Shown here one piece after another: positions 1 to 64,000 of a stretch of 64,000 bases of DNA. The notes under the pieces are model-generated. The model searched no databases, was not told where the DNA came from, and saw only the letters and a program-made list of their open reading frames with translations. This stretch comes from Tubulanus polymorphus (lineage: Eukaryota; Animalia; Nemertea), in NCBI RefSeq assembly GCF_964204645.1, contig NC_134027.1, positions 17,632,560 to 17,696,559 of the forward strand, in the 5' to 3' direction. Numbering within the stretch: the stretch's first letter is position 1; the number at the start of each line of letters is the position of its first letter. Both the position numbers and the translations under genes were made by a program.

Positions 1-479
1 AAATACTCTACATCGTTAACAGATAATAGTTTTTTTAATTGTTTGTTATAGAATTCCTTACCTTCATCAAATTGTATCTTACCTGGAATAGATTCAAATA
101 TATTCTTAAAAGCATTTGTCACTTCTATTCCACTTTTATTTTTGATTGGAATTGACCACGCGTATCTACTGAATATGTCTATAACATTCAGTATCCAGAA
201 ATATCCTTTGTTGTATTCTTCTAAGTTCTTCATGTCAATTAAATCAGCTTGCCATTGTTGATCGATATATGAAACCATTACTTTTCTTGTTAAATGAGTT
301 TTATCCATTTTCTTGTGGATTTGATATGTTGGTTGATTTTGTAACCATGATTTTAATTCGCTATATTTTATATTTTCTTTATCGGATTTAATTTTACCCC
401 ATAATTCTGAAACGTTAGAATATGATACTTCACTTTCTGGGTTATAATATAAATCTCTTAAATATTGTTCTTTTTTCAT
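1..479 (-). CDS. N-terminal part of Maverick rve integrase (runs off the window)
   Basis: Reads MKKEQYLRDLYYNPESEVSYS...QQWQADLIDM...FDEGKEFYN, homologous to 46953-48041. Confidence 0.9.
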   Translation of the reverse strand, partial: MKKEQYLRDLYYNPESEVSYSNVSELWGKIKSDKENIKYSELKSWLQNQPTYQIHKKMDKTHLTRKVMVSYIDQQWQADLIDMKNLEEYNKGYFWILNVIDIFSRYAWSIPIKNKSGIEVTNAFKNIFESIPGKIQFDEGKEFYNKQLKKLLSVNDVEY

Positions 480-485
480 CTTCTT

Positions 486-856
486 TTAATCCATTAATAA
501 TAATTTAGATTTAGTTTCAATGACTTAATGATTTGACTTATTTTCTGGTATAATAGGTTTATCATCATTGGAATCATCTTTATCATCAGATTTGAAATTT
601 GATTTATATATTACACCGGATAATATAATAATTGTGATTAACACAATTGTAATATATAAGTAGTTATTTCTTCCAGCATTATAAGAATTAGATGGATTGT
701 TATTTGAATCAATATCAGATAAAGTCTGTGATTCATTTATATCAGTTAATTTCTTTTTCTTAGCTTTTTTTTTAATTCTGCAGATCTTTTACCTAATTCT
801 CTTGCCCATTTAATTTGTTTTTCAGATCTAACCTTTTTCTTAACGCCATCACTCAT
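486..856 (-). pseudogene. Frameshifted homolog of the 131-aa single-TM viral ORF 46554-46949
   Basis: MSDGVKKKVRSEKQIKWARELGKR start and ...LLMD end; reading frame broken at the homopolymer near 765-773. Confidence 0.8.
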
Positions 857-1448
857 TTATTTTAGTTAATTTTTGTTCTGATTCATTTTCTGTTTCGCCG
901 TTTGGTTGTAGTACATCTGTTTCGTTCTTACCTGATTTATATTCCATAGGTTTGATGTTCGAAAATGTTATGACACCAGTAGAAATTAATGTCATAACCG
1001 ATCCTAATTGAAATGAAGCGTAACCAACCCATTTTTGTAATTCAGTCATAACTAAGTAGTCATTTTTCGAATCATTATATAATTTATTGGTATCATCAAT
1101 TGGTATTAACTGGTTACATAACTTAGAGTAACATTTGATAATACCATCCGAAATAGAATCATTTATTCTAGCTAATCTAGCTTCTTCATAAATCTTAAAA
1201 TATTTTATTACTTTATCTGGTTTCATAGAGTCTAGTTCTTGAAAAGTAATGGTCTTAGTTAAAAACTCCTTAGATTTCCCGCCAGCAATTAGTAATTCAA
1301 GATGGTGTTTACAATTCATAATCAATATTGTTATTAACTTGAATATTATTTTCAATTTTGGTCGGAATATCCTTATTATCACTAATACCCAAATCATCTA
1401 ATGTTTTTTCAATATCAATTCTATTCTTACTCGATATCTTTGAAATTT
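849..1448 (-). pseudogene. Homolog of the 200-aa viral ORF 45959-46561 (start lost, 5' frameshift)
   Basis: C-terminal ~155 aa nearly identical to 45959-46561; the TAAATG start is mutated to TAAATT near 1445. Confidence 0.85.
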
Positions 1449-1610
1449 ATATTAGAGAAAAAAAGCAAGAAAAGTATTATAAGTATTCTTCAAATGATAT
1501 TAGTATCTCTTTGGGCTAATACTAGCTTAGTTCAGTTAAAGAATTTGAGTATTAGTTATTGTTTTTTTAGTATTTTTCATTTGTGATATAAAGTATTCCC
1601 TTTTGAAAAT

Positions 1611-3830
1611 ATGAGAGATCCCGAAACGAGACCAACAATAAAACAACTAATCCCAATCAAAAGAAATAACAGAAATAACAATGTCAGAATTTGCAAACTT
1701 GAGCTACCCAACGTCCTCAACTTATTCAAAAATAATGATATCGTGCTGATATCAGAAACATGGAATTCCGCGGAAACAGCGTTCCAAACACCAGATGGAT
1801 TCTCATATTTTCAACAGACAAGAAAGAAAAAATCGCGCGCGAAACGTCATTCCGGTGGTCTGCTGCTTTTTTGCTTTTGAACTGAAAACCGGGATAAAAC
1901 TTTTAAAATCCGATAACGCGGACTATCTCTGGATTAAACTTGATAAGACGGTTTCACGCCTGAACGAGGACACTTTTATATGTTTGGCCTATGTATCGCC
2001 CGTTCATATCAGCCGCGCACAAGCGGATACAATGAATATATTAGAAACTGAAATTCTGGCGTACTCAATCGAAGGGAATGTACTTGTCCTCGGAGACTTC
2101 AATTCCAGAACGGCAAATAAATCGGGTCTCATTGTAGATGAAATTGGTAATGAAACAGATGCTAATGAAAATCTATTCAATAATAACAATTTGATATATT
2201 TAGAAAACAATATTAATCTTAGCATACAAAGAAGCTCGTGTGATGAAATTTGCAATAATTATGGGAACGATCTATTAGAATTATGTAAAAGTACCCAATC
2301 TTTCATTCTTAACGGAAGAGCGTTTAATGATAAAGATTTGGGTAAATTCACATGTTTCCAACCGAATGGAAAGAGTACGGTGGACTATTGCTTAGTAAAC
2401 TCAGGTGCACTACGCATTATACGAGATTTTGAAATCTCCGATTTAAATCATTTCACAGATCATGCCACGGTTTTTGTTTCTATCGGTAAAAGCTTAGAAC
2501 CACGGTACACTGACCACAGTTCTTTACATAGTAATCCAGAGTATAATGCCTTACCGGAGCGTATAACCTGGAACAAACTAACAGAGAACAGATTCTTAGA
2601 AACCGTCCAAAGCGATGATTTCATAAATCAACTAACCCACTGCATGGATAATTTAATCTATAATGGATCTCCTAATGCAAATGACGTCAACGAAGCTACT
2701 AATAATATAACCGATCTCTTATTGTCCTGGTATGACGGAAATACTCGCCATGCGGCGGGACCAATCAGACGCCGGGTAAGACGTCGTTGGTTTAATAGAA
2801 ATTGCTCCATAGCCAGGAATAAATTCAGCAAAGCGAATCGCCTCTACCACAACCAACCCAATCTAAACAATCTACGAGACTTACAAACCATACGTAAGCG
2901 TTATAGAAAGACAATATCTAAAGCAAAACTCCGCTACGAGAAAAAGATAGCTAAAAGACTTACAAATGCTTTATCTCAGAATGACACTAAGTCTTTTTGG
3001 AAGAGTTTAAAGTCATTTGAAACTCGAAACGCAGATAAAAATGAGAACTGCCCGAACTTAGCTGAATTCGAAACTTTTTTTTCGCGGAATAATTCAATCT
3101 GAATCAAACGATGACATTGATCCTGATCTTTTGCTTAATGAAAATGATACGGAAGCTATTAATATGCCTCACGATCTAGACATCCCCATAACTAGAGATG
3201 AAGTTATAAGAGCGATAAGAAATCTAAAAAGGCAAATCACCGGGTCTTGATAATATCCTACCAGAAATGCTTATAACTGCCTCTGAAACCCTAACACCTG
3301 TGCTGACCATTTTTTTCAATGTCATCCTTCAATCAGGTATTTACCCACAAAATTGGAGCAGTGGCTGCATTACACCCATTCATAAGAAAGGGATGACTTC
3401 CGACCCAAACAATTATAGAGGTATCACCGTCTTGAGCTGCTTCGGAAAAATATTTTCAATTATTCTGAATACACGCATTATACAATGGTTAGAGGCACCC
3501 CAAGTATTAAATAATGCACAGGCCGGTTTTAGGCCAAATAATGGTACTATAAATCAATCCTTTGTATTATCTTCAATCATCGACCACTGTATAACGAAGA
3601 AAATGAAAAATGCGTGTATGGCATTCGTAGATTTTTCTAAGGCCTTCGATAATTTGAACTACGAAATTCTCTGGAAAAAGATCCTTGTAGCTGGTATCAC
3701 TGGCAAAGTTTATAACATAATTAAATCTATGTATGCTAACAGTGAATCATGTGTCAAAAACAATGGGTTCATATCTAGCTTTTTTGACTGCACCGTCGGC
3801 GTAAGGCAAGGCGACTGTATCTCGCCTGTA
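1611..3830 (+). mobile_element. Degenerate LINE ORF2 (AP endonuclease + reverse transcriptase), 3'-truncated
   Basis: APE motifs LISETW, LGDFNSR, STVDY, TDH; RT motifs PIHKKG..DPNNYRGI, QAGFR, FVDFSKAFD, GVRQGDCISP; several frameshifts. Confidence 0.92.
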
Positions 3831-3834
3831 CTCA

Positions 3835-4097
3835 TCAGAATAAACATAACTAGTTTCGTCTATTTAGCAGAATCGCATTAATGAGGTTTAACAGTACAAA
3901 TAGCCTAGGCTAAATCGTTCGGCAGAAAATAAATTCATTTTCAGGAATAAAATCGTACTAGACTAATAGACCTTTAAGTCTGTGGTCCTCCCAATCAACA
4001 TCGTCATAGAAGATTTGCCGGCAGATGTAAAACATTATAACCACTTAATACCACAGTATAATCTACCAATGCTTCAAGGCCCATGGGCCTCTTGTTG
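3835..4097 (+). repeat. Interspersed repeat ending in a stem-loop (Helentron/HINE-like 3' end); second copy at 31810-32068
   Basis: Clear similarity to 31810-32068; both end in caaggccca(t/w)ggc...ttgtt. Confidence 0.7.
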
Positions 4098-5295
4098 TGT
4101 ATTCAAGATTGAATTGATCTAACCAGAGCAGAAAGCATTCAGCAATTTAGAAAATCCTAGACTCATAATCAAGTTCTGTGAAGTCAGTTGAATCAAGTTG
4201 AGGGCTCAGGTGCCTAAAATTCAATGCCTCAATGTCCCTGTATACCGATCGAGTACGATGGAGTTTACACGCTGAAAAACATTGGGCTGCAGTGTAAGTG
4301 ATTTAAGTGGAGCAATATAATGAGCGCCCTGCCCGGCTGCAACTGAGACGTAATCAAGTAAGACTGTAAAAATATTGCTGTAATGCTGCAATAACGGGTT
4401 TTCTGACATTTTACATACATGTGACCTGAAGGGATTCATTGCTTGGGATTCCATCAGTTATTAACTTAAAATAATATTGATAATAGTGCTTTATTGGCGA
4501 TCTAGAACTTTACATAATATATGTATTCCATTATTTCAATTAAACAGATGTCTTTTATCGAATTAACTGAGATATGTCCTTATCCCTGTTAAACGTCAAC
4601 GCATCAAAATAAGATTGAGTTCTTGATTGAACAAATCAAGATCTTTAATGATGTGATAATATCGAAATGCTTCACGAATGCATGTTGAAATCAATTAGCA
4701 TTTATTGAGTACAGGGGGTTTAATTCAGTTTCAAAGCTGGATCAAATCAAACACATGGTATAAGTACATATACACATAAGTGCCATATGCCAACGGGTAC
4801 GATTAGTTCATGCAACTCCCAACGGAACTATGAAAGCGCCAAACAATTAAGGTACATCAGTACTTTTTACGTGGTAGCCCTTGTGGATCCACGTATCCCG
4901 GATATGTGTCGCGCTCCTTCAAAATAGTCGCATGTAATGAACTGATAAGAATTATTTTGGTGAAATCTTTGTGTGCTTCCCAGTGCGAAATTTGAACCAG
5001 CAAGGTAGAAACCCGTTGTCGCTGCTTTGCAGCTATATTTCTAATTTTAATATGTTATGCTCAATTTCTTGTGTAATATCGGTTGATTTTTTTATTTCAT
5101 ATTATTTTTTGATGGTTTTATTTTGTTATTTATTGACACTAAGAATACTTTTCTTTCTCCCATTTATAAGGAAAGAAAATTAGAAGTGGTGATGAGTCGA
5201 CCTCTTGACCTCTGTCCTGAAACTCACATTTACTAATTACTAACTACACCTACTTACTAACATCACGTTGCATACTTTTCTTGTCGCTGCCCAGC

Positions 5296-5500
5296 TTAAC
5301 GATTCTACTATTGAAAAAGAGTGTTTGGGTTTATTGTTAGCTTTTGAACACTTTGATGTATATTCTAGTTTAACTTATCACCCATCACCCATTTTTTGCA
5401 GATCGTAATCCTCTTGTTTTCTTGAATAGTATGAAAAACAAAAACAGACAGCTCATGAGATGGAGTTTGATTCTACAGGATTATGATCTAGACATTTGTC
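5296..5500 (+). pseudogene. Gypsy-type LTR retrotransposon RNase H remnant
   Basis: Reads STIEKECLGLLLAFEHFDVY...NPLVFLNSMKNKNRQLMRWSLILQDYDLDI across frameshifts. Confidence 0.8.
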
Positions 5501-6493
5501 TTATGCTCAACAGATATAAATAGATATGAACTTGTGGAAAAATGCGGAGTAATTGTATTGTGAATTTGCAAGTGTTGTGAAATTAATCATATAGTCCATG
5601 ATTATTGTGTTCTTGTAAAAATTACCATGAGTAATTTTTATCTTTTTGTGGGGCGTGTCAAACTCCTTTAAATAATAATTCATATACTGGTGTGTTCCCT
5701 CTACCATACTGTTTAATCTGCTCTAACTTCCTGTGTACATATGCAATACTGTAACACAAATTCAGTTCTAAAACTGCTGAATAAAGCATATGAATGTCTG
5801 TACTCTGCTGCTCAGTCTTTGGTGTGGATCATTGGTGGTTTCATAGCGGGCCTTTAAATCCTTGAACAGCCTTGAATTATCAAAAGCAAATTCAAGGCCT
5901 TGAAAAGCTTTGAATTTAGCACTATGCTCTTGAAAATTTATATTGGAGCCTTGACTTTCAAAAATGTTGCATAATTGTAGATTGATGATAGTTTTTGTAA
6001 TGATGGAAATTTTGGTGAAAGTGTGACATTGTTTATAATTCCGCACACAACAAGCCCGGCCCGAACATATGAATATACGATGAAACCGTGCGTTCAGGAA
6101 ATCCTCGTCATTTTGTTTTATTTCCTCATATGGCTTCCCCAATAACTTCAGAAGTACTGAAATCCCAGATTTTCCCGTATCCCACAAACAGCCAATCACA
6201 TTCGCTGATCGAGACTACACTCCAGTCCCAGTGAAAAATAGGTCCGCCCCAGTGAAAAGTAGGTCACCATGCTCAGATAACATGGTCAACTCAGGAGAAA
6301 ATTTAGGAGTTCATTTTCGGGGTTTATTAAGTGTAGTTCAAAAAGTACATCGATAGTACTCGCTCAAAAAATGGCAACACTTCCAACAAGGATTGAACTT
6401 TTATACATGTATATTCCAATTTCAAGTATCTAAATTTTCATTATGTAAAAACGTGCCATTACTTAAAATAAATTAAAAATGAATTGTGCTTAA

Positions 6494-7109
6494 AGCCGGG
6501 CGCAAGCGACAAAATCGCCTAGTGTGCGGTCACTGGCAACTATTGTCGGTTGACAAATCGTCGCCGGCGACAAGATCGCTCAGTATCTGGCATACCAGAT
6601 ATTCCGCGACAAGATCGCCGAGGATCGGCAGCAAATCGCGTAGTGTGCGGCCACTAGCGACGAATCGCTTCGAATCCATTAAAAAACAGCCAATCAGTGC
6701 CAAGATAGAAATCATGTGCATTCACAAATCGCGGCCCCGACAGACGAACAAGAATCGGCATGGGATACACCGAAAGGGGACAAATTGGTGGAAATGTGGC
6801 CGGAAAAAGCCATGTTTGTTCGACGTGTCCTATGATTCTTATAGCGACTGCTGCTTTCTTCTTTCGGCTAACCATATTATAGCGTATAAACAAATTCTGA
6901 CGATAATATTAGCAAAAATTTTATTCGATTACATCTGCTCGACCATTTTGTAATCATGTGACTACACAAGTGGCACTACTTCGCGGTCTGCGATTCGGTT
7001 ATAAAAATCGTCTAATGTGCGGCTGCTGACGACGGACGATTTTTATGAAATCGCCCATGATTTAAATCTTTCTTCTGGCGACTAAAAATCGCCTAGTGTG
7101 TGCCCGGCT
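6494..7109. mobile_element. MITE, PIF/Harbinger-like, with internal repeated aaatcgcctagtgtg motifs
   Basis: Termini agccgggcgca / tgtgcccggct, preceded by TAA; similar architecture to 38443-38831. Confidence 0.65.
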
Positions 7110-7535
7110 AGGGATTATTTTTCAAAAATAAGTCCCCTAAAAATAAAGCAATTACCATGAAATTATTCTGGGCTCGAATACTCATTATCCCAAACCTAAC
7201 ATTGATACTCTATTCATATTCATTTTCAATAAAAACTGCTTGCAACAGACCGTTTGTATAGGTAAACCTACGGGGTTCACCAAAAATGTTCACTTTTCAG
7301 AAATAGAGTGACTATCAAACAATCACTAAGAAGCGAATTGAAAGGTGTACCATTTCAGAGTGTCTGTTTTACACTTCTGGAAAGTAGCTGATATCGTTAT
7401 TTGCTTATTGTTTTCAAGCGGCTACTAAGTAAAAGAAGACGTTTAAGCTCTATAGTGGGATAGACATGTTCTTGGATTCAGCCTTTCAATTATCTGATAG
7501 ATGTCAAGATAACAGTAATCTCTTATCTACTGTAG

Positions 7536-7747
7536 GTACAGCAAGAACCTATGAGACTACACAGATTCATCTGCCAATGACAAACCCTATACCTGCATCA
7601 TCTGCAACACCAGCATCTTCAACTGGGTTACCATCTTCTGCGCCATCATTACCCTCTGGGTTGCCACCGTCTTATGATGACGTAATGTCTGATGAAAGTC
7701 ATTATGAACCAAAAGTGACCACGACTCATGTAAGTGTCATTGTGTAA
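7536..7747 (+). CDS. Possible terminal exon of a host gene (Ser/Pro-rich tail with PPSY motif)
   Basis: Acceptor tctactgtag| at 7535; reads TARTYETTQIHLPM...LPPSYDDVM...VSVIV*. Confidence 0.4.
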
Positions 7748-8038
7748 CGAGTTAAAAACCTTATGCAGAGTTAGAACGAATGAATGATTTGGAAGATTTA
7801 TTCCTTAAGATAGAAAGTGTTTTCCCTAATTTGAAAAATTAGTTGAATCTTTTTTCATCCAACCTCCCAAATTAGCGTGAGGGCCATAGGAACGCGCTTA
7901 ACAACGAAATTTTGCAATTCGTAAATCGTAGAGCGCAGTGATGTCACTCCGGGAATACAGTATAAGCCGGAAGTAATCTTATACGCTCTACATGGCGCCC
8001 CACTTTTGATTTTCTCATAAAAAATCGCCAAAATCAAG

Positions 8039-8270
8039 ATGACAAGGCGTTGTGTTGCGATGCACTGCTCACATTCGCATAATAGATTGTATGAGTGGCC
8101 AAAGGATAAGAGGAGAGCGCACCTTTGGACTGCATTCATCAGTACGAAGCAATGAATGGGAAGGCTCCTGCTACTAGTACGATGTCAGGACCAACGTTGT
8201 GTCATCACCATTTTACCAATGAGTGCTTTAAAAACCTCTTCCGATTTCAATGTGGCTATTCTTAGCAGTA
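8039..8270 (+). pseudogene. THAP zinc-finger remnant (5' end of a DNA transposon gene)
   Basis: MTRRCVAMHCSH...YEWPKDKRRAHLW...TLCHHHFTNECF gives the C2CH THAP signature, with an internal stop/frameshift. Confidence 0.75.
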
Positions 8271-8559
8271 AGTATTCTTCGCAATTTTTTAATGGAATTG
8301 AAGTAATCATTTTACCATCAACCACCGCCACATGCCATGGATGGCCGGATCCATTATGTTTCCATTGTCATTATTTTCTAATCCAAAATATGAACAAAAA
8401 AGGCACAAAACATATAAAAGTCATTGATAAATTGTTTTATGAATGAATATCTAATTTGTTTATTGCCTTTAGAAATGTCGATGACAATGTTCTAGTCTTG
8501 AAATCTAGGGATTATGAAAGGAATTTGAATGCCTTGTCTGCTAACTTATTTTATCAGCT

Positions 8560-8990
8560 GCCCAGGTAGATGTCGAGTTTCCACAGCTGGCAATACTCAA
8601 AGATTTTATTGATTGTATATTGTAAGCTTAGGGCAGATTCTGCTAGAATAACAGCATCATCTGCATATAACAATAATAGGAGTCAGAAACAAACATCTAA
8701 ACTTTCTTGTTCCCAAAAAAACCTAATACCATCACACTGACTTTCAATCAGAAACGATTCCATGTCATTCAAATATACTGAAAAAAGTATAGGGGAGAGG
8801 TTCTCACCTTGTCTCAATCCTTTAAAACTCTCAAATTACTCTGAGTTGACACCGTTTACTTGATCACATGATTTTGCATCTTGATAGATATAATAAATTA
8901 CTCGTAATATTTTTCCAGTTATACCAGTATTTATCACTTTATGCCAGTGCTTTACGCCAAATTGAATCGAATGCTTTTTGATAATCGAAG
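8560..8990 (-). pseudogene. LINE reverse transcriptase remnant
   Basis: KAFDSI, GLRQGENLSPILFSVYLND and LLLYADDAVIL motifs on the minus strand. Confidence 0.8.
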
Positions 8991-9029
8991 GATACAAAAT
9001 AACTTCTTATTGTTTGCTAGAAATAATTC

Positions 9030-9560
9030 AATCAATGAATACGTGGTCATTCGTTGCCGCTTGTCCACAAATTTTACAATTTGGATCAGATTTTATTTTC
9101 CAAAGTACTAATTTTGAAGCTGCTGCTAGAGTATTATGTAGTAATTTCCAATGGATATCACTCAAATCGTCTTTCATTATGTTTATTATAAACTTCATTC
9201 GAGATTTCTGGCCAGTTCTGATCATTATTTAACATTTCAGTAATTTCGGTTTGCACAATCGGTGTGATTTGTTGGAGATTTTTTAATTATAGAATTCTAT
9301 AAATTTGAGATGATAAAAGTTTTCCTATAGTACAATCTATATAACCAAATTGCACATAAATATTTGGTAATTCATCAGGGTCTAAATTTTGGTCAGAGAA
9401 TTAGTTTCCAATGTTGTGGTATCGCATTGTATATAGATGTGTGTTTAAATCTATTTGTTAATGTTTCGTTGAATGCTTTGTTGAAAAACTGTCCATGATT
9501 TTTATAAATGTCTGTAGTATTCATTTGTAATGACTGTTTTGGTATTTTATTGTGAATGAT
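9030..9560 (-). pseudogene. L1/Tx1-type LINE C-terminal zinc-finger region
   Basis: DIHWKLLHNTL...DPNCKICGQAATNDHVFID resembles the zf-RVT CCHC region. Confidence 0.65.
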
Positions 9561-10613
9561 GTTTAAAGCATTCCAGCCTGGGCTTAGATATTTTTGACGC
9601 CTTATAAAACGTTAACATTATGAAACCTAAACAATTCTAACCATTCAGCGTCATTTTACAAACGACAACTGTAAATCGATGTGCAAAACGTCACAGGTCT
9701 ATGTGTACACATACAAGCTATTTGGCAAAATATTATTGACTAAGACGTAGAATGTCTTCCTGTGATTATATAATGAGCTCTATTTGAACGTCGAAATGTT
9801 ATATTTCATTGAATATCATTAGAAGACGTATTGTAATAGTAATGGATGTATGATTATATCAGAAGCGGCAGGCATGAATCGAAATGATAAGTAAATCGGA
9901 TTATTCGGTCGAAATGGCGGATGTATACACGATTTGGAAGTCTGATATAAAATTAGGACCCTGACATGGGGATGCCGGTGGAATGATGAAGCTAGCTACG
10001 ATCTGTGTAGGGCCGGCGTGAATTTCATCGGCGGCTACAAGCGGTCAATATAAAAATGTGTAAACATACAATTTCAATATTCGAATGTTTTAGAAAATGT
10101 GTTCGATATTAGGGGTATGCAGGTTTCATGAGATTAGCAATTTATAATAGCATAGCTGTCATATACGGCTCCGCGTCCTCTGATGGCATTAGGTGACAAT
10201 TCAATTCAATTCTTTATTGATCCTCATAACATATAAAATTCCCGAATTCAATAAAGTTACAAATTTTAGAATAAAAAAAATACAACATACAAAACACATG
10301 CGAAATTCGTACAGAATAACATAAACATGTTATTTAAAATGACATTGTCTACTTTAACCCAGACTCAAGAAGATATCGAGTGACCGAGCCAAACCGCGCC
10401 GACACGGGCCGGCTGGCTAGTCCACACGATATGCTCCCGATGAAGCAGAAATCAGACGAGCTCTTTCCTCAACTATGGAGGCAATGATGTTGCAGACCAA
10501 CTTAGAAGCAAAAGTGAATGAAGTCGGACGCAAGTTATCAATTATTGACAATTTTCAATAAAAAAATTAAACCACTAGCTCACTACAGCCGGAAGACCTC
10601 GCATCACCTAACC

Positions 10614-10750
10614 AAATCGCCAAATCTCATAATTCCCAAAATTTCTTAAAACCTCGATTTCAAATTTGCAATTCCACATTAGCTTATCTCGAAAATTCTA
10701 CATTTTTTTCGCAGGCGTCAAATAATTTATTAAAATAAATTTTCTTGTTG
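10614..10750 (+). repeat. ~135-bp interspersed repeat; second copy at 31149-31281
   Basis: aatcgccaaatctcataattccc...gcaggcgtcaaataatttatt...ttttcttgtt present in both copies. Confidence 0.8.
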
Positions 10751-11423
10751 CAAATTGTAGTTGATAAGTGGTTTTTAAGTGTGTTGGTTTTAGAGCGTGG
10801 TTAATTATCGTCTTAATCGCCTGTGTTTGTTGTCTGTATTCAATGTTGTGTAATTCGCGAGACCTCCGTGTTCGACTTTTTGCTGTCTATTGGGCTGTCT
10901 ATTGCAATGGCTTTGCACTGAAATAAAATGCTATCAGCGAAATTTCACTAAGCTGCTGTTTAAACCGCTGAGAGAAATTTAATTTCAAACACGCATTATC
11001 ATCTTTTAACAAGCGTTCCTTTAAATTTCCTGACAAAAGTTTTGCCCTTAGTCGATAAGCCCGATTAATGAGCCGCGTTTATGCAATTCTTAAAATTAGC
11101 AAAAATTGCAGTCTTTACAATGCGAGATGTTTTTATCGTGTAACATGGTGGTTTTTATCCTTTAACATGTACATGTCATACTTGAAAATGTAAATGTGAT
11201 GCATGTTGACACACCTGTGTTCAAAGAACACGCATCTAACAGACACATTGGAAGCAAAGCCAAACATTGGTTGTGTAGGCCCGACTGGGTAAAATGGCCC
11301 AGTTTCCACATGTGAAAGTGAAAAAAATCGATTGAGGAAATATCGGCCTATTTTCTCCTCGTATGAACTTCTGTGAAGTGTTTAAGAGAAAGCCTCCGCC
11401 ACCAAGCACGCCCGGGCTGAACA

Positions 11424-12270
11424 TTTTTAGCTCCGCTGTGACCGAAGGAGCTAATGGGTTAGGGGGTGAGCCGTCAACGTCCGTCCGTTCGTTCGTTCGT
11501 TCGTTCGTCTGTCAACTTTTTCTTCAAATCGCTGCAGTTTTAACATGATCAATCAAGGTTTATATGAATATCATATAAACCTTAACAGGTTTCTTCATGT
11601 TTCCCTCCATCTTGAATTTTTGTATTTGTATTACTTTGTACGATTATTATAATTCAAAATGGAAAAATAAATAATAATAATAATCAATTCCAAATTTGGT
11701 ATGAATGTCGTATGGACCAAGGCCTATAAAGTAACAGAGACATTTTCTGGATTCGTCCTCCAGGGGACGCCCCTGGGGGTGGTGTTTCTATTTCTTCAAA
11801 TCGGTACTAGTCCTACAGTTTTAATCAGATCAATTCTAAATTTGGTATAAATATTCTATGGACCAAGGCCTATAAAGTAACAGAGCCATTTTTTGGATTC
11901 GTAACCCAGGGGCGCCCCTAGGGGTGGAGTTTCTATTTCAAATCGCTACTCGTCCTACAGTTTTAATCAGATCAATTCCAACTTTGCTATGAATGTTTTA
12001 TGGACCAAGGCCTATAAAGTTACAGAGCCATTTTTTGATTCGTCCAACAGGGGGCGCCCCTGGGGTTGAGTTTCTATATATTCAAATCGCTTTTAGTCCT
12101 ACAGTTTTAATCAGATCAAGTCCAAATTTGGTATGAATGTTCTATGGACCAATACCTACAAAGTACTGAGCCCTTTTTGGATTTAGCCCAAAGGGGGCAC
12201 CCATAGGTATGCAGCTTCTATTTCTTCAAATCACACAGCGGAGCTATATAAGCCGATAGGCACTTTGTTT
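11424..12270 (+). mobile_element. Non-autonomous Helentron (HINE/DINE-like) with ~145-bp tandem core repeats
   Basis: T-run start; subTIRs tagctccgctgtg (11428) / cacagcggagcta (12234); (GTCC/GTTC)n microsatellite; 4 tandem units at ~11683, 11829, 11971, 12115; 3' stem-loop then ttgttt. Confidence 0.8.
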
Positions 12271-13111
12271 AATACGCGCTGATTGGCTAAAGAAATATGT
12301 TGATATCTAAAAAGAAGCAATGAATCTTGATAGTTTTTCAATTTATAACTATAAATTGTCTAACAAACTTCATTTTAATTCCATACACAGTGTATGATAT
12401 ACGTAAAGGAAATCATTCAGCATCAGTGGTTTATGCTGTACGGAGCATGTCTATTTGAGTCATTTGGGGAAAACCCACTACCACTTTCATATTCATGATG
12501 AGTCATGCAGTTGCATGTGATTATTACGTGTGTATAATACTGAGATTGTTTCATTTGACAGATTCTCATAAGGTTTACTTGGTTCTACTTTCTTAAATAT
12601 TAATGCGCGGACCCCCTGAACATGATGTGTTCCCATCACTCTTTAAGGTAATTCCTATATTTCCGAACGAAGTTTCTGCAAAAAGAAGTCATGGAAATGA
12701 TCTAATACCTCAGTGGCAGGTGTAACATATTTTTCAGGGCACTTTTTCCACCAGCAAGTAATAAGATGTCTCAGTACCTAGAAATTGTATAAAATTGCAC
12801 TGAAATATCATATTTTAAACCCTTGTTTTGTCTGCATGGATACTTAACTTGCCCTTTTCAATGTCCATGTTCCTAGATATGCCCTTCTAGTATATTTTAA
12901 ATATAAAATTGATTGGTGGACAGTTCATTTATAATCGAAGCTGCCGCGTCAAGCCCCATGGGGCTCTTGTTTGTGTATTATGTCTTTACTGACCAGGCGT
13001 TTACATTGTCCCATAGGAAATTGATGGTTTTTGGTTCAAAGATTTTTATATATTTATCCGAAATTGGAAAAATTTCGGAAGTGTACCATTATATAGGTTG
13101 TATAAAAGAGT

Positions 13112-13513
13112 TTATGACGGCCTTTTGCCATGTAAAGATAATTTAGTTTGGCGCCAAAGATTCATAATATTTTGAATTGTATTTATTTTCGGATTGCAGC
13201 TTACATCATCAGTATTCTCATTTCCGAAATGAATTCCATAAAATTTCATTGATTTCTTCCAATTTAAGTCCAAAGGCTTATCGTTTCTAACTTTCCAAGA
13301 TCCTAACCACGTGCACTCAGTTTTATTTTTATTAATTTTTGCATTCGATAATCGTTCAAACAATGCTAAAGTTGTAAAGACTGTGTTCAATGATTCTAAG
13401 TCGGTTAGACATAGTGTGGTGTTATCTGCATATTGTGTGACTTCAATTTCTGTATCGTCTGGTAATTTCACTTTAATGTTGTTGTTTTCGCGTATTTTGA
13501 TTGCTAATTGTTC
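13112..13513 (-). pseudogene. L1/Tx1-type RT fragment (3' part, split by the BEL insertion)
   Basis: QLAIKIRENNNIK...TQYADNTT...FERLSNAKINKNKTE continues from GVRQGCPMSAILYIAE at 25224-25286. Confidence 0.85.
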
Positions 13514-13657
13514 TGTCTCTACTTTCCAGACATAAAACACCAAGAAATCCTTTGAGTAATGAAATACTAATGTGTATTTACAGCATTAAAAATAAACAGC
13601 TTACAATCCGCTTGCGGGAACAACAAAGATAATCCAAAAACCCCACCAAACCACAAA

Positions 13658-13747
<90 letters not shown>

Positions 13748-13818
13748 CCGAGGAGCATGCCGGGAACCCGCGAAAAATTAAGCGGGAAACGACGTGATTG
13801 GAGGGAAAATTCCCGACA
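13514..13818 (-). repeat. 3' LTR of the BEL element, containing a (TA)n tract
   Basis: Near-identical to 24889-25223. Confidence 0.95.
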
Positions 13819-14034
13819 TTCTCCCGGCCCAAAACAATAGAAAACATTAGATAATAATGATAGTTTAGCATCGATAAAGTTTTAATAGCAATGAAGTCTA
13901 CGCTGAATAATTTCACTTTTAAACGAGCGTTGATCACAGAAAACTAGCCGTACCGGTATTGAGGTATAACGCAAATATCGCAACACAATAACACCATTCG
14001 TTCGATTGTGTAAACCTAAAGAGGTTTACAGAGA

Positions 14035-14279
14035 GGAGAGAATCCCACAATGATAATAAAAAGTCCGAAAATGAAACTTCGAGATAGTAGTTTATTTCAA
14101 CGTTTCGACTATATCCTAATAGTCATCTTCAGGAATAAGGATATAGTAAATATATATTAGGATATAGTCGAAACGTTGAAATAAACTACTATCTCGAAGT
14201 TTCATTTTGGGACTTTTTATTATCATTGTGGGATTCTCTCCTCATCGCGTCAACACGGATATAGTGTTCTACCAATCGT
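14035..14279. mobile_element. Penelope-like inverted pseudo-LTR insert
   Basis: ~87-bp inverted arms (14033-14120 / 14156-14243), flanked by the 14-bp duplication gaggtttacagaga (14021-14034, 14280-14293). Confidence 0.7.
14090..14138 (-). ncRNA. Minimal hammerhead ribozyme motif (Penelope/retrozyme type)
   Basis: Minus strand reads CUGAAGA-ugacua(uuagga)uaguc-GAAAC-GUU: conserved core, stem II, and palindromic ACGU stem III. Confidence 0.6.
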
Positions 14280-14513
14280 GAGGTTTACAGAGACTTATAA
14301 CACAAACACATTCGCTACACTTCACTCATCGCTGTCGTTATCAGCGACTATTTCTTTAATTTTCTTCTTTGCGGCTTTTGCGGCCGCACGTTCCGGGCGG
14401 CGAAATCCCGGTTCCATTGACTCCTGAGTTCCGGTAAGTTGTTCTCGCTCAAGTTCAGAAACTGACGAAACTTCCAAAGGAAACAGTTTCTTTATCGGAC
14501 GCGATGTTACCCC

Positions 14514-15740
14514 CTACGAGGTTCGAAAATGTGCAGAGCGAACGAGCCCATGGCCGGCAACATTAACATCAGTTACAACGCCGAACCGCCACGATAAATG
14601 TTTTGAGTTATCACCTAACTGAACTACATCGCCAACTTTTACAAACGAACGCGAAACACCGGAAGACGAATGCTTCTCACGAAGGGCCGTTGAATACTCG
14701 CGCTTAAAGCGCTCACAAAAATGGCGATACAAAAAAGCTCTAAACTTGGCACGACTCACTAAATCACTTTGACACAGGTAATTCGGATCGCAGATTTCAT
14801 CAATATCAACAACAGGATATGGAACATTTCTAATCCTACGCCCTTGAAATAACATAGACGGGGTTATAGGATCAGGATCTTCGATATCTGTAGGCACGTA
14901 TGTTAGCGGGCGGTCATTTAATATCGACTCAATCTCGACAATTACAGTACACAATTCTTCCCGATCTAATTTTGTACGGCGAAAAACTTTCTTCAATAAA
15001 TCTTTGCACATGCCTATTAAACGCTCATAGAAGCCCCCGAACCAGGGGCTCTCTTGGAAATGTCCACGCCGTACCGTAAGTTGCTAGGTGACTGGCAGCT
15101 TGAATTGATAGACTTTTGATTACATCACTGGAAGCTAAGAAAGTTTGGGCATTGTCGGAAAGCAACAAATTAGGACATGACCGCCTACTAGCGAAACGTC
15201 GAAATGCTTGCATGAATACATGTACAGTCATATCAGTAACGACTTCGAGATGTATACAACGTGTAATCGCGCAAGTAAACAAGCAGATATAAAGCTTTTC
15301 ATGATTATTACACGAAATAGCACCAGTAAAATCGACGCCACCGATAGCAAATGGTGGCGCATCTTTAACACGATACACTGGAAGTGGAGCAGGAACTGGG
15401 CAACTGTAATGATTACCCTGGAGTTTCTTACATTTGACACAACGACTTAGTAATGATTTTACTAATTGTCTAAGTCGTGGTACCCAAAATTTCTGCCTCA
15501 ATTCAACTATTGTTGCACTAACACCGAAATGCATAATGTTCTGATGTGTACGTAAAACAATCAATCTTGTAAGATAGTGTTTCGGTGACAAAATAATGGG
15601 GAATTTAACTGATTCGTTAACAGGTGCATTTTGTATTCTACCCCTTGATTTTAGAATGTTATCATCCAAGAACAAACTTAATTTGTCGATCATTTCATTT
15701 TTGCGACCATTCGTTAATAGCGCTATTTCAGTATTGAAAC
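14514..15740 (-). pseudogene. BEL integrase (frameshifted; ORFs 15025-15693 and 14514-15011)
   Basis: HHCC region (H.NIMHFGV...CVKC), GVDFTG, LSDNA, EIESILNDRPL. Confidence 0.92.
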
Positions 15741-15986
15741 TATTATTATTATTATTATTATTTATTTATTTTCTGAAAATTATAGCAATTTATAACAAAT
15801 AATATACAATTTATAAATTATCATGTTTTTCCACAAATTCAGTATAAATTGACATAATTTATCAGAGGGGAAGATATAAAAAAGCATAGCTTGTAGGATA
15901 TACCACCCCAAAAAAAGTGTTACATTAGAAAAAGAAAAAATATTCATTCATACTTCCATGCACTCTCTCACACATACAAAAATGTA

Positions 15987-18923
15987 CTATCTGAAAAGTA
16001 ACTTACTGCAAAATTCATAAAAAATGTAATGCGGGTCATCAAAAAATCTGTATGTATCTAATAGGAAGAAAGCAATTTGTCCTTTAAATGTGTTTTTAAG
16101 CTGTTGATGGATGGCAGGGTTTTTCAAATGAAGTGATAAACTATTCCAAATTTTGGGTCCATTTACTTTTATAGAAGATTTTTTTAAGTTCGATTTAAAC
16201 TGTTCATATCTAATATTTCTGTTGCTATCAAATCGAGTGCGTTGCATAGTCACAAATGGAGGGAAGAAATTTTTGAAAACATCAGGTAGTTTGTTATTCG
16301 TATAAAGATACATAAACTGTCCACTTTGCCAAAAATTGATATTTAATTTTAAGATTTTGTTCGCTTTGAATAAGGGGGAGGTATGGGCTAAGTAATCTAC
16401 TTTACAAATTATACGAATTGCTCTCTTTTGTAATTTAACCAGACAATCAAGGGAAGCTTGATATGTATTACCCCAAATGATGTTACAATATGATAAGTGA
16501 CAATATATAAATGAATGATATGTCTTTAATAACGTTTCTTTGGACAAAATATAACTGCGTTTGCTGATGATACCAATGAATCGGGCTAACTTCATAGATA
16601 TAAGATTAATATGCGATTTCCAAGTTTATCATCAATTTGTAGACCTAAAAATTTTGTTTCTTTAATCTGGGTTATGGGAATGTTATCAATATTTATAAGC
16701 AAAGTTTGTTTAAGTTTTGCTCTACTGAAAAACATAAAATTTAAAGAAAGTCTGTTCGCACGAAACCATATATTTAATTTATGTAATTCAGAATTAACAG
16801 AGTTGGTAAGAGTTTTGATGTTTTTATGACTTGTGAAAACATTAGTATCATCAGCAAACATAGTAAAATTCAACATATTTGAGGCTTTATCAATATCATT
16901 AATATGTATAATGAAAAGAATAGGGCCCAATATCGAGCCTTGAGGAACTCCGCAAGGAACGGATGTAAGATTAGATACAGTTCCATTAAAAGAGACCGTT
17001 TGAAACCTATTCTTTATGTAGTTTTCAAACCAAGTTAAAGCTACTCCTCTGATTCCATAATGAAAAAGTTTATACAATAAAATATCATGGTTTACAGTAT
17101 CAAAGGCCCGTGAAAGATCTAAATATACACCAATGGTTGACATCCCATTGTCTAAACTACTAATAATTTTGTCAATGGTTAGCATAATAGCCGTGTAGGT
17201 GGAATGATTTTTCCTAAAGCCAAACTGTTGAGGAGAGATAATTTTATATTTATCCAAGTAATTTAAAAGCCTATTATATACTAATTTTTCATGTATTTTT
17301 GAAATGCAAGGTAAAACAGAAATGGGTCTGTAGTTAGTTAATTCCTGGGGGTCTCCTGATTTGAATAAAGGGATTATCTTAGATTTTTTAAACAACTCCG
17401 GTACAATACCTGTAGACATACTTCTGTTGAAGATGTGACAAAGCGGGATAGAAATAACATCAATAACCTCCTTTAAAACTTTCTGGCTTATACCATCATG
17501 TCCAGCACTATTTTTATTATTAAGACTTAATACAATTTTTTCAATTTCAAAAGGAGATGATGGCATAAAAAATAGATTATTAAGATGCGAAGGTCCCAAA
17601 AAATCAGAAAATGACTCATTCGTGGATGGAATATTTTTGTCTAAATTCGGTCCGACATTAGCAAAATATGTATTAAAACCATTAGCAATAGAAAAATCAT
17701 TAGAATAGAATATGTCCTTGTGTTTGAAATTATTAGGACAATTTCTGTCATTTGACTTTTTGATAAGGTTGTTTATTATTTTCCATGTATCTTTTGGGCA
17801 CTGCGCATCCTTGAACAAATTTTGATAGTACATTTTTTTGGCTGTTCGAATACAAGTATTATAAATATTTCTATATCTAGTGTATACCTCTCTATCGTCT
17901 ATGGGTAGAAACGTATCTTTTATATAAACGGTCCTTTTGTTTTAATGAGTTTAGTAAACCTTTTGAAACCCAAGGATGTTTTTTATCTTTGTAAAGAAGA
18001 AACTTTCGAGATATAACGGGAAGGAATTCATCATAATATTTTATAAACGTATTAAAGAATAAAGAGTAAGCCAAATTTGGGTCATTTTCATTCAAAACAT
18101 TACTCCAATCTACTGTCATTAGTTTACGTTTAAAGGAAGCAATAGCAAAATTTGACATCATTCGATACTGTACAGTTTTAACAGAGTTACATGTATGCCT
18201 TATGCTAGGAATAACAAAAAATACAGGAAAATAGTCTGAAATATAATGCCTTAATACACCAGATAAGATGTCAAAATTTAGTGTAATATTGGAAAATATA
18301 TGATCAATACAGGTCGCAGAGGATTTTGAAATACGAGTTGCTTTATCAATTAAAGGTTGAAAATTATTTGACAACCATAAAGACAAATAATCATTGGTAG
18401 GGTTATGTGAGTCTACTTTCAATAGATCGATATTGAAATCACCCATGATAAAACACTTTTGAGATTTTCTTATTTTTTCTAAAATAGGTGCAAAATTAAA
18501 ATTAAAATGTATAATACTCTGATCAGGTGGGCGATAAATAAGTCCAACAATACTTTTTGAGCTTTCTTGGCTTTCAAACAGTGGGGTTACAAGGGAAAAT
18601 TCGTCAATCAACCTGTGCTTAACCGATTTGTGGATATAGAGGGCAACACCTCCTCCCCGTACATTAGTTCTACTATTAAAAATACCAGTATAATTATCTA
18701 AATTGTACATACAATCATTATCATGATCAGACGAGGTCCATGTTTCAGAAATACCAATAATAGAAAAATTATAATTTAGAGAGTTTAGATATATCTTTAG
18801 ATTTTCAAAGTTACTATTCAAACTTCTTATGTTACAATGTATTATAGAAAACCTAGCTTTTTCAAATGAGGACAAGTTATCATAATAGTTACAGTTTGAT
18901 TCAATTGTTGTAAAATTATCCAT
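15987..18923 (-). pseudogene. LINE ORF2 (APE + RT), broken into 17892-18923, 16592-17833 and 15987-16595
   Basis: HCNIRSL, ISETW, MGDFNIDL, CIDHIF; NYRPIS, QFGFR, DLSRAFD, GVPQGSILGP, FADDT. Confidence 0.93.
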
Positions 18924-19575
18924 GAATAATCAAATACATTGCTAACGTATAATATAATAAACCCCTATTTAATAATGAATTATGACTAACATGCACGCTA
19001 AGAACATCAAAATATAGATAATTAACCTGATAGTACATATTGGAACAAAACAATCCTACCCATAATTTGAAGACAAAAATATATATAAATAGATTTGAAA
19101 AATTCATACATAAAATGTAAGAAAGAAAGGAAAAAGAAAAATAAATAACGTAATGAATGCAGCTTTACTGAGGAAATTCAATAAATGCAGCTTTAATTGG
19201 GAAATTTGGCAAGGATAGAATCTGATCAGGAATAAATGTCCCTTTATCCAGAAAGTTCAGGGCATATGATATGATACTGACAAACTTAAATACTGTGTGT
19301 TACTTGTTCGCGTTGAAGCGAATAAATCCAATCAAGCAATCCAATACGAAAATTGTATGTTATACGAATATTAATTCATACGAGGCATGAATAAAAACGA
19401 AACCATACAAGTCTATTCATCCGATATTCAAAAGTATGAATATATATATATGTTATCAATTGGTCGATTCGACGCTGTAAAATCTAGATTGAATACGTAT
19501 TAAGTTATGAAATAGTTCGAATTGATATCACACACTATACAGTCAATAAATTAAATCCAGTGCACGGCGATATAT

Positions 19576-20651
19576 CTAACTGACTAACTGACTAAAAGAC
19601 TGATACAACTGTAAACGTTCTTTTTCCCCATTTTTCAGTCCATAGACTTTTCCCTTAATAGTCCATATACTGGTAAATAGCTTCGAATTTCTAGCGCGGT
19701 TAAATAGGCTGGCGATTTCAGGACACAGGTCCTCACGAATGACGATTCCTGTACCTTTCAGTTGCGAACGCTTACTTATTATGTCATCTCTCATGTTGCG
19801 ATTTACAAACCGAACTAAGATTCCATTTGGATATTCTTTCCCAGAAGTGTCATAGTGTGGATTTTTGGATTTCACGCGGTGAGCAACTTCTATATCCTGT
19901 GCTACTAATTCTTTTGCAAGAGATAATTTTTCATTTAGAAGTTCTGTGACTACTGTTGTACAGTTTTCGTCGGTGTTCTCCGATACTCCGAATAGTCTGA
20001 TGTAATTTCTGCGGGAATATTGGTTGTTTTCTACCGCAAGAGTACATGCTTTAGTGATTTCACTATGAAGTATCTTATTCTCATTTTTGAAGTCTCTCGA
20101 CAGATTAGCATTTTCCGACCTTAAGTCATTGATAATTCGGTCCTTTTCAATAAATTTCTGCTCAAGGTCATACAATCTTTCTTCTGTTCTAAAAACAAGA
20201 TTTTGAATCATTTCGGAATGTTTGTTTAGTTTTAACTCCATTTGATCTATGATTTCGGACTTTATGTTAGACAGACTATCCATTTTGGATGTAAGAAGTT
20301 CAATCGACTTGCACAAGAAAGATAGACTACTTTCTACAGATGAATCTGAGTCAACTGTCGAGCTACGCTCCTTCCGTTTTTTGTAGGAGGTCCTCGAGAG
20401 CCTTTGTTTTTGGGATTCAAATCATTGTTGCTTTCTCCCAAATTTTCTTCCATGAAGACCTCAGTATTAGGATCAATCGAATCCCCATTTATTGTTGATT
20501 CAAGACAATTTTCTGATTCACTTTTTGATTCACACAATTCACTATTTGTAGTTTGTATTTCGGTTGATTTTTGACTTTTTCTTTTGTTTACGTCGTTAGG
20601 TTTATTATCATTCTGCTTCAGTAGATCCTTCAAGTTCGTTTGGTTCGACAT
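19576..20651 (-). pseudogene. LINE ORF1 (coiled coil + RRM-like), frameshifted
   Basis: NQYSRRNYIRLFGVSE, DIEVAHRV, ILVRF, LKGTGIVIREDL motifs. Confidence 0.85.
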
Positions 20652-21022
20652 GTTACAGGCTTTGAGAATATCAAAGTGCCAGGAAACGCAGACAAATATT
20701 CACAAGTATTCACCACAGTTACTATTTACCACAGTTACTAGTCACGGTTCACTGATCAAACACAGACTTTTGAGATTGACACTTGAATTTGAAAAATTTT
20801 CACTATATACTGTTCACCATAACATATCACAATTTACTGCTAAATCCACACAATCCAGTTAAAAGTTTTATCCATATACCACTGAAACAATCCCTGAATC
20901 TCTATCTTTTTAATAGTATAGTTTATGACTTACATTACTGCAGATAAATATACTATTATTCCTGAATTGCAGGAGCTCTCAAAGACATGTCACCCAACCA
21001 CAGTCGGCCATTTTCCTCCTCC

Positions 21023-24000
21023 ATTCATATTGGCTAGATGACACCCAGAGCATTAAGGCCATGTTCAACTCCTCAACAGTTGGATATTCAGGGAACGTTA
21101 GTGTCGAGTCAGATAACTTATTAATGAATCTCATGAGATAAACAGTCGTAGAAGTAACTGTCCGAGAAAACTCAAAATTCTTGGTGATTGACACAATTTC
21201 GGGACCAGTCCACCACAACATATTATCAACTAATGTGTCGTAACTACAGCCACGGGATGATATGTCTGCCGGGTTACTGCCCGATGGACAAAAATGCCAT
21301 ATAATTTTATATGGTGTAGCTCTTATCTCTTTAACTCTGTTCGCTTCGAAGCGTCGAAGTGATTTATCCCCAGTTACCCAATGCAGAACGATCTGGCTGT
21401 CACTCCAAATATGACAAGGAATGTTGATGTCCAAACTTTTCATGATATGATTCGCTAACCAAACTGAAATAACCGCAGCCATCAACTCCAATCGGGGTAT
21501 AGTCAATTGTCGAAGGGGTGCAACCTTTGTTTTCGACATCAGTATACAAGTATTATCAGATCTATGTAAATATGCCACTGCGCCATATGCCTTTTCGCTC
21601 GCGTCAGAAAATACATGTAATGCGTATGTATTATCTGTCACTTGACTCAAGTCATTCTTAAAATATTGTCTGTCGAAGGTCATGATTGGTAAACGTTGTA
21701 AATCTCGTGAAATGTCAAACCATGCTGACGTAAATTCTGGTGATAAAGGGGCGTCCCAGTCATTAGTCTGTTTCCAGAGAGTCTGCAGAAATAGTTTTGT
21801 GCGTAGAACAACTGGCGATACATGACCAAGTGGATCGAAAAGTTTCGCTGCTGCACTTGCTACCATACGTATCGTGACCGACGAAGACCCCGGAGGGTGG
21901 ATAGCAATCGTCTTCAACGACAAGGTATCGTTCTCCGGTGACCAGTACAACCCAAGTACAGATAATTTATCAGATTCATCAGCCACATTCTCTTTTTTGC
22001 CAAACACATCAATCGATTAGAGTTGCTACACCACGATCGCAAATTGAATCCACCCTTTCCCATGATTTGTCACGAAGACTTATAAAAATCACATATCATT
22101 TCTTCATCTTCAAAACTGGTGATAACGTCATCGACATAAACGTTCCGTTTGATTTCAGATGATGCAGGACATGGATGTAGACTAACATGTTTTAATATCG
22201 TTGCATTCAGGATAAAGGGTGAGCTGGTCGCTCCAAAAAGTACAACACGGAACCTGAACGTAACCAATTGACTGTTCGGATCCGCCGGGTCATCCAACCA
22301 TAGAAAACGGGTGAAATCTTTTTCACTATCATGTAAGCGTATCATCAGGAATGCCTTCTCAATATCTGAAATTGTAGCAAAACGGTGAAGACGAAACCTC
22401 AGTAGTATAGACGTGATGTCATTCTGCAACGCTGGGCCCGATTCAAGACAGTCGTTAAGTGAGTTGTGATCAGTTGATATCTTACAGCTGCAATCATACA
22501 CAACACGTACTGGAGTTGTAGCAGAATCCTTGAAAACAAGATGGTGTGGTATGTAGTGGCAATTTGTATCCGACGAACGGGCGTCTGGTACTCTTTCAAT
22601 AAAACCTCTTGCTAATTGGTCATCGATAATGTTGGCATAAACATCAAGCATGTTGTGTTTCACCAAGCGTTGAATAGTAGATTTTGTCCTACCAAGACAG
22701 ACTCCGTAGTTTGTAGGTAGTGGACCATGTTCCAGCTTCCATGGTAAATGGACTACGTATTGTCCACTTTCTTCATCTACCTGTACCAAGTTATTGCAGT
22801 AATCCTCGGCAGTAATAATAGATTGTGGTGTTGTGGTATCATCGTCTGGGGGTTCAACGCCTAAAGACTCTAGATTCCAGAAACGCTCCAAATCAAATTT
22901 GTCGTCCTCAACGTCGGTGAGCATAGTCGTTAGCATTGAGTGAAGTGTCACGTCAGTAGGTACAGGACCGGTTATGATATAACCGACTCTGGTATTGACT
23001 GCTGTAAGTCCTCCTCTTTCAATCCTCAGGGTGTTATCTAGCATAAAACTGTAATAGACATCGGTACCAATTAATAAATCAACAGAAAAATAATGGTTAT
23101 CATCAATTGGATGAGCAAGTTTTAAATAGCGTAATTGTTCAAAATTATCGATAATAAATCTATCCCCAACCCAGATTGGACGGGTAATGTTAGATACTAC
23201 TAGGGCCTCAATTGGGCGCACCGAATTTTCATCGCATAATGCAAACAACATTGCAATATCTAGTGATCGTAAACGACGATCAGAATAGTTTTCATCACTA
23301 CTACCGAAACCCGAAATATTAACAACTTCGGAACGTATTGGTTTTAGATCCAAAAAATCAACAAAATTCTTTGATACGAAAGTACGATGTGATCCGTCAT
23401 CGAATAATGCATTCATTTCAGACGATATGCCGTTATCACCAGAAACATGAAGTACCGCAGTTTTGAGCAAAATACAATTCGATTGGCTCTGAATAACAGT
23501 CGTTGTAGACGCAATACGTTTCTGCGGTAGATCAGATACTCTTTTCAATGGTGTTAAAGGCAAATCGCTAGTAGCATGTGAATGACGGTTAGTGGGCGAA
23601 TTCCTAGTTGGCGAATCACATGATTGCGCGCGATCGCTGAGGTGTGAAGCACTCATAGGTTTACCCGAGTGTGTGTTCGAACCTTTCTGAGAACTAATGG
23701 ATAATTCTTTCAAACATAAACTTGTATGATGTTTTCCGTGACATATGTTACATCGAGTCTCAGATTTACAAAATATGACAAAATGATCAGAACGTAAACA
23801 GTTACGACATAAACGATTATCGCTCACAAACTTAAATCCGTCTTCGACTGTTGAATACTTCTGAAAGTTCACGGACGCGTGATTTTCGCAACAAAATACA
23901 CAATTACGACTCGTACGAGGATATTTACTGAATCTATTGAATTTACTACCAGAATTTACTCGTGACTGGGTTTGTGTCAAAAATGTAGAAAATTGGACAT

Positions 24001-24854
24001 CTTGTGATTCAGTAGAATTATTAGAATACAGTTCCAGTAAATCGAGCTCATTAGATAGAGACAGGAATAATTCGTCTAAAGTCCAGTCTTTGACCGAGCG
24101 ACCTCGAGAAATATTTTGAACTACAGGTAGTGGTAATTTCTTCAAAATTACCGGAACTAGCATATCCCCGTACGATTCGGATTTTTTACCCAATGTATCA
24201 AGTGACCGCACATACATATTCATATTATCATAGAACAATCTAAGACTAGCAGCGGTATGCGATGGTTTTTTAATTTCTAACATTGCTTCCATATACGCAT
24301 GAATCAATCGTCTGGATTGATCGATCTTGAAGGATTTTAACGGCATGAGAATACGTTCCGCCGCCGGACGCCGACAATCCTGCAATACTAGACAACGCTG
24401 GTCCTATCAAACATGATTTCAAATAGGTGAACTTATCGACCTCTGATAAGTCATGACGTTTGTGGAGGGCACAATCAAATGAATCCCAGAAATTATTCCA
24501 ATCGAAAACGTTACCATTAAATTTGGGTAATTGAAGTTTCGGTAATTGTACGTGTTTAAATTCTGATATACTGAGATTCGAAATTTCGTAAAGAGTACTT
24601 TCAGCATTCACTTCGTATCGGTCGTGTTCCTCGAATACTTTTTCGATGTCTACTGCAGACAACAACGGAATAATTTCATCGTGGTTCGTTGACAACACAC
24701 GTAATTTCGACCGTATTTTATCGGCTATATTCGACAGTTTTTGAATGTCTTCAGGGTTATTGATAGAAAGAATCGCTTTTGCATCATTCACGTACCTTGT
24801 CAAGACTTTGCGCTGAGCAGTCCTTATAGCTTTCAAACTTTCCAAATCCGACAT
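21023..24854 (-). pseudogene. BEL gag-protease-RT-RNase H (frameshifted ORFs 24270-24884, 22070-24385, 20979-22007)
   Basis: LPKLQLPKFNG gag motif, CCHC knuckles, ALFDDGSHRTFV protease, DIEKAF, YVDD, FSDASEKAYG, IPRLELMAA. Confidence 0.94.
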
Positions 24855-24888
24855 TTTTTCCTTTTCTTTTGCTCGAGGGACCAACTTA

Positions 24889-25223
<335 letters not shown>

Positions 25224-25286
25224 TGTTCCGCTATGTAGAGTATTGCGCTCATGGGACATCCCTGTCTTACGCCTCTTTCTAAAGTG

Positions 25287-27665
25287 ATTTGATTTGATTT
25301 GAAAACTTTATTTTTCAAATATAATTTACAGCATAGTGTTACAGCATAATACAAAATACAGTAAATTAGACCTGGAAGGGCCTGTAGAAACTAAGGAATA
25401 GTTTGTATAAACAGGAAATAGAAAAAAGAAATGCAATAAAGAAACTAATATGCTCACAGTCAACCCTTAACACACAAAATGCAATCAAAGTAAACTGTGA
25501 TAACAGCTTGATTAAGATATAATCATTTCATAAGCCAGTTGTTTTCTGTAATATTTCAAAAACAATAATTTTAGTTCGAATAACTATATAATATAATCAA
25601 GCACAAAGTTGCTTTCTATAATTTCTTAGGAACAGTTTAGAATATTCCAGGTTCTTAAGATTTTCACTGATGTTATTCCAAAGTAAAGGGCCGGATACTT
25701 TTACTGAAAATTTTCTTCTTTGACTATTGAAAGAAAGAGTTTGTAAATCTTGACGTCGCCGAGAATTATGACTGTGGATTTGAAAATTTTGGCTACAATA
25801 ATTTTCGAATAATTTCGGTAAGTCGGAGTGGACAAATCTGTAGATAAAAGTACCTAGCTGAAGTTTATTAATATCTTTGAGCTTGAGGATATTAAACGAT
25901 TTGAATATAGGGTCAGTGTGCGCCAAATAATAGGAATTAGAAATTAGCCTGATAACTCTTATTTGCAATACAATTAATGGCTGATGTTTATTTTCGAGAT
26001 TTCGTCCCCAGACTAAGTTACAATACTGAAGGTAAGGATCAATAAGCGATAAATAAAGGGTACGAAGAGAACTCACTGGCAGCTTGTATCTTACTCTATT
26101 TATACCAATGCTTCGAGAAACTTTTTTTTCGACCTTTTTTATTTGATCGTCCCAGGTTAGATTTCTGTCAATAAGAACTCCAAGAAAATTTGTGACATTG
26201 ACTTGTTCGATCTCTATGTTATTAATTGATATTCTCAAGTTATGTTTCAATAGTTTACCGAACACCATAAATGACGTCTTTACATTTAATGACAACTTGT
26301 TTGTTTGAAACCAGGTATACAATTTTGATAATTCAATGTTTACTGTACGTACTAATCTGTCTTAAATTAATGTCACTATAAAAAGCATTTGTGTCATCAG
26401 CAAACAATATAAGTTTTAACACATTAGAAAATTTAATACAGTCATTTACATATAATTTAAAAAGCAAAGGGACCTAAAATTGAGCCTTGGGGTACTCCAG
26501 TTCTAACGGTACATAACGAGGATTTATAATTTTGAATTTGAACGAATTGTTTTCTATTCTTCAAATAGTTTTCAAACCAGTTGTTCGAGATGCCTCTTAT
26601 TCCATAAAAACATAATTATCTTAATAAGATTTCGTGATCAACGGTGTCAATGGCTTTTGATAAATCTAAGAATACCCCTATAGTTGATTTGTTTTCTTCT
26701 AAATTTAGTGAAATTTCGTCAGTTATCAATGTTAAGGCCATGGCAGTTGAATGGTTCTTTCGAAAGCCAAAATGGTTTGGTTGAATGATATGAAACTTGT
26801 TACAATATTCTGTTAATCGATTATACACTATCTTTTCGAGAATTTTAGCAAAGCAAGGCAGTGCGGATATCGGTCTGTAATTATCAAAAAAGTCATTATT
26901 GCCAGCTTTATAAAGTGGACGTATTCGCGCTACCTTCAGTTCACCCGGTACTAAACCTGAATTTAAACTACAGTTAAATATATGAGTTAGCGGGTATTTT
27001 ACAGAATCAATTATTTTCTTAACTACTTTTACAGAGAAACCATCAGTACCAGCCTTTGCTGGGTGAGAAATTATTTACAATCTGACTAATTTCATCAGGG
27101 TGAGTCGGGAAAAAGAAAAAGTTTTCATTTACTGGATCTGACAGATATTCACTGAAGTTGACACCTGTATCTGGTATTTGATTGGCTAGGTTGCTACCAA
27201 TATTTACAAAGAAAGAATTAGATTCATTAGCGATATTTTCGTAGCCGTTTACAATGATACCGTTCCTTTTGAAAAGGCAAGGTAATCTACTCCGATCATT
27301 GGAAGATTTTCCGATTAGATTGTTTAAGATATTCCATGTTTTTTTCGTATCGGATTTGGCTGCAAGTAATTTAGTCTCATAATACTTTTTCTCGGCATAT
27401 TTGAGTGTACGAGACAAGGTACGTTTGTAATTCAAATAATTTTTCAAATGTGATCTATTACGCAAAGATTTTCTGTACAAGCGATTTTTGTGTTTAACAC
27501 ATTTCAATAATCCAGATGAAAACCACGGTTTATGTAATTTATTTTCGTTTACTTTACGGGGAGTTGAAAAAGGAAAACATTCATTATATAATTCCATGAA
27601 TTTAGTGTTTAATGCGCTGTATGAGAGTTGCGGCCTGCATTACTATAGATATCCGACCAATCAGT
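25287..27665 (-). mobile_element. Degenerate 5'-truncated CR1/L2-group LINE
   Basis: RT motifs NYRPIS, FGFRK, DLSKA.D, GVPQGSILG, FADDT with stops/frameshifts; (TCAAA)n-like tail at 25287-25301. Confidence 0.88.
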
Positions 27666-29049
27666 GGCCAGAAGAGCTCTATTGAATTTCGAAGACGTTT
27701 CCAAGACGCAATATTCAGCCACCCTCTGATATGTGACATCATATGAAATTTATTAGCGAACCTATGGTTCGCTTTTGCTATCACTAGCTGATGACGTCAT
27801 GCTTCCAATATATTTGCCTATCGCGAAAGATTTCAGTAAAACGGGTGGCACACTTGTTATCTAGATGGTCCTGAGATCTGATTTTTTATCGGAGGTGTCA
27901 TATAGTATCTATCTTACAATCTGAAAATTTTATAGAATTCTGAACTCGTGTTTTTGTGAAATAATCGAAAATATACCAAAATCGAAGCAAATTGCTGTTC
28001 TTTTTCATGTATACATGAGTTTCTGTGAAATCAAAATAGACCCGGACTGCTAGTACTATAAAGTTTTGGGTGTTGTTCAAATATTTTCACATAATTTTGG
28101 CTGGATAAACGTCTAGATTTACTTCCAGGCCGGTCTAAACGCAGGGGTCTGACTCCCACCTAACTCGCTAATAACATGGCTCGACCTATGAACTATCCTT
28201 TCTTAGATAGATCCAAGAAATATGGTAGCCTATAAGGAACATTTTTAAAATTCAAATGTTGACAGAATTCGCCGAATGGATTTTTATTTTAAATTCGAAT
28301 CAATCGAGATCAAGGTTAAATTTTATTTCATGATATTTCATCCGCAATGTTGACATTTTGTTTCAACAGATCAAAGTTTCGGTTTCTTTGATTATATTTG
28401 TGAATGACCCCGGTGCGTCTCCGTACACTAGACACCGCGCACTAACGCATTTCCTGGTTTATTCACACGTGTATTTACACGGTATTTCTGCTCAATGAAG
28501 TTAAGATATTCTAAGAATAATGATTGTCATTGGTCCTTAGTGCCCCGAAAAAATGTCTACTACAGCAAGATGTTAGTACGGGACCAACGGACGGGATATC
28601 AATCCTCTTGTCTAGTATCACACTGTGATTGCAATTCAATTAAATGCAATTTAATTTTCACTTTATTTCTATTGATCTTACGCATTGTTTTACAGATACC
28701 GGTACCCCAAGAATGAATCACCACCTCGACTCATTGAAGCAGGAATTATAGATTTTTTCGAAAAACACGCTTCAACCAATATTCTTAGCCAAAAACTTCT
28801 GATATGATTAGGCCTAGCTCCTATCCTATCTTTGAATATGAATATTATTATCTGAAAATAAATATGGTTATTAAACCAAGAGTTGCCGTTTGATTTTGAT
28901 CGCTCCTTTGAAGGTTTGAAAGGCAATGTGAGTAATTGGAATATCAGGGGTTCAGGCCAGGGACGAGAGGACGACACACTACTCATCACCACAAGTATTT
29001 TTTTTTTTAATAAATGGGAGATAGAAAATAAATAACACCGCAATAAATA

Positions 29050-31148
29050 ACAGAATAACACCAGCAAAAAACAATTTGAAATAAAAAAGTTAGTTGATGT
29101 TACAAAAGAAATTGAACATAAAGTATTAAAATTAGAAAAGATAAAAACTAAATATGGAGATAATATATCAGCAAATTTAAGTTACCGTAATGTTAGTACA
29201 ACGCGAGAATTTAAAGTATTTTTACCTGATAAATGGGTTTCATTGAGTACAGAGGAATTAACAGATTTAGAGGGATTTAAAATAATCTATCATGGAAAAA
29301 ATGAAGACGGTCATCATGATTTAGAAGTTGTTTATTAAATAAAAAATAAATTGATAATAAAATTAATTAAATATTAAGAATCCGAAATGACTTATTTAGA
29401 CGATTCAATTGATCGAGGCACTGACGAGAACGATTGATAGCGTGTTTGCTATATACAGGGGGAAGGTGACCGTGCTCATATGATCCAGGTTCATGCAAAT
29501 TGTTTTTTCCTAATAATGGGAGACATTGAGTACCAGACAGAAAAAAAATGATGTTAATGAAAATCAATATGATTGTACATATTGTAAAAAATACATTGAT
29601 AAATCTAATAAAAATCATTTAAAAAAATATTATTGATTTTGAAACTGCAGAAAATTCCAATGAAAGAAAAGAACAATTAGAAAATATAAAAAAAAGATGA
29701 AATTAAATGTAATGTAATGAAAAAATATTTGATGAATTTAAATGTCATATTGAGGAAAGATATTTTGAGGGTTCTGGTTTAACATTGAATGAAATTATAT
29801 TTTTAGATTTAAATATTTATAATACAAAAAGAAATAAAACATCAAAAAGTAATAAAATGTTTAAAAATGATTCAAACTTTACAACTGAAAAGGATATTAA
29901 AGCATCATCTTATATTAATTTACCATTTACAACAAAAGTAGTAATAAATGTTCAAAATGAAGATAATAAATGTTTTCTATGGTCAATTATAAGTTGCTTA
30001 CATCCAACAGAAGAACATGGTTATAGAATAACAGATTACCGGAAATACGAAACATTATATAAAATTGATCAATATCCAGTAACTATAAAGATGATTCCTA
30101 AAATAGAAAAAGTTAATAATTTGAAAATAAATGTATTCGAATTAATGCAATTACCAGAGACAAAAGGTGAAAATATTAAGGATTATACATTAGAAGCTTT
30201 ATATTTAACAGAATATTATGATGATGAAAACGTTATAGATTTGTTATATTACAAAAAAAGATGAAAATGAACACTATATGTGGTTAAAACAAATGTTAAA
30301 AAATGTTAGAAAATGTTTGTCGAAATTTATGACTGAGAATGCATTATTAAGACATAAAGAATTATGTGATAATAAAGATTTTTGTAAATTAATAATGCCA
30401 ACAAAAAAAGATTGTAAGTTGAAATTTATTAATCATAAATTTAAAAATATAGTGCCATTTGTAATTTATGGGGATTTTGAATCGTTGAATAAAGAATTAA
30501 CTGATCAAGATAGAAAAGAAATATACAATAACAAGCAATTTTTTAAAATCAATGGAAAAAGGAAATGAATTAAATGAAGACATAATTCAAGACCCACCAA
30601 TTATATACACAATTTAAAAAGTTCATCAAATAGCTGCTGCTTATGGAATTTATATAAAATAAAATTATCCTGAATTATATGAAAATCAATATATTTCTTT
30701 TAGAGGTGAAGATGTAGTAAATGAATTTTGTAATAAAATAATTGAATTAGAAAGTGATTTTGCAAAATAATTAAACAAAAATAAAAGAATAGTTATGACA
30801 AAAGATGAAATTGATTTTAATTATGCAACTCATTGTTGTTACTGTGAAAAACGTTTTTATTCATCTGATAAAAAAGTTAGAGATCATTTAAAATATACAA
30901 ATGTAGAATAAGATTTATTAAAAGAACCAGACATGGTTTTATTATTTGATAAATCAATTAGAGGTGGAATAAGTGGTGTTATGGGAGATATTTTAAATCA
31001 AATGATGAATATAAATTATTGTATATTGACGCCAATAATTTATATGGTTGGGCAATGATGCAACCTCAACCATATAAAAATTTTATGTTTACAGATGTTG
31101 AAAATGATGATAGAACTAATTGGGAAAGCGCAATTATGAGTTTAGAAG
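29050..31148 (+). mobile_element. Decayed Maverick fragment: homolog of ORF 57236-57577 followed by internally deleted pPolB
   Basis: KTKYGD...FKVFLPDKW...GKNEDGHHD; then ASSYINLPF, INVQNEDNKCFLWS, VPFVIYGDFES, IRGGISGV, YIDANNLYGWAM. Confidence 0.88.
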
Positions 31149-31281
31149 AATCGCCAAATCTCATAATTCCCCAAATTTCTTAAAACTTCGATTTAAATTT
31201 TGCAATTCCACATTACATTATCCCAGAAATTCTACACTTTTTCGCAGGCGTCAAATAATTTATTGAAATTAATTTTCTTGT
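31149..31281 (+). repeat. Second copy of the 10614-10750 repeat; abuts the truncated pPolB
   Basis: Direct sequence similarity. Confidence 0.8.
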
Positions 31282-31809
31282 TTATTAAAGTAACGGTATG
31301 TAACGTAGCTTCCGTAGGCATACATTGGAAAAGATTGTCAAGACTATTTAGCTACCCTCTGATTTGTGATATCATATGAATTTTATTGAAATAATTTTCA
31401 TTTTGTGAAAAATATTTTTTTCCAAATATAGACCTAACCCTGTACCCTACGAAATTTTGGACGTGGACCGTAAACAAATGTACATTTGACTACAAAATAA
31501 TTCTTTCAGAAAGATAAAATGAAAAAATAGAACTTTGAATTCACGAATTAAAAAGATGCTATTGCCAAACAGGCTCCAGTTTTCAAGGTAAACCAGACTT
31601 GTCCCATGGGCAATTGATTTTCATTATTCAGCAATAGGGCCTAACATTTCATGCAAGAAAAACCACAGTCACTCGAGATTACCCTTACAGTTGTAGTCGT
31701 TTATACAAATCTTGTGTAGGCATAAGTGCCGAAATTGATGTATTTAAATGGGTTTTTGTATCCAAATCCTGATTGATCTAAATCTCTTGGCTGGGACATG
31801 ATGGAAAAC

Positions 31810-32068
31810 ATCAGCATAAAGTAGTTTCGTCTTTAACAGAATCACATTTATGAGTTTTGACAATACAAATAGCGTAGGCTAAATCCTTCGGCAGAAAATT
31901 GAAATTCATTTTCAGCATGAATGAAAATCGTACATTAAGATCTTAAGTCTGTGGTCCTCCCAATCAACACAGTCATAGAACATTTGCCGGCGGATTTAAG
32001 ACATTAACCATTTAATACCTTACCTCAGTATGATCTATCAATGCTTCAAGGCCCATTGGCTTTTGTTA
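31810..32068 (+). repeat. Second copy of the 3835-4097 repeat
   Basis: Direct sequence similarity. Confidence 0.7.
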
Positions 32069-33495
32069 TCTGCTGCCGGCATATCGGGCCTCGCTTACGC
32101 GAGATATTTTGAGTGGAATCAGAAGATTTGGCTTCTAAACATGATACGACTTACGTGAAAATACGACTTATGAAGTACGAGCTTTAAGCATAATTGTATA
32201 TATGTGATGATAGCCACTTTGTTTCCTTTATGCTTGGAGTAATCATTTTGTCAAATGATTACTCCAAGCTTTATGCAAGATCAAGTCATAATACATTTAA
32301 ACATGCAGATTTGAAAAAGTGAGAGCGAAAGTTATATTTCTGTCTGAATTCAACATTACGTTTACAAGCTGTTAGTAGTCGAATCTGAGAGGAGATACAT
32401 TTTATGGAACATTTTTTGCTGGAAAGGGGAAAAGAAATAATGAAAACCCAAATCATAATAATCACAAGGAAAACAATAGTGTTTTACCGATGACGGTCAG
32501 AAAACCCTGAATAAAAACACCATTGATTCGTATAGATTAGAAATTTTTAAAAACAGCTATTCAACAGGAGCTGATTCACAGTGCATCCACGCAGCACAAC
32601 CGTACGAGTAAATAAGTAATTTACCTTTTACCAAATCGTGTCCAGTGAGATCTGAATGCCAGGCCAGTGTTATTGAATCCTGTGGTTTCGCATTTGTGTA
32701 ATAGTATTGCATATTGTTAATTCATTATTCATTGGAACATATTAAGAAATGTATATGTTATTTTTCTAGGCCTTTCAACTTGGTTCTTTTTTTCTGTTCA
32801 TATTTTTCAGCCACCTCCACCATCTTATTATGACTCTACATTGATGGACACTTAATCATGATAGATTTGACTACATAACTACATTACACGAATGGAAAGG
32901 ATTTCATGCAGCATTTAGAAAAACCATTAATCCATTGTCTCTGATGACTATTAAGCACTTTTCAGGTCATTGGCGGCAGCTTACATGAATGACAATTATT
33001 CACTACTCTAACCTGATTGTTTTGTGTTAATGATATGATAACATTAAGTTGTATTAAACAATAAAGAATGTATGGTAGATTCGGTCTACATTCATTCTCA
33101 TTGATGACATTAAAGTTTTATATAGTATATAGTATGTATGTCAAAACCCTAAGTAAGAATCCCTCATGTAATAATCCCCTGAAATTAAGTTTTACATCAA
33201 ACTTAGATAAAGAATAGATGATAGATTTTCAAAGCTACTATCATGACAATCTTGATGCATGTAACTTGCTAAAAGTAAAAAATAATGTGATTTCTATGCA
33301 TGTAGCCTGCTTAAAGTCACAGATTATCCAAGGTGAAAATTGTAACCAACACAATGGAGAATTTAAGATATTGAAATCTATATAAGTTGTGCAATGTTTG
33401 TATATTGAAATGCAATTTATTATTAATGTTTGTAGCATCCTCCCTCAGTTGGATTCGAACGGTGTTGTCATATCGCAGAATCACGCATTCACAGA

Positions 33496-34930
33496 ATTTT
33501 CATAGTCGTGTGTATTTTAGAATAAATATTTATTCTAAAATATTAATAATTTTAATTTCAAAAGCATATTGAAATTAAATCAAATGGTCGCTCCGCTCCC
33601 AATTGATTTAATTTCAATACACGATATAATAGATTTAATCATATAAATCTAATAATATTAATTATTTTGTTAATTATTACCAAGGAATACACACGACTAT
33701 GAAAATATATTGTAGTGTGGAATTAAAATTACTTTTTATATTTGTTTTTTTATTCACTCAACCTTTCAACCTCCGATATAGAACAACACAGTTACAATTA
33801 CTCTAATATTTTATATATGAAAATCATATTAATGAATAACATATAATGAAATCAATCTTAATAAAAAATTTATATAATAAATGGAGAGTAAACAAGTACA
33901 CAGTGAGAACAACAAATCATTCTTAGATAGAATTAAAGTTACTACAAATGCTAAATCTGTAGATTATAAATTTAAAAAGCTAACTGAGTTAACAATTCAT
34001 AAGAAATGTTTAATTACTAATATTGAAACAACACTAAAAAATATGGTAATAAATTAATAATTCATTTAGAATTTGAAGGATTGAAAGGTAATGAATATAA
34101 ATTCAGAACATATTTTACAGATAGATTTCATCGATTATCTAGTGAAGATATTGAAGAATTATATTCTGGTGATTTCTATTTCATATATAAAGGTAAGAAT
34201 AAAAAGGTCACCATGATATAGATTTCGAATAAAAAATATGTAAAATAAATTTTGATAAAACATTTATATTATAAATGTAACCAAATAAGAAGTACTACTG
34301 TCCAACATGTAAAATTAATACAGATAAATCTCAAAAAAGCAAGACATAATAAAACTAAATCTCACTTAGAAAATAAATTGAAATTAGGATATAAAGATGA
34401 TATATTTGAAACTAAATTAGAAGAATTGGTGAATGATAAAGAACTATATAAATGTGATACATGTAATCAATCATTCAGTAACAAAAGATAAACAACATTT
34501 AAAATCTAAATATCATATTAGAAATATTGATAATGATATTTTAGGTGTAAATAAGTTTGATAAAGATAATAATAATAAACAAAAGATAATAAGAAACATG
34601 AAAAATAAATTGAACAATAAAAGACCATATATGGAAGATGTTAGAATTTATATTAATTCATTAGATGATAAAAAAGATATAGAGATAACTGAAGCATTTA
34701 AAAATGATATTGATCCAGCAGCTATTGAATTTAAATTTCACAAAGGTAAGACGTTTGAAGAAATAAAAAACATTTAGAAAATATGAATGATATAATGAAA
34801 ATAATTACAGACGTAGAATACCCAAAAATTAGTATATCTGTTAAAGTAAGATTTTTAAAATCTGAAGATAAACCAATTTTATGATATTAACTCCCATTCG
34901 CAACGCATTATTTCTGCTCAGCATATAGAT
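33496..34930 (+). mobile_element. Decayed Maverick terminus: branched hairpin, promoter, MESKQ-gene homolog (33881-34232) and pPolB N-terminus (~34275-34930)
   Basis: MESKQVHSE...VDYKFKKLTELTIHKK; KARHNKTKSHLENKLKL, PYMEDVR, PAAIEFKFHKGKT match the pPolB at 57606-61631; many frameshifts. Confidence 0.9.
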
Positions 34931-35838
34931 GTATCATAGTTTTAAACAGTTACTGTTTAAAGCAACTCTTTAAAGCTACGTTGATACGTTGAGTAGTTTA
35001 CTGTTTAGGCAATGAACACTATTTGCTGTCCCTGGAGTTTAACCTCCACGAAATACGGAAGAAGAGATGAAATCCATTTTGCTCTCAGAAAATGGAGCCA
35101 TGTTAAAATGTTCTTCTATCAGTTGAAAACTGGCCGTAAACTTCAGCATTTCATCATCAGCTGATGCAATTAGTTTCAACTGTCGACTACCTACAGATTC
35201 AACAGCAATAAGCTGAATGTCCTTATTTAGCAACGGTGACCTGAAAATTATAAACAAGACAGAGATGAAAATGAAAGTTTGAAAGGCTCATAGGTATACA
35301 GGAAAGATGTAAATCCGCAAGAAATTTTAAGTGTGTTTAGATTTCGTGATTTAAAGTGCAATATGCAATTGTCTAAGCTGGTGATCGCTTCTTAATTAGG
35401 CTTAATTATCATTACTTATATGTTAGGCAGGAACATTAGAAAGATGGCTAGAAAGACTAGATCAGCGCGCGCGCTGTACGATCAATATTTATGTACACAG
35501 CATGTTCTGTGTTACACACACACAGCGAGTGTATTGAGCGTCGCTGTAGTAACGCGCTATATACTTAAAATAAAACATTGTGTCGACAGATACTTTTTTT
35601 GTAAAATTGGATGAAATTTAACTGAAATTTTGTAGAACTTGTTGTGGCAAGAAGAGGTTCATAATTGAATAGCGAAACGGATAGTTTCAGCATGAACATT
35701 GTTGGCCAGGCTTGATGTATTCGTTAGCAAAATTTCGCCACAATGCTGACCCCACCGGTATTATCCTGTAGCTTGATATTTCGTAATTGTGCCAAAGTAC
35801 CGTCGTGCAATTTTTGTGGTGATGGTAGTTCATCCTGT

Positions 35839-36330
35839 AACAAGAGGCCCATGGGCCTTGTACCTTCATGACGCAGTAGAAGTAGAATGATTCAGTATTT
35901 AGTTAACGGAAAGATTTACATTGTAACGATGTAACAAGTTTTAAAATAGTTAAGATGGTATAGGCTATGTGGCGACAATGTTCATTTTCTGTTATTATAT
36001 CCTTACACGAAAAGACAATCCCACGGCCATATTTGAAAGCCGGACTCCATATACAAAAGGCATGGACAGCTTACCTTACCTACCCTGATCCTCACACCAA
36101 ATTTTGTGGAATTCCATCAAGAATTTCGGGCTGCATCGGCAAACAAGAAATTCAAGATGGCTTCCCCAATGGCAGCCATATTTGATCACCAATGACATTT
36201 TTTACAATAGGGGTGGACATCTCACCAGACCCAATCGTCAAGCTAATTTTCAAAAAGATTCATCGCAAATTGCAGGCGAATTACTGTGTCAAATTCAATT
36301 CCAGAGGTCCTGGCTTAGGCCTATGCAATG
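35839..36330 (-). repeat. Probable degenerate Helentron/HINE-like repeat
   Basis: Begins aacaagaggcccatgggccttg, the reverse complement of the 3' end of the 3835-4097 repeat; far boundary uncertain. Confidence 0.4.
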
Positions 36331-38442
36331 AATCAATTAAGATTCGGCTTTTTGAAAAACCAGCACGGATGCCTTTTCAAATCACATGTAATTAAAAAAT
36401 CCAGCGCTTCATAGTTTGATGTCCCTGTTTTCATCGCGCACGTGGTTAAAATTATTGTTTACATCGAACGTATTCAACAGCTGCCGCACCCGCGTCTGTC
36501 AATCCTCTTAATTGATTCATATACTAAAATGCTCACTATGAAAAAACTATGCGGTGGATCAATCCGGAATTTTTCAGTAGAATGTCAGACACTAGGTACT
36601 TTTTTTAAAGGTTTATTTGTTGTATGTCATTAACAATCAGTTATATAATACTTTATAACATTGAAGCGGCGCGCCGGCAGCGAATCAGTCACGTAGGCCA
36701 ACGATAACACGAAACAGACCACGGTTTTGCCTGTTAAGAGCGTCTCTCCACATAAATTAGAGGGACTGTAATGGACCATTTGTTGACACTAACCTTTAGT
36801 AAACTTCGTATGGATACAATCAAGATAATTCCACCCTATAATTTCACTATTCAACGATCGACGCGCAGCTTAAACATGGCGCCGCCATTCAATACGCTAG
36901 TCACGATGTATCTCTACACGCATCAGAATCACACTTGAATTACAAGTGTTGACTTATGAGAGACGATCGAAATCCAGGAAGAAAGCCACTAAATATTTGG
37001 ATGGATATATGAAAGCTGTGGATACTGGAGTGTGTAATGGGAAGTGTGTAGTGTGATCTGTATGCATTTGTTTGTGGCCAGCACACAGATCACATTGTTC
37101 GTTGGGGTTTAGTCCAGGACTCGCGAGATTTTCAACAACACGGAAGTAACGTGTAAATGACTTGAATTGCATGACTACCTACCACCCCTCATTATTATTG
37201 TAAACGTTCCGCACTGACTAAAAATTAGTAATAATAATTAATAACATTTTAGAAATGGCCAGAATTTTAACTTAGGTTCTATCTCATTTTTATTTTACAA
37301 TTGCGATTGGTATAATTTTTTTTTTAACGGCCGTTAAGGCTTCATGTTTCGTCTGCAATTCACTGCAAATAGTTACGCAACTACGCACATTTCAGTGTTT
37401 TGGCAGCTGTACACTCAATCGGCGCCGTTCGTGACTAGCTTAACTGCGGAATTATCATTAATTAACATCGCCATATCACATCATCAACTTATATTGTGCC
37501 TTAAAACCCTAACAGCCGAAATAATTGAAATGCATACACGATTTCTATCATTGAAAATTGAGAGAGTGGCCGTGTTTGTGTTCTGCTGCTTCGCGTAAAT
37601 CCCGCACGGTGGCGCAACCGCGCGGAGTGGGGCCGATACGTCTAGCAAGTTGATTGGGAAAATAGCAGCCATATAGTTGAAAAAAAGTTGATAAACCACC
37701 ACCGAATGTCTAATCATTTAAAAGCTTTGCCTTCACATGATACCATTTCCGCCTTATCACAGGCGCACTCTGCCGCCTAGTCAGTAACCTGTCTATGGTT
37801 TAGTTTCACGATCGGATATTTTCACAAACCACAGTCAGGAATGGGAAGGTCATTTTTCAATGAAATCTTCGTCAGCCAATTTGACTGATGAGTAATTTGC
37901 CCGGCATTTCATTGTCTTTGTTGTAATCGACGCACAACAGATTCGTAGTTTGTCTGATACCTTTTTGATAACACCTCACCTGACGATATTAATCCATGCG
38001 CAAATCGGCCGTAAAGTGAGAGTAAATTTCCGTCGGGTCAACAGCTGCCATTTTGAAAATTACTGGAGAGCGTGGCGGTTGTGGCAAATAGTGGCGCGCT
38101 TGCATCTTAGGACCGGTGTAGGGTAGTGGTAGGTGAGATGAAACGCCGATAATAATGATGCCATAATTATTCAATTTAATCAAACTTTATTGTTTCGCAT
38201 TTTTGGTTGTCTGAAGCTCCGACGCTTCAGGCACAACAATTCTGACAGAAACTGGAGTAGTAAACGTATTCCATATCGAGAATGCATTTTTAATACATTT
38301 GCAACAAAAATACAAATATAAATGACATTTATTATCAATATCATTATTATTATCAATCCACATCAATTGTTTTCGATGCCAAAATTAATTGAGTGTGAAA
38401 TCATTGCGCTTTTCGAGTAATTAATGATGGTATAAACAGTAA

Positions 38443-38831
38443 AGCCGCGGACACACTGGGCGATTTCGTCGGCCGACGAAATCGCCGCCGATTTTATGAC
38501 CGATTTGATCGCCGACAGACCCGGACACACTGGGCGATTTCGTCGGCGACGAAATCGGCGAACAGCGCCGCTTATTTTGAAACGACCAGCTGCTAGCGCC
38601 ACCTTTAATAAATCAAAGAGCCGTGATTGGCTGGTTAATACGGCGCTCGAGGCGACTGATCGCCATACCCGGACACACTGGGCGATTCTGTCGCCGGCGA
38701 CAGAATCCAACATGTTGGATTCGGGCGATTTCGTCGGCCGACTAAATCGCCTAAGGCGATTGCCCGGACACATTGGGCGATTTTACCGGCGATTTCGTCG
38801 GGCGACGAAATCGCCCAGTGTGTCCGGGCCT
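38443..38831. mobile_element. MITE, PIF/Harbinger-like, highly palindromic
   Basis: TIRs agccgcggacacactgggcgatttcgtcg / cgacgaaatcgcccagtgtgtccgggcct; flanks TAA/TGA; internal repeats of ggacacactgggcgatt. Confidence 0.75.
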
Positions 38832-39576
38832 TGATGAATCATAAATATGCATGCAATTATTATCGAAATCGTCTTTTATTTACATGGAATCTTGAAGGGT
38901 AATCAGACTGTTCTTCTCAAGATGATATTGACGCTTATTTAATCAGTTATCGCTTGTATTAAACTTCTACGAATATCCAATATATCGCTGTAACGCTTTA
39001 AACGTTTCTGTACAGTTGCGCCATTTGGTAACACTCGAAATTCAGGGAATGACCGATGGCAGCGACCAGGTATATTTCTAAAAAGGTCTTCCTGTTCAAA
39101 CATAACAACGAATTTTCGGACATCCACTTCGAAATTATCTTTTTGACCTGACCACTTCTGAAATTCTTCCTTCTCCGATACGGTTGATAAATACTTATTA
39201 TCGAGTGCGCGGTCAAACTCTCCAACAGTACGACTATACCGTACCGTTCTACGGTCTTTTCCGTTAACATGCCATTTGCATCTTTCAATCGTAAAATAGG
39301 AAACTTACCTTTGAATTCGCGATTAAAGAATGCGTTAACCAAATCCATCTCTAAGTTGTGTCCGTTTCCGCCTCGATAGTTTACCTTTCTGTTCCATATT
39401 ACGTCCATTTGCAAACGTTCAGTTAGCCAACCATTCAGAGTCCTAGAATGAATGAGCAGTGAGAATATCGCGAGAATGACTGATAGTTCAATCAAAATGT
39501 TATCAATCGAATTCGAGGTGCTCATTGATATATACCTGCCGTTAGACGATGTCCTAATATCGCATATTTGCTGTGA

Positions 39577-40836
39577 TTTTTAGCCCACTTGGGACTTTAG
39601 TCCCAGCGGGCTATTGCGTTCACTTTTCGTCCGTCCGTAGACGGAATCCAGTTATTTTGGGAAGTTTTGAAGACTCATCAAGGTAACGTCTTGATATTTA
39701 AGTTACACATGTATCTACCCTAGACCCATCTTCAGCCCAAAAACTGGCCCTATCAGAATCAAGACGGCCGACTGGCAGCCATTGTTGTTCGCCAAAATCA
39801 GCACTTTTACACATTTTTGAACTTTTTGAGGGAAATTTTGAAGACGCTTTGATCAATTAGCTTGATCTTTCGGATATATGTGTATCCCCCCCCCTCCCAG
39901 GGCCCATCAGCATAACAAAAATTAGGTCGATCAGCCTCAAGATGGCCGTCCTATGACCTTTTCAGTGCCCAAAAATGTTAATTTTCGCCCGAATCCTGAG
40001 TCCTGTAGCTTCCTACTGGTTTGCCATTTCTCATTGCAATTTGTGATGGGTATTCTTTGGAAAGGGATGTTTTATACCTGAGACTGTTATTTTTCATCAG
40101 CCAATTATGACGCAATTGGTGGCCATCTTGGTGTCACCAGTACTCATTCGTAAGTGGGAAAAAGTTTTTCCACATTATCTTGATACCTAAGCGTGTTTTG
40201 CTACCACAATCAATTAGAAAGTTGTAGCTCATAACGTGTTCTATGATTGTGGTGAGTTTCAAGGTAATTGGATTTCGTATATGGCCACCAGGGGGCGTTG
40301 AATAATACAATATCTCGCATTTCTTTATTATATTCGTACCTATGCATATTTTGTAACCACAATCAATTGGAAAGTTGTAGCTCATGACATCATCTATGAT
40401 TGTTGCAAGTTTTAAGGACATTAGTTTTTTATATGGTCACCAGGGGGCGTTGAATAGTAGAATAACTTAGTATTTCCTTATTATATTGGTTCCTAGGCAT
40501 ATTTTGTTACCATGATCAATTGCAAAGTTGTAGTTCATGACATGTTCTATGATTGTGGTGAGTTTCGAGGTGATTGGGTTTTGAATATGGTCACCAGGGG
40601 GCGTTGAATAGTAGAATAACTTAGTATTTCCATATTAAATTGGTAACGAGGCATATTTTGTTATCAAAATCAATTATAAAATCGTAGCTGCTGACATGTT
40701 CTATGATTGTGGTGAGTTTCAAGGTCATTGGTTTTTGTGTATCGTCACCAGGGGGCGTTGAATATTGAAATTGTTAGATTGTTGAGCAATTGGAACCACT
40801 TCCCAAGTGGGCATGGTGTCCCTGGACCCCTAGTTT
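39577..40836 (+). mobile_element. Non-autonomous Helentron (HINE) with ~154-bp tandem repeats, inserted in a transposase exon
   Basis: subTIRs gcccacttggga / tcccaagtgggc, cgtccgtccgt, repeat units at ~40287, 40440, 40594, 40748, 3' stem-loop and ctagttt end. Confidence 0.82.
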
Positions 40837-41374
40837 ATAAAAAATCGCAGCGTATCTGTCCTCCAAAATTTGCAGATGACAGGGCCATCATTTTCACGAA
40901 TAGCTTCTCACCTGGCAAGTTCTTGCAGACCCGTGAATATTACTCCGATGGAATAATTCAATTTAAAATCTTCACCTTTCTTCTTTTTAAACTTTCGGCA
41001 GCTTTCTGAACTATACCACGATCCATCTGCAAATATTTACATGTATAATTTTTTTTTCAAATTTTTTACTTCAGAAACTTGCATTAGAAAAAACCGTTTA
41101 CAATACAAAAAGTGACATAATACCTGGGATATCATCAGCTGATATGCCAACGCAACTAAAATGGAACCAGCTACCTCTCGTGCAGTTTTCATTGTCGCAC
41201 CCGATTATCCCACCGGTAGACCCAAGATCGTTCTTACATATGCAGTACGGGTATTGTTTCCGGCGACATTCATCGGAACAATACCAGTCTCCAACTAAGT
41301 CATCCGCATTAAGATCCATGCACGTTAAATGGAATGTTTTGCAAAATGTATTTGCACAGTCTACTGTCGGTTCC

Positions 41375-41486
41375 TCGTCTCCTCGAAACCAAAGGAAAAG
41401 TGTGAATTGAAACCCATAATTGAGGATTGGTTTCGTCTCCTCGAAACCAAAGGAAAAGTGTGAATTGAAACCCATAATTGAGGATT
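41375..41486. repeat. 58-bp tandem duplication spanning a splice acceptor
   Basis: tcgtctcctcgaaaccaaaggaaaagtgtgaattgaaacccataattgaggatt occurs at 41375 and 41433. Confidence 0.9.
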
Positions 41487-44227
41487 TTTGTATTGAAGTT
41501 AGATTAAAATTTACCTTCATTACATATACAGAACGAATCTTCTACTTCATCTTTGAGGATTCTGCGAACATTAGCCTCATTTCCTCTGGCCATACGAAAT
41601 CAACAATTTCGCCAGCGAATCGGCGCAGGAAATTTCGTCGGTCTTCTGGGGTGGTTAGTCTAATCGGTGGGGTAGCATCGATCGTATCCATTGCAAGTAG
41701 ATGTAGCGCTAAAAGAACGACGAAGGAATGCGTTGCGAACCGAAGAAATTCCGACGTGTGATTGAATGTTTCTCCAACGTCCTTTTTCACATTGTGATGG
41801 CCAAAGACGTTCCTGATGTGGGCTAGAGTCCCACGTTCGGCGACACTCGAACCCTTAAAAAATTCGTTCATTACGTCCTAGAAAGAAATATAATTTGGCG
41901 ATGAACAAAATACTTAATATTGGGTAGGTATTAATTTGAATTATTTTACACACCTGCATCAGGAGCATTCTTTTGTGGAATTCCTGTGGGGCCGGCTCCA
42001 ATCCCTCCAAACGATTCCATTGATCATTCGAATTGAACCGCGCGTTTTGTGCGTCATTATGTCGCTCGCACGACAAGCCATCACCCCAACACACAATGGT
42101 GGCTGGTGATCCATCCGATAATTTTGGAATATACTGTTGCAGGTTTTCTAAGATTTTTATCACACAAGCTATCGAAGACGGGTTCTCTTGGAAAACACCT
42201 AGATTTGTCTGGAAGCAAAATTGAAATGAATGAAATTGAGAAAAAAATGAAATGCGATGGTGAAAAATTCTGAAAATCCAACCTTACCACATTTGATTTC
42301 AGTGAAGACTCATCGAATCGATCATGGCTTATATGTTTGATGACGAAATCACCGCAGTTTTGTCTGAAGAAGGGGATGTACTTGCACGGAATGCGTTGAA
42401 CAATCACACCCATACGGAACTTTTCGCTCCGGAAACAATCATCGTCGGGTAGGAAAATCTCCGTTTTCATGTCGGTCGCTTTCTTCCGTTCTCCGTTGCT
42501 GATTACGTTCATGGTATTAATACGATTCGTGCATAGGTACGACAGGGCCCATAATTGGAGTTTGTTTCCCTTTTCGAAGTTATTGTGTCGTGTCACCTGT
42601 CTTAACGTAACGTTGTCCCAACAAATTGTCATACCTGTAGCTACAAGAAAGTAATTATACAATTACATTTAACGGTTAATATCACTGGTAGATTTTGATA
42701 ATATGAAACATGGCATATGCTATTTATACATTGAACTCATTTCACTTACGCGAAATGTTTGTTGACTCAAACAACGAGGAACTGCTATCACTATCTACAC
42801 TTTCACCAGCATCGGTTTCGGATTCTTCCGGAGTCGGCGAACGCGATTCTTCGTTTGAACTATTGGAAGACGTTTCAGTGTTTGACTCGGCATCATCCGA
42901 TGTGGCCAGTTTGCTACTGTCAACTAGAAATACAATATAAAATTGATATCGTATGTCGAAAATGGATGAAAACTGGCACTACTGATTTGCGTTCAAAACT
43001 CACCCTTTGCTGATTGTTGGCGAGGGGCTTGCGGTTTCGTCAAAAAATCTTCGAGTTCTTCTCTTTCGAATTTGTGACATGCGACTCTTGCAAAACATCA
43101 ATCATCATTCTGGTCTGTTGGTGGCCGAAACACAAACCAACGTAGCTGAACATTCTGAAAAGCTAAAAAAGTAATACCGATTAGCAAGGTAAAAGAAATA
43201 CTAAATGAAATTCGTTATTATGTATAAATGGTGAATTACTTTTTGTGAGCAGCCTGCTCTCCACATCTTGGCAGAATTGCACTGCTGAATGAACTTAAAC
43301 GTCCGTGGATGTCGAGTATTAAGAAGTATAGCCAATGCCATTCCCATCGCTGGAAATACATGCCTGTTTTTGAGGCTACCACTGAAATAAAAACATATCA
43401 ATATTTATCAGACTCAACGCTGGTTTTGCTCTAACACGTGTTTTTATAATTTACTTACCTTAAAACAGAATCGTTGAGAGGTCTCTTTAGGGAGACATAT
43501 TTCAGACACGCGTAAAGTGTCGGAGCTTTGGTTTTAACGCAGTCTAATGTGTCGGCCCAAGAAAACGAATTTAGGTCTTCAATGGTTCACAGCTCTTTTG
43601 CCAAATGAAAATCCTTTTCTTCTTTCAGACGTTTCACCTCTGCCGCTCTATTTTTAGTCACAACGTTTATCATCGCTTTTTTCGCCGCACTCGATCGTTT
43701 GAATATGAATCTGAAGCCGTGTTTGTATCGGCTGTCTGCGATATATTTAGAAGCTCGATGAGACGCTTTGATATTTGAAACCTACAAAATATAGAAAAAA
43801 TTATATACAAACTAATGAATTAGACTAAATTCGTTTTCATTGTATAATTTTTCGAACGATTTTTGTACAACGGAAAAAATTGTAAACATTAAATATTTGT
43901 AAACATTTTAAATAGATTACATAATTATGGTGCGAACACAGTCCCTCAGAGTAGTTTCTCAATATAAAAGGGTATCCAGGGCCGTCCCACGTACGTGCGA
44001 ATACATTTGAATTTAAGGAGCCCCCTTCTAAATACGGCCGTGGAATTTTTCAAAATGCTTTGTTTGACGACGAAAAATGTACCAGATTTACGCGGGATTG
44101 TGATAATGTAGCTATCATATGGGTATTATTTAGCTATCGCATGATTACTCTAAGCTGAACAGTGTCGTATTTGATGATTTTAATATCGAAGTGAAAATCA
44201 GAATACACGTACATATGGGTTCATGTG

Positions 44228-44688
44228 AGTAATAGGGGTAATAGGCTTTCAGATCAAAGGTCGAACGGTCGAGCTCGTAAAAAATGAAAAACATAAAAAT
44301 AATTACAATTTCTACTTGAATTACTCGTGAAACTCATAAAAATGAAAAATGAATTCTCACACGCTCGAATTTATTTTTCATTTTATGAGTTTCACTCCTA
44401 ATTCAAGTAGAAATTGTAATTATTTTTATGTTTTTTCATTTTTACTCACCCGCCCGTTCAACCTTTAACCCGAAAGCCTATTACCCCTATTACTCTGAAA
44501 ATATTCATATATATGAATAACATTTAAATCATTGAACTTCTAAAATCAATTTTAATAAAAAATATAGTATTAAAATGGAAGCAAATAAGTACTACTGCCC
44601 AACATGTAATATCGATATAGATAAATCCCAAAAAGCAAGACACAATAAAACTAGAACACATTTAGAGAATAAATTGAAACTAGAATAT
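44228..44688 (+). repeat. Left terminal inverted repeat, including the terminal palindrome 44228-44494
   Basis: Reverse complement of ~61518-61927, extending through the first 38 codons of pPolB. Confidence 0.93.
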
Positions 44689-44826
44689 TTACAGTTATAT
44701 TCAGAACAGTTAACAAAGGGAAAGAAATTTATTGAATTATGGAATAATGATCCAAATAATGAACAATACGTTGAGGAATTTGATATCAAGGAATCGAAAC
44801 AACTTATCAAAAGCAGCGAGGAATGA
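44575..44826 (+). CDS. Chimeric 83-aa ORF: pPolB N-terminal zinc finger fused to a copy of the HNH C-terminus
   Basis: First 38 aa identical to pPolB; the next ~30 aa match the end of 45199-45711. Confidence 0.55.
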   Translation: MEANKYYCPTCNIDIDKSQKARHNKTRTHLENKLKLEYLQLYSEQLTKGKKFIELWNNDPNNEQYVEEFDIKESKQLIKSSEE

Positions 44827-44904
44827 AAAAGGATGACGTTGGTCGAAGAAATGGAAGAGGATTCTAAAATTATTAACCAATTTTAATAAAAATATGTATA
44901 ATAA

Positions 44905-45711
44905 ATGGAGCCGGAACAATCACAAGCTATAAATATAAACAATAATGGTGTAATAAATATATATCAGAAGACATGTTATAAGTGTTAAATAAATAAGCCA
45001 TTTACAGAATTTAATAAACATAAAAAAACTAAAGATGGTAAAAGTTGTTATTGCAAAACTTGTAATAAACTATATAATAAACAATATCGAGCAAATAATC
45101 CAGAAAAATATAAAGAAAAAGATAAACAATGGAGAGAAAATAATCCAGAAAAGTGGAAAGTTTATAATAAACAATGGAGAGAAAATCACCCAGAATATAT
45201 GAGAGAATGGAGAGAAAATCACCCAGAATATATGAGGGAATGGAGGGAAAATAATAGAGAGAATATAAACAATTATCAAAATGAAAAATATGAAACAGAT
45301 CTAAATTTTAAAATGAAAAAATGTTTGATAAATAGATTAACACAATTATTCAGTAAAGACAGTCACTCATACACACTATCTAATTTACTAGATTGTTCGG
45401 ATGAATTCTTCAAATCATGGATAATATTTCAATTCGATGATAAAATGAATATAAATAATTATGGTAATTATTTTCATATTGATCATGTGTTGCCTATTTC
45501 TAAATTTGACATGAATGATGAATATGATAAAAAGTTAATTTGGAATTGGAAGAATTTAAGACCTTTAGAAAAGAAAGAAAATAAAATAAAATTTAATAAA
45601 CTAGATTTACAGTTATATTTAGAACAGTTAACAAAGGCAAAGAAATTTATTGATCAATGGAATAATAATCCAAATAATGAACAATACGTTGAGTCTTTAA
45701 TGAGTGGTTAA
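44905..45711 (+). pseudogene. NCLDV-type HNH endonuclease with N-terminal CxxC pair and WRENxPE repeats; one in-frame stop near 44986
   Basis: TAAATG start at 44905 is in frame with 45199; KTCYKC...CYCKTC; NYGNYFHIDHVLP.S.FD...WKNLRPL...EN..K. Confidence 0.8.
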
Positions 45712-45958
45712 AGAATAATAGATTTTAAATAAAATATAATAAAAATTACATACCTTCAACTATCTATTATTTCTATTTTAATTTTTAATATTTTCTTTTC
45801 AAAAAGAATACTTTATATTTTGAATAGATTCAAATAGAAATTCTTTAAATTCAAATAGCTAGTATCAGTAGTCAATACTAGAGTTCTTTAACTTTTACTA
45901 TCTAGTATCATTTGAAGAATACTTATAATACTATTCTTATTAAATTTCTCTAATATAA

Positions 45959-46561
45959 ATGTCAAAGAAATCGAGTAAGAATAATATTGATATTGAAAAG
46001 ACATTAGATGATTTAGGTATTAGTGATAATAAAGATACAGTTGTTTCTAATTCTATTCAAGTTAATAACAATATAGATTATGAATACTATTTATATTGTA
46101 AGCACCATATAGAACTATTGATTGCCGGTGGAAAAACTAATGAGTTTTTAAATAGAATCATTACTTTTCAAGAATTAGATGCTATGAAACCCGATAAAGT
46201 AATAAAATATTTTAAGATTTATGAAGAAGCTCGATTAGCTAGAATAAATGATTCTATTTCAGATGGTATTGTCAAATGTTATTCAAAATTATGTAACCAG
46301 TTAATACCAATTGATGATGAAAATAAATTATATAATGATTTGAAAAATGACTATTTAGTTATGACTGAATTACAAAAATGGGTTGGATATGCTTCATTTC
46401 AATTAGGATCGGTTATGACATTGATTTCTACTGGAGTTATAACATTTTCGAATATCAAACCTATGGAATATAAATCAGGTAAGAACGAAACAGATGTACT
46501 ACAACCAAACGTCGAAACAGAAAATGAATCAGAACAAAAATTAACTAAAATAAATGAGTGA
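45959..46561 (+). CDS. Conserved viral hypothetical protein with a C-terminal hydrophobic segment
   Basis: Intact ORF; homolog at 849-1448. Confidence 0.8.
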   Translation: MSKKSSKNNIDIEKTLDDLGISDNKDTVVSNSIQVNNNIDYEYYLYCKHHIELLIAGGKTNEFLNRIITFQELDAMKPDKVIKYFKIYEEARLARINDSISDGIVKCYSKLCNQLIPIDDENKLYNDLKNDYLVMTELQKWVGYASFQLGSVMTLISTGVITFSNIKPMEYKSGKNETDVLQPNVETENESEQKLTKINE

Positions 46562-46949
46562 TGGCGTTGAGAAAAAGGCTAGATCCGAGAAACAAATTAA
46601 ATGGGCAAGAGAATTAGGTAAAAGATCATCAGAATTAAAAAAAGCTAAGAAAAAGAAATTAACTGATATAAATGAATCACAGACTTTATCTGATGGTGCC
46701 GTACAGCACCCACACGGTGGTATTGATTCAAATAATAATCCATCTAATTCTTCTAATGCTGGAAGTAATTATAAATTATATATTACAATTGGATTAGTAA
46801 CAGTTATTATATTATCCGGCGTAATATATAAATCAAAATTCAAATCTGATGATAAAGATGATTCCAATGACAATAAACCTATCATACCCGAAAATAAGTC
46901 AAATCATAAATCAAATGAAAATAAATCTAAAATATTATTAATGGATTAA
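46554..46949 (+). CDS. Basic single-TM viral hypothetical protein
   Basis: TM segment LYITIGLVTVIILSGVIY; homolog at 486-856. Confidence 0.75.
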   Translation: MSDGVEKKARSEKQIKWARELGKRSSELKKAKKKKLTDINESQTLSDGAVQHPHGGIDSNNNPSNSSNAGSNYKLYITIGLVTVIILSGVIYKSKFKSDDKDDSNDNKPIIPENKSNHKSNENKSKILLMD

Positions 46950-46952
46950 AAT

Positions 46953-48041
46953 ATGATGAAAAAAGAACAATATTTGAGAGATTTATATTATAACCCAGAA
47001 AGTGAAGTATCATATTCAAGTGTTTCGGAATTATGGGATAAAATTAAATCTGATAAAGAAAAAATAAAATATAGTGAATTAAAATCATGGTTACAAAATC
47101 AACCAACATATCAAATCCACAAGAAAATGGATAAAACTTATTTAACAAGAAAAGTAATGGTTTCATATATTGACCAACAATGGCAAGCTGATTTAATTGA
47201 TATGAAAAACTTAGAAGAACACAACAAAGGATATTTCTGGATACTGAATGTTATAGATATATTCAGTAGATACGCATGGAGTATCCCGATTAAAAATAAA
47301 ACTGGTATAGAAGTTACAAATTCTTTCAAATTAATATTTAAAGAAGCTATCCCAGATAAAATACAATTTGATGAAGGTAAAGAATTTTATAACAAACATT
47401 TCAAAAAACTATTATCTGATAACGATGTAGAATATTTTTCAACACATTCAGATAAAAAAGCATCTGTTATAGAAAGATTTAATAGAACATTGAAAACTAG
47501 AATGTGGAAATATTTCACCGCTAATGAAACATATAAATATATCGATGTGTTAGATGATTTAGTTAAAGGTTATAATAATTCTAAACATAGTTCTATAAAC
47601 ATGAAACCTATACAAGCTAGAAAAGAAGAAAATTCAGAAATAGTTTGGAATAATTTATATGGTGCGTTTGTTACACATGATTTTGGAGAACCTAAATTTA
47701 AAATAGGACAACATGTTAGAATTTCTAAATATAGAAAAACATTTTATAAAGGTTATACCCCTAATTTTACAGAAGAAATATTTAAAATTAAAAAGATAAT
47801 ATTAACTAAACCATTTGTTTATAAATTAGAAGATTTAAAAGATGAAGAAATATTAGGTTATTTCTATGAACAAGAATTATCATTAGTACCAAATCCAGAT
47901 GAAATAGAATACAAAATAGAAAAAGTATTGAAAACAAAAACTCTTAAAGGAAAAAAGTATTCTCTGGTGAAATATAAAGGATATGATGATAAATTTAATG
48001 AATGGATTTTATCTAGTAAAATTAAAAGAATAAATGAATAA
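46953..48041 (+). CDS. Retroviral-type (rve) DDE integrase with C-terminal chromodomain
   Basis: WQADLIDM, IDIFSRYAW, QFDEGKEF, KASVIERFNRTLK; chromo-like YKIEKVLK...LVKYKGYDDKFNEWI. Confidence 0.95.
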   Translation: MMKKEQYLRDLYYNPESEVSYSSVSELWDKIKSDKEKIKYSELKSWLQNQPTYQIHKKMDKTYLTRKVMVSYIDQQWQADLIDMKNLEEHNKGYFWILNVIDIFSRYAWSIPIKNKTGIEVTNSFKLIFKEAIPDKIQFDEGKEFYNKHFKKLLSDNDVEYFSTHSDKKASVIERFNRTLKTRMWKYFTANETYKYIDVLDDLVKGYNNSKHSSINMKPIQARKEENSEIVWNNLYGAFVTHDFGEPKFKIGQHVRISKYRKTFYKGYTPNFTEEIFKIKKIILTKPFVYKLEDLKDEEILGYFYEQELSLVPNPDEIEYKIEKVLKTKTLKGKKYSLVKYKGYDDKFNEWILSSKIKRINE

Positions 48042-48645
48042 AGATTTATTTATATTTGAACCACATAATATGTTAATAACTGGAGTTACAAATTGTGGTA
48101 AAACACACTTCATATTATATTTATTAGAAACTATTTATAAAAATCATTTCGATAATATAATATTATTCTGCCCAACTTATGAAATGAATGAAACGTATAA
48201 TAGAGATATAGTTAAGATAAAAAAGTTTATTATATTAGACCCTAAAACAGTAAAAGATAATTTAGATATTTGTATTAAAATAGCATTAGATATTTATAAA
48301 GGATCTAATACATTATTTATTATCGATGATTGCGCAAATTTACATGATTCTAAAATTAGAGAAAGTGAGTTATGTTATTTAGCTTTCTCTGGTAGACATT
48401 TTGGGATAACAACATGGGTTTTAAATCAAAGATATAATTCAATTGTTAAAGACTTTAGGGAGAATATAAGATTTCTAGTTTTATTCTACAACAAAGATAG
48501 AAAATCTATGCAACAATCATTGGAAGAAAATCAAATTATACCTACTGAATTACATGATGAATATATGAATAAATTAAAAAATAATAAAGGTTCCAAATTA
48601 CTTATGAGATTACAATTTCCATATGAATATAAATTTATAAAATAA
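48034..48645 (+). CDS. A32/FtsK-like genome packaging ATPase
   Basis: Walker A GVTNCGKT, Walker B FIIDD, GRH..ITTW...Q motif. Confidence 0.9.
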   Translation: MNKDLFIFEPHNMLITGVTNCGKTHFILYLLETIYKNHFDNIILFCPTYEMNETYNRDIVKIKKFIILDPKTVKDNLDICIKIALDIYKGSNTLFIIDDCANLHDSKIRESELCYLAFSGRHFGITTWVLNQRYNSIVKDFRENIRFLVLFYNKDRKSMQQSLEENQIIPTELHDEYMNKLKNNKGSKLLMRLQFPYEYKFIK

Positions 48646-48699
48646 CTATTTGTATACCTATATATTAGATACCCTATTAGATATGTATTATATACCTCC

Positions 48700-49260
48700 C
48701 CTAATGTCTTTATTATCATTAGTAGGTTTAGTACTTTTAGTACATAAAGAATAAATCTTTATTTTATTAATACTTTAAAAATAAAATAGAACTACTAAAC
48801 TACTAAAGATAATAAAGACATAACAAACACCATAGATTTATCATTACTGAATCAAATATATATAATAAATATGTGAGATAAATAAATCTATGATATTTAT
48901 TACATCTATATGTGTTTTGTTATGTCTTTATTATCTTTAGTAGGTTTAGTACTTTTAGTACATAAAGAATAAATCTTTATTTAATTAGTACTTAGAAAAA
49001 TAAATATATAAATGATAAATCTATGATATATATAATAAATATGTGTGATAAATAGATTTAATTATTGAAACAGTAATATATAAAATCCATCAGATGAATA
49101 AATATAATTATTGAAACAGTGTTATATATATATTTATGTCTTTATTGTCTTTAGTACTTTAGTAGTTTAAAAAATAATTTTATTCACTACTAATAAAATA
49201 AAGATTTATTCTATATGTACTAAAAGTACTAAACTACTAAAGACAATAAAGACACAAAGG
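48700..49260. repeat. Direct and inverted AT-rich repeat array between the convergent gene blocks
   Basis: atgtcttta..tagtaggtttagtacttttagtacataaagaataaatctttatt at ~48703 and ~48922; inverted copies at ~48792-48825 and ~49195-49255. Confidence 0.8.
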
Positions 49261-49281
49261 GTATTATATTCATATTTTAAA

Positions 49282-50475
49282 TTACTTTTCTGATTCTAAT
49301 TCTGAAAACAATTTGCTCCATGCATCTCTTAATTCTTGCGATCTTCTTTCACCTAACAGTTTAAAATGATAACCATTACCATTCAAACCCTTAACCCAGA
49401 ATTCATAAGTTAAATAAATATATTGGTTTAATTTGTCTTCACTTATATTTTTATATTTATTTTTTGCTTCATTTCTTATTTTATTTATAACATCCTGTGA
49501 AAAATCTTCATAACTGTAGTATTGAATTATTTCATCAAAGTTATCACTTTTATTATCATAATTATCATTAGCAGCAACTTTTTTCAATTCTGTTAAAAAA
49601 TCTATATTTTTAAATTTTATGAAATAATGTATACTCCAATAATTATTTAGATAAATTTTTATAATCGTCCGACGAGTTTTTAGATCTGATAATACTTGTT
49701 TTGGATTATTTCTTACATAATCGATAAAAATTGATCTATATAATTTCCTATGATCATTATTTTCGATATCAAAAAATACACTTGGTACTCTATAAAGGAT
49801 ATTTAAATCAGCAGCTTTTATTGTATGTTCAAAAGAATTATCATGTTTAATTCTATCTTTAGGTAATACAACAACATTACACTTTTCACATATATTTCTT
49901 TCTATATTATCCAAATGTATCTGTGTTAATTTATGCTTTGAAAAATTACTACGACTTATATATTTATCACATTCTTCACAATATTTATCTTCTTTAACAT
50001 TATCATTATCAATTTCACTATCATTATTCAATTCATTTAAAATCTTATTCTTATTTTTCTTATGCTTGAGTGAATTAAGATGAGTTGCCCAATTCTTATA
50101 ACTTTTATACTGTTTACATACGTCACAATATTTTTCATTTGTCTTTTTTGATTCAATATCATATGTTGTAGAGGGTATATTATAAGATACATATCCTGTT
50201 ACATCTTCTATTTTATATTCAATATCATTCTTATCTTCTATTTTAGGTTCAATATCATCTTCTATTTTATATTCAATATCATTCTTATCTTCTATTTTAG
50301 TTTCATTCTTATCTTCTATTTTAGGTTCAATATTATCTTCTATTTTACTTATTCTATATTTGAATTGATTAAAGTAATCTCCAAAATACTTACTGTATTC
50401 ATCATAAGGTAATATATAATATATATCTGATATCATTTCACTTGGAGATTGTATTTCATATATTCCACCTTCCAT
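49282..50475 (-). CDS. Viral multi-zinc-finger (U1/matrin-like C2H2) protein with KIED repeats
   Basis: CDVC...HLNSLKH, CEEC...HKLTQIH, CEKC...HDNSFEH; tandem KIED(K/D) repeats. Confidence 0.8.
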   Translation of the reverse strand: MEGGIYEIQSPSEMISDIYYILPYDEYSKYFGDYFNQFKYRISKIEDNIEPKIEDKNETKIEDKNDIEYKIEDDIEPKIEDKNDIEYKIEDVTGYVSYNIPSTTYDIESKKTNEKYCDVCKQYKSYKNWATHLNSLKHKKNKNKILNELNNDSEIDNDNVKEDKYCEECDKYISRSNFSKHKLTQIHLDNIERNICEKCNVVVLPKDRIKHDNSFEHTIKAADLNILYRVPSVFFDIENNDHRKLYRSIFIDYVRNNPKQVLSDLKTRRTIIKIYLNNYWSIHYFIKFKNIDFLTELKKVAANDNYDNKSDNFDEIIQYYSYEDFSQDVINKIRNEAKNKYKNISEDKLNQYIYLTYEFWVKGLNGNGYHFKLLGERRSQELRDAWSKLFSELESEK

Positions 50476-50507
50476 TTAATATAAGATTTTTTATTAAAGT
50501 TAAAATT

Positions 50508-51754
50508 TTAACACATAACACTATCTAATTGTGAATTTACAATATTTAATTGCGCGTCAGATATAATATAAATGTGCATTTTAAAATTTTTGATTCCCTT
50601 TTTCTTTGTCATGAATAATTGTATTCCATCTTTAGTGTTCTGTAGTTTTTTTCCAGAACCATGTAATAAGTTATCCTCTGTTGTTCTAAAATCTAACCAT
50701 AATGCATATTTATTACCGGTATAATAATCAATTTGATTAATGTTACAATCTTCAGATGATTTTATTTTTTCATTCATAAAATGTTTTTTAATTTCTACCC
50801 ATTGATCAATCATTCTCATTCCTTGACAAAATATTTTATTTGCTATACCTTCGATAGTTATTTCTACTTTTGTTATTTCAGGATTATAATAATTATCAAC
50901 ATTTATTGCGCCATTAGTATACGTTCCAATAGTAAAAATATTAATATACCTTTAATAGATCTTCTAGGAAAGTTAATATTCTCATTAATTATTTCATCAT
51001 TTGCATTAATAGTTACAGTTTTAAATTTATCAATATAATCATATAATAATGAAAACCCTTGATTGTATTGAGTTTGAATTATACTTGAAATATTTTCATT
51101 AGTTACTGTATCATATTCTAAACATATATTCGATAATTTATAACCCATATCTTTAACAACGCTAGATAATACAATTTCATTTACAGGAGCAAATGTTATC
51201 TCAAATATAATATCTTCTTGAATTGCGTATTTATATAAAGGTGCATTATTATTTATCAATTCAAAGTCTAATGGAATTTTATATTTGCTTCCATATATAC
51301 TTTTTATCAATTTATCTACATCATTTGTTAATATTGCGCTATTAGCTTCTGATCTTAATTTATTTTGGTTTTCTGATTGAATTCCTTGAAATATCATATT
51401 ATTTCTATTTTCTTTAGTTAACCATAAATCTTTATAATGTGAAAATAAATTATAATCATCTAATGAGAAAACTGTTTCTGGACCAATCTTTATTGTTAAC
51501 TTTTTAATCAAATATCTTCCAACATTATCAACGACATAATTATTATTATTACCGATTACTTTTATATCAGCTGATAAATAAATACTGTTTGGAACATAAA
51601 AAGTATTTTGTGTTAATCGAGGGATTCTAACGTATAAAGTTTCATCGGGATTAATATTTGAAGGGTTATGAGTAATTATATGATGTGATCTTTCTGCTTT
51701 AATAGCATTAGATATTCTATGATTCTTCGAAGGATTTATATAACTCCCACTCAT
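50508..51754 (-). pseudogene. Putative double jelly-roll major capsid protein, single frameshift near 50935
   Basis: ORFs 50903-51754 and 50508-50819 join into ~415 aa; beta-rich, with I..LTIKIG, IPLDF, I.FEITFA, LSNICLEYD and ALWLDF patterns typical of Polinton-like MCPs (fold not computed). Confidence 0.72.
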
Positions 51755-51825
51755 GTATTTAACAAAAAAATTAATTATTTATTTTTTGATATCATGGTTT
51801 ACTTGATATTTTTTGATATCATGGT

Positions 51826-53250
51826 TTACTTGATATTTTTTGATATCATATTTACTAACCCAAAAATAATAGCACTTACAACTGTAATTAAAAATAAAAT
51901 AATATGTTCAGCAGCAAAGTTAATAATGTTTCCTGCAGATTTCAATATAAAACCAACAATTGAAGCAATAACTCCTGGCAATGCTGCAGCAGATTTTTTA
52001 GATAGTTCCCATAAATATTTTGCTAATTTCTTTAAACCATCTTTAACTTTATCTTGTATAGAATTATTGCCTGGAGGTTTATCTGGTTTATTTGGAGTAG
52101 GAGTAGATTTCAAAGCATTTGATATTGCTAAACCAATTGTTGTAAATAACATAGTTACAGCTGTTAGAATTGAAAGAATTGTTATTCCTTCTAATTTAAA
52201 TAATAACTTTATTCTGTCTTTTAATGATATTTCAGAATTTGGTTTAATCAACAAATCTTTAAAAATAACTTTTAATCTATTTATATTATAATCATATGAT
52301 TTTAATAATAATTTAATTTCTTCTTTTTGTAATTCTATGTTATATTCTAAATCATCAATTTCTTTTTCTAAATATGCATTTCTTTTTTTAAATTCAATTT
52401 CTTCAATAACTTTATTATCTCTATCTAATTTTAATTGTTCTATTTCTTTATTTTTATCAGTTCTATCTTTTTCTAAAAATCTAATTTTAATATATCTTTT
52501 ACTTTTTTCATGCGCAATTTTATCAGCTGATTCTTGCATACCTTTAATTTCTCTACGTGCTTGTTCAGGAAATGCTTCTAATTCATCATCAGTTAAATCA
52601 AATAATCCTTTTTCTAGTAAAGATTGTATTCGATTTATTCCAGTTTCAGGACCGGGCGTATCTAAAACACTAATCATATCTTCTTCAAATGAATTCATTG
52701 TATCCAGTAAGTTATCTAAACGTTTTCCTAATTGTAATTGACTTGAATCATTATCAATTTGTTGAGTTTCTCTTCTCGATGTTTCGGGTGTTGAAGATCT
52801 TAATTTATCTAATCGATTTGCAAAATCTTCATCAGTTTCTGGATCAACATCAGTAGGATTTGGATTTGGATTTTTAAATGGTGAATATTTGTTTATATCA
52901 ATATTAGGAATTGGTTCTTCTTCATTTATTCTATCGATTGCATTCCATATAATTCTAAGAAATTCTCTACCACCTTTTGAACCTTCAATTGTAGATCTTG
53001 CTCGCATTCCAGGTTCAAAAATATTTTCTTGACCCATTCTAGATAATTGAATTGATACGGTATTCCTATTTAATTCAAGATTATAATACCATGCATCATT
53101 TTTAAATTCTAAATTATTTGTGAAATATGGGTCATCTTTAAAAATTTGTTCTACAACACCTTCAGTATCAATTTCATCTATTACAACTTTTGGTAATAGT
53201 TCGTTAACAATTGTATCTGTTACTCTAGATTTCATTTTATATAATTCCAT
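51826..53250 (-). CDS. Viral coiled-coil protein with C-terminal hydrophobic (TM) segments
   Basis: Long charged heptad region followed by GITILSILTAVTMLFTTIGLAI and HIILFLITVVSAIIFGLV. Confidence 0.8.
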   Translation of the reverse strand: MELYKMKSRVTDTIVNELLPKVVIDEIDTEGVVEQIFKDDPYFTNNLEFKNDAWYYNLELNRNTVSIQLSRMGQENIFEPGMRARSTIEGSKGGREFLRIIWNAIDRINEEEPIPNIDINKYSPFKNPNPNPTDVDPETDEDFANRLDKLRSSTPETSRRETQQIDNDSSQLQLGKRLDNLLDTMNSFEEDMISVLDTPGPETGINRIQSLLEKGLFDLTDDELEAFPEQARREIKGMQESADKIAHEKSKRYIKIRFLEKDRTDKNKEIEQLKLDRDNKVIEEIEFKKRNAYLEKEIDDLEYNIELQKEEIKLLLKSYDYNINRLKVIFKDLLIKPNSEISLKDRIKLLFKLEGITILSILTAVTMLFTTIGLAISNALKSTPTPNKPDKPPGNNSIQDKVKDGLKKLAKYLWELSKKSAAALPGVIASIVGFILKSAGNIINFAAEHIILFLITVVSAIIFGLVNMISKNIK

Positions 53251-53253
53251 AGG

Positions 53254-53553
53254 TTAATCAGGATATTTTTCTTGTTGTTCTACTAATAGTTTCATAAATT
53301 CTTTTCTTTCTGTTCTAGTTGAAATTCTACCACTTTCAGGAGCTTTTAAATATTTATATAATTTTTCACGTAATTCGGAATCATCATCATCATCATCATC
53401 ATAATCATCATCTTCACCTAAATTAGTATTATATGCTGATTCATCATCATTATCAATATTAGTTTCTGCATCATTATAATCATTATCAATATATCCTTCA
53501 TTATTATTTCCCATTTCTCCCATTTCATAATCTTCTACACCTTCTACATCCAT
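53254..53553 (-). CDS. Small acidic viral protein
   Basis: Poly-Asp tract; T-tract/TAAATG start. Confidence 0.65.
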   Translation of the reverse strand: MDVEGVEDYEMGEMGNNNEGYIDNDYNDAETNIDNDDESAYNTNLGEDDDYDDDDDDDSELREKLYKYLKAPESGRISTRTERKEFMKLLVEQQEKYPD

Positions 53554-53569
53554 TTACATAATAAAAAAA

Positions 53570-54955
53570 TTAAAATTTAAAATATAATATTCCTCCGATT
53601 ACAATTCCTATACAAGTTATAACTAATTTAGTATTTTCATGTGATTTATTATCATCATTTAGTTTAATTATATCATGTTGAATTTTATCAGTTTTTATAT
53701 CTTCTGATGTATTGTAATCTTTTATTTTAGAATCATTAACCAATTTAATATTCTTAGTTTTAGTTTCAGTTGATTGAATGTGTTTTTTATTTTTTTCACC
53801 TTCCATTAATTTTGGAGCAGTAATAATCTTTTTATTTATATCATTTAACCCAAATGAATTTTTTATTGTCGCAGTTTTAATTAGATTATTATAACCAATT
53901 ATATTTCCCATCTTCAATACTAAATCATTAGAAATAATTAATAGATTAGGGCCTATACAATAATTAAGTCTTACATGAGATTTATCTAAATAATTTTGAT
54001 ATCTTATAATGTTTTCTGGAATCGATCTATTTTTATCATTATGAATTGAATCTTCAAATAAAACTTTAAATTGTTTTTGTGTATCGAATGATGTATTCAA
54101 ATTTCCAATTATCGGTGATCTTGTTTCAACTTGCGCACCTAAAATACAAATTAAATAAGTTCTAAAAGATTGATTTATTCTTTCTATACCTGATTTAGTA
54201 AAATCTTCACTATTTTCTAAAATAAAATAAACCCAACCATTATTGTTTTCTTGTTTTAAATTATCATAAAATTTTGGTAATTTATTGAAATTTAATGTTT
54301 CTAAATCCTTTGTTTCTATTTTACCATAACCTAATTTATTATTATAGATATTATAAAAACTATTAGCACTATGGGAAGTGCACAATATTCTGCAATCTTT
54401 CTAGGGCATGGAAGTGATCTTATTGTTCCAATTTTTGTTCTAAAATCAATTATTTATATCTATATTAAATTCATTACAAATCTTATAAAACTTAGATAAA
54501 TTAATATTATTATCTAATTCTTTGAAATACCTAGATCCTGGTAAAGCGCACTCTAATTCATTTAATATTATTCTGATTTGAAAGTATGTATGAAATCTAA
54601 ATAAACTTTGAATTAATTTATATTTAGAATTATTCAAATGATCATTCCAACTAATTCCACATCCTGTTGTTGCACAATAAACAGCAAAATTTAATTGATT
54701 CTGCCAATACTTCATATTAGATTTTAATAACCATTGTTTTTCATCTTTCAATTTTTTAAAATTAATTAAATATACATGAAATATATTTTCCATCTTTGCA
54801 TTAAAATTATTAGTTTCAGTAACATAAATATATAAATCAATTAATGAATCTAAAACTTCATTTCTATATGTAATATCTTTATTAAAATCTATTGCTGGAA
54901 TATTATATTTAATTGATTTATTATATTGGAAAGCTTTTGGAAAACTATCTACCAT
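53570..54955 (-). pseudogene. Viral hypothetical protein with C-terminal TM, probably one gene split by frameshifts (54446-54955 + 53570-54385)
   Basis: Only the upstream ORF has a TAAATG start; an alternative frame reads through the 60-bp gap (DFRTKIG); C-terminal LVITCIGIVIGGILYF. Confidence 0.6.
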
Positions 54956-54971
54956 TTATATAATTAAAAAA

Positions 54972-55406
54972 TTAATAATTTATTAATTCTTTTAATAATT
55001 TATCTTGTTCTTCAACTGTTATATGACCATTTAAACTTATTATATAATCTAGTGTATTTTTTAATTTATTAATTTCTTTTATATTAGTTTTAATTTTTTC
55101 TTTATTACTTTTTATATTTAATTTTGAACTTATACCGGTTAAAACACTTGAACTTAATCCTAACACACCAATTGATATAGCTAAAGGTGTTAATGGGCTG
55201 AATATTGCTAGAAATGTTATTACAGAACTAATTGTAACCGAACCACTTATAATCAAATAATATATAATTTTACTTTTTAAATATTTTTTCTTTTTTATCT
55301 TTAAGTCACTTTCAAATTCTAATATTTGTTTTTCTAAATATGTTTTTAATTTAGTTTTATTTATATCATGAGGAATAATATCAATACTATCAACTTTATC
55401 TTCCAT
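54972..55406 (-). CDS. Two-TM viral protein
   Basis: Hydrophobic hairpin IIYYLIISGSVTISSVITFLAIF / LAISIGVLGLSSSVLTGI. Confidence 0.75.
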   Translation of the reverse strand: MEDKVDSIDIIPHDINKTKLKTYLEKQILEFESDLKIKKKKYLKSKIIYYLIISGSVTISSVITFLAIFSPLTPLAISIGVLGLSSSVLTGISSKLNIKSNKEKIKTNIKEINKLKNTLDYIISLNGHITVEEQDKLLKELINY

Positions 55407-55425
55407 TTATTTAGAATAAAAATTA

Positions 55426-55848
55426 CTAATTAGTAAACTTATAAGCAACAAATATAACAATAACTGTTCCACCTAAAATCCAAATTATTTCATATTTCTG
55501 TTGTTCTTTACTTGGGGTATAATAATCTGATAATTTAGGTTTGTATAGATGTAATTTTTCTTTATTTGTTACTGCGTTATATAAACTCATTGCATCATCA
55601 ACTGATTGAAAATCTCTATGTGAAATCTTCTGATTATATAATTCTTTGTTAATATAATCCATATAGTTTTGTCTCTTTTCTCTATATTCTTCTGCAGCTT
55701 TATTGTATTTCTCTAACGCTAAGTTATGTCTTCTTTGTTCTCCTAATGAACTATTTTTATCAATATGCTTAAATAAATAACCACCACCAGTAAATGCTAA
55801 AGCGTTAACAATTGCCGATCCTATAATAGTTATAATTGCAGAAGCCAT
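55426..55848 (-). CDS. Viral protein with N- and C-terminal hydrophobic segments
   Basis: AIITIIGSAIVNALAFTGGGYLF...IIWILGGTVIVIFVAY. Confidence 0.8.
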   Translation of the reverse strand: MASAIITIIGSAIVNALAFTGGGYLFKHIDKNSSLGEQRRHNLALEKYNKAAEEYREKRQNYMDYINKELYNQKISHRDFQSVDDAMSLYNAVTNKEKLHLYKPKLSDYYTPSKEQQKYEIIWILGGTVIVIFVAYKFTN

Positions 55849-55873
55849 TTATTTAGCAAAAAAAATTATGCAT

Positions 55874-56095
55874 TTATATGGGAGGAATATATTTTTGTTT
55901 TTCCAAATAATCAATAGTTAAATTAGATAAAGTAACTGCTAATGTTAACTTTAAAATATCATTTATATCAAATCTATCAACATTAACACTTCCCATTTTG
56001 AATACTTTTTTTAATACCATTGAATAACCAACAGTTCCAACTGATAGTAATGCGCCATTATATAATCCAGTTATTATCCACTTATTATCACTCAT
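55874..56095 (-). CDS. Small hydrophobic viral protein
   Basis: 73-aa ORF with T-tract/TAAATG start, tightly packed in the gene array. Confidence 0.7.
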   Translation of the reverse strand: MSDNKWIITGLYNGALLSVGTVGYSMVLKKVFKMGSVNVDRFDINDILKLTLAVTLSNLTIDYLEKQKYIPPI

Positions 56096-56443
56096 TTATT
56101 TATCAAAAAAATTACTATCTTCAAAATATTTAGTTAACTTATTTATGATTAATTCGACATTTATTTCATTACTACTTTTATGATTATCATATATTTCAAT
56201 TATTATTTTTTTAATATCATCGATGATAAAATCTTCATCTAATTCATAAAATCTTAAAGACTCAGTAATCTTTTCTACATTAAAAGTTTCTTTATCTATT
56301 GTTGTTTCATACTCAAATGTTGTTTCATTAGAAAATGCAATATTTTTGATATGTGTTATTACATCATTAATGTTAAATTTCATTTCTTTCTCACGTTTAA
56401 AATCAAATCCAAAACATATACTCGGTCCAACAGTTATATTCAT
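56096..56443 (-). CDS. Viral hypothetical protein
   Basis: Intact ORF with T-tract/TAAATG start. Confidence 0.65.
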   Translation of the reverse strand: MNITVGPSICFGFDFKREKEMKFNINDVITHIKNIAFSNETTFEYETTIDKETFNVEKITESLRFYELDEDFIIDDIKKIIIEIYDNHKSSNEINVELIINKLTKYFEDSNFFDK

Positions 56444-56459
56444 TTATATAGTGAAAAAA

Positions 56460-57218
56460 TTACTCTTTACATCTTATAACTAATTCATAAATTACAGGAA
56501 AGTTATTCAAATCAATTAAATATCCATTTTGATTTCTAATTTCTAATTTAAAATTATTAAATTTAGGAATGCATGGTTTAAAATCACATTCTGTTAAATT
56601 ATAATTTATTTGAGTTCCAAATTGTTTAACATTTTTTAGCGGTAAAATATTTAGTATACTAGAATTACAAATTGTTTCTTTAGTTGCTTCGAAAGTTTTT
56701 GTAGGCTCGATTAAATTGCAATAGATATAAAAGTGTGTAAAAGGTATTATATTTGAAATACCTTCTACGTTTACTGTAACAACATCTGGTTCAATTCCTA
56801 GCAATTTAGCTATAGGTTTTTTTACCATAAATGCATGTTGACTTTCATCAAATACCTTTATTTTAATTCTATTTGAGCTATCACTTTTTATAAATCTTAT
56901 TAAAAATTTATCATCTTTTCTAATTTTCAACCGTGCTCTACGATTAATTTCTTGAGATAATGTTTCTAAATTATATAATCCTGGTCTTAGAAATAGATGA
57001 AACCATTTATTTATATTTCTAATATGAATTAAAAAAGTATTATGTTCAATAGTTTTATTCGATATATTATAAAAAGAATTACATAAACTTATATTTACTA
57101 ATTTTAAATCTACACAATTCTTGAATTCTCTATCTAATTGTACTAATAAATTATGAGATTTATAATTTGTAAGTTTTCTAGAATCAACAAATATTCTGTA
57201 TTCTTTTAATTCTACCAT
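56460..57218 (-). CDS. Putative minor capsid (penton) protein
   Basis: NSFYNIS, PGLYN, FYIYCNLI, C-terminal FKLEIRNQNGYLIDLNNFPVIYELVI pattern typical of Polinton pentons; 252 aa. Confidence 0.72.
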   Translation of the reverse strand: MVELKEYRIFVDSRKLTNYKSHNLLVQLDREFKNCVDLKLVNISLCNSFYNISNKTIEHNTFLIHIRNINKWFHLFLRPGLYNLETLSQEINRRARLKIRKDDKFLIRFIKSDSSNRIKIKVFDESQHAFMVKKPIAKLLGIEPDVVTVNVEGISNIIPFTHFYIYCNLIEPTKTFEATKETICNSSILNILPLKNVKQFGTQINYNLTECDFKPCIPKFNNFKLEIRNQNGYLIDLNNFPVIYELVIRCKE

Positions 57219-57235
57219 TTATTTTACATATTTTC

Positions 57236-57577
57236 TTATTCGAAATCTATTTCATGGTGCCCTTTTTCATTCTTACCTTTGTATACGAAATAGAAATCTC
57301 CAGAACATAATTCTTCTAGATCTTCACTTGATAATCTATGAAATCTATCTGGTAAATAAGTTCTGAATTTATATTTATTTCCTTTTAATCCTTCATATTC
57401 TAAATGGATTACTAATTTATCTCCATATTTATTAGTAATTGTTTCAATGTTAGTAATTAAATATTTCTTATGGATTGTTAACTCAGTTAGTTTTTTAAAT
57501 TTATAATCTACAGATTTGACGCTTGAAGTATCTTTAATTCTATCTAAGAATTCACTGTGTACTTGTTTACTTTCCAT
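57236..57577 (-). CDS. Small conserved viral protein next to pPolB (possibly OB-fold ssDNA-binding; inference)
   Basis: Homologs beside pPolB in two other copies (29050-29337, 33881-34232). Confidence 0.7.
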   Translation of the reverse strand: MESKQVHSEFLDRIKDTSSVKSVDYKFKKLTELTIHKKYLITNIETITNKYGDKLVIHLEYEGLKGNKYKFRTYLPDRFHRLSSEDLEELCSGDFYFVYKGKNEKGHHEIDFE

Positions 57578-57605
57578 TTATTATACAAATTTTTATTGAA
57601 ATTGA

Positions 57606-60600
57606 TTAACACGCTAAAATCCTTTTCATAATCTCATTTTCTTTTGTTTCTTCTCTTTTGAATTTTATATATTCATCTAAATTGCAACCATAGGCGACTG
57701 TGTGGATTCCATCATCTAAAATATATCTTTTATCATCAAATGGGTTTAGACTTATCTTCTCTATCTCTTCAATATACATTTCATGATCTTCAGATCTTAA
57801 ACATTTCATCTTATGTTTTCTAACTTCTTCTTTGAATATACAATTTATGTAATCTTTGAAATGAATATTCTTTTCAACAACGCTTTTGGTAATTCCTTTC
57901 AATTTCTTTGATTCATGTTCTTTAGTTTTATAACTATACATTTTAGATCTAATACCAATGAACTCTATCATTTCTTCACCACCTAATTCATCTTTGAATT
58001 TACCGGGAACTTTTTTATTATCATTGCTAAACAATTCATGATTTTTAGGATAGTTACTGAAATCAAAATGATGTTTTAATGTTTTTAAATCATCAGTTAT
58101 GTTATCAGTTTTTATCTTTAATATGTAACTGTCAGTATCAAAGTATAGAATTTCTATGTGTTTTTCTCCAAAATGAGGTTGTAATACGTTATAGTAAAAT
58201 TTATACATTAATAACTTTGATAATTCTAAAACTGCAGCTCCAACATAAATTGGTTTATTAAATTTCATTGAAGTTCTTCTCATTTTAACTGCTGCTAAAT
58301 TTTCATCAAATATTCTGTTATCTATAAACTTAGGATATGATTGTAAATGCCTTATCCTTTTACCATTACTAACTAACTCAATATCATTTCTATTTCTTAT
58401 GTTTTCACAAGTCTTACCATAGAATGCATTATTCATTAGTTTGAAGAAATCTTTCTCGAAATCAGTTTTAGCTTCAGTTCTCTGTGTAGTATTAAAATCT
58501 ATATATTTTTCTAACCATTTAGATTGACTGAATGAAATATATCTATGTACTTTTTTTAATATCATTCCTTGTCTCAAATAAAACTTCAACATTCTATAAT
58601 GCACAACGTAATTATATTTATCTTCCTGAGTTACCATTAACTTTTCAGTATGAATATGATTATCGGGTTTAATTCTTTTTTGATAATTTGATAATTCTTC
58701 ATGAGTTACAGTTTTATGTTCGGGACAGTAAGCTAGATTTCTAGATTTGAATTTAATATTTTCAGGGTATTCTAAATCTACAACGAAGAAGTAACCAGTA
58801 TCTGAATCATCTGCAATATCTAGGATTCTTTTCTTCCAATCAAATTTATCAATTTGTAAAACTTCAGTTATTTCAAACATCCCATAAGGTTGTGGTTCCA
58901 TCATTGCCCAACCATAAAGATTATTTGCATCTATGTATAATAATTTATATCCAGGATTATCATTTACATTGAAATATCTATCACCCAATACACCTGAAAC
59001 ACCTCCTCTTATAGATTTTTCAAATAATAGTAATTGATCTATATTTGTTAACAAATCCATTTTTATATTTGTAAATTTTAATCCACAATCCCATGTTAAT
59101 CCCGGTGATGAATAACAATGACAAGGATCAATATTGAAATATTTTAGGTTTACATCTCTAAACCTTTCGAATATATCGGTTAATAATAATACATCTGATT
59201 TTAAATATAAATCTACTAATTGCCCATGATTTTCTATTTTGAAATGATTCCAAATATTCAATGTTCTATTATATACTTTATCTTTAACATATTCATTTTT
59301 TAATTCATCATAAAATTGTTCTTTCAATAATTCAGTTATATTGAAATCATTATGTGATTTATAAAATGAATATGGAATTGCACCTTTATATCTCATTAAT
59401 TGAAAATCATCATTATTTGGGTAGTGTTGCTTTAATATTCTTAATTCATCATCAACTAATGATTTTGATAAGTTATCTAATGAACTATTTAAAAATCTAT
59501 ATGAATCTATAAATCTGAGGCAACCAAATTGGAATGATATATAATTCTCAGATGTTTTAGCTAACATTCTAAATTTATAAGTTGGTATTTTATCTTTTGA
59601 TCTATTTGAATTTAATATTTCTATTTCATTATTAATTTCTTCTATTTTATGACATAACTGTTTGATAAATAAATGTGCATCATATCCAGATAGATTATGA
59701 AATATAACTGGTACAAAATTAATTTTCTTAGCTTGTAAGTTACAATTCTCATGTGCAGCGCCTCTAAACTTTCCATTCAAATAATCATGGTCTCTTACTT
59801 TTTTATCTTTATAATTAAATATCTTTTCACAATAATAACATTTACCTGAAAACACAAATTCTTCTTTATCTTCTTCTGTCATTATAATTTCTATATTTGT
59901 ATTCAATAATTTACTAAATCTTAATTCATATTCAATTAATAAGTCACAAAAATGATTGATAACATTTTCATTTCTATAATCATAATATTCACTTTCAATT
60001 AGTTCTGGATAATCAGATTTAATATATAACCCGAAAGCTGCAGCTGATTGATGAATCTTTTTAATAGTATTTGTTTTTGGTGGTTCATCTGAAAAATCAT
60101 TTTCATTAAAATTTAATTTCTTTCTTTTATAATATATTTCTTTTCTATCTTGATCTGTTAATTCTTTATTTAATGATTCAAAATCTCCATATATTACAAA
60201 TGGTACTTTATTTTTGTAATCATATTTTTTGAATTCTAATATTTTATCTTTTTCATTTGGTAAAACTAATTTACAATAATCATGATTTTCACATAATTGT
60301 TTATGATTTAATAATGTACTTTCATTACTGAATTTATGTAAACATTTTCTACATAGATATATTTTATTATGGTGATCACTTTCTGTTCTAAAAAATAAAT
60401 CTATTTGTTTAATCCACATATAATGATTCTCATAATATAGTATATCTATAACATCATTTGAATCATAATCTTTTGATAGGTATAAAGGTTCTAATGTATA
60501 AGGTTTAATATTATTTCCTTTTGTATTTGGTAATTTGATTAAATCAAATACATTTATCTTTATATTATTATCTCTTTCTATTTTTGGGATGTTTTTAATT

Positions 60601-61631
60601 CTAACAGGATACTTATCTATCTTATAATTATTTTCAAATGGTTTATAATGAGTTAATCTACAAATATTATAAGTTGCAGGATGTAAACAACTTATTATAG
60701 TCCATAGTAAACATTTATCATCTTCATTTTGTACGTTTATAACAGCATTAGTTTTAAATGGTAGTTTGATATAACTTGATGCTTCAATATCAGGTTCTTT
60801 ATAATATGATAAATTATTTTCATCTATTGGTTTTGATTTAGTTAACTTATTATATTTTGTGTTATAAACATGTAAAGTCATAAATATTATTTCATCAAAT
60901 ATTAAACCAGATCCTTCAAAATATTTCTCTTCTATTTTAGTTTTTATTTCATTATAACATTTATTTAATTTATCTTCTATATGTTGTTTAGATATAATAT
61001 GTTGTGAATGAGAATTTATATTATATATTGGTTTATCTTCAGATTTTATAAACTTTACTTTAACTGATATACTAATTTTAGGATATTCAACATCTGTAAT
61101 TATTTTTATTATTTCTTTTATATTTTCTAAATGTTTTTTATTTTCTTCTATTGTTTTTCCTTTATGAAATTTAAACTCGATAGCTGCTGGACCAATATCA
61201 CTTTTAAATGCTTCGGTTATCTCTATATCTTTTTTATTATCTAATGAATTAATATAATTTCTTACATCTTCCATGTATGGTCTTTTATTGTTTAATTTAT
61301 TTTTTATTCTTTTAATTGCGCTTTGTTTCTTATCGTTATCATTATCAAAATAATCTTCACCTAAAATATCATTATTCTTATTTCTAATATGACTTTTAGA
61401 TTTTAAATGTTCATTATAATATCTTTTATCACTGAATGATTGATTACATGTATCACATTTGTATGTTTCTTTTTCATCCTTTAATTCTTCTAATTTAGTT
61501 TCTAATATATCATCTTTATATTCTAGTTTCAATTTATTCTCTAAATGTGTTCTAGTTTTATTGTGTCTTGCTTTTTGGGATTTATCTATATCGATATTAC
61601 ATGTTGGGCAGTAGTACTTATTTGCTTCCAT
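57606..61631 (-). CDS. Protein-primed family B DNA polymerase with N-terminal zinc fingers, vOTU-like region and an EndoVII-like insertion
   Basis: ExoI YGDFES, ExoII FHNLSGYDAH, ExoIII YLKSDV, Pol motifs YIDANNLYGWAM, KLMNNAFYGK, YFDTDS, KMY, KGI; CYYC...RDHDY...HENCN. Confidence 0.97.
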   Translation of the reverse strand: MEANKYYCPTCNIDIDKSQKARHNKTRTHLENKLKLEYKDDILETKLEELKDEKETYKCDTCNQSFSDKRYYNEHLKSKSHIRNKNNDILGEDYFDNDNDKKQSAIKRIKNKLNNKRPYMEDVRNYINSLDNKKDIEITEAFKSDIGPAAIEFKFHKGKTIEENKKHLENIKEIIKIITDVEYPKISISVKVKFIKSEDKPIYNINSHSQHIISKQHIEDKLNKCYNEIKTKIEEKYFEGSGLIFDEIIFMTLHVYNTKYNKLTKSKPIDENNLSYYKEPDIEASSYIKLPFKTNAVINVQNEDDKCLLWTIISCLHPATYNICRLTHYKPFENNYKIDKYPVRIKNIPKIERDNNIKINVFDLIKLPNTKGNNIKPYTLEPLYLSKDYDSNDVIDILYYENHYMWIKQIDLFFRTESDHHNKIYLCRKCLHKFSNESTLLNHKQLCENHDYCKLVLPNEKDKILEFKKYDYKNKVPFVIYGDFESLNKELTDQDRKEIYYKRKKLNFNENDFSDEPPKTNTIKKIHQSAAAFGLYIKSDYPELIESEYYDYRNENVINHFCDLLIEYELRFSKLLNTNIEIIMTEEDKEEFVFSGKCYYCEKIFNYKDKKVRDHDYLNGKFRGAAHENCNLQAKKINFVPVIFHNLSGYDAHLFIKQLCHKIEEINNEIEILNSNRSKDKIPTYKFRMLAKTSENYISFQFGCLRFIDSYRFLNSSLDNLSKSLVDDELRILKQHYPNNDDFQLMRYKGAIPYSFYKSHNDFNITELLKEQFYDELKNEYVKDKVYNRTLNIWNHFKIENHGQLVDLYLKSDVLLLTDIFERFRDVNLKYFNIDPCHCYSSPGLTWDCGLKFTNIKMDLLTNIDQLLLFEKSIRGGVSGVLGDRYFNVNDNPGYKLLYIDANNLYGWAMMEPQPYGMFEITEVLQIDKFDWKKRILDIADDSDTGYFFVVDLEYPENIKFKSRNLAYCPEHKTVTHEELSNYQKRIKPDNHIHTEKLMVTQEDKYNYVVHYRMLKFYLRQGMILKKVHRYISFSQSKWLEKYIDFNTTQRTEAKTDFEKDFFKLMNNAFYGKTCENIRNRNDIELVSNGKRIRHLQSYPKFIDNRIFDENLAAVKMRRTSMKFNKPIYVGAAVLELSKLLMYKFYYNVLQPHFGEKHIEILYFDTDSYILKIKTDNITDDLKTLKHHFDFSNYPKNHELFSNDNKKVPGKFKDELGGEEMIEFIGIRSKMYSYKTKEHESKKLKGITKSVVEKNIHFKDYINCIFKEEVRKHKMKCLRSEDHEMYIEEIEKISLNPFDDKRYILDDGIHTVAYGCNLDEYIKFKREETKENEIMKRILAC

Positions 61632-61927
61632 TTTAATACTATATTTTTTATTAAAATTGATTTTAGAAGTTCAATGATTTAAATGTTATTCATATATATG
61701 AATATTTTCAGAGTAATAGGGGTAATAGGCTTTCAAGCTAAAGGTTGAACGGGCGGGTGAGTAAAAATGAAAAAACATAAAAATAATTACAATTTCTACT
61801 TGAATTAGGAGTGAAACTCATAAAATGAAAAATAAATTCGAGCGTGTGAGAATTTATTTTTCATTTTTATGAGTTTCACGAGTAATTCAAGTAGAAATTG
61901 TAATTATTTTTATGTTTTTCATTTTTT
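61518..61927 (-). repeat. Right terminal inverted repeat, with palindrome truncated by ~51 bp
   Basis: Matches the reverse complement of 44279-44688. Confidence 0.92.
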
Positions 61928-62305
61928 CAATTGGAATGCTTTTCCAATTCCGACCGGCGTTCTGAACTTCATTTTTTCGGCCAAGTTTAGCTTTTTCGCA
62001 AGGTACCCCGAGCTGTTTGTCGAAGCAACGAAATCGTTTTTAGTAGCAGCCATCGACACTTTCGATTTATAATATGCGACTAACTTGCTCGTGCATACGT
62101 GACAAAGATGGTACCCAACACGTGTAGAATATGGTGTCAAATCAGCGATATCTTTCGAACAATTCAGAAAATCCGATTGAATTAAGTCCGATATATTGCA
62201 ATCCAATTTCGGTAAGTTGGAATTTAGTGGATTTCTCTTGAAATGTCCATTCGAATAACGTTGAAATCGCACTGCACAATTAGCGCATCTCCCTGCATCA
62301 ACCAT
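61928..62305 (-). pseudogene. First exon of the AcademH-type transposase (CxxC...CxxC zinc finger), cut by the Maverick
   Basis: MVDAGRCANC...LCHVC; same strand as the 38939-43781 exons; the ORF runs directly into the Maverick TIR. Confidence 0.65.
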
Positions 62306-62369
62306 CTTAATAACGTTAATCCTACTATAATAACGACAGATTATATTGTCCGAAACGGTTTCTTTCTAC

Positions 62370-62863
62370 TGTTGATTCGACGTTTCGACTATACTGTATA
62401 CTTGGCAACTGCAGGAATACTGAGTATCGACAAAAATTGTGAAATATATATATACCCAGATCAAAGAGACTAATCAAGTAATCAGAAATGATACAAACTA
62501 TAGGAATAATAAACCGTAGAAACAGTTACAAGTTAAACAGATAAAAGAGACAAACTAGGGGATTTATTCAATAATACAATAGAGATATAAAATCAATTGA
62601 TGGATATCAAAGTGGCAAACTCGGGGTAAATTAAATCAAAACAATAGTGCATATCAGTTGAGTTATTGATATTTAATGAATTTATATTTACAGTCACTAT
62701 TGTACTATATAATTAACACCTAGTTTGCTCGTCTTTAATCGGTTTACCTTGTAACTGTTTCTATGTTAAGTTTCCCTTAGCGTTTGTGTGTATTCATAAA
62801 CTCTATTTTAACTTAAATCCCTCTAAATACGTCGAAACATATAGTCGAAACGACGAATCAACA
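62370..62863. promoter_or_regulatory. 24-bp inverted motif pair in the divergent intergenic region
   Basis: tgttgattcgacgtttcgactata (62370-62393) and tatagtcgaaacgacgaatcaaca (62840-62863) match at 23 of 24 positions. Confidence 0.55.
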
Positions 62864-62962
62864 ACTAGTTCTCAAGGAAACCTTTTTCGGACGTTGTATT
62901 TTTTCATTTTTATTGTGGAATCCTCTATTGATAAAACAATTATTCATTCGTTAGTGCACGAA

Positions 62963-63935
62963 ATGTATAAGTGTAAACGTGATGAAGCTGGAAAAACAAA
63001 TTTTGCAAAGAATGTGGAGAAAACTATGTCCAAATTTGGATATAATTTTGTGTTAAAGCCTCAACAAATGAATGTGATAGAATTAATTGTAAAATATCGG
63101 GGTAATGTACTCGCACTTTTGCCAACTGGTTATGGAAAAAGCTCCTGCTACATATTACCACCTTTAGTTCTTGACCAACAAGTGAGTAGTTTATTCATAT
63201 TCATATACATTCTTGTTCACATTAGTATTTTATTTAGTATTGTATTGGTATTGTGTTCACATACATTTTAAATATTCAAATTCGTATTACAGGTGAAAAA
63301 AGGCTCGCATCATATTGCGATCGTAATATCGCCTTTGAGAAGTCTGATGTATGATCAGGTAACGGATTTTAATTCGCGCGGGATTGCCGTCATTGCTTTA
63401 TCCAGTGAAACAACACAATATGAGTTAGAAGGTATGAAATTGAATGACATCTGAAATATACAATTTCCATGAATGTTCGTGCAAATTTTGTATATGTTTT
63501 TTTCATGTATATGTCTAGAATTAGCAAACGGGAAATATTCCATTGTTTACGCGAGACCCGAGATGATATTGAAAAAGAAGTGCCTAGATATGCTTCTTTC
63601 TCCCCAATATCAGAAGGAGGTTTTCCTTGTAGCCATCGACGAAGCCCACAGCATCTCACAGTGTTAAGTGTCATCATGGAAGGTGTAATTAAAGCTGGAA
63701 TGAATGATCTTTACAATTGATTCATCCTATAGTTCCAATACAACTCATTTTTCACTAGGGGTGATGATTTCCGAACCGATTACAGCAAGCTGTCTATTTT
63801 ACGGAGCTTTTTCAGCAACGAATCGACCTCATTTCTTTTGCTGACAGCTACTTCGACAGAAAAAGTAAAATCGGATATCCTGACTTCGATGGCGCTTGAA
63901 GGCGATTGCGGAATCATTGCCGTCGTTCCAGATAG
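62963..63935 (+). pseudogene. RecQ-like SF2 helicase, exons 62963-63181, 63293-63431, 63519-63663, 63759-63935 (continues beyond the window)
   Basis: LPTGYGKS, VISPLRSLMYDQ, AIDEAHSISQW-GDDFRTDY, LLTAT; the exon-3 donor reads TTAAGT instead of GTAAGT. Confidence 0.88.
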
Positions 63936-64000
63936 GTATAGTTTTGATATCAAAATGCAGTTTATTTAAAAATGATCTAGAAATGTTTTACTACTATGTG

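What the first reader, a model, noticed from the sequence alone, without database searches (positions are those of the whole stretch)
44228..44494. Maverick TIRs begin with a ~270-bp mismatched palindrome resembling a hairpin telomere
Seen: AGTAATAGGGGTAATAGGCTTTC at 44228 pairs with GAAAGCCTATTACCCCTATTACT ending at 44494, with long AT-rich stems, bubbles (ttactcgtgaaac vs gtttcactcctaa) and a small loop (tctcacacgctc). The same palindrome with the same bubbles is at the right end (61711-61927). Established: canonical Polintons have simple AG..CT TIRs and protein priming, whereas incompletely paired AT-rich hairpin ends are typical of poxviruses and asfarviruses. Inference: the episomal form has fold-back or covalently closed ends and the provirus is a nicked, unfolded hairpin. 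Because each palindrome is itself bounded by AG...CT, it might also move as a solo mini-element.
Basis: partly seen in the sequence, partly recalled or inferred. Interest (0 to 1): 0.9.

Follow-up and report, generated by a model that had tools for sequence, protein, structure and literature searches.

The report
Hairpin-ended Maverick virus family
A virus-like jumping gene, present in hundreds of copies in this genome, begins with a 267-base stretch that can fold back on itself, and relatives keep that fold with changed sequence, so it is likely a working end signal for the element's protein-primed copying rather than a sealed poxvirus-type end.

Summary
The palindrome is real (267 nt, z -18.9) and is the true end of a Maverick/Polinton family. 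Read depth jumps from about 9 to thousands at 44228, and 1,892 reads run from there into unlike flanks. The right end is its reverse complement, lacking the outer 51 nt. The arms change together: 5 of 11 listed inner-arm variants have the complementary change at the mirror position (permutation p about 5e-6), and a ~58-nt deletion appears in both arms. Relatives keep an AGT...ACT-bounded hairpin with diverged sequence (L002, 257 nt; L034, 129 nt; two partial ones). Poxvirus-style flip/flop isomers were not seen (11 candidate reads), and the polymerase keeps its terminal-protein fold and predicted priming serine (71 of 72 rows). Best reading (0.45): a fold-back origin and end-repair device for protein priming. 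Main rival (0.25): parvovirus-like self-priming with a nick. Solo mini-elements and TSDs remain untested. Terminal palindromes are already reported for protist virophages and PLVs, mostly without pPolB (2026 preprint), and this scan noted similar ends in other genomes. Verdict: new variant of a known kind.

The parts
44228..44494 (.). Left terminal imperfect palindrome (267 nt): outer arm about 44228-44355, loop about 44356-44366, inner arm about 44367-44494; bounded by AGT...ACT
   Evidence: family end shown by reads
44228..44250 (.). 23-bp perfect terminal stem (pairs with 44472-44494); the tip hexamer AGTAAT is shared by the close relatives
44446..44462 (+). Inner-arm pyrimidine-rich motif doublet about 45 and 37 nt from the inner ACT, at the same distance in all four close lineages; candidate protein-binding core (inferred)
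   Evidence: window, 33.8-kb sibling, L002, L003; absent in L034
44279..44688 (+). Left TIR as still paired with the right end (410 nt, 99%); includes the first 38 codons of the pPolB gene
61518..61927 (-). Right TIR
61712..61927 (.). Right terminal palindrome, same isomer relative to the end, outer 51 nt missing
57606..61631 (-). pPolB, 1341 aa, open frame: zinc fingers, terminal-protein domain (predicted linking Ser241), vOTU (Cys/His kept), EndoVII-like HNH insertion (about 585-633), exonuclease and polymerase motifs
46953..48041 (+). Retroviral-type integrase with chromodomain
   Evidence: rve E 5e-9, Chromo E 9e-5
48034..48645 (+). A32-type packaging ATPase
   Evidence: Pox_A32 E 8e-11
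50508..51754 (-). Probable major capsid gene, in two frames in this copy (283 + 103 aa; relatives about 415 aa)
   Evidence: weak Capsid_N hits in 12 of 31 aligned homologues, best E 0.0016
45199..45711 (+). HNH-like ORF next to the left end (motif recognised by eye, no Pfam hit); the frame upstream of it is interrupted by a stop
33495..33802 (+). End of a diverged sibling Maverick in the same window: hairpin core 33495-33706 with inner arm to ATTACT at 33802; outer tip not detectable
   Evidence: (z -10.8)

Best explanation
The 267-nt palindrome is the real, family-wide end of a Maverick/Polinton, and it likely works as a fold-back replication origin and end-repair device for the element's protein-primed polymerase. 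Shown: the family ends at the outer AGT; the two arms change in concert; relatives keep the hairpin, the AGTAAT tip and a motif doublet about 37-45 nt in; the polymerase keeps a terminal-protein fold with its predicted priming serine. Inferred: when strand-displacement copying frees a single strand, its 3' end folds flush onto the inner copy of the tip. That rebuilds a duplex origin locally, without the two ends 17 kb apart having to meet in a panhandle. The terminal protein would prime there. Occasional re-synthesis or mismatch repair of the outer arm on the inner arm would restore eroded ends and make the arms evolve together. The integrase would join the linear duplex at the outer AG...CT, which is why the provirus carries the whole palindrome.
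For: Family end at 44228: depth 9 to 2,657-4,301. Loose ends there: 1,610 reads and 1,892 reads, agreement 0.34, i.e. heterogeneous flanks. Two-sided changes at mirror positions 44238/44484, 44243/44479, 44266/44456, 44295/44427 and 44304/44418, with similar shares on both arms (0.34/0.34, 0.50/0.53, 0.23/0.31, 0.45/0.59, 0.83/0.70). That is 5 of 11 listed inner-arm variants, against 0.4 expected, p about 5e-6; 2 more of the 11 pair with the unchanged partner. Length variants are symmetric: joints 44279>44338 (96 reads) and 44381>44439 (57 reads) remove about 58 nt from each arm; 44327>44393 (117 reads) removes the tip of the hairpin. L002 (pPolB 78% identical) has a 257-nt AGTAAT...ATTACT hairpin, z -13, only 68% like this one (shuffled 58%). 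L034 (35%) has a 129-nt AGTAGT...ACTACT hairpin, z -10.4, 150 nt before pPolB at a GC step. TP domain: the model (pLDDT 83) matches adintovirus and MELD virus pPolBs (E 3e-11, 5e-7) and, weakly, the LF/PAD domain of Y-family polymerases (E 3.5e-3), the fold reported for Polinton TPs (10.1101/2024.03.18.585575, passages). The Ser in the loop before the last strand is kept in 71 of 72 rows, and the vOTU Cys in 72 of 72. Precedent for terminal protein plus fold-back end repair: Streptomyces telomeres (PMC5449611, abstract).
Against: No episomal DNA was seen; all reads are of total genomic DNA, and no step of replication is shown. Variant shares are pooled over reads, so it is not shown that one molecule carries both changes. 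Mis-laying of reads between arms could mimic symmetry at the two central pairs, though less so at the three pairs within 40 nt of an end. Only 40 of 81 variant rows were shown, and 8 of the 19 listed outer-arm variants hit a paired base with no listed partner change. A flush 3' fold-back is just as well shaped for self-priming, which needs no terminal protein. TP conservation is a property of the whole clade and says nothing specific about this end. Only 1 of 90 distant loci showed a clear terminal hairpin, though most hold no recognisable end.
Confidence: 0.45

Rival explanations
1. Parvovirus-like rolling hairpin: the folded 3'-OH primes synthesis itself, giving a transiently closed end. A nuclease (the EndoVII-like HNH domain inside pPolB, or the HNH gene beside the end) nicks at the AG, and the hairpin is unfolded and copied. 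The terminal protein would then be used only for first-strand starts or as a 5' cap.
For: The 3' ACT lands flush on the inner AGT with a perfect stem (23 bp here, 10 in L002, 19 in L034). The HNH insertion keeps D/E-H and C-N in 20 of 20 aligned pPolBs, and such insertions are described as apparently functional (10.1101/2023.08.22.554363, passages). The same model is proposed for protist virophages (10.64898/2026.07.28.741278, section 7).
Against: Hairpin transfer normally yields two isomers. Both ends here are one isomer, and the outer-arm-to-interior joint has 11 reads. Of 13 columns that would mark a flop, only 2 appear among the 40 listed variants, none in both directions. No HUH/Rep hit among 20 ORFs. 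Some parvovirus ends keep one isomer only (recalled), so this does not exclude it.
Confidence: 0.25
2. Non-functional by-product: an end was once copied back on itself, and TIR homogenisation plus host repair of cruciforms keeps it symmetric without any role.
For: Bubbles vary between copies and even between the two ends of this copy. Hairpin length varies from about 130 to 270 nt. Both in-window ends that lost their tips broke inside the palindrome. The preprint offers accidental annealing as an alternative.
Against: The hairpin recurs in lineages whose pPolBs are 78% and 35% identical. It is always flush with the AGT tip where the tip is present, and the motif spacing is kept in 4 of 4 close lineages.
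Confidence: 0.12
3. Poxvirus/asfarvirus-type covalently closed, incompletely paired telomere, copied through concatemers and resolved into flip and flop forms.
For: AT-rich stem with extrahelical bubbles and an A32-type ATPase. An EndoVII-like domain could resolve junctions.
Against: No flip/flop mixture seen. Terminal protein and vOTU are retained. The palindrome stops exactly at AG...CT with host DNA beyond, instead of running on into an inverted interior as at a concatemer junction (L002 flank unlike its interior). No resolvase or protelomerase family hit in 20 ORFs.
Confidence: 0.08
4. The hairpin and its bubbles are mainly a packaging or integrase-assembly signal, not an origin.
For: Vaccinia telomere mismatches are needed for virion maturation, not for DNA synthesis (PMC8956199, abstract). 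This element has an A32-type ATPase and a probable capsid gene.
Against: Many of this copy's mismatches are paired in a large share of sibling reads (6 listed variants pair with the unchanged partner), so particular bubbles do not look required. In a duplex genome the hairpin would have to extrude.
Confidence: 0.1

Closest known systems
Mavericks/Polintons (pPolB + RVE integrase; vertebrate survey PMC8097293, passages and section 7 read)
   Same: pPolB, integrase, ATPase, probable capsid gene, about 17.7 kb, 410-nt TIR (mean 402 in that survey), AGT-type tip
   Different: Each TIR opens with a long palindrome that has a second, inverted copy of the tip; 'palindrom' and 'hairpin' occur 0 times in that paper's main text. 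The tip is AGTAAT, not (AGT)2. No maturation protease was identified here.
Terminal palindromes of Halocafeteria seosinensis virophage subtypes 1, 2, 5, 6 and PLV subtype 4 (bioRxiv 10.64898/2026.07.28.741278, section 7 read)
   Same: Palindrome inside the TIR, at the very end, in an RVE-integrase element; hairpin priming proposed
   Different: Those are short (52 nt in subtype 5) and said to go preferentially with non-pPolB replication genes. This one is 267 nt, imperfect, in an element with a pPolB that keeps its terminal-protein domain, and shows arm co-variation across hundreds of copies.
Streptomyces telomeres (Tpg/Tap end patching; PMC5449611, abstract read)
   Same: Terminal protein priming together with fold-back of the 3' single strand; truncated ends repaired by extension on the fold-back
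   Different: Bacterial, several short palindromes, internal origin, separate Tap primase. No homology is claimed; working analogy only.
Poxvirus flip/flop hairpin telomeres (PMC8956199, abstract read)
   Same: AT-rich imperfect hairpin with loops; structure matters more than sequence; A32-type ATPase
   Different: Covalently closed, two isomers, no terminal protein, no integration. Isomers were not seen here, and the TP is kept.
Parvovirus/AAV terminal hairpins (recalled, not read)
   Same: 100-400-nt terminal palindrome whose 3' end could self-prime
   Different: ssDNA genome with an HUH Rep nickase and host polymerase; none of these found here.

Membership tests
Maverick/Polinton | Protein-primed family B polymerase | tested here: met
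   1341-aa open frame with exonuclease and polymerase motifs, 3,844 homologues among 7,993 candidates; N-terminal fold matches adintovirus pPolBs
Maverick/Polinton | Retroviral-type integrase | tested here: met
   PF00665 E 5.4e-9, above cut-off
Maverick/Polinton | Packaging ATPase | tested here: met
   PF04665 E 8.2e-11
Maverick/Polinton | Major capsid protein | tested here: inconclusive
   Gene in two frames here; 415-aa homologues; weak Capsid_N hits in 12 of 31; no PDB sequence match
Maverick/Polinton | Adenovirus-like maturation protease | tested here: inconclusive
   No Pfam hit among the 20 ORFs scanned; could be diverged, broken or absent
Maverick/Polinton | TIRs with AG...CT ends | tested here: met
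   410-nt 99% TIR; left tip AGT is the family end; right tip missing in this copy
Maverick/Polinton | 6-bp target-site duplication | not testable with these tools
   Right tip is deleted; the 6-mer before 44228 does not recur after 61900; no genome held; no related locus had both hairpin ends
Poxvirus/asfarvirus hairpin telomere | Incompletely paired AT-rich hairpin | tested here: met
   68.5% AT, 13 mismatched columns
Poxvirus/asfarvirus hairpin telomere | Flip and flop isomers in about equal amounts | tested here: not met
   Same isomer at both ends; 11 candidate flop reads; 2 of 13 diagnostic columns among 40 listed variants, 41 rows hidden. Integrated copies only.
Poxvirus/asfarvirus hairpin telomere | Covalently closed ends of the free genome | not testable with these tools
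   No episomal DNA data
Poxvirus/asfarvirus hairpin telomere | No terminal protein; concatemer resolvase | tested here: not met
   TP fold and predicted linking Ser retained; no resolvase family hit except the EndoVII-like insertion in pPolB, below cut-off
Parvovirus-type rolling hairpin | 3' end able to fold back flush as a primer | tested here: met
   Perfect terminal stems of 23, 10 and 19 bp
Parvovirus-type rolling hairpin | HUH Rep nickase | tested here: not met
   No such Pfam hit in 20 ORFs; HNH-type candidates only
Solo palindromic mini-element (MITE-like) | Copies with host DNA and a TSD on both sides of the palindrome | tested here: inconclusive
   No loose-end cluster behind 44494 among the 6 listed (so under 427 reads, against 1,892 at the outer tip), but outer-arm depth is about twice inner-arm depth

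The most novel reading that the evidence does not exclude
A widespread clade of animal Mavericks replicates by a hybrid route: a protein-primed polymerase with a built-in EndoVII-like HNH domain self-primes on terminal hairpins and nicks them open at the AG. That would be a rolling-hairpin, integrating, double-jelly-roll virus, a living link between protein-primed linear genomes and hairpin-telomere viruses, and it would give the unexplained HNH insertion of these polymerases a job.
Probability: 0.2. Interest if true: 0.85.

Novelty: new variant of a known kind. Interest (0 to 1): 0.58.

Why it matters
How Polintons copy their ends has not been shown; the standing model has the two TIRs anneal into a panhandle for protein priming. 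Here a pPolB-encoding family has long terminal hairpins whose arms co-evolve and whose shape survives deep divergence. That gives a concrete substrate for testing priming in vitro. It runs against the one published suggestion found here, that terminal palindromes go mainly with non-pPolB elements, and it points to a possible role for the nuclease domain inserted in these polymerases. In practice, such ends also confuse boundary calling: a second inverted tip lies 267 nt inside each end.

Tried and rejected
No genome is held, so copy ends, TSDs and solo copies could not be counted directly. The viral-contig scan with the single protein found nothing. A blind scan for AGT...ACT-bounded 10-bp stems in 93 loci plus the window gave 29 hits against 15-18 in shuffles, so it is little above chance. 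I kept only L002 and L034, for tip motif, position before the first gene, GC step and fold z, and dropped the other loci's hits. The L041 hairpin was rejected: it is an insertion inside pPolB that sibling loci lack. The L014, L029, L047, L053 and L054 hairpins were set aside as probable host repeats: no AGT...ACT tip before pPolB. L006 and L026 have long inverted repeats with no such hairpin and no clear Maverick tip. A possible outer-tip remnant of the 33.5-kb sibling was not significant (16 of 277 background windows scored as well). L003's partial hairpin alone is weak (z -2.1). The single-sequence fold of the pPolB N-terminus failed (pLDDT 41). The protein atlas and the wide structural search did not complete, so the capsid call stays weak. 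Literature: 7 of 10 searches bore on hairpin ends or the polymerase. They found no report of long terminal hairpins in pPolB Mavericks of animals. Passages of PMC11296320, PMC12220804, 10.64898/2026.10.13.758929, 10.1101/2022.07.28.501842 and 10.1101/2022.05.25.493380 held nothing on it. Kapitonov and Jurka 2006 and Repbase entries were not read, and bioRxiv supplements were not seen; they may describe such ends.

Full report
Observation. 44228-44494 folds into one long hairpin (DNA, -93 kcal/mol, z -18.9, 0 of 200 shuffles). It has a 23-bp perfect stem at its base, 86% arm-to-arm identity and 13 mismatched columns. It opens an element of about 17.7 kb with lower GC than its flanks. The element encodes an integrase, an A32-type ATPase, a 1341-aa pPolB and a probable capsid gene that lies in two frames. 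The right end, 61712-61927, is the reverse complement within a 410-nt, 99% TIR. It is the same isomer relative to the end, lacks the outer 51 nt, and differs in one bubble. With the right tip gone, no TSD can be read. The flanks carry DUF6589 and PHD fragments on the left and a DEAD helicase fragment on the right. That suggests insertion into another transposon of the Academ type (name recalled; one search gave a listing only).

Is the outer arm the real end? Yes. No genome is held, so I laid reads. Four of the 5 runs listed were laid, and one of them again. In raw reads of a second study (about 12% of the run read), depth is about 9 just outside and 2,657-4,301 just inside 44228. 1,892 reads leave the reference there into sequence with 0.34 agreement, i.e. 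many different flanks (1,610 at a stricter setting). Depth runs on unbroken from the inner arm into the interior (1,911 to 2,049). Against a mean flank depth of 6.3, this is roughly 490 outer ends and 290 inner junctions, but only about 8 copies of the interior at 45048-45088. These numbers are rough, since the flank may not be single-copy. Most ends thus belong to other subfamilies or deleted derivatives. Contigs of two other runs cross this very host junction with 0 and 2 differences, so it is not an assembly artefact.

Do the arms evolve together? One search listed 40 of 81 variant rows; 11 lie on the inner arm. Five have the complementary change at the mirror position on the outer arm, with similar shares (44238/44484, 44243/44479, 44266/44456, 44295/44427, 44304/44418). 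Random placement gives 0.4 on average, p about 5e-6. Two more pair with the unchanged partner; four are unexplained by the full-length register. Against this, 8 of the 19 listed outer-arm variants change a paired base with no listed partner change; hidden rows may or may not hold those partners. Length variants are symmetric too: about 58 nt missing from the outer arm (96 reads) and from the inner arm (57 reads), and a 65-nt loss centred on the loop (117 reads). Caveats: shares are pooled, not per molecule. Reads laid on the wrong arm could mimic symmetry, mainly at the two central pairs; 104 of 9,992 reads fitted two places.

Is the hairpin conserved? Of 3 close relatives (pPolB 76-78% identical), L002 has a complete 257-nt hairpin, AGTAAT...ATTACT, z -13, with a GC step outside it and only 68% identity to this one (shuffled 58%). 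L003's contig starts inside such a hairpin (weak alone, z -2.1). L001 lacks the region. A diverged sibling in this window (33495-33802) has a different hairpin core, z -10.8, without its outer tip. These four lineages share the ATTACT inner tip and a motif doublet about 45 and 37 nt from it. Among 90 distant loci, one, L034 (35%), has a 129-nt AGTAGT...ACTACT hairpin with a 19-bp stem 150 nt before pPolB, z -10.4. Most of the others hold no recognisable end, and the blind scan as a whole was near chance (29 vs 15-18), so this is not a frequency.

Flip/flop and priming. A poxvirus-type telomere predicts two isomers. The joint from outer arm to interior has 11 reads. Only 2 of 13 diagnostic columns appear among the listed variants, none in both directions. 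This concerns integrated copies only. The pPolB N-terminus, modelled on 72 sequences (pLDDT 83), matches adintovirus and MELD virus pPolBs and weakly the Y-family LF/PAD domain (best E 3.5e-3). This is the fold that 10.1101/2024.03.18.585575 (passages) assigns to Polinton terminal proteins. Ser241 lies in the loop where that paper places the linking residue and is kept in 71 of 72 rows; the vOTU Cys is kept in 72 of 72. The polymerase also carries an EndoVII-like HNH insertion (PF02945, E 6.5e-4, below cut-off) with D/E-H and C-N in 20 of 20 rows. Such insertions are described without a known role (10.1101/2023.08.22.554363, passages).

Mechanism. The 3' strand of either end can fold so that its last bases pair flush with the inner copy of the tip. 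I read this as a locally rebuilt origin for protein priming on displaced strands, doubling as a template to repair eroded ends (0.45; all replication steps inferred). The analogy is Streptomyces telomeres, where fold-back and terminal protein work together (PMC5449611, abstract). The same geometry allows self-priming and nicking, parvovirus-style (0.25). A neutral by-product (0.12), a packaging or integrase signal (0.10; vaccinia precedent, PMC8956199, abstract) and a closed poxvirus-type telomere (0.08) rank lower. Solo 267-bp elements are neither shown nor excluded.

What is known. A 2026 preprint reports palindromes inside the TIRs of protist virophages and a PLV (52 nt in one subtype), mostly with non-pPolB replicases, and proposes hairpin priming (10.64898/2026.07.28.741278, section 7). 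A vertebrate Maverick survey does not mention palindromes or hairpins in its main text (PMC8097293). My searches found no report for pPolB Mavericks of animals; the founding 2006 paper, Repbase and preprint supplements were not seen. This scan's own notes list similar terminal hairpins in other genomes (unchecked). The feature is therefore a new variant of a known kind. What this case adds is family-wide read evidence, arm co-variation, cross-lineage conservation and co-occurrence with an intact-looking terminal-protein domain.

Noticed in passing
window 48690-49270: Nested inverted and direct repeats (about 590 nt, 69% self-complementary) in the gap between the convergent gene blocks of the element.
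   Followed up: no
window 44575-44688 and 57236-61631; L001, L002, L003: Gene order differs from close relatives. In L001-L003 pPolB runs straight into the HNH and integrase block. Here pPolB sits at the other end, its first 38 codons are duplicated in the left TIR, and the 113-aa gene lies after pPolB rather than before it, which suggests an end-to-end rearrangement.
   Followed up: partly
window 1-1503, 29716-31075, 33495-34929: Three more Maverick fragments (69-88% like the main element) in the same 64 kb.
   Followed up: partly
window 41098-42662 and 62717-63969: DUF6589, PHD and DEAD-helicase fragments on either side of the Maverick, pointing away from it: probably one Academ-type transposon split by the insertion (family name recalled).
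   Followed up: partly
L002:948-964: A second direct copy of the first 17 nt of the terminal hairpin lies just upstream of pPolB.
   Followed up: no
window 61927; joints at 44279: The right-end truncation falls at the base of the long perfect stem, the same short AT-rich repeat where the family's 58-nt arm deletions start.
   Followed up: no
window 44376-44384: 80 reads show an opposite-strand joint here, possibly a subfamily with a differently placed hairpin tip.
   Followed up: no
L029-L093: 65 loci with Polinton-type pPolB were found in contigs filed under bacterial or archaeal MAGs, probably host or viral DNA binned by mistake.
   Followed up: no
window 14033-14243: A 211-nt near-perfect palindrome (89%) in host DNA, with a 36-bp perfect stem from 14086; not similar to the Maverick end by blastn.
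   Followed up: no

Follow-up and report, generated by a model that had tools for sequence, protein, structure and literature searches.

How the Polintons integrated in animal genomes are transcribed, autonomously or with the help of large DNA viruses, is still debated, and a lineage-wide promoter code could help to address it; according to one 2026 preprint, virions have not yet been seen for Maverick-Polintons. In a window of 64,000 nucleotides from the nemertean Tubulanus polymorphus (contig NC_134027.1, positions 17,632,560 to 17,696,559 of the forward strand), an earlier note had described a viral element whose genes mostly start at TAAATG behind either an A-rich box (class A) or a T-tract (class B), and had read it as a helper-dependent Maverick transcribed by the machinery of a pox-like virus. 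Here we ask which RNA polymerase reads these genes. The literature searched, which included few subscription papers and no bioRxiv supplements, did not mention TAAATG promoters for any Polinton.

Architecture of the element

The element is 17.7 kb long, has an AT content of 77%, and is amplified to tens of copies, as judged from three contig sets of uncertain type and one DNA run. Its left terminal inverted repeat (TIR; 44228..44688, forward strand) begins at the element end, 44228, where 1300 loose read ends lie, and contains a second copy of the class A promoter and 5' end of the polymerase gene pPolB (44575). The right TIR (61518..61927, reverse strand) is without the outermost ~51 bp present at the left end, and target-site duplication was checked against this shortened end; the arms 44279-44688 and 61518-61927 agree at 99% over 410 nt. 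An older degraded copy lies at 33850..34929 on the forward strand.

Read inwards from the right TIR, the reverse strand carries first pPolB (57606..61655, 1341 aa), with a class A promoter and a TAAAATG start. Its family B polymerase motifs were recognised by eye, it is presumably of the protein-primed type, and the Pfam matches of the ORF (E<=0.01) were confined to an endonuclease VII-like insert and one zinc finger, with none to a polymerase. Then come the class A MESKQ gene (57236..57600), for a possible ssDNA-binding protein that matches a phi29 SSB cluster at 0.85 (a lead only) and has three close homologs, all unnamed; a predicted single-jelly-roll penton (56460..57240, class A variant); four small class B genes starting at 55406, 55848, 56095 and 56443, with gaps of 0-25 nt (54972..56462); a conserved ~420-aa family gene (53570..54974, class B at 54955); a coiled-coil/membrane gene (51826..53572, class B at 53553); the double-jelly-roll MCP gene (50508..51773), present as two ORFs and preceded by a T-tract and then TAAATACATG; and a zinc-finger gene (49282..50498, start 50475), whose class A promoter is retained in two relatives, L002 and L003, and in an aligned L005 relative. 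A database search found no homolog of the zinc-finger protein.

On the forward strand lie an HNH-like gene (44882..45711, class A promoter at 44882-44907); a gene of a conserved family with 46 members and no assigned function, starting at TAAATG (45959..46561); a small predicted membrane protein (46554..46949), whose TAAATG falls within the coding end of the upstream gene; an rve integrase with chromodomain (46953..48041; Pfam rve E=5e-9, Chromo 9e-5), which starts at TAAAATATG with neither an A nor a T box; and an A32 packaging ATPase (48034..48645; Pox_A32 E=8e-11), whose TAAATG falls within the integrase coding end. The earlier identification of the first of these as an HNH gene finds some backing in the relative L002 (HNH, E=0.0055) and stays a weak label, given no Pfam match in the window; the ORF starting at 44905 has only 27 codons. 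The MCP, HNH, 54955 and 53553 genes are all broken in this copy. Profiles of two conserved genes without assigned function and of the MCP gave nothing useful against PDB sequences, and scans of IMG/VR with MCP and pPolB found no relatives.

The MCP fold matches D13/PBCV-1 at E 2e-6. In Foldseek, NCLDV and TVS1 capsids (E 1e-8) outrank those of MELD/adintovirus (E 2e-4), all at 8-18% identity, and virophage capsids appear at ranks 32 and 50. The low-confidence penton model (pLDDT 45) aligns to a PBCV-1 capsid chain with Z 10.0 and rmsd 3.7 over 126 positions, and to the mavirus penton with Z 6.2. The integrase, A32 ATPase, double-jelly-roll MCP, penton and long TIRs are those of a classic Maverick/Polinton, and to this extent the earlier classification holds; no adenovirus-like cysteine protease was matched in 19 window, 18 clade and 29 outgroup ORFs, several of them without assignment, and the capsid fold appears nearer to those of PLVs and NCLDVs than to that of adintovirus. 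The element is therefore better described as a Polinton with a PLV-like capsid than as a classic Maverick. With virophages it shares helper-type promoters ahead of most genes and the lack of a detected RNA polymerase of its own; the capsid and protease that define Lavidaviridae/Virophaviricetes are not seen here, as virophage capsids ranked low and no protease was detected.

A start-codon motif inherited across one capsid clade

TAAATG stands at 13 of the 16 gene starts (57577, 57218, 56443, 56095, 55848, 55406, 54955, 53553, 50475, 48034, 46554, 45959 and 44905), a set that leaves out the TIR duplicate 44575 and the downstream broken-gene fragments 45199, 50819, 53250 and 53911. The others read TAAAATG (pPolB, 61631), TAAATACATG (MCP, 51754) and TAAAATATG (integrase, 46953), so that all 16 have TAAA(A)T at the ATG or within 3 nt of it. 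The motif occurs at 38 of 691 other ATGs (p=1e-13) and, in an AT-matched comparison of the kind that the earlier note had asked for, at 8 of 90 ATGs whose upstream sequence is 85% AT or more (p=6e-9). An A-rich or T-rich box precedes 10/13 TAAATG starts vs 2/38 non-start TAAATGs.

Both classes were found where they had been reported. The class A pattern TT.AATAAAAA-N6-11-TAAA(A)TG occurs five times in 64 kb, every time at a start (44575, 44905, 50475, 57577 and 61631) and with a 9-nt spacer. In the degraded copy the motif is retained before the MESKQ homolog (33881), as a variant with a 10-nt spacer and not as the strict pattern; the penton (57218) has the announced variant, which is an exact class A in the relative L001. 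Class B boxes precede the six genes named before and the MCP. The T-rich box peaks 9-10 nt upstream of the ATG; for the A-rich box the distance is about 10-17 nt.

The motif is thus genuine, and a single capsid clade has inherited it. Among 80 metagenomic relatives, with L062 (1/1 TAAATG) and L073 (2/3) left out of the counts, TAAATG marks 65/75 starts inside the clade vs 5/297 outside; GC-richer clade members (mean GC 0.38) have it at 21/23 starts, AT-rich outsiders (mean GC 0.33) at 1/50. The arrangement is exactly TAA-ATG at 61/69 starts and TAAA+ATG at 0/69, and over 80 promoters T reaches a frequency of 0.88 at -9 and 0.70 at -10. The clade comprises 15 rows with SH-aLRT 98, joined by L070/L071 at 84, in a quick MCP tree of 55 rows, each 330 aa or longer, built without reference Polinton MCPs and with the first 274 residues as the window row; 15 clade relatives of the MCP start with TAAATG. 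Strict class A was seen in an AT-rich subclade only. In AT-rich outgroups a motif of similar form, TA(A)n-ATG, stands at the starts (19/35 vs 2.1%), which makes the contrast between clade and outsiders partly a matter of degree. Sister lineages have different start-proximal motifs, such as TATA[G/C] (20/37 vs 4.7%), which resembles the ASFV late initiator.

Which polymerase reads the motif

According to PMC11980589, the 10th base upstream is a conserved T in the late promoters of vaccinia, and in the intermediate ones a T follows an AT-rich tract that lies 15-19 nt upstream. Class B, with TAAAT(G) at the start codon and T about 10 nt upstream, has the late layout. The core of class A, which spans roughly -17 to -10, is an approximate fit to the intermediate one and also resembles A-rich early cores, so that its stage is uncertain. 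TAAATG is retained in salmon gill poxvirus.

The viral screen took in 136 loci from IMG/VR, each with 5 ORFs or more, drawn from class A and class B motif scans rather than from all NCLDV orders; the class B scan contributed 79 analysed loci from 121 listed of about 410 matches. Among the matches listed, TAAATG marks at least 50% of starts in two, L085 (8/12, one of them by construction, since L085 was retrieved with the class A pattern) and in L217 (3/6, phage-like by inspection), and the 79 analysed loci of the class B scan included no TAAATG-rich virus beyond L217. L085 encodes a pox F10 kinase, L3, A32 and NAD ligase, and the named members among the ten best relatives of its L3 are entomopoxvirus L3L; by gene content, then, the clearest TAAATG-rich viral contig among the matches listed is a poxvirus. 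The full contig, L162, has TAAATG at 11/16 starts, with 5 A-type and 5 T-type boxes under looser features defined after data inspection. The poxvirus control consists of one contig, as an L3 scan of IMG/VR matched L085's own contig only. Homolog searches with the MESKQ and zinc-finger genes found no gene exchange between the element and poxviruses, and the text of the Loki's Castle supplements, where motif logos would be images, has no TAAATG.

Every gene of the element has a short signal to itself, joined directly to the ATG, in most cases behind a T-rich or A-rich box. No TBP, TFIIB or VLTF was matched among 19 ORFs of the window and 18 of the clade, and no RNA polymerase was detected in the element, which agrees with the earlier statement that it encodes none. 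Since a pox-like signal with pox-like spacing stands at nearly all starts and is common to the closest relatives, the machinery of a pox-like virus is likely borrowed. On balance, we think that the element is probably helper-dependent and transcribed by the pox-type polymerase of a co-infecting virus, not by the host. TAAATG would then be a poxvirus-type initiator, with transcription initiating within its AAA; through slippage the message would gain a 5' poly(A) leader, and with it an A in place of the poor T at -3, and each gene would yield one monocistronic message. The element may stay silent until helper infection and might then be replicated by its own polymerase and packaged in its own capsid, in the manner of mavirus with CroV. 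Such a scheme would require nuclear integrated copies to meet a cytoplasmic polymerase.

The two-stage timing proposed earlier, with replication genes before structural genes, fares less well. A-box genes could fire ahead of T-box genes, a weaker suggestion, as the classes do not divide cleanly by function: class A stands before the penton in this element as well as in L001, neither box precedes the integrase or the ATPase, and the SSB-like MESKQ gene switches from A in the window to B in L001. Taken as a whole, the first interpretation is partly supported.

Transcription by host RNA polymerase II in the nucleus, redirected by a factor of the element such as the class A zinc-finger protein and giving an early-to-late switch without a helper, is unlikely. 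It would suit the retention of class A at the zinc-finger gene in relatives, the tens of copies, which require both integrase and polymerase to be expressed in germ-line cells, and a VLTF3-like ORF of the sister lineage L020-L022 (E=6e-4, below cutoff). Against it, neither window nor clade has a VLTF3-like reading frame or any of the other factors sought. A TATA box stands about 24-30 nt ahead of the start site, and boxes 9-17 nt from the ATG are too near for one. Position -3 is T in 66/75 clade starts vs a purine in 211/297 outside starts, which speaks against a Kozak context. The coding strands hold 58 AATAAA in 13.7 kb, without depletion. A caveat to the pox-type reading is that codon-shuffle tests, run for host poly(A) and splice signals and for T5NT, do not separate the clade from AT-rich outsiders: AATAAA gives 165/170.7 vs 75/82.5, and T5NT is depleted in both alike.

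We hold it similarly unlikely that the mechanism is right and the helper is another, either an NCLDV outside the poxviruses that uses a TAAAT initiator or a cytoplasmic linear element of the pGKL2 kind, encoding its own RNA polymerase. A motif this short and AT-rich is not peculiar to poxviruses, since TAAAN initiators with slippage leaders are also described for yeast pGKL promoters (PMC6211774); basal egovirus-like lineages are described from marine sediments (10.1101/2024.03.23.586382); and the other motifs of sister lineages, ASFV-like ones included, imply that helpers may vary across the family. The fusion of TAAATG to the ATG with T at -9/-10, the salmon gill poxvirus and the identity of L085 favour a poxvirus nevertheless.

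A signal acting in translation or splicing (an in-frame stop guard, termination-reinitiation on a polycistronic mRNA, or a splice or trans-splice acceptor) is quite improbable. Intergenic gaps are 0-28 nt, TAA is in frame with the ATG, and direct coupling is seen in one window pair (56095) and two clade pairs. Stop/start coupling is nonetheless excluded as the general cause by its frequency of 2/65 clade TAAATG starts, TAG or TGA takes the same place in 1/75, and a splice acceptor is excluded because in 7/7 class B starts no AG follows the T-tract ahead of the ATG; the motif also precedes opposite-strand genes and the first genes beside the TIR, and a fixed T at -9 would be unexpected. Chance in 77% AT DNA, which might be invoked for the 51 TAAATG in the element, is refuted by the AT-matched and GC-richer-clade comparisons and deserves almost no credence.

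Significance and known systems

If a pox-type helper is indeed used, the promoter code points to the class of helper and brings the question of dependence within reach of a test; it predicts a pox-like virus, so far undiscovered, in the host group, and would extend the mavirus model from protists to animals. Tentatively, and with considerable doubt, we suggest a broader picture: a lineage of animal-integrated Polinton-like viruses may run a two-step programme on poxvirus transcription, as inherited, infection-triggered hyperparasites and antiviral defence, with sister lineages tied to other large viruses (ASFV-like TATA initiator) and an undiscovered helper predicted for each lineage.

To our knowledge, the yeast elements pGKL1/pGKL2 have neither capsid nor integrase. 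They share with the present element an AT-rich linear form, a TAAAN initiator and pox-related promoters, and differ in needing an upstream UCS motif and a polymerase that they encode themselves, as described in PMC6211774. The intermediate and late promoters of vaccinia, as described in PMC11980589 and PMC5294985, are alike in the overlap of TAAAT(G) with the start codon, the T about 10 nt upstream (class B) and the A-rich tract followed by T (class A); here, by contrast, the signals stand on an integrated element of 17.7 kb in which no RNA polymerase was detected, and the T peak is counted at -9. Nematostella-type Polintons with PLV-like capsids, likened by description only, are also animal-integrated, with polymerase, integrase and a capsid that looks unlike that of classic Maverick/adintovirus (PMC11296320, 10.64898/2026.10.13.758929, 10.64898/2026.06.19.733378); the available passages on them describe no promoter code. 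The PLVs reported in entomopoxvirus occlusion bodies (Barth et al. 2024, PMC11296320) are Polinton-like and proposed as poxvirus hyperparasites in animals; they differ in encoding a cysteine protease, two of them are described as without integrase, and the main text makes no mention of promoter, TAAAT, motif or transcription.

Further parallels are protist systems. Mavirus reportedly carries a polymerase and an rve integrase, as the present element does. Mavirus/EMALEs with CroV and the PLV Gezel-14T with PgV, as far as the available text goes, are small jelly-roll viruses with helper-type promoters before single genes (10.1101/2022.07.28.501842, 10.1101/2025.10.09.676808). They have mimivirus-related helpers and experimental proof, whereas the present element is likely animal, its motif is of pox type, and no protease was detected in it. 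Among EMALEs, the promoter motif is described as differing between clades, as it does between the lineages compared here.

The start motif and its inheritance

All of the gene starts listed by the earlier note are present in the window, and TAAATG marks 13 of the 16 gene starts of the element, compared with 38 of its 691 other ATGs (p=1e-13). The enrichment also holds over an AT-matched background, the comparison that the note had proposed (13/16 starts versus 8/90 ATGs whose upstream DNA is just as rich in AT, p=6e-9). The other three starts are TAAAATG, TAAATACATG and TAAAATATG. Four of the 13 TAAATG starts follow an A box, six a T box and three neither, and such a box accompanies just 2 of the 38 non-start hexamers. 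The strict class A pattern (A-rich box, spacer, TAAA(A)TG) has five occurrences in the 64 kb, all of them at gene starts and with a 9-nt spacer. The genes upstream of 46554 and 48034 both finish in I-N-E-stop, because the TAAATG of the next gene sits within their coding ends; the ATPase start of metagenomic locus L002 shows the same overlap.

A search with the capsid alignment yielded 123 metagenomic loci, of which the best 80 were compared. In a quick tree of the major capsid protein, the window falls within a 15-row clade (SH-aLRT 98), which L070 and L071 join at 84. Among these best 80 of 123 loci, with L062 and L073 excluded from both counts, TAAATG stands at 65/75 starts of ORFs of at least 100 aa in the clade (18 loci) and at 5/297 outside it (60 loci). 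With near-duplicates removed, it is found at 61 of 69 clade starts, and TAAA+ATG at none of the 69. AT content does not explain the motif, because clade members of mean GC 0.38 have it at 21/23 starts and outsiders of mean GC 0.33 at 1/50. Judged from these comparisons, the TAAATG start code is an inherited trait of the capsid clade. In L001, a close relative, a deoxynucleoside kinase gene (10340-10981, minus strand; Pfam dNK E=2e-31) lies downstream of a class B promoter (T-tract, short spacer, TAAATG).

The element, its copies and its box classes

A repeat search delimits the AT-rich stretch 44228..~61927 by terminal inverted repeats of 410 nt, 99% identical; 1300 loose read ends in the mapped reads place the left end at 44228, and ~51 bp of the left repeat's outer end are missing from the right one. 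Each repeat contains an internal inverted repeat (44227-44495 and 61711-61927; 122-nt arms, 85%), the terminal sequence being repeated about 270 nt inside. Pfam identifies an rve integrase and an A32 ATPase, fold comparison a double-jelly-roll capsid protein, and a low-confidence model a predicted penton (Z 10.0 to a PBCV-1 capsid chain). A 1341-aa ORF, for which an endonuclease VII-like insert is the sole Pfam match reported, is presumably a family B polymerase, to judge by its motifs. Pfam on the window ORFs and a search for VLTF3-like frames revealed neither a protease nor an RNA polymerase, TBP or VLTF in the element. Fold matches suggest a Polinton with a PLV-like capsid, because NCLDV and TVS1 capsids rank well above adintovirus capsids; such Polintons are described for Nematostella in partly available accounts.

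This copy carries four broken genes. In a DNA run from another sample, depth reaches hundreds per base over most of the element versus 5-14 in the flanks, which puts the family at tens of copies with at least 90% identity. The window itself holds three more pieces of this family, older and degraded (69-88% identity), at 1-1503, 29716-31075 and 33721-34929. We take 14514-27597 (minus strand) to be a BEL/Pao-like LTR retrotransposon holding a nested LINE, as recognized in translations; the repeat search of the window places repeats at 13.5 kb and 24.9 kb. Such LINE and BEL/Pao-like ORFs in the flanks are the grounds for taking the host to be an animal.

The two box types proposed earlier do exist. 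Class A is kept at the zinc-finger gene (start 50475) in L002, L003 and an aligned relative in L005, and at the penton in L001; class B precedes the capsid gene in 8 of 15 relatives. The order that was read into them, replication first and structure later, is only loosely supported, since the structural penton is class A, MESKQ (57577, possibly SSB-like) is class B in L001, the window integrase has neither box, and strict class A is seen in an AT-rich subclade only.

Possible readers of the motif

The start motif is well supported as a sequence code, and the mechanism is a proposal. We lean towards a reading in which each gene would have its own short promoter, used by a helper's pox-type RNA polymerase, which would initiate within AAA and add a leader by slippage, as in vaccinia and, according to excerpts of PMC6211774, in yeast pGKL elements. 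Homologue searches with the zinc-finger protein and MESKQ gave no sign of genes exchanged with poxviruses, and neither a helper nor a transcript was observed. An antiviral benefit is speculative.

Host polymerase II with an element-encoded factor is an unlikely rival. Neighbouring lineages without TAAATG (L015, L018-L022, L075, L079) carry TATA[G/C] no more than 20 nt from the ATG at 20/37 starts versus 4.7%, and in L020 TTTTCTG often lies further upstream. AT-rich outgroups (L023, L025-L027, L029, L038, L047, L050, L072) have T, 3-7 A and TG at 19/35 starts versus a 2.1% background, which may be a third code close to the start or else a translation context rich in A. These motifs make the clade stand out less sharply from the outsiders, and they leave room for an element-driven promoter system. 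By codon-shuffle tests, the clade was not shown to disregard host poly(A) signals to a greater extent than AT-rich outsiders.

Another cytoplasmic helper is likewise unlikely. The TATA[G/C] motif resembles the late initiator of ASFV, as far as the available text of PMC7163114 describes it, and the same lineage has a VLTF3-like ORF (L020:6543-7052, L021:4427-4936, L022:5082-5579; Pox_VLTF3 E=6e-4, below cutoff), of which none was found in the window or the TAAATG clade.

A translation signal is quite improbable: T occupies -3 in 66/75 clade starts, against a purine in 211/297 outside. Coupling of stop and start codons, raised by the earlier note, affects just 2 of the 65 clade TAAATG starts, TAG or TGA replaces TAA at 1/75, and an AG is absent from the interval between the T-tract and the ATG in the seven class B starts. 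Together with the clade counts, these results reject Kozak context, coupling and splice acceptors, and also chance, which the controls and outsiders leave with a negligible share.

Likeness to known promoter systems

When the 80 promoters of the clade and the window are taken together, T is most frequent at positions -9 (0.88) and -10 (0.70), counted from the hexamer. In the available portions of PMC11980589 and PMC5294985, vaccinia late promoters place TAAAT(G) over the start codon and conserve a T at the 10th upstream base, a layout that class B resembles; in intermediate promoters, an AT-rich tract lies 15-19 nt upstream and is followed by T. Salmon gill poxvirus keeps TAAATG, according to excerpts of PMC4542343.

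When IMG/VR was scanned with the class A and B patterns, two of the 136 loci with at least 5 ORFs among the matches listed had TAAATG at half or more of their starts: L085 (8/12) and the phage-like L217 (3/6). L085 encodes a poxvirus F10 kinase, L3, A32 and NAD ligase, and the only two named clusters among the ten best relatives of its L3, besides "hypothetical protein", are entomopoxvirus L3L. This 17.6-kb contig (also L162) is a divergent poxvirus fragment; its L3 shares 49% identity with one unnamed protein and about 30% with entomopoxvirus L3L. Over the full contig, a single poxvirus sequence found through the motif itself and scored with A/T features loosened after inspection, TAAATG marks 11/16 starts (five A-type, five T-type), and the 32 non-start hexamers include no A-type and three T-type.

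No pox-type promoter code in Polintons was found in the literature searched, subscription papers and bioRxiv supplements being outside its scope; the three articles with both "polinton" and "TAAATG" concern, judged by their listings, protist virophages and aphid small RNA. PLVs were found with entomopoxviruses, according to the consulted parts of PMC11296320, whose main text contains neither "promoter" nor "TAAAT" and whose supplement lacks "promoter". New here is a pox-type start code in a Polinton-like lineage; helper promoters are already known, from partial sources, in virophages and PLVs. The variation in motif among capsid lineages has a parallel in EMALEs, whose clades differ both in their promoter motif and in the helpers with which they are compatible, as outlined in the available text of 10.1101/2025.10.09.676808.
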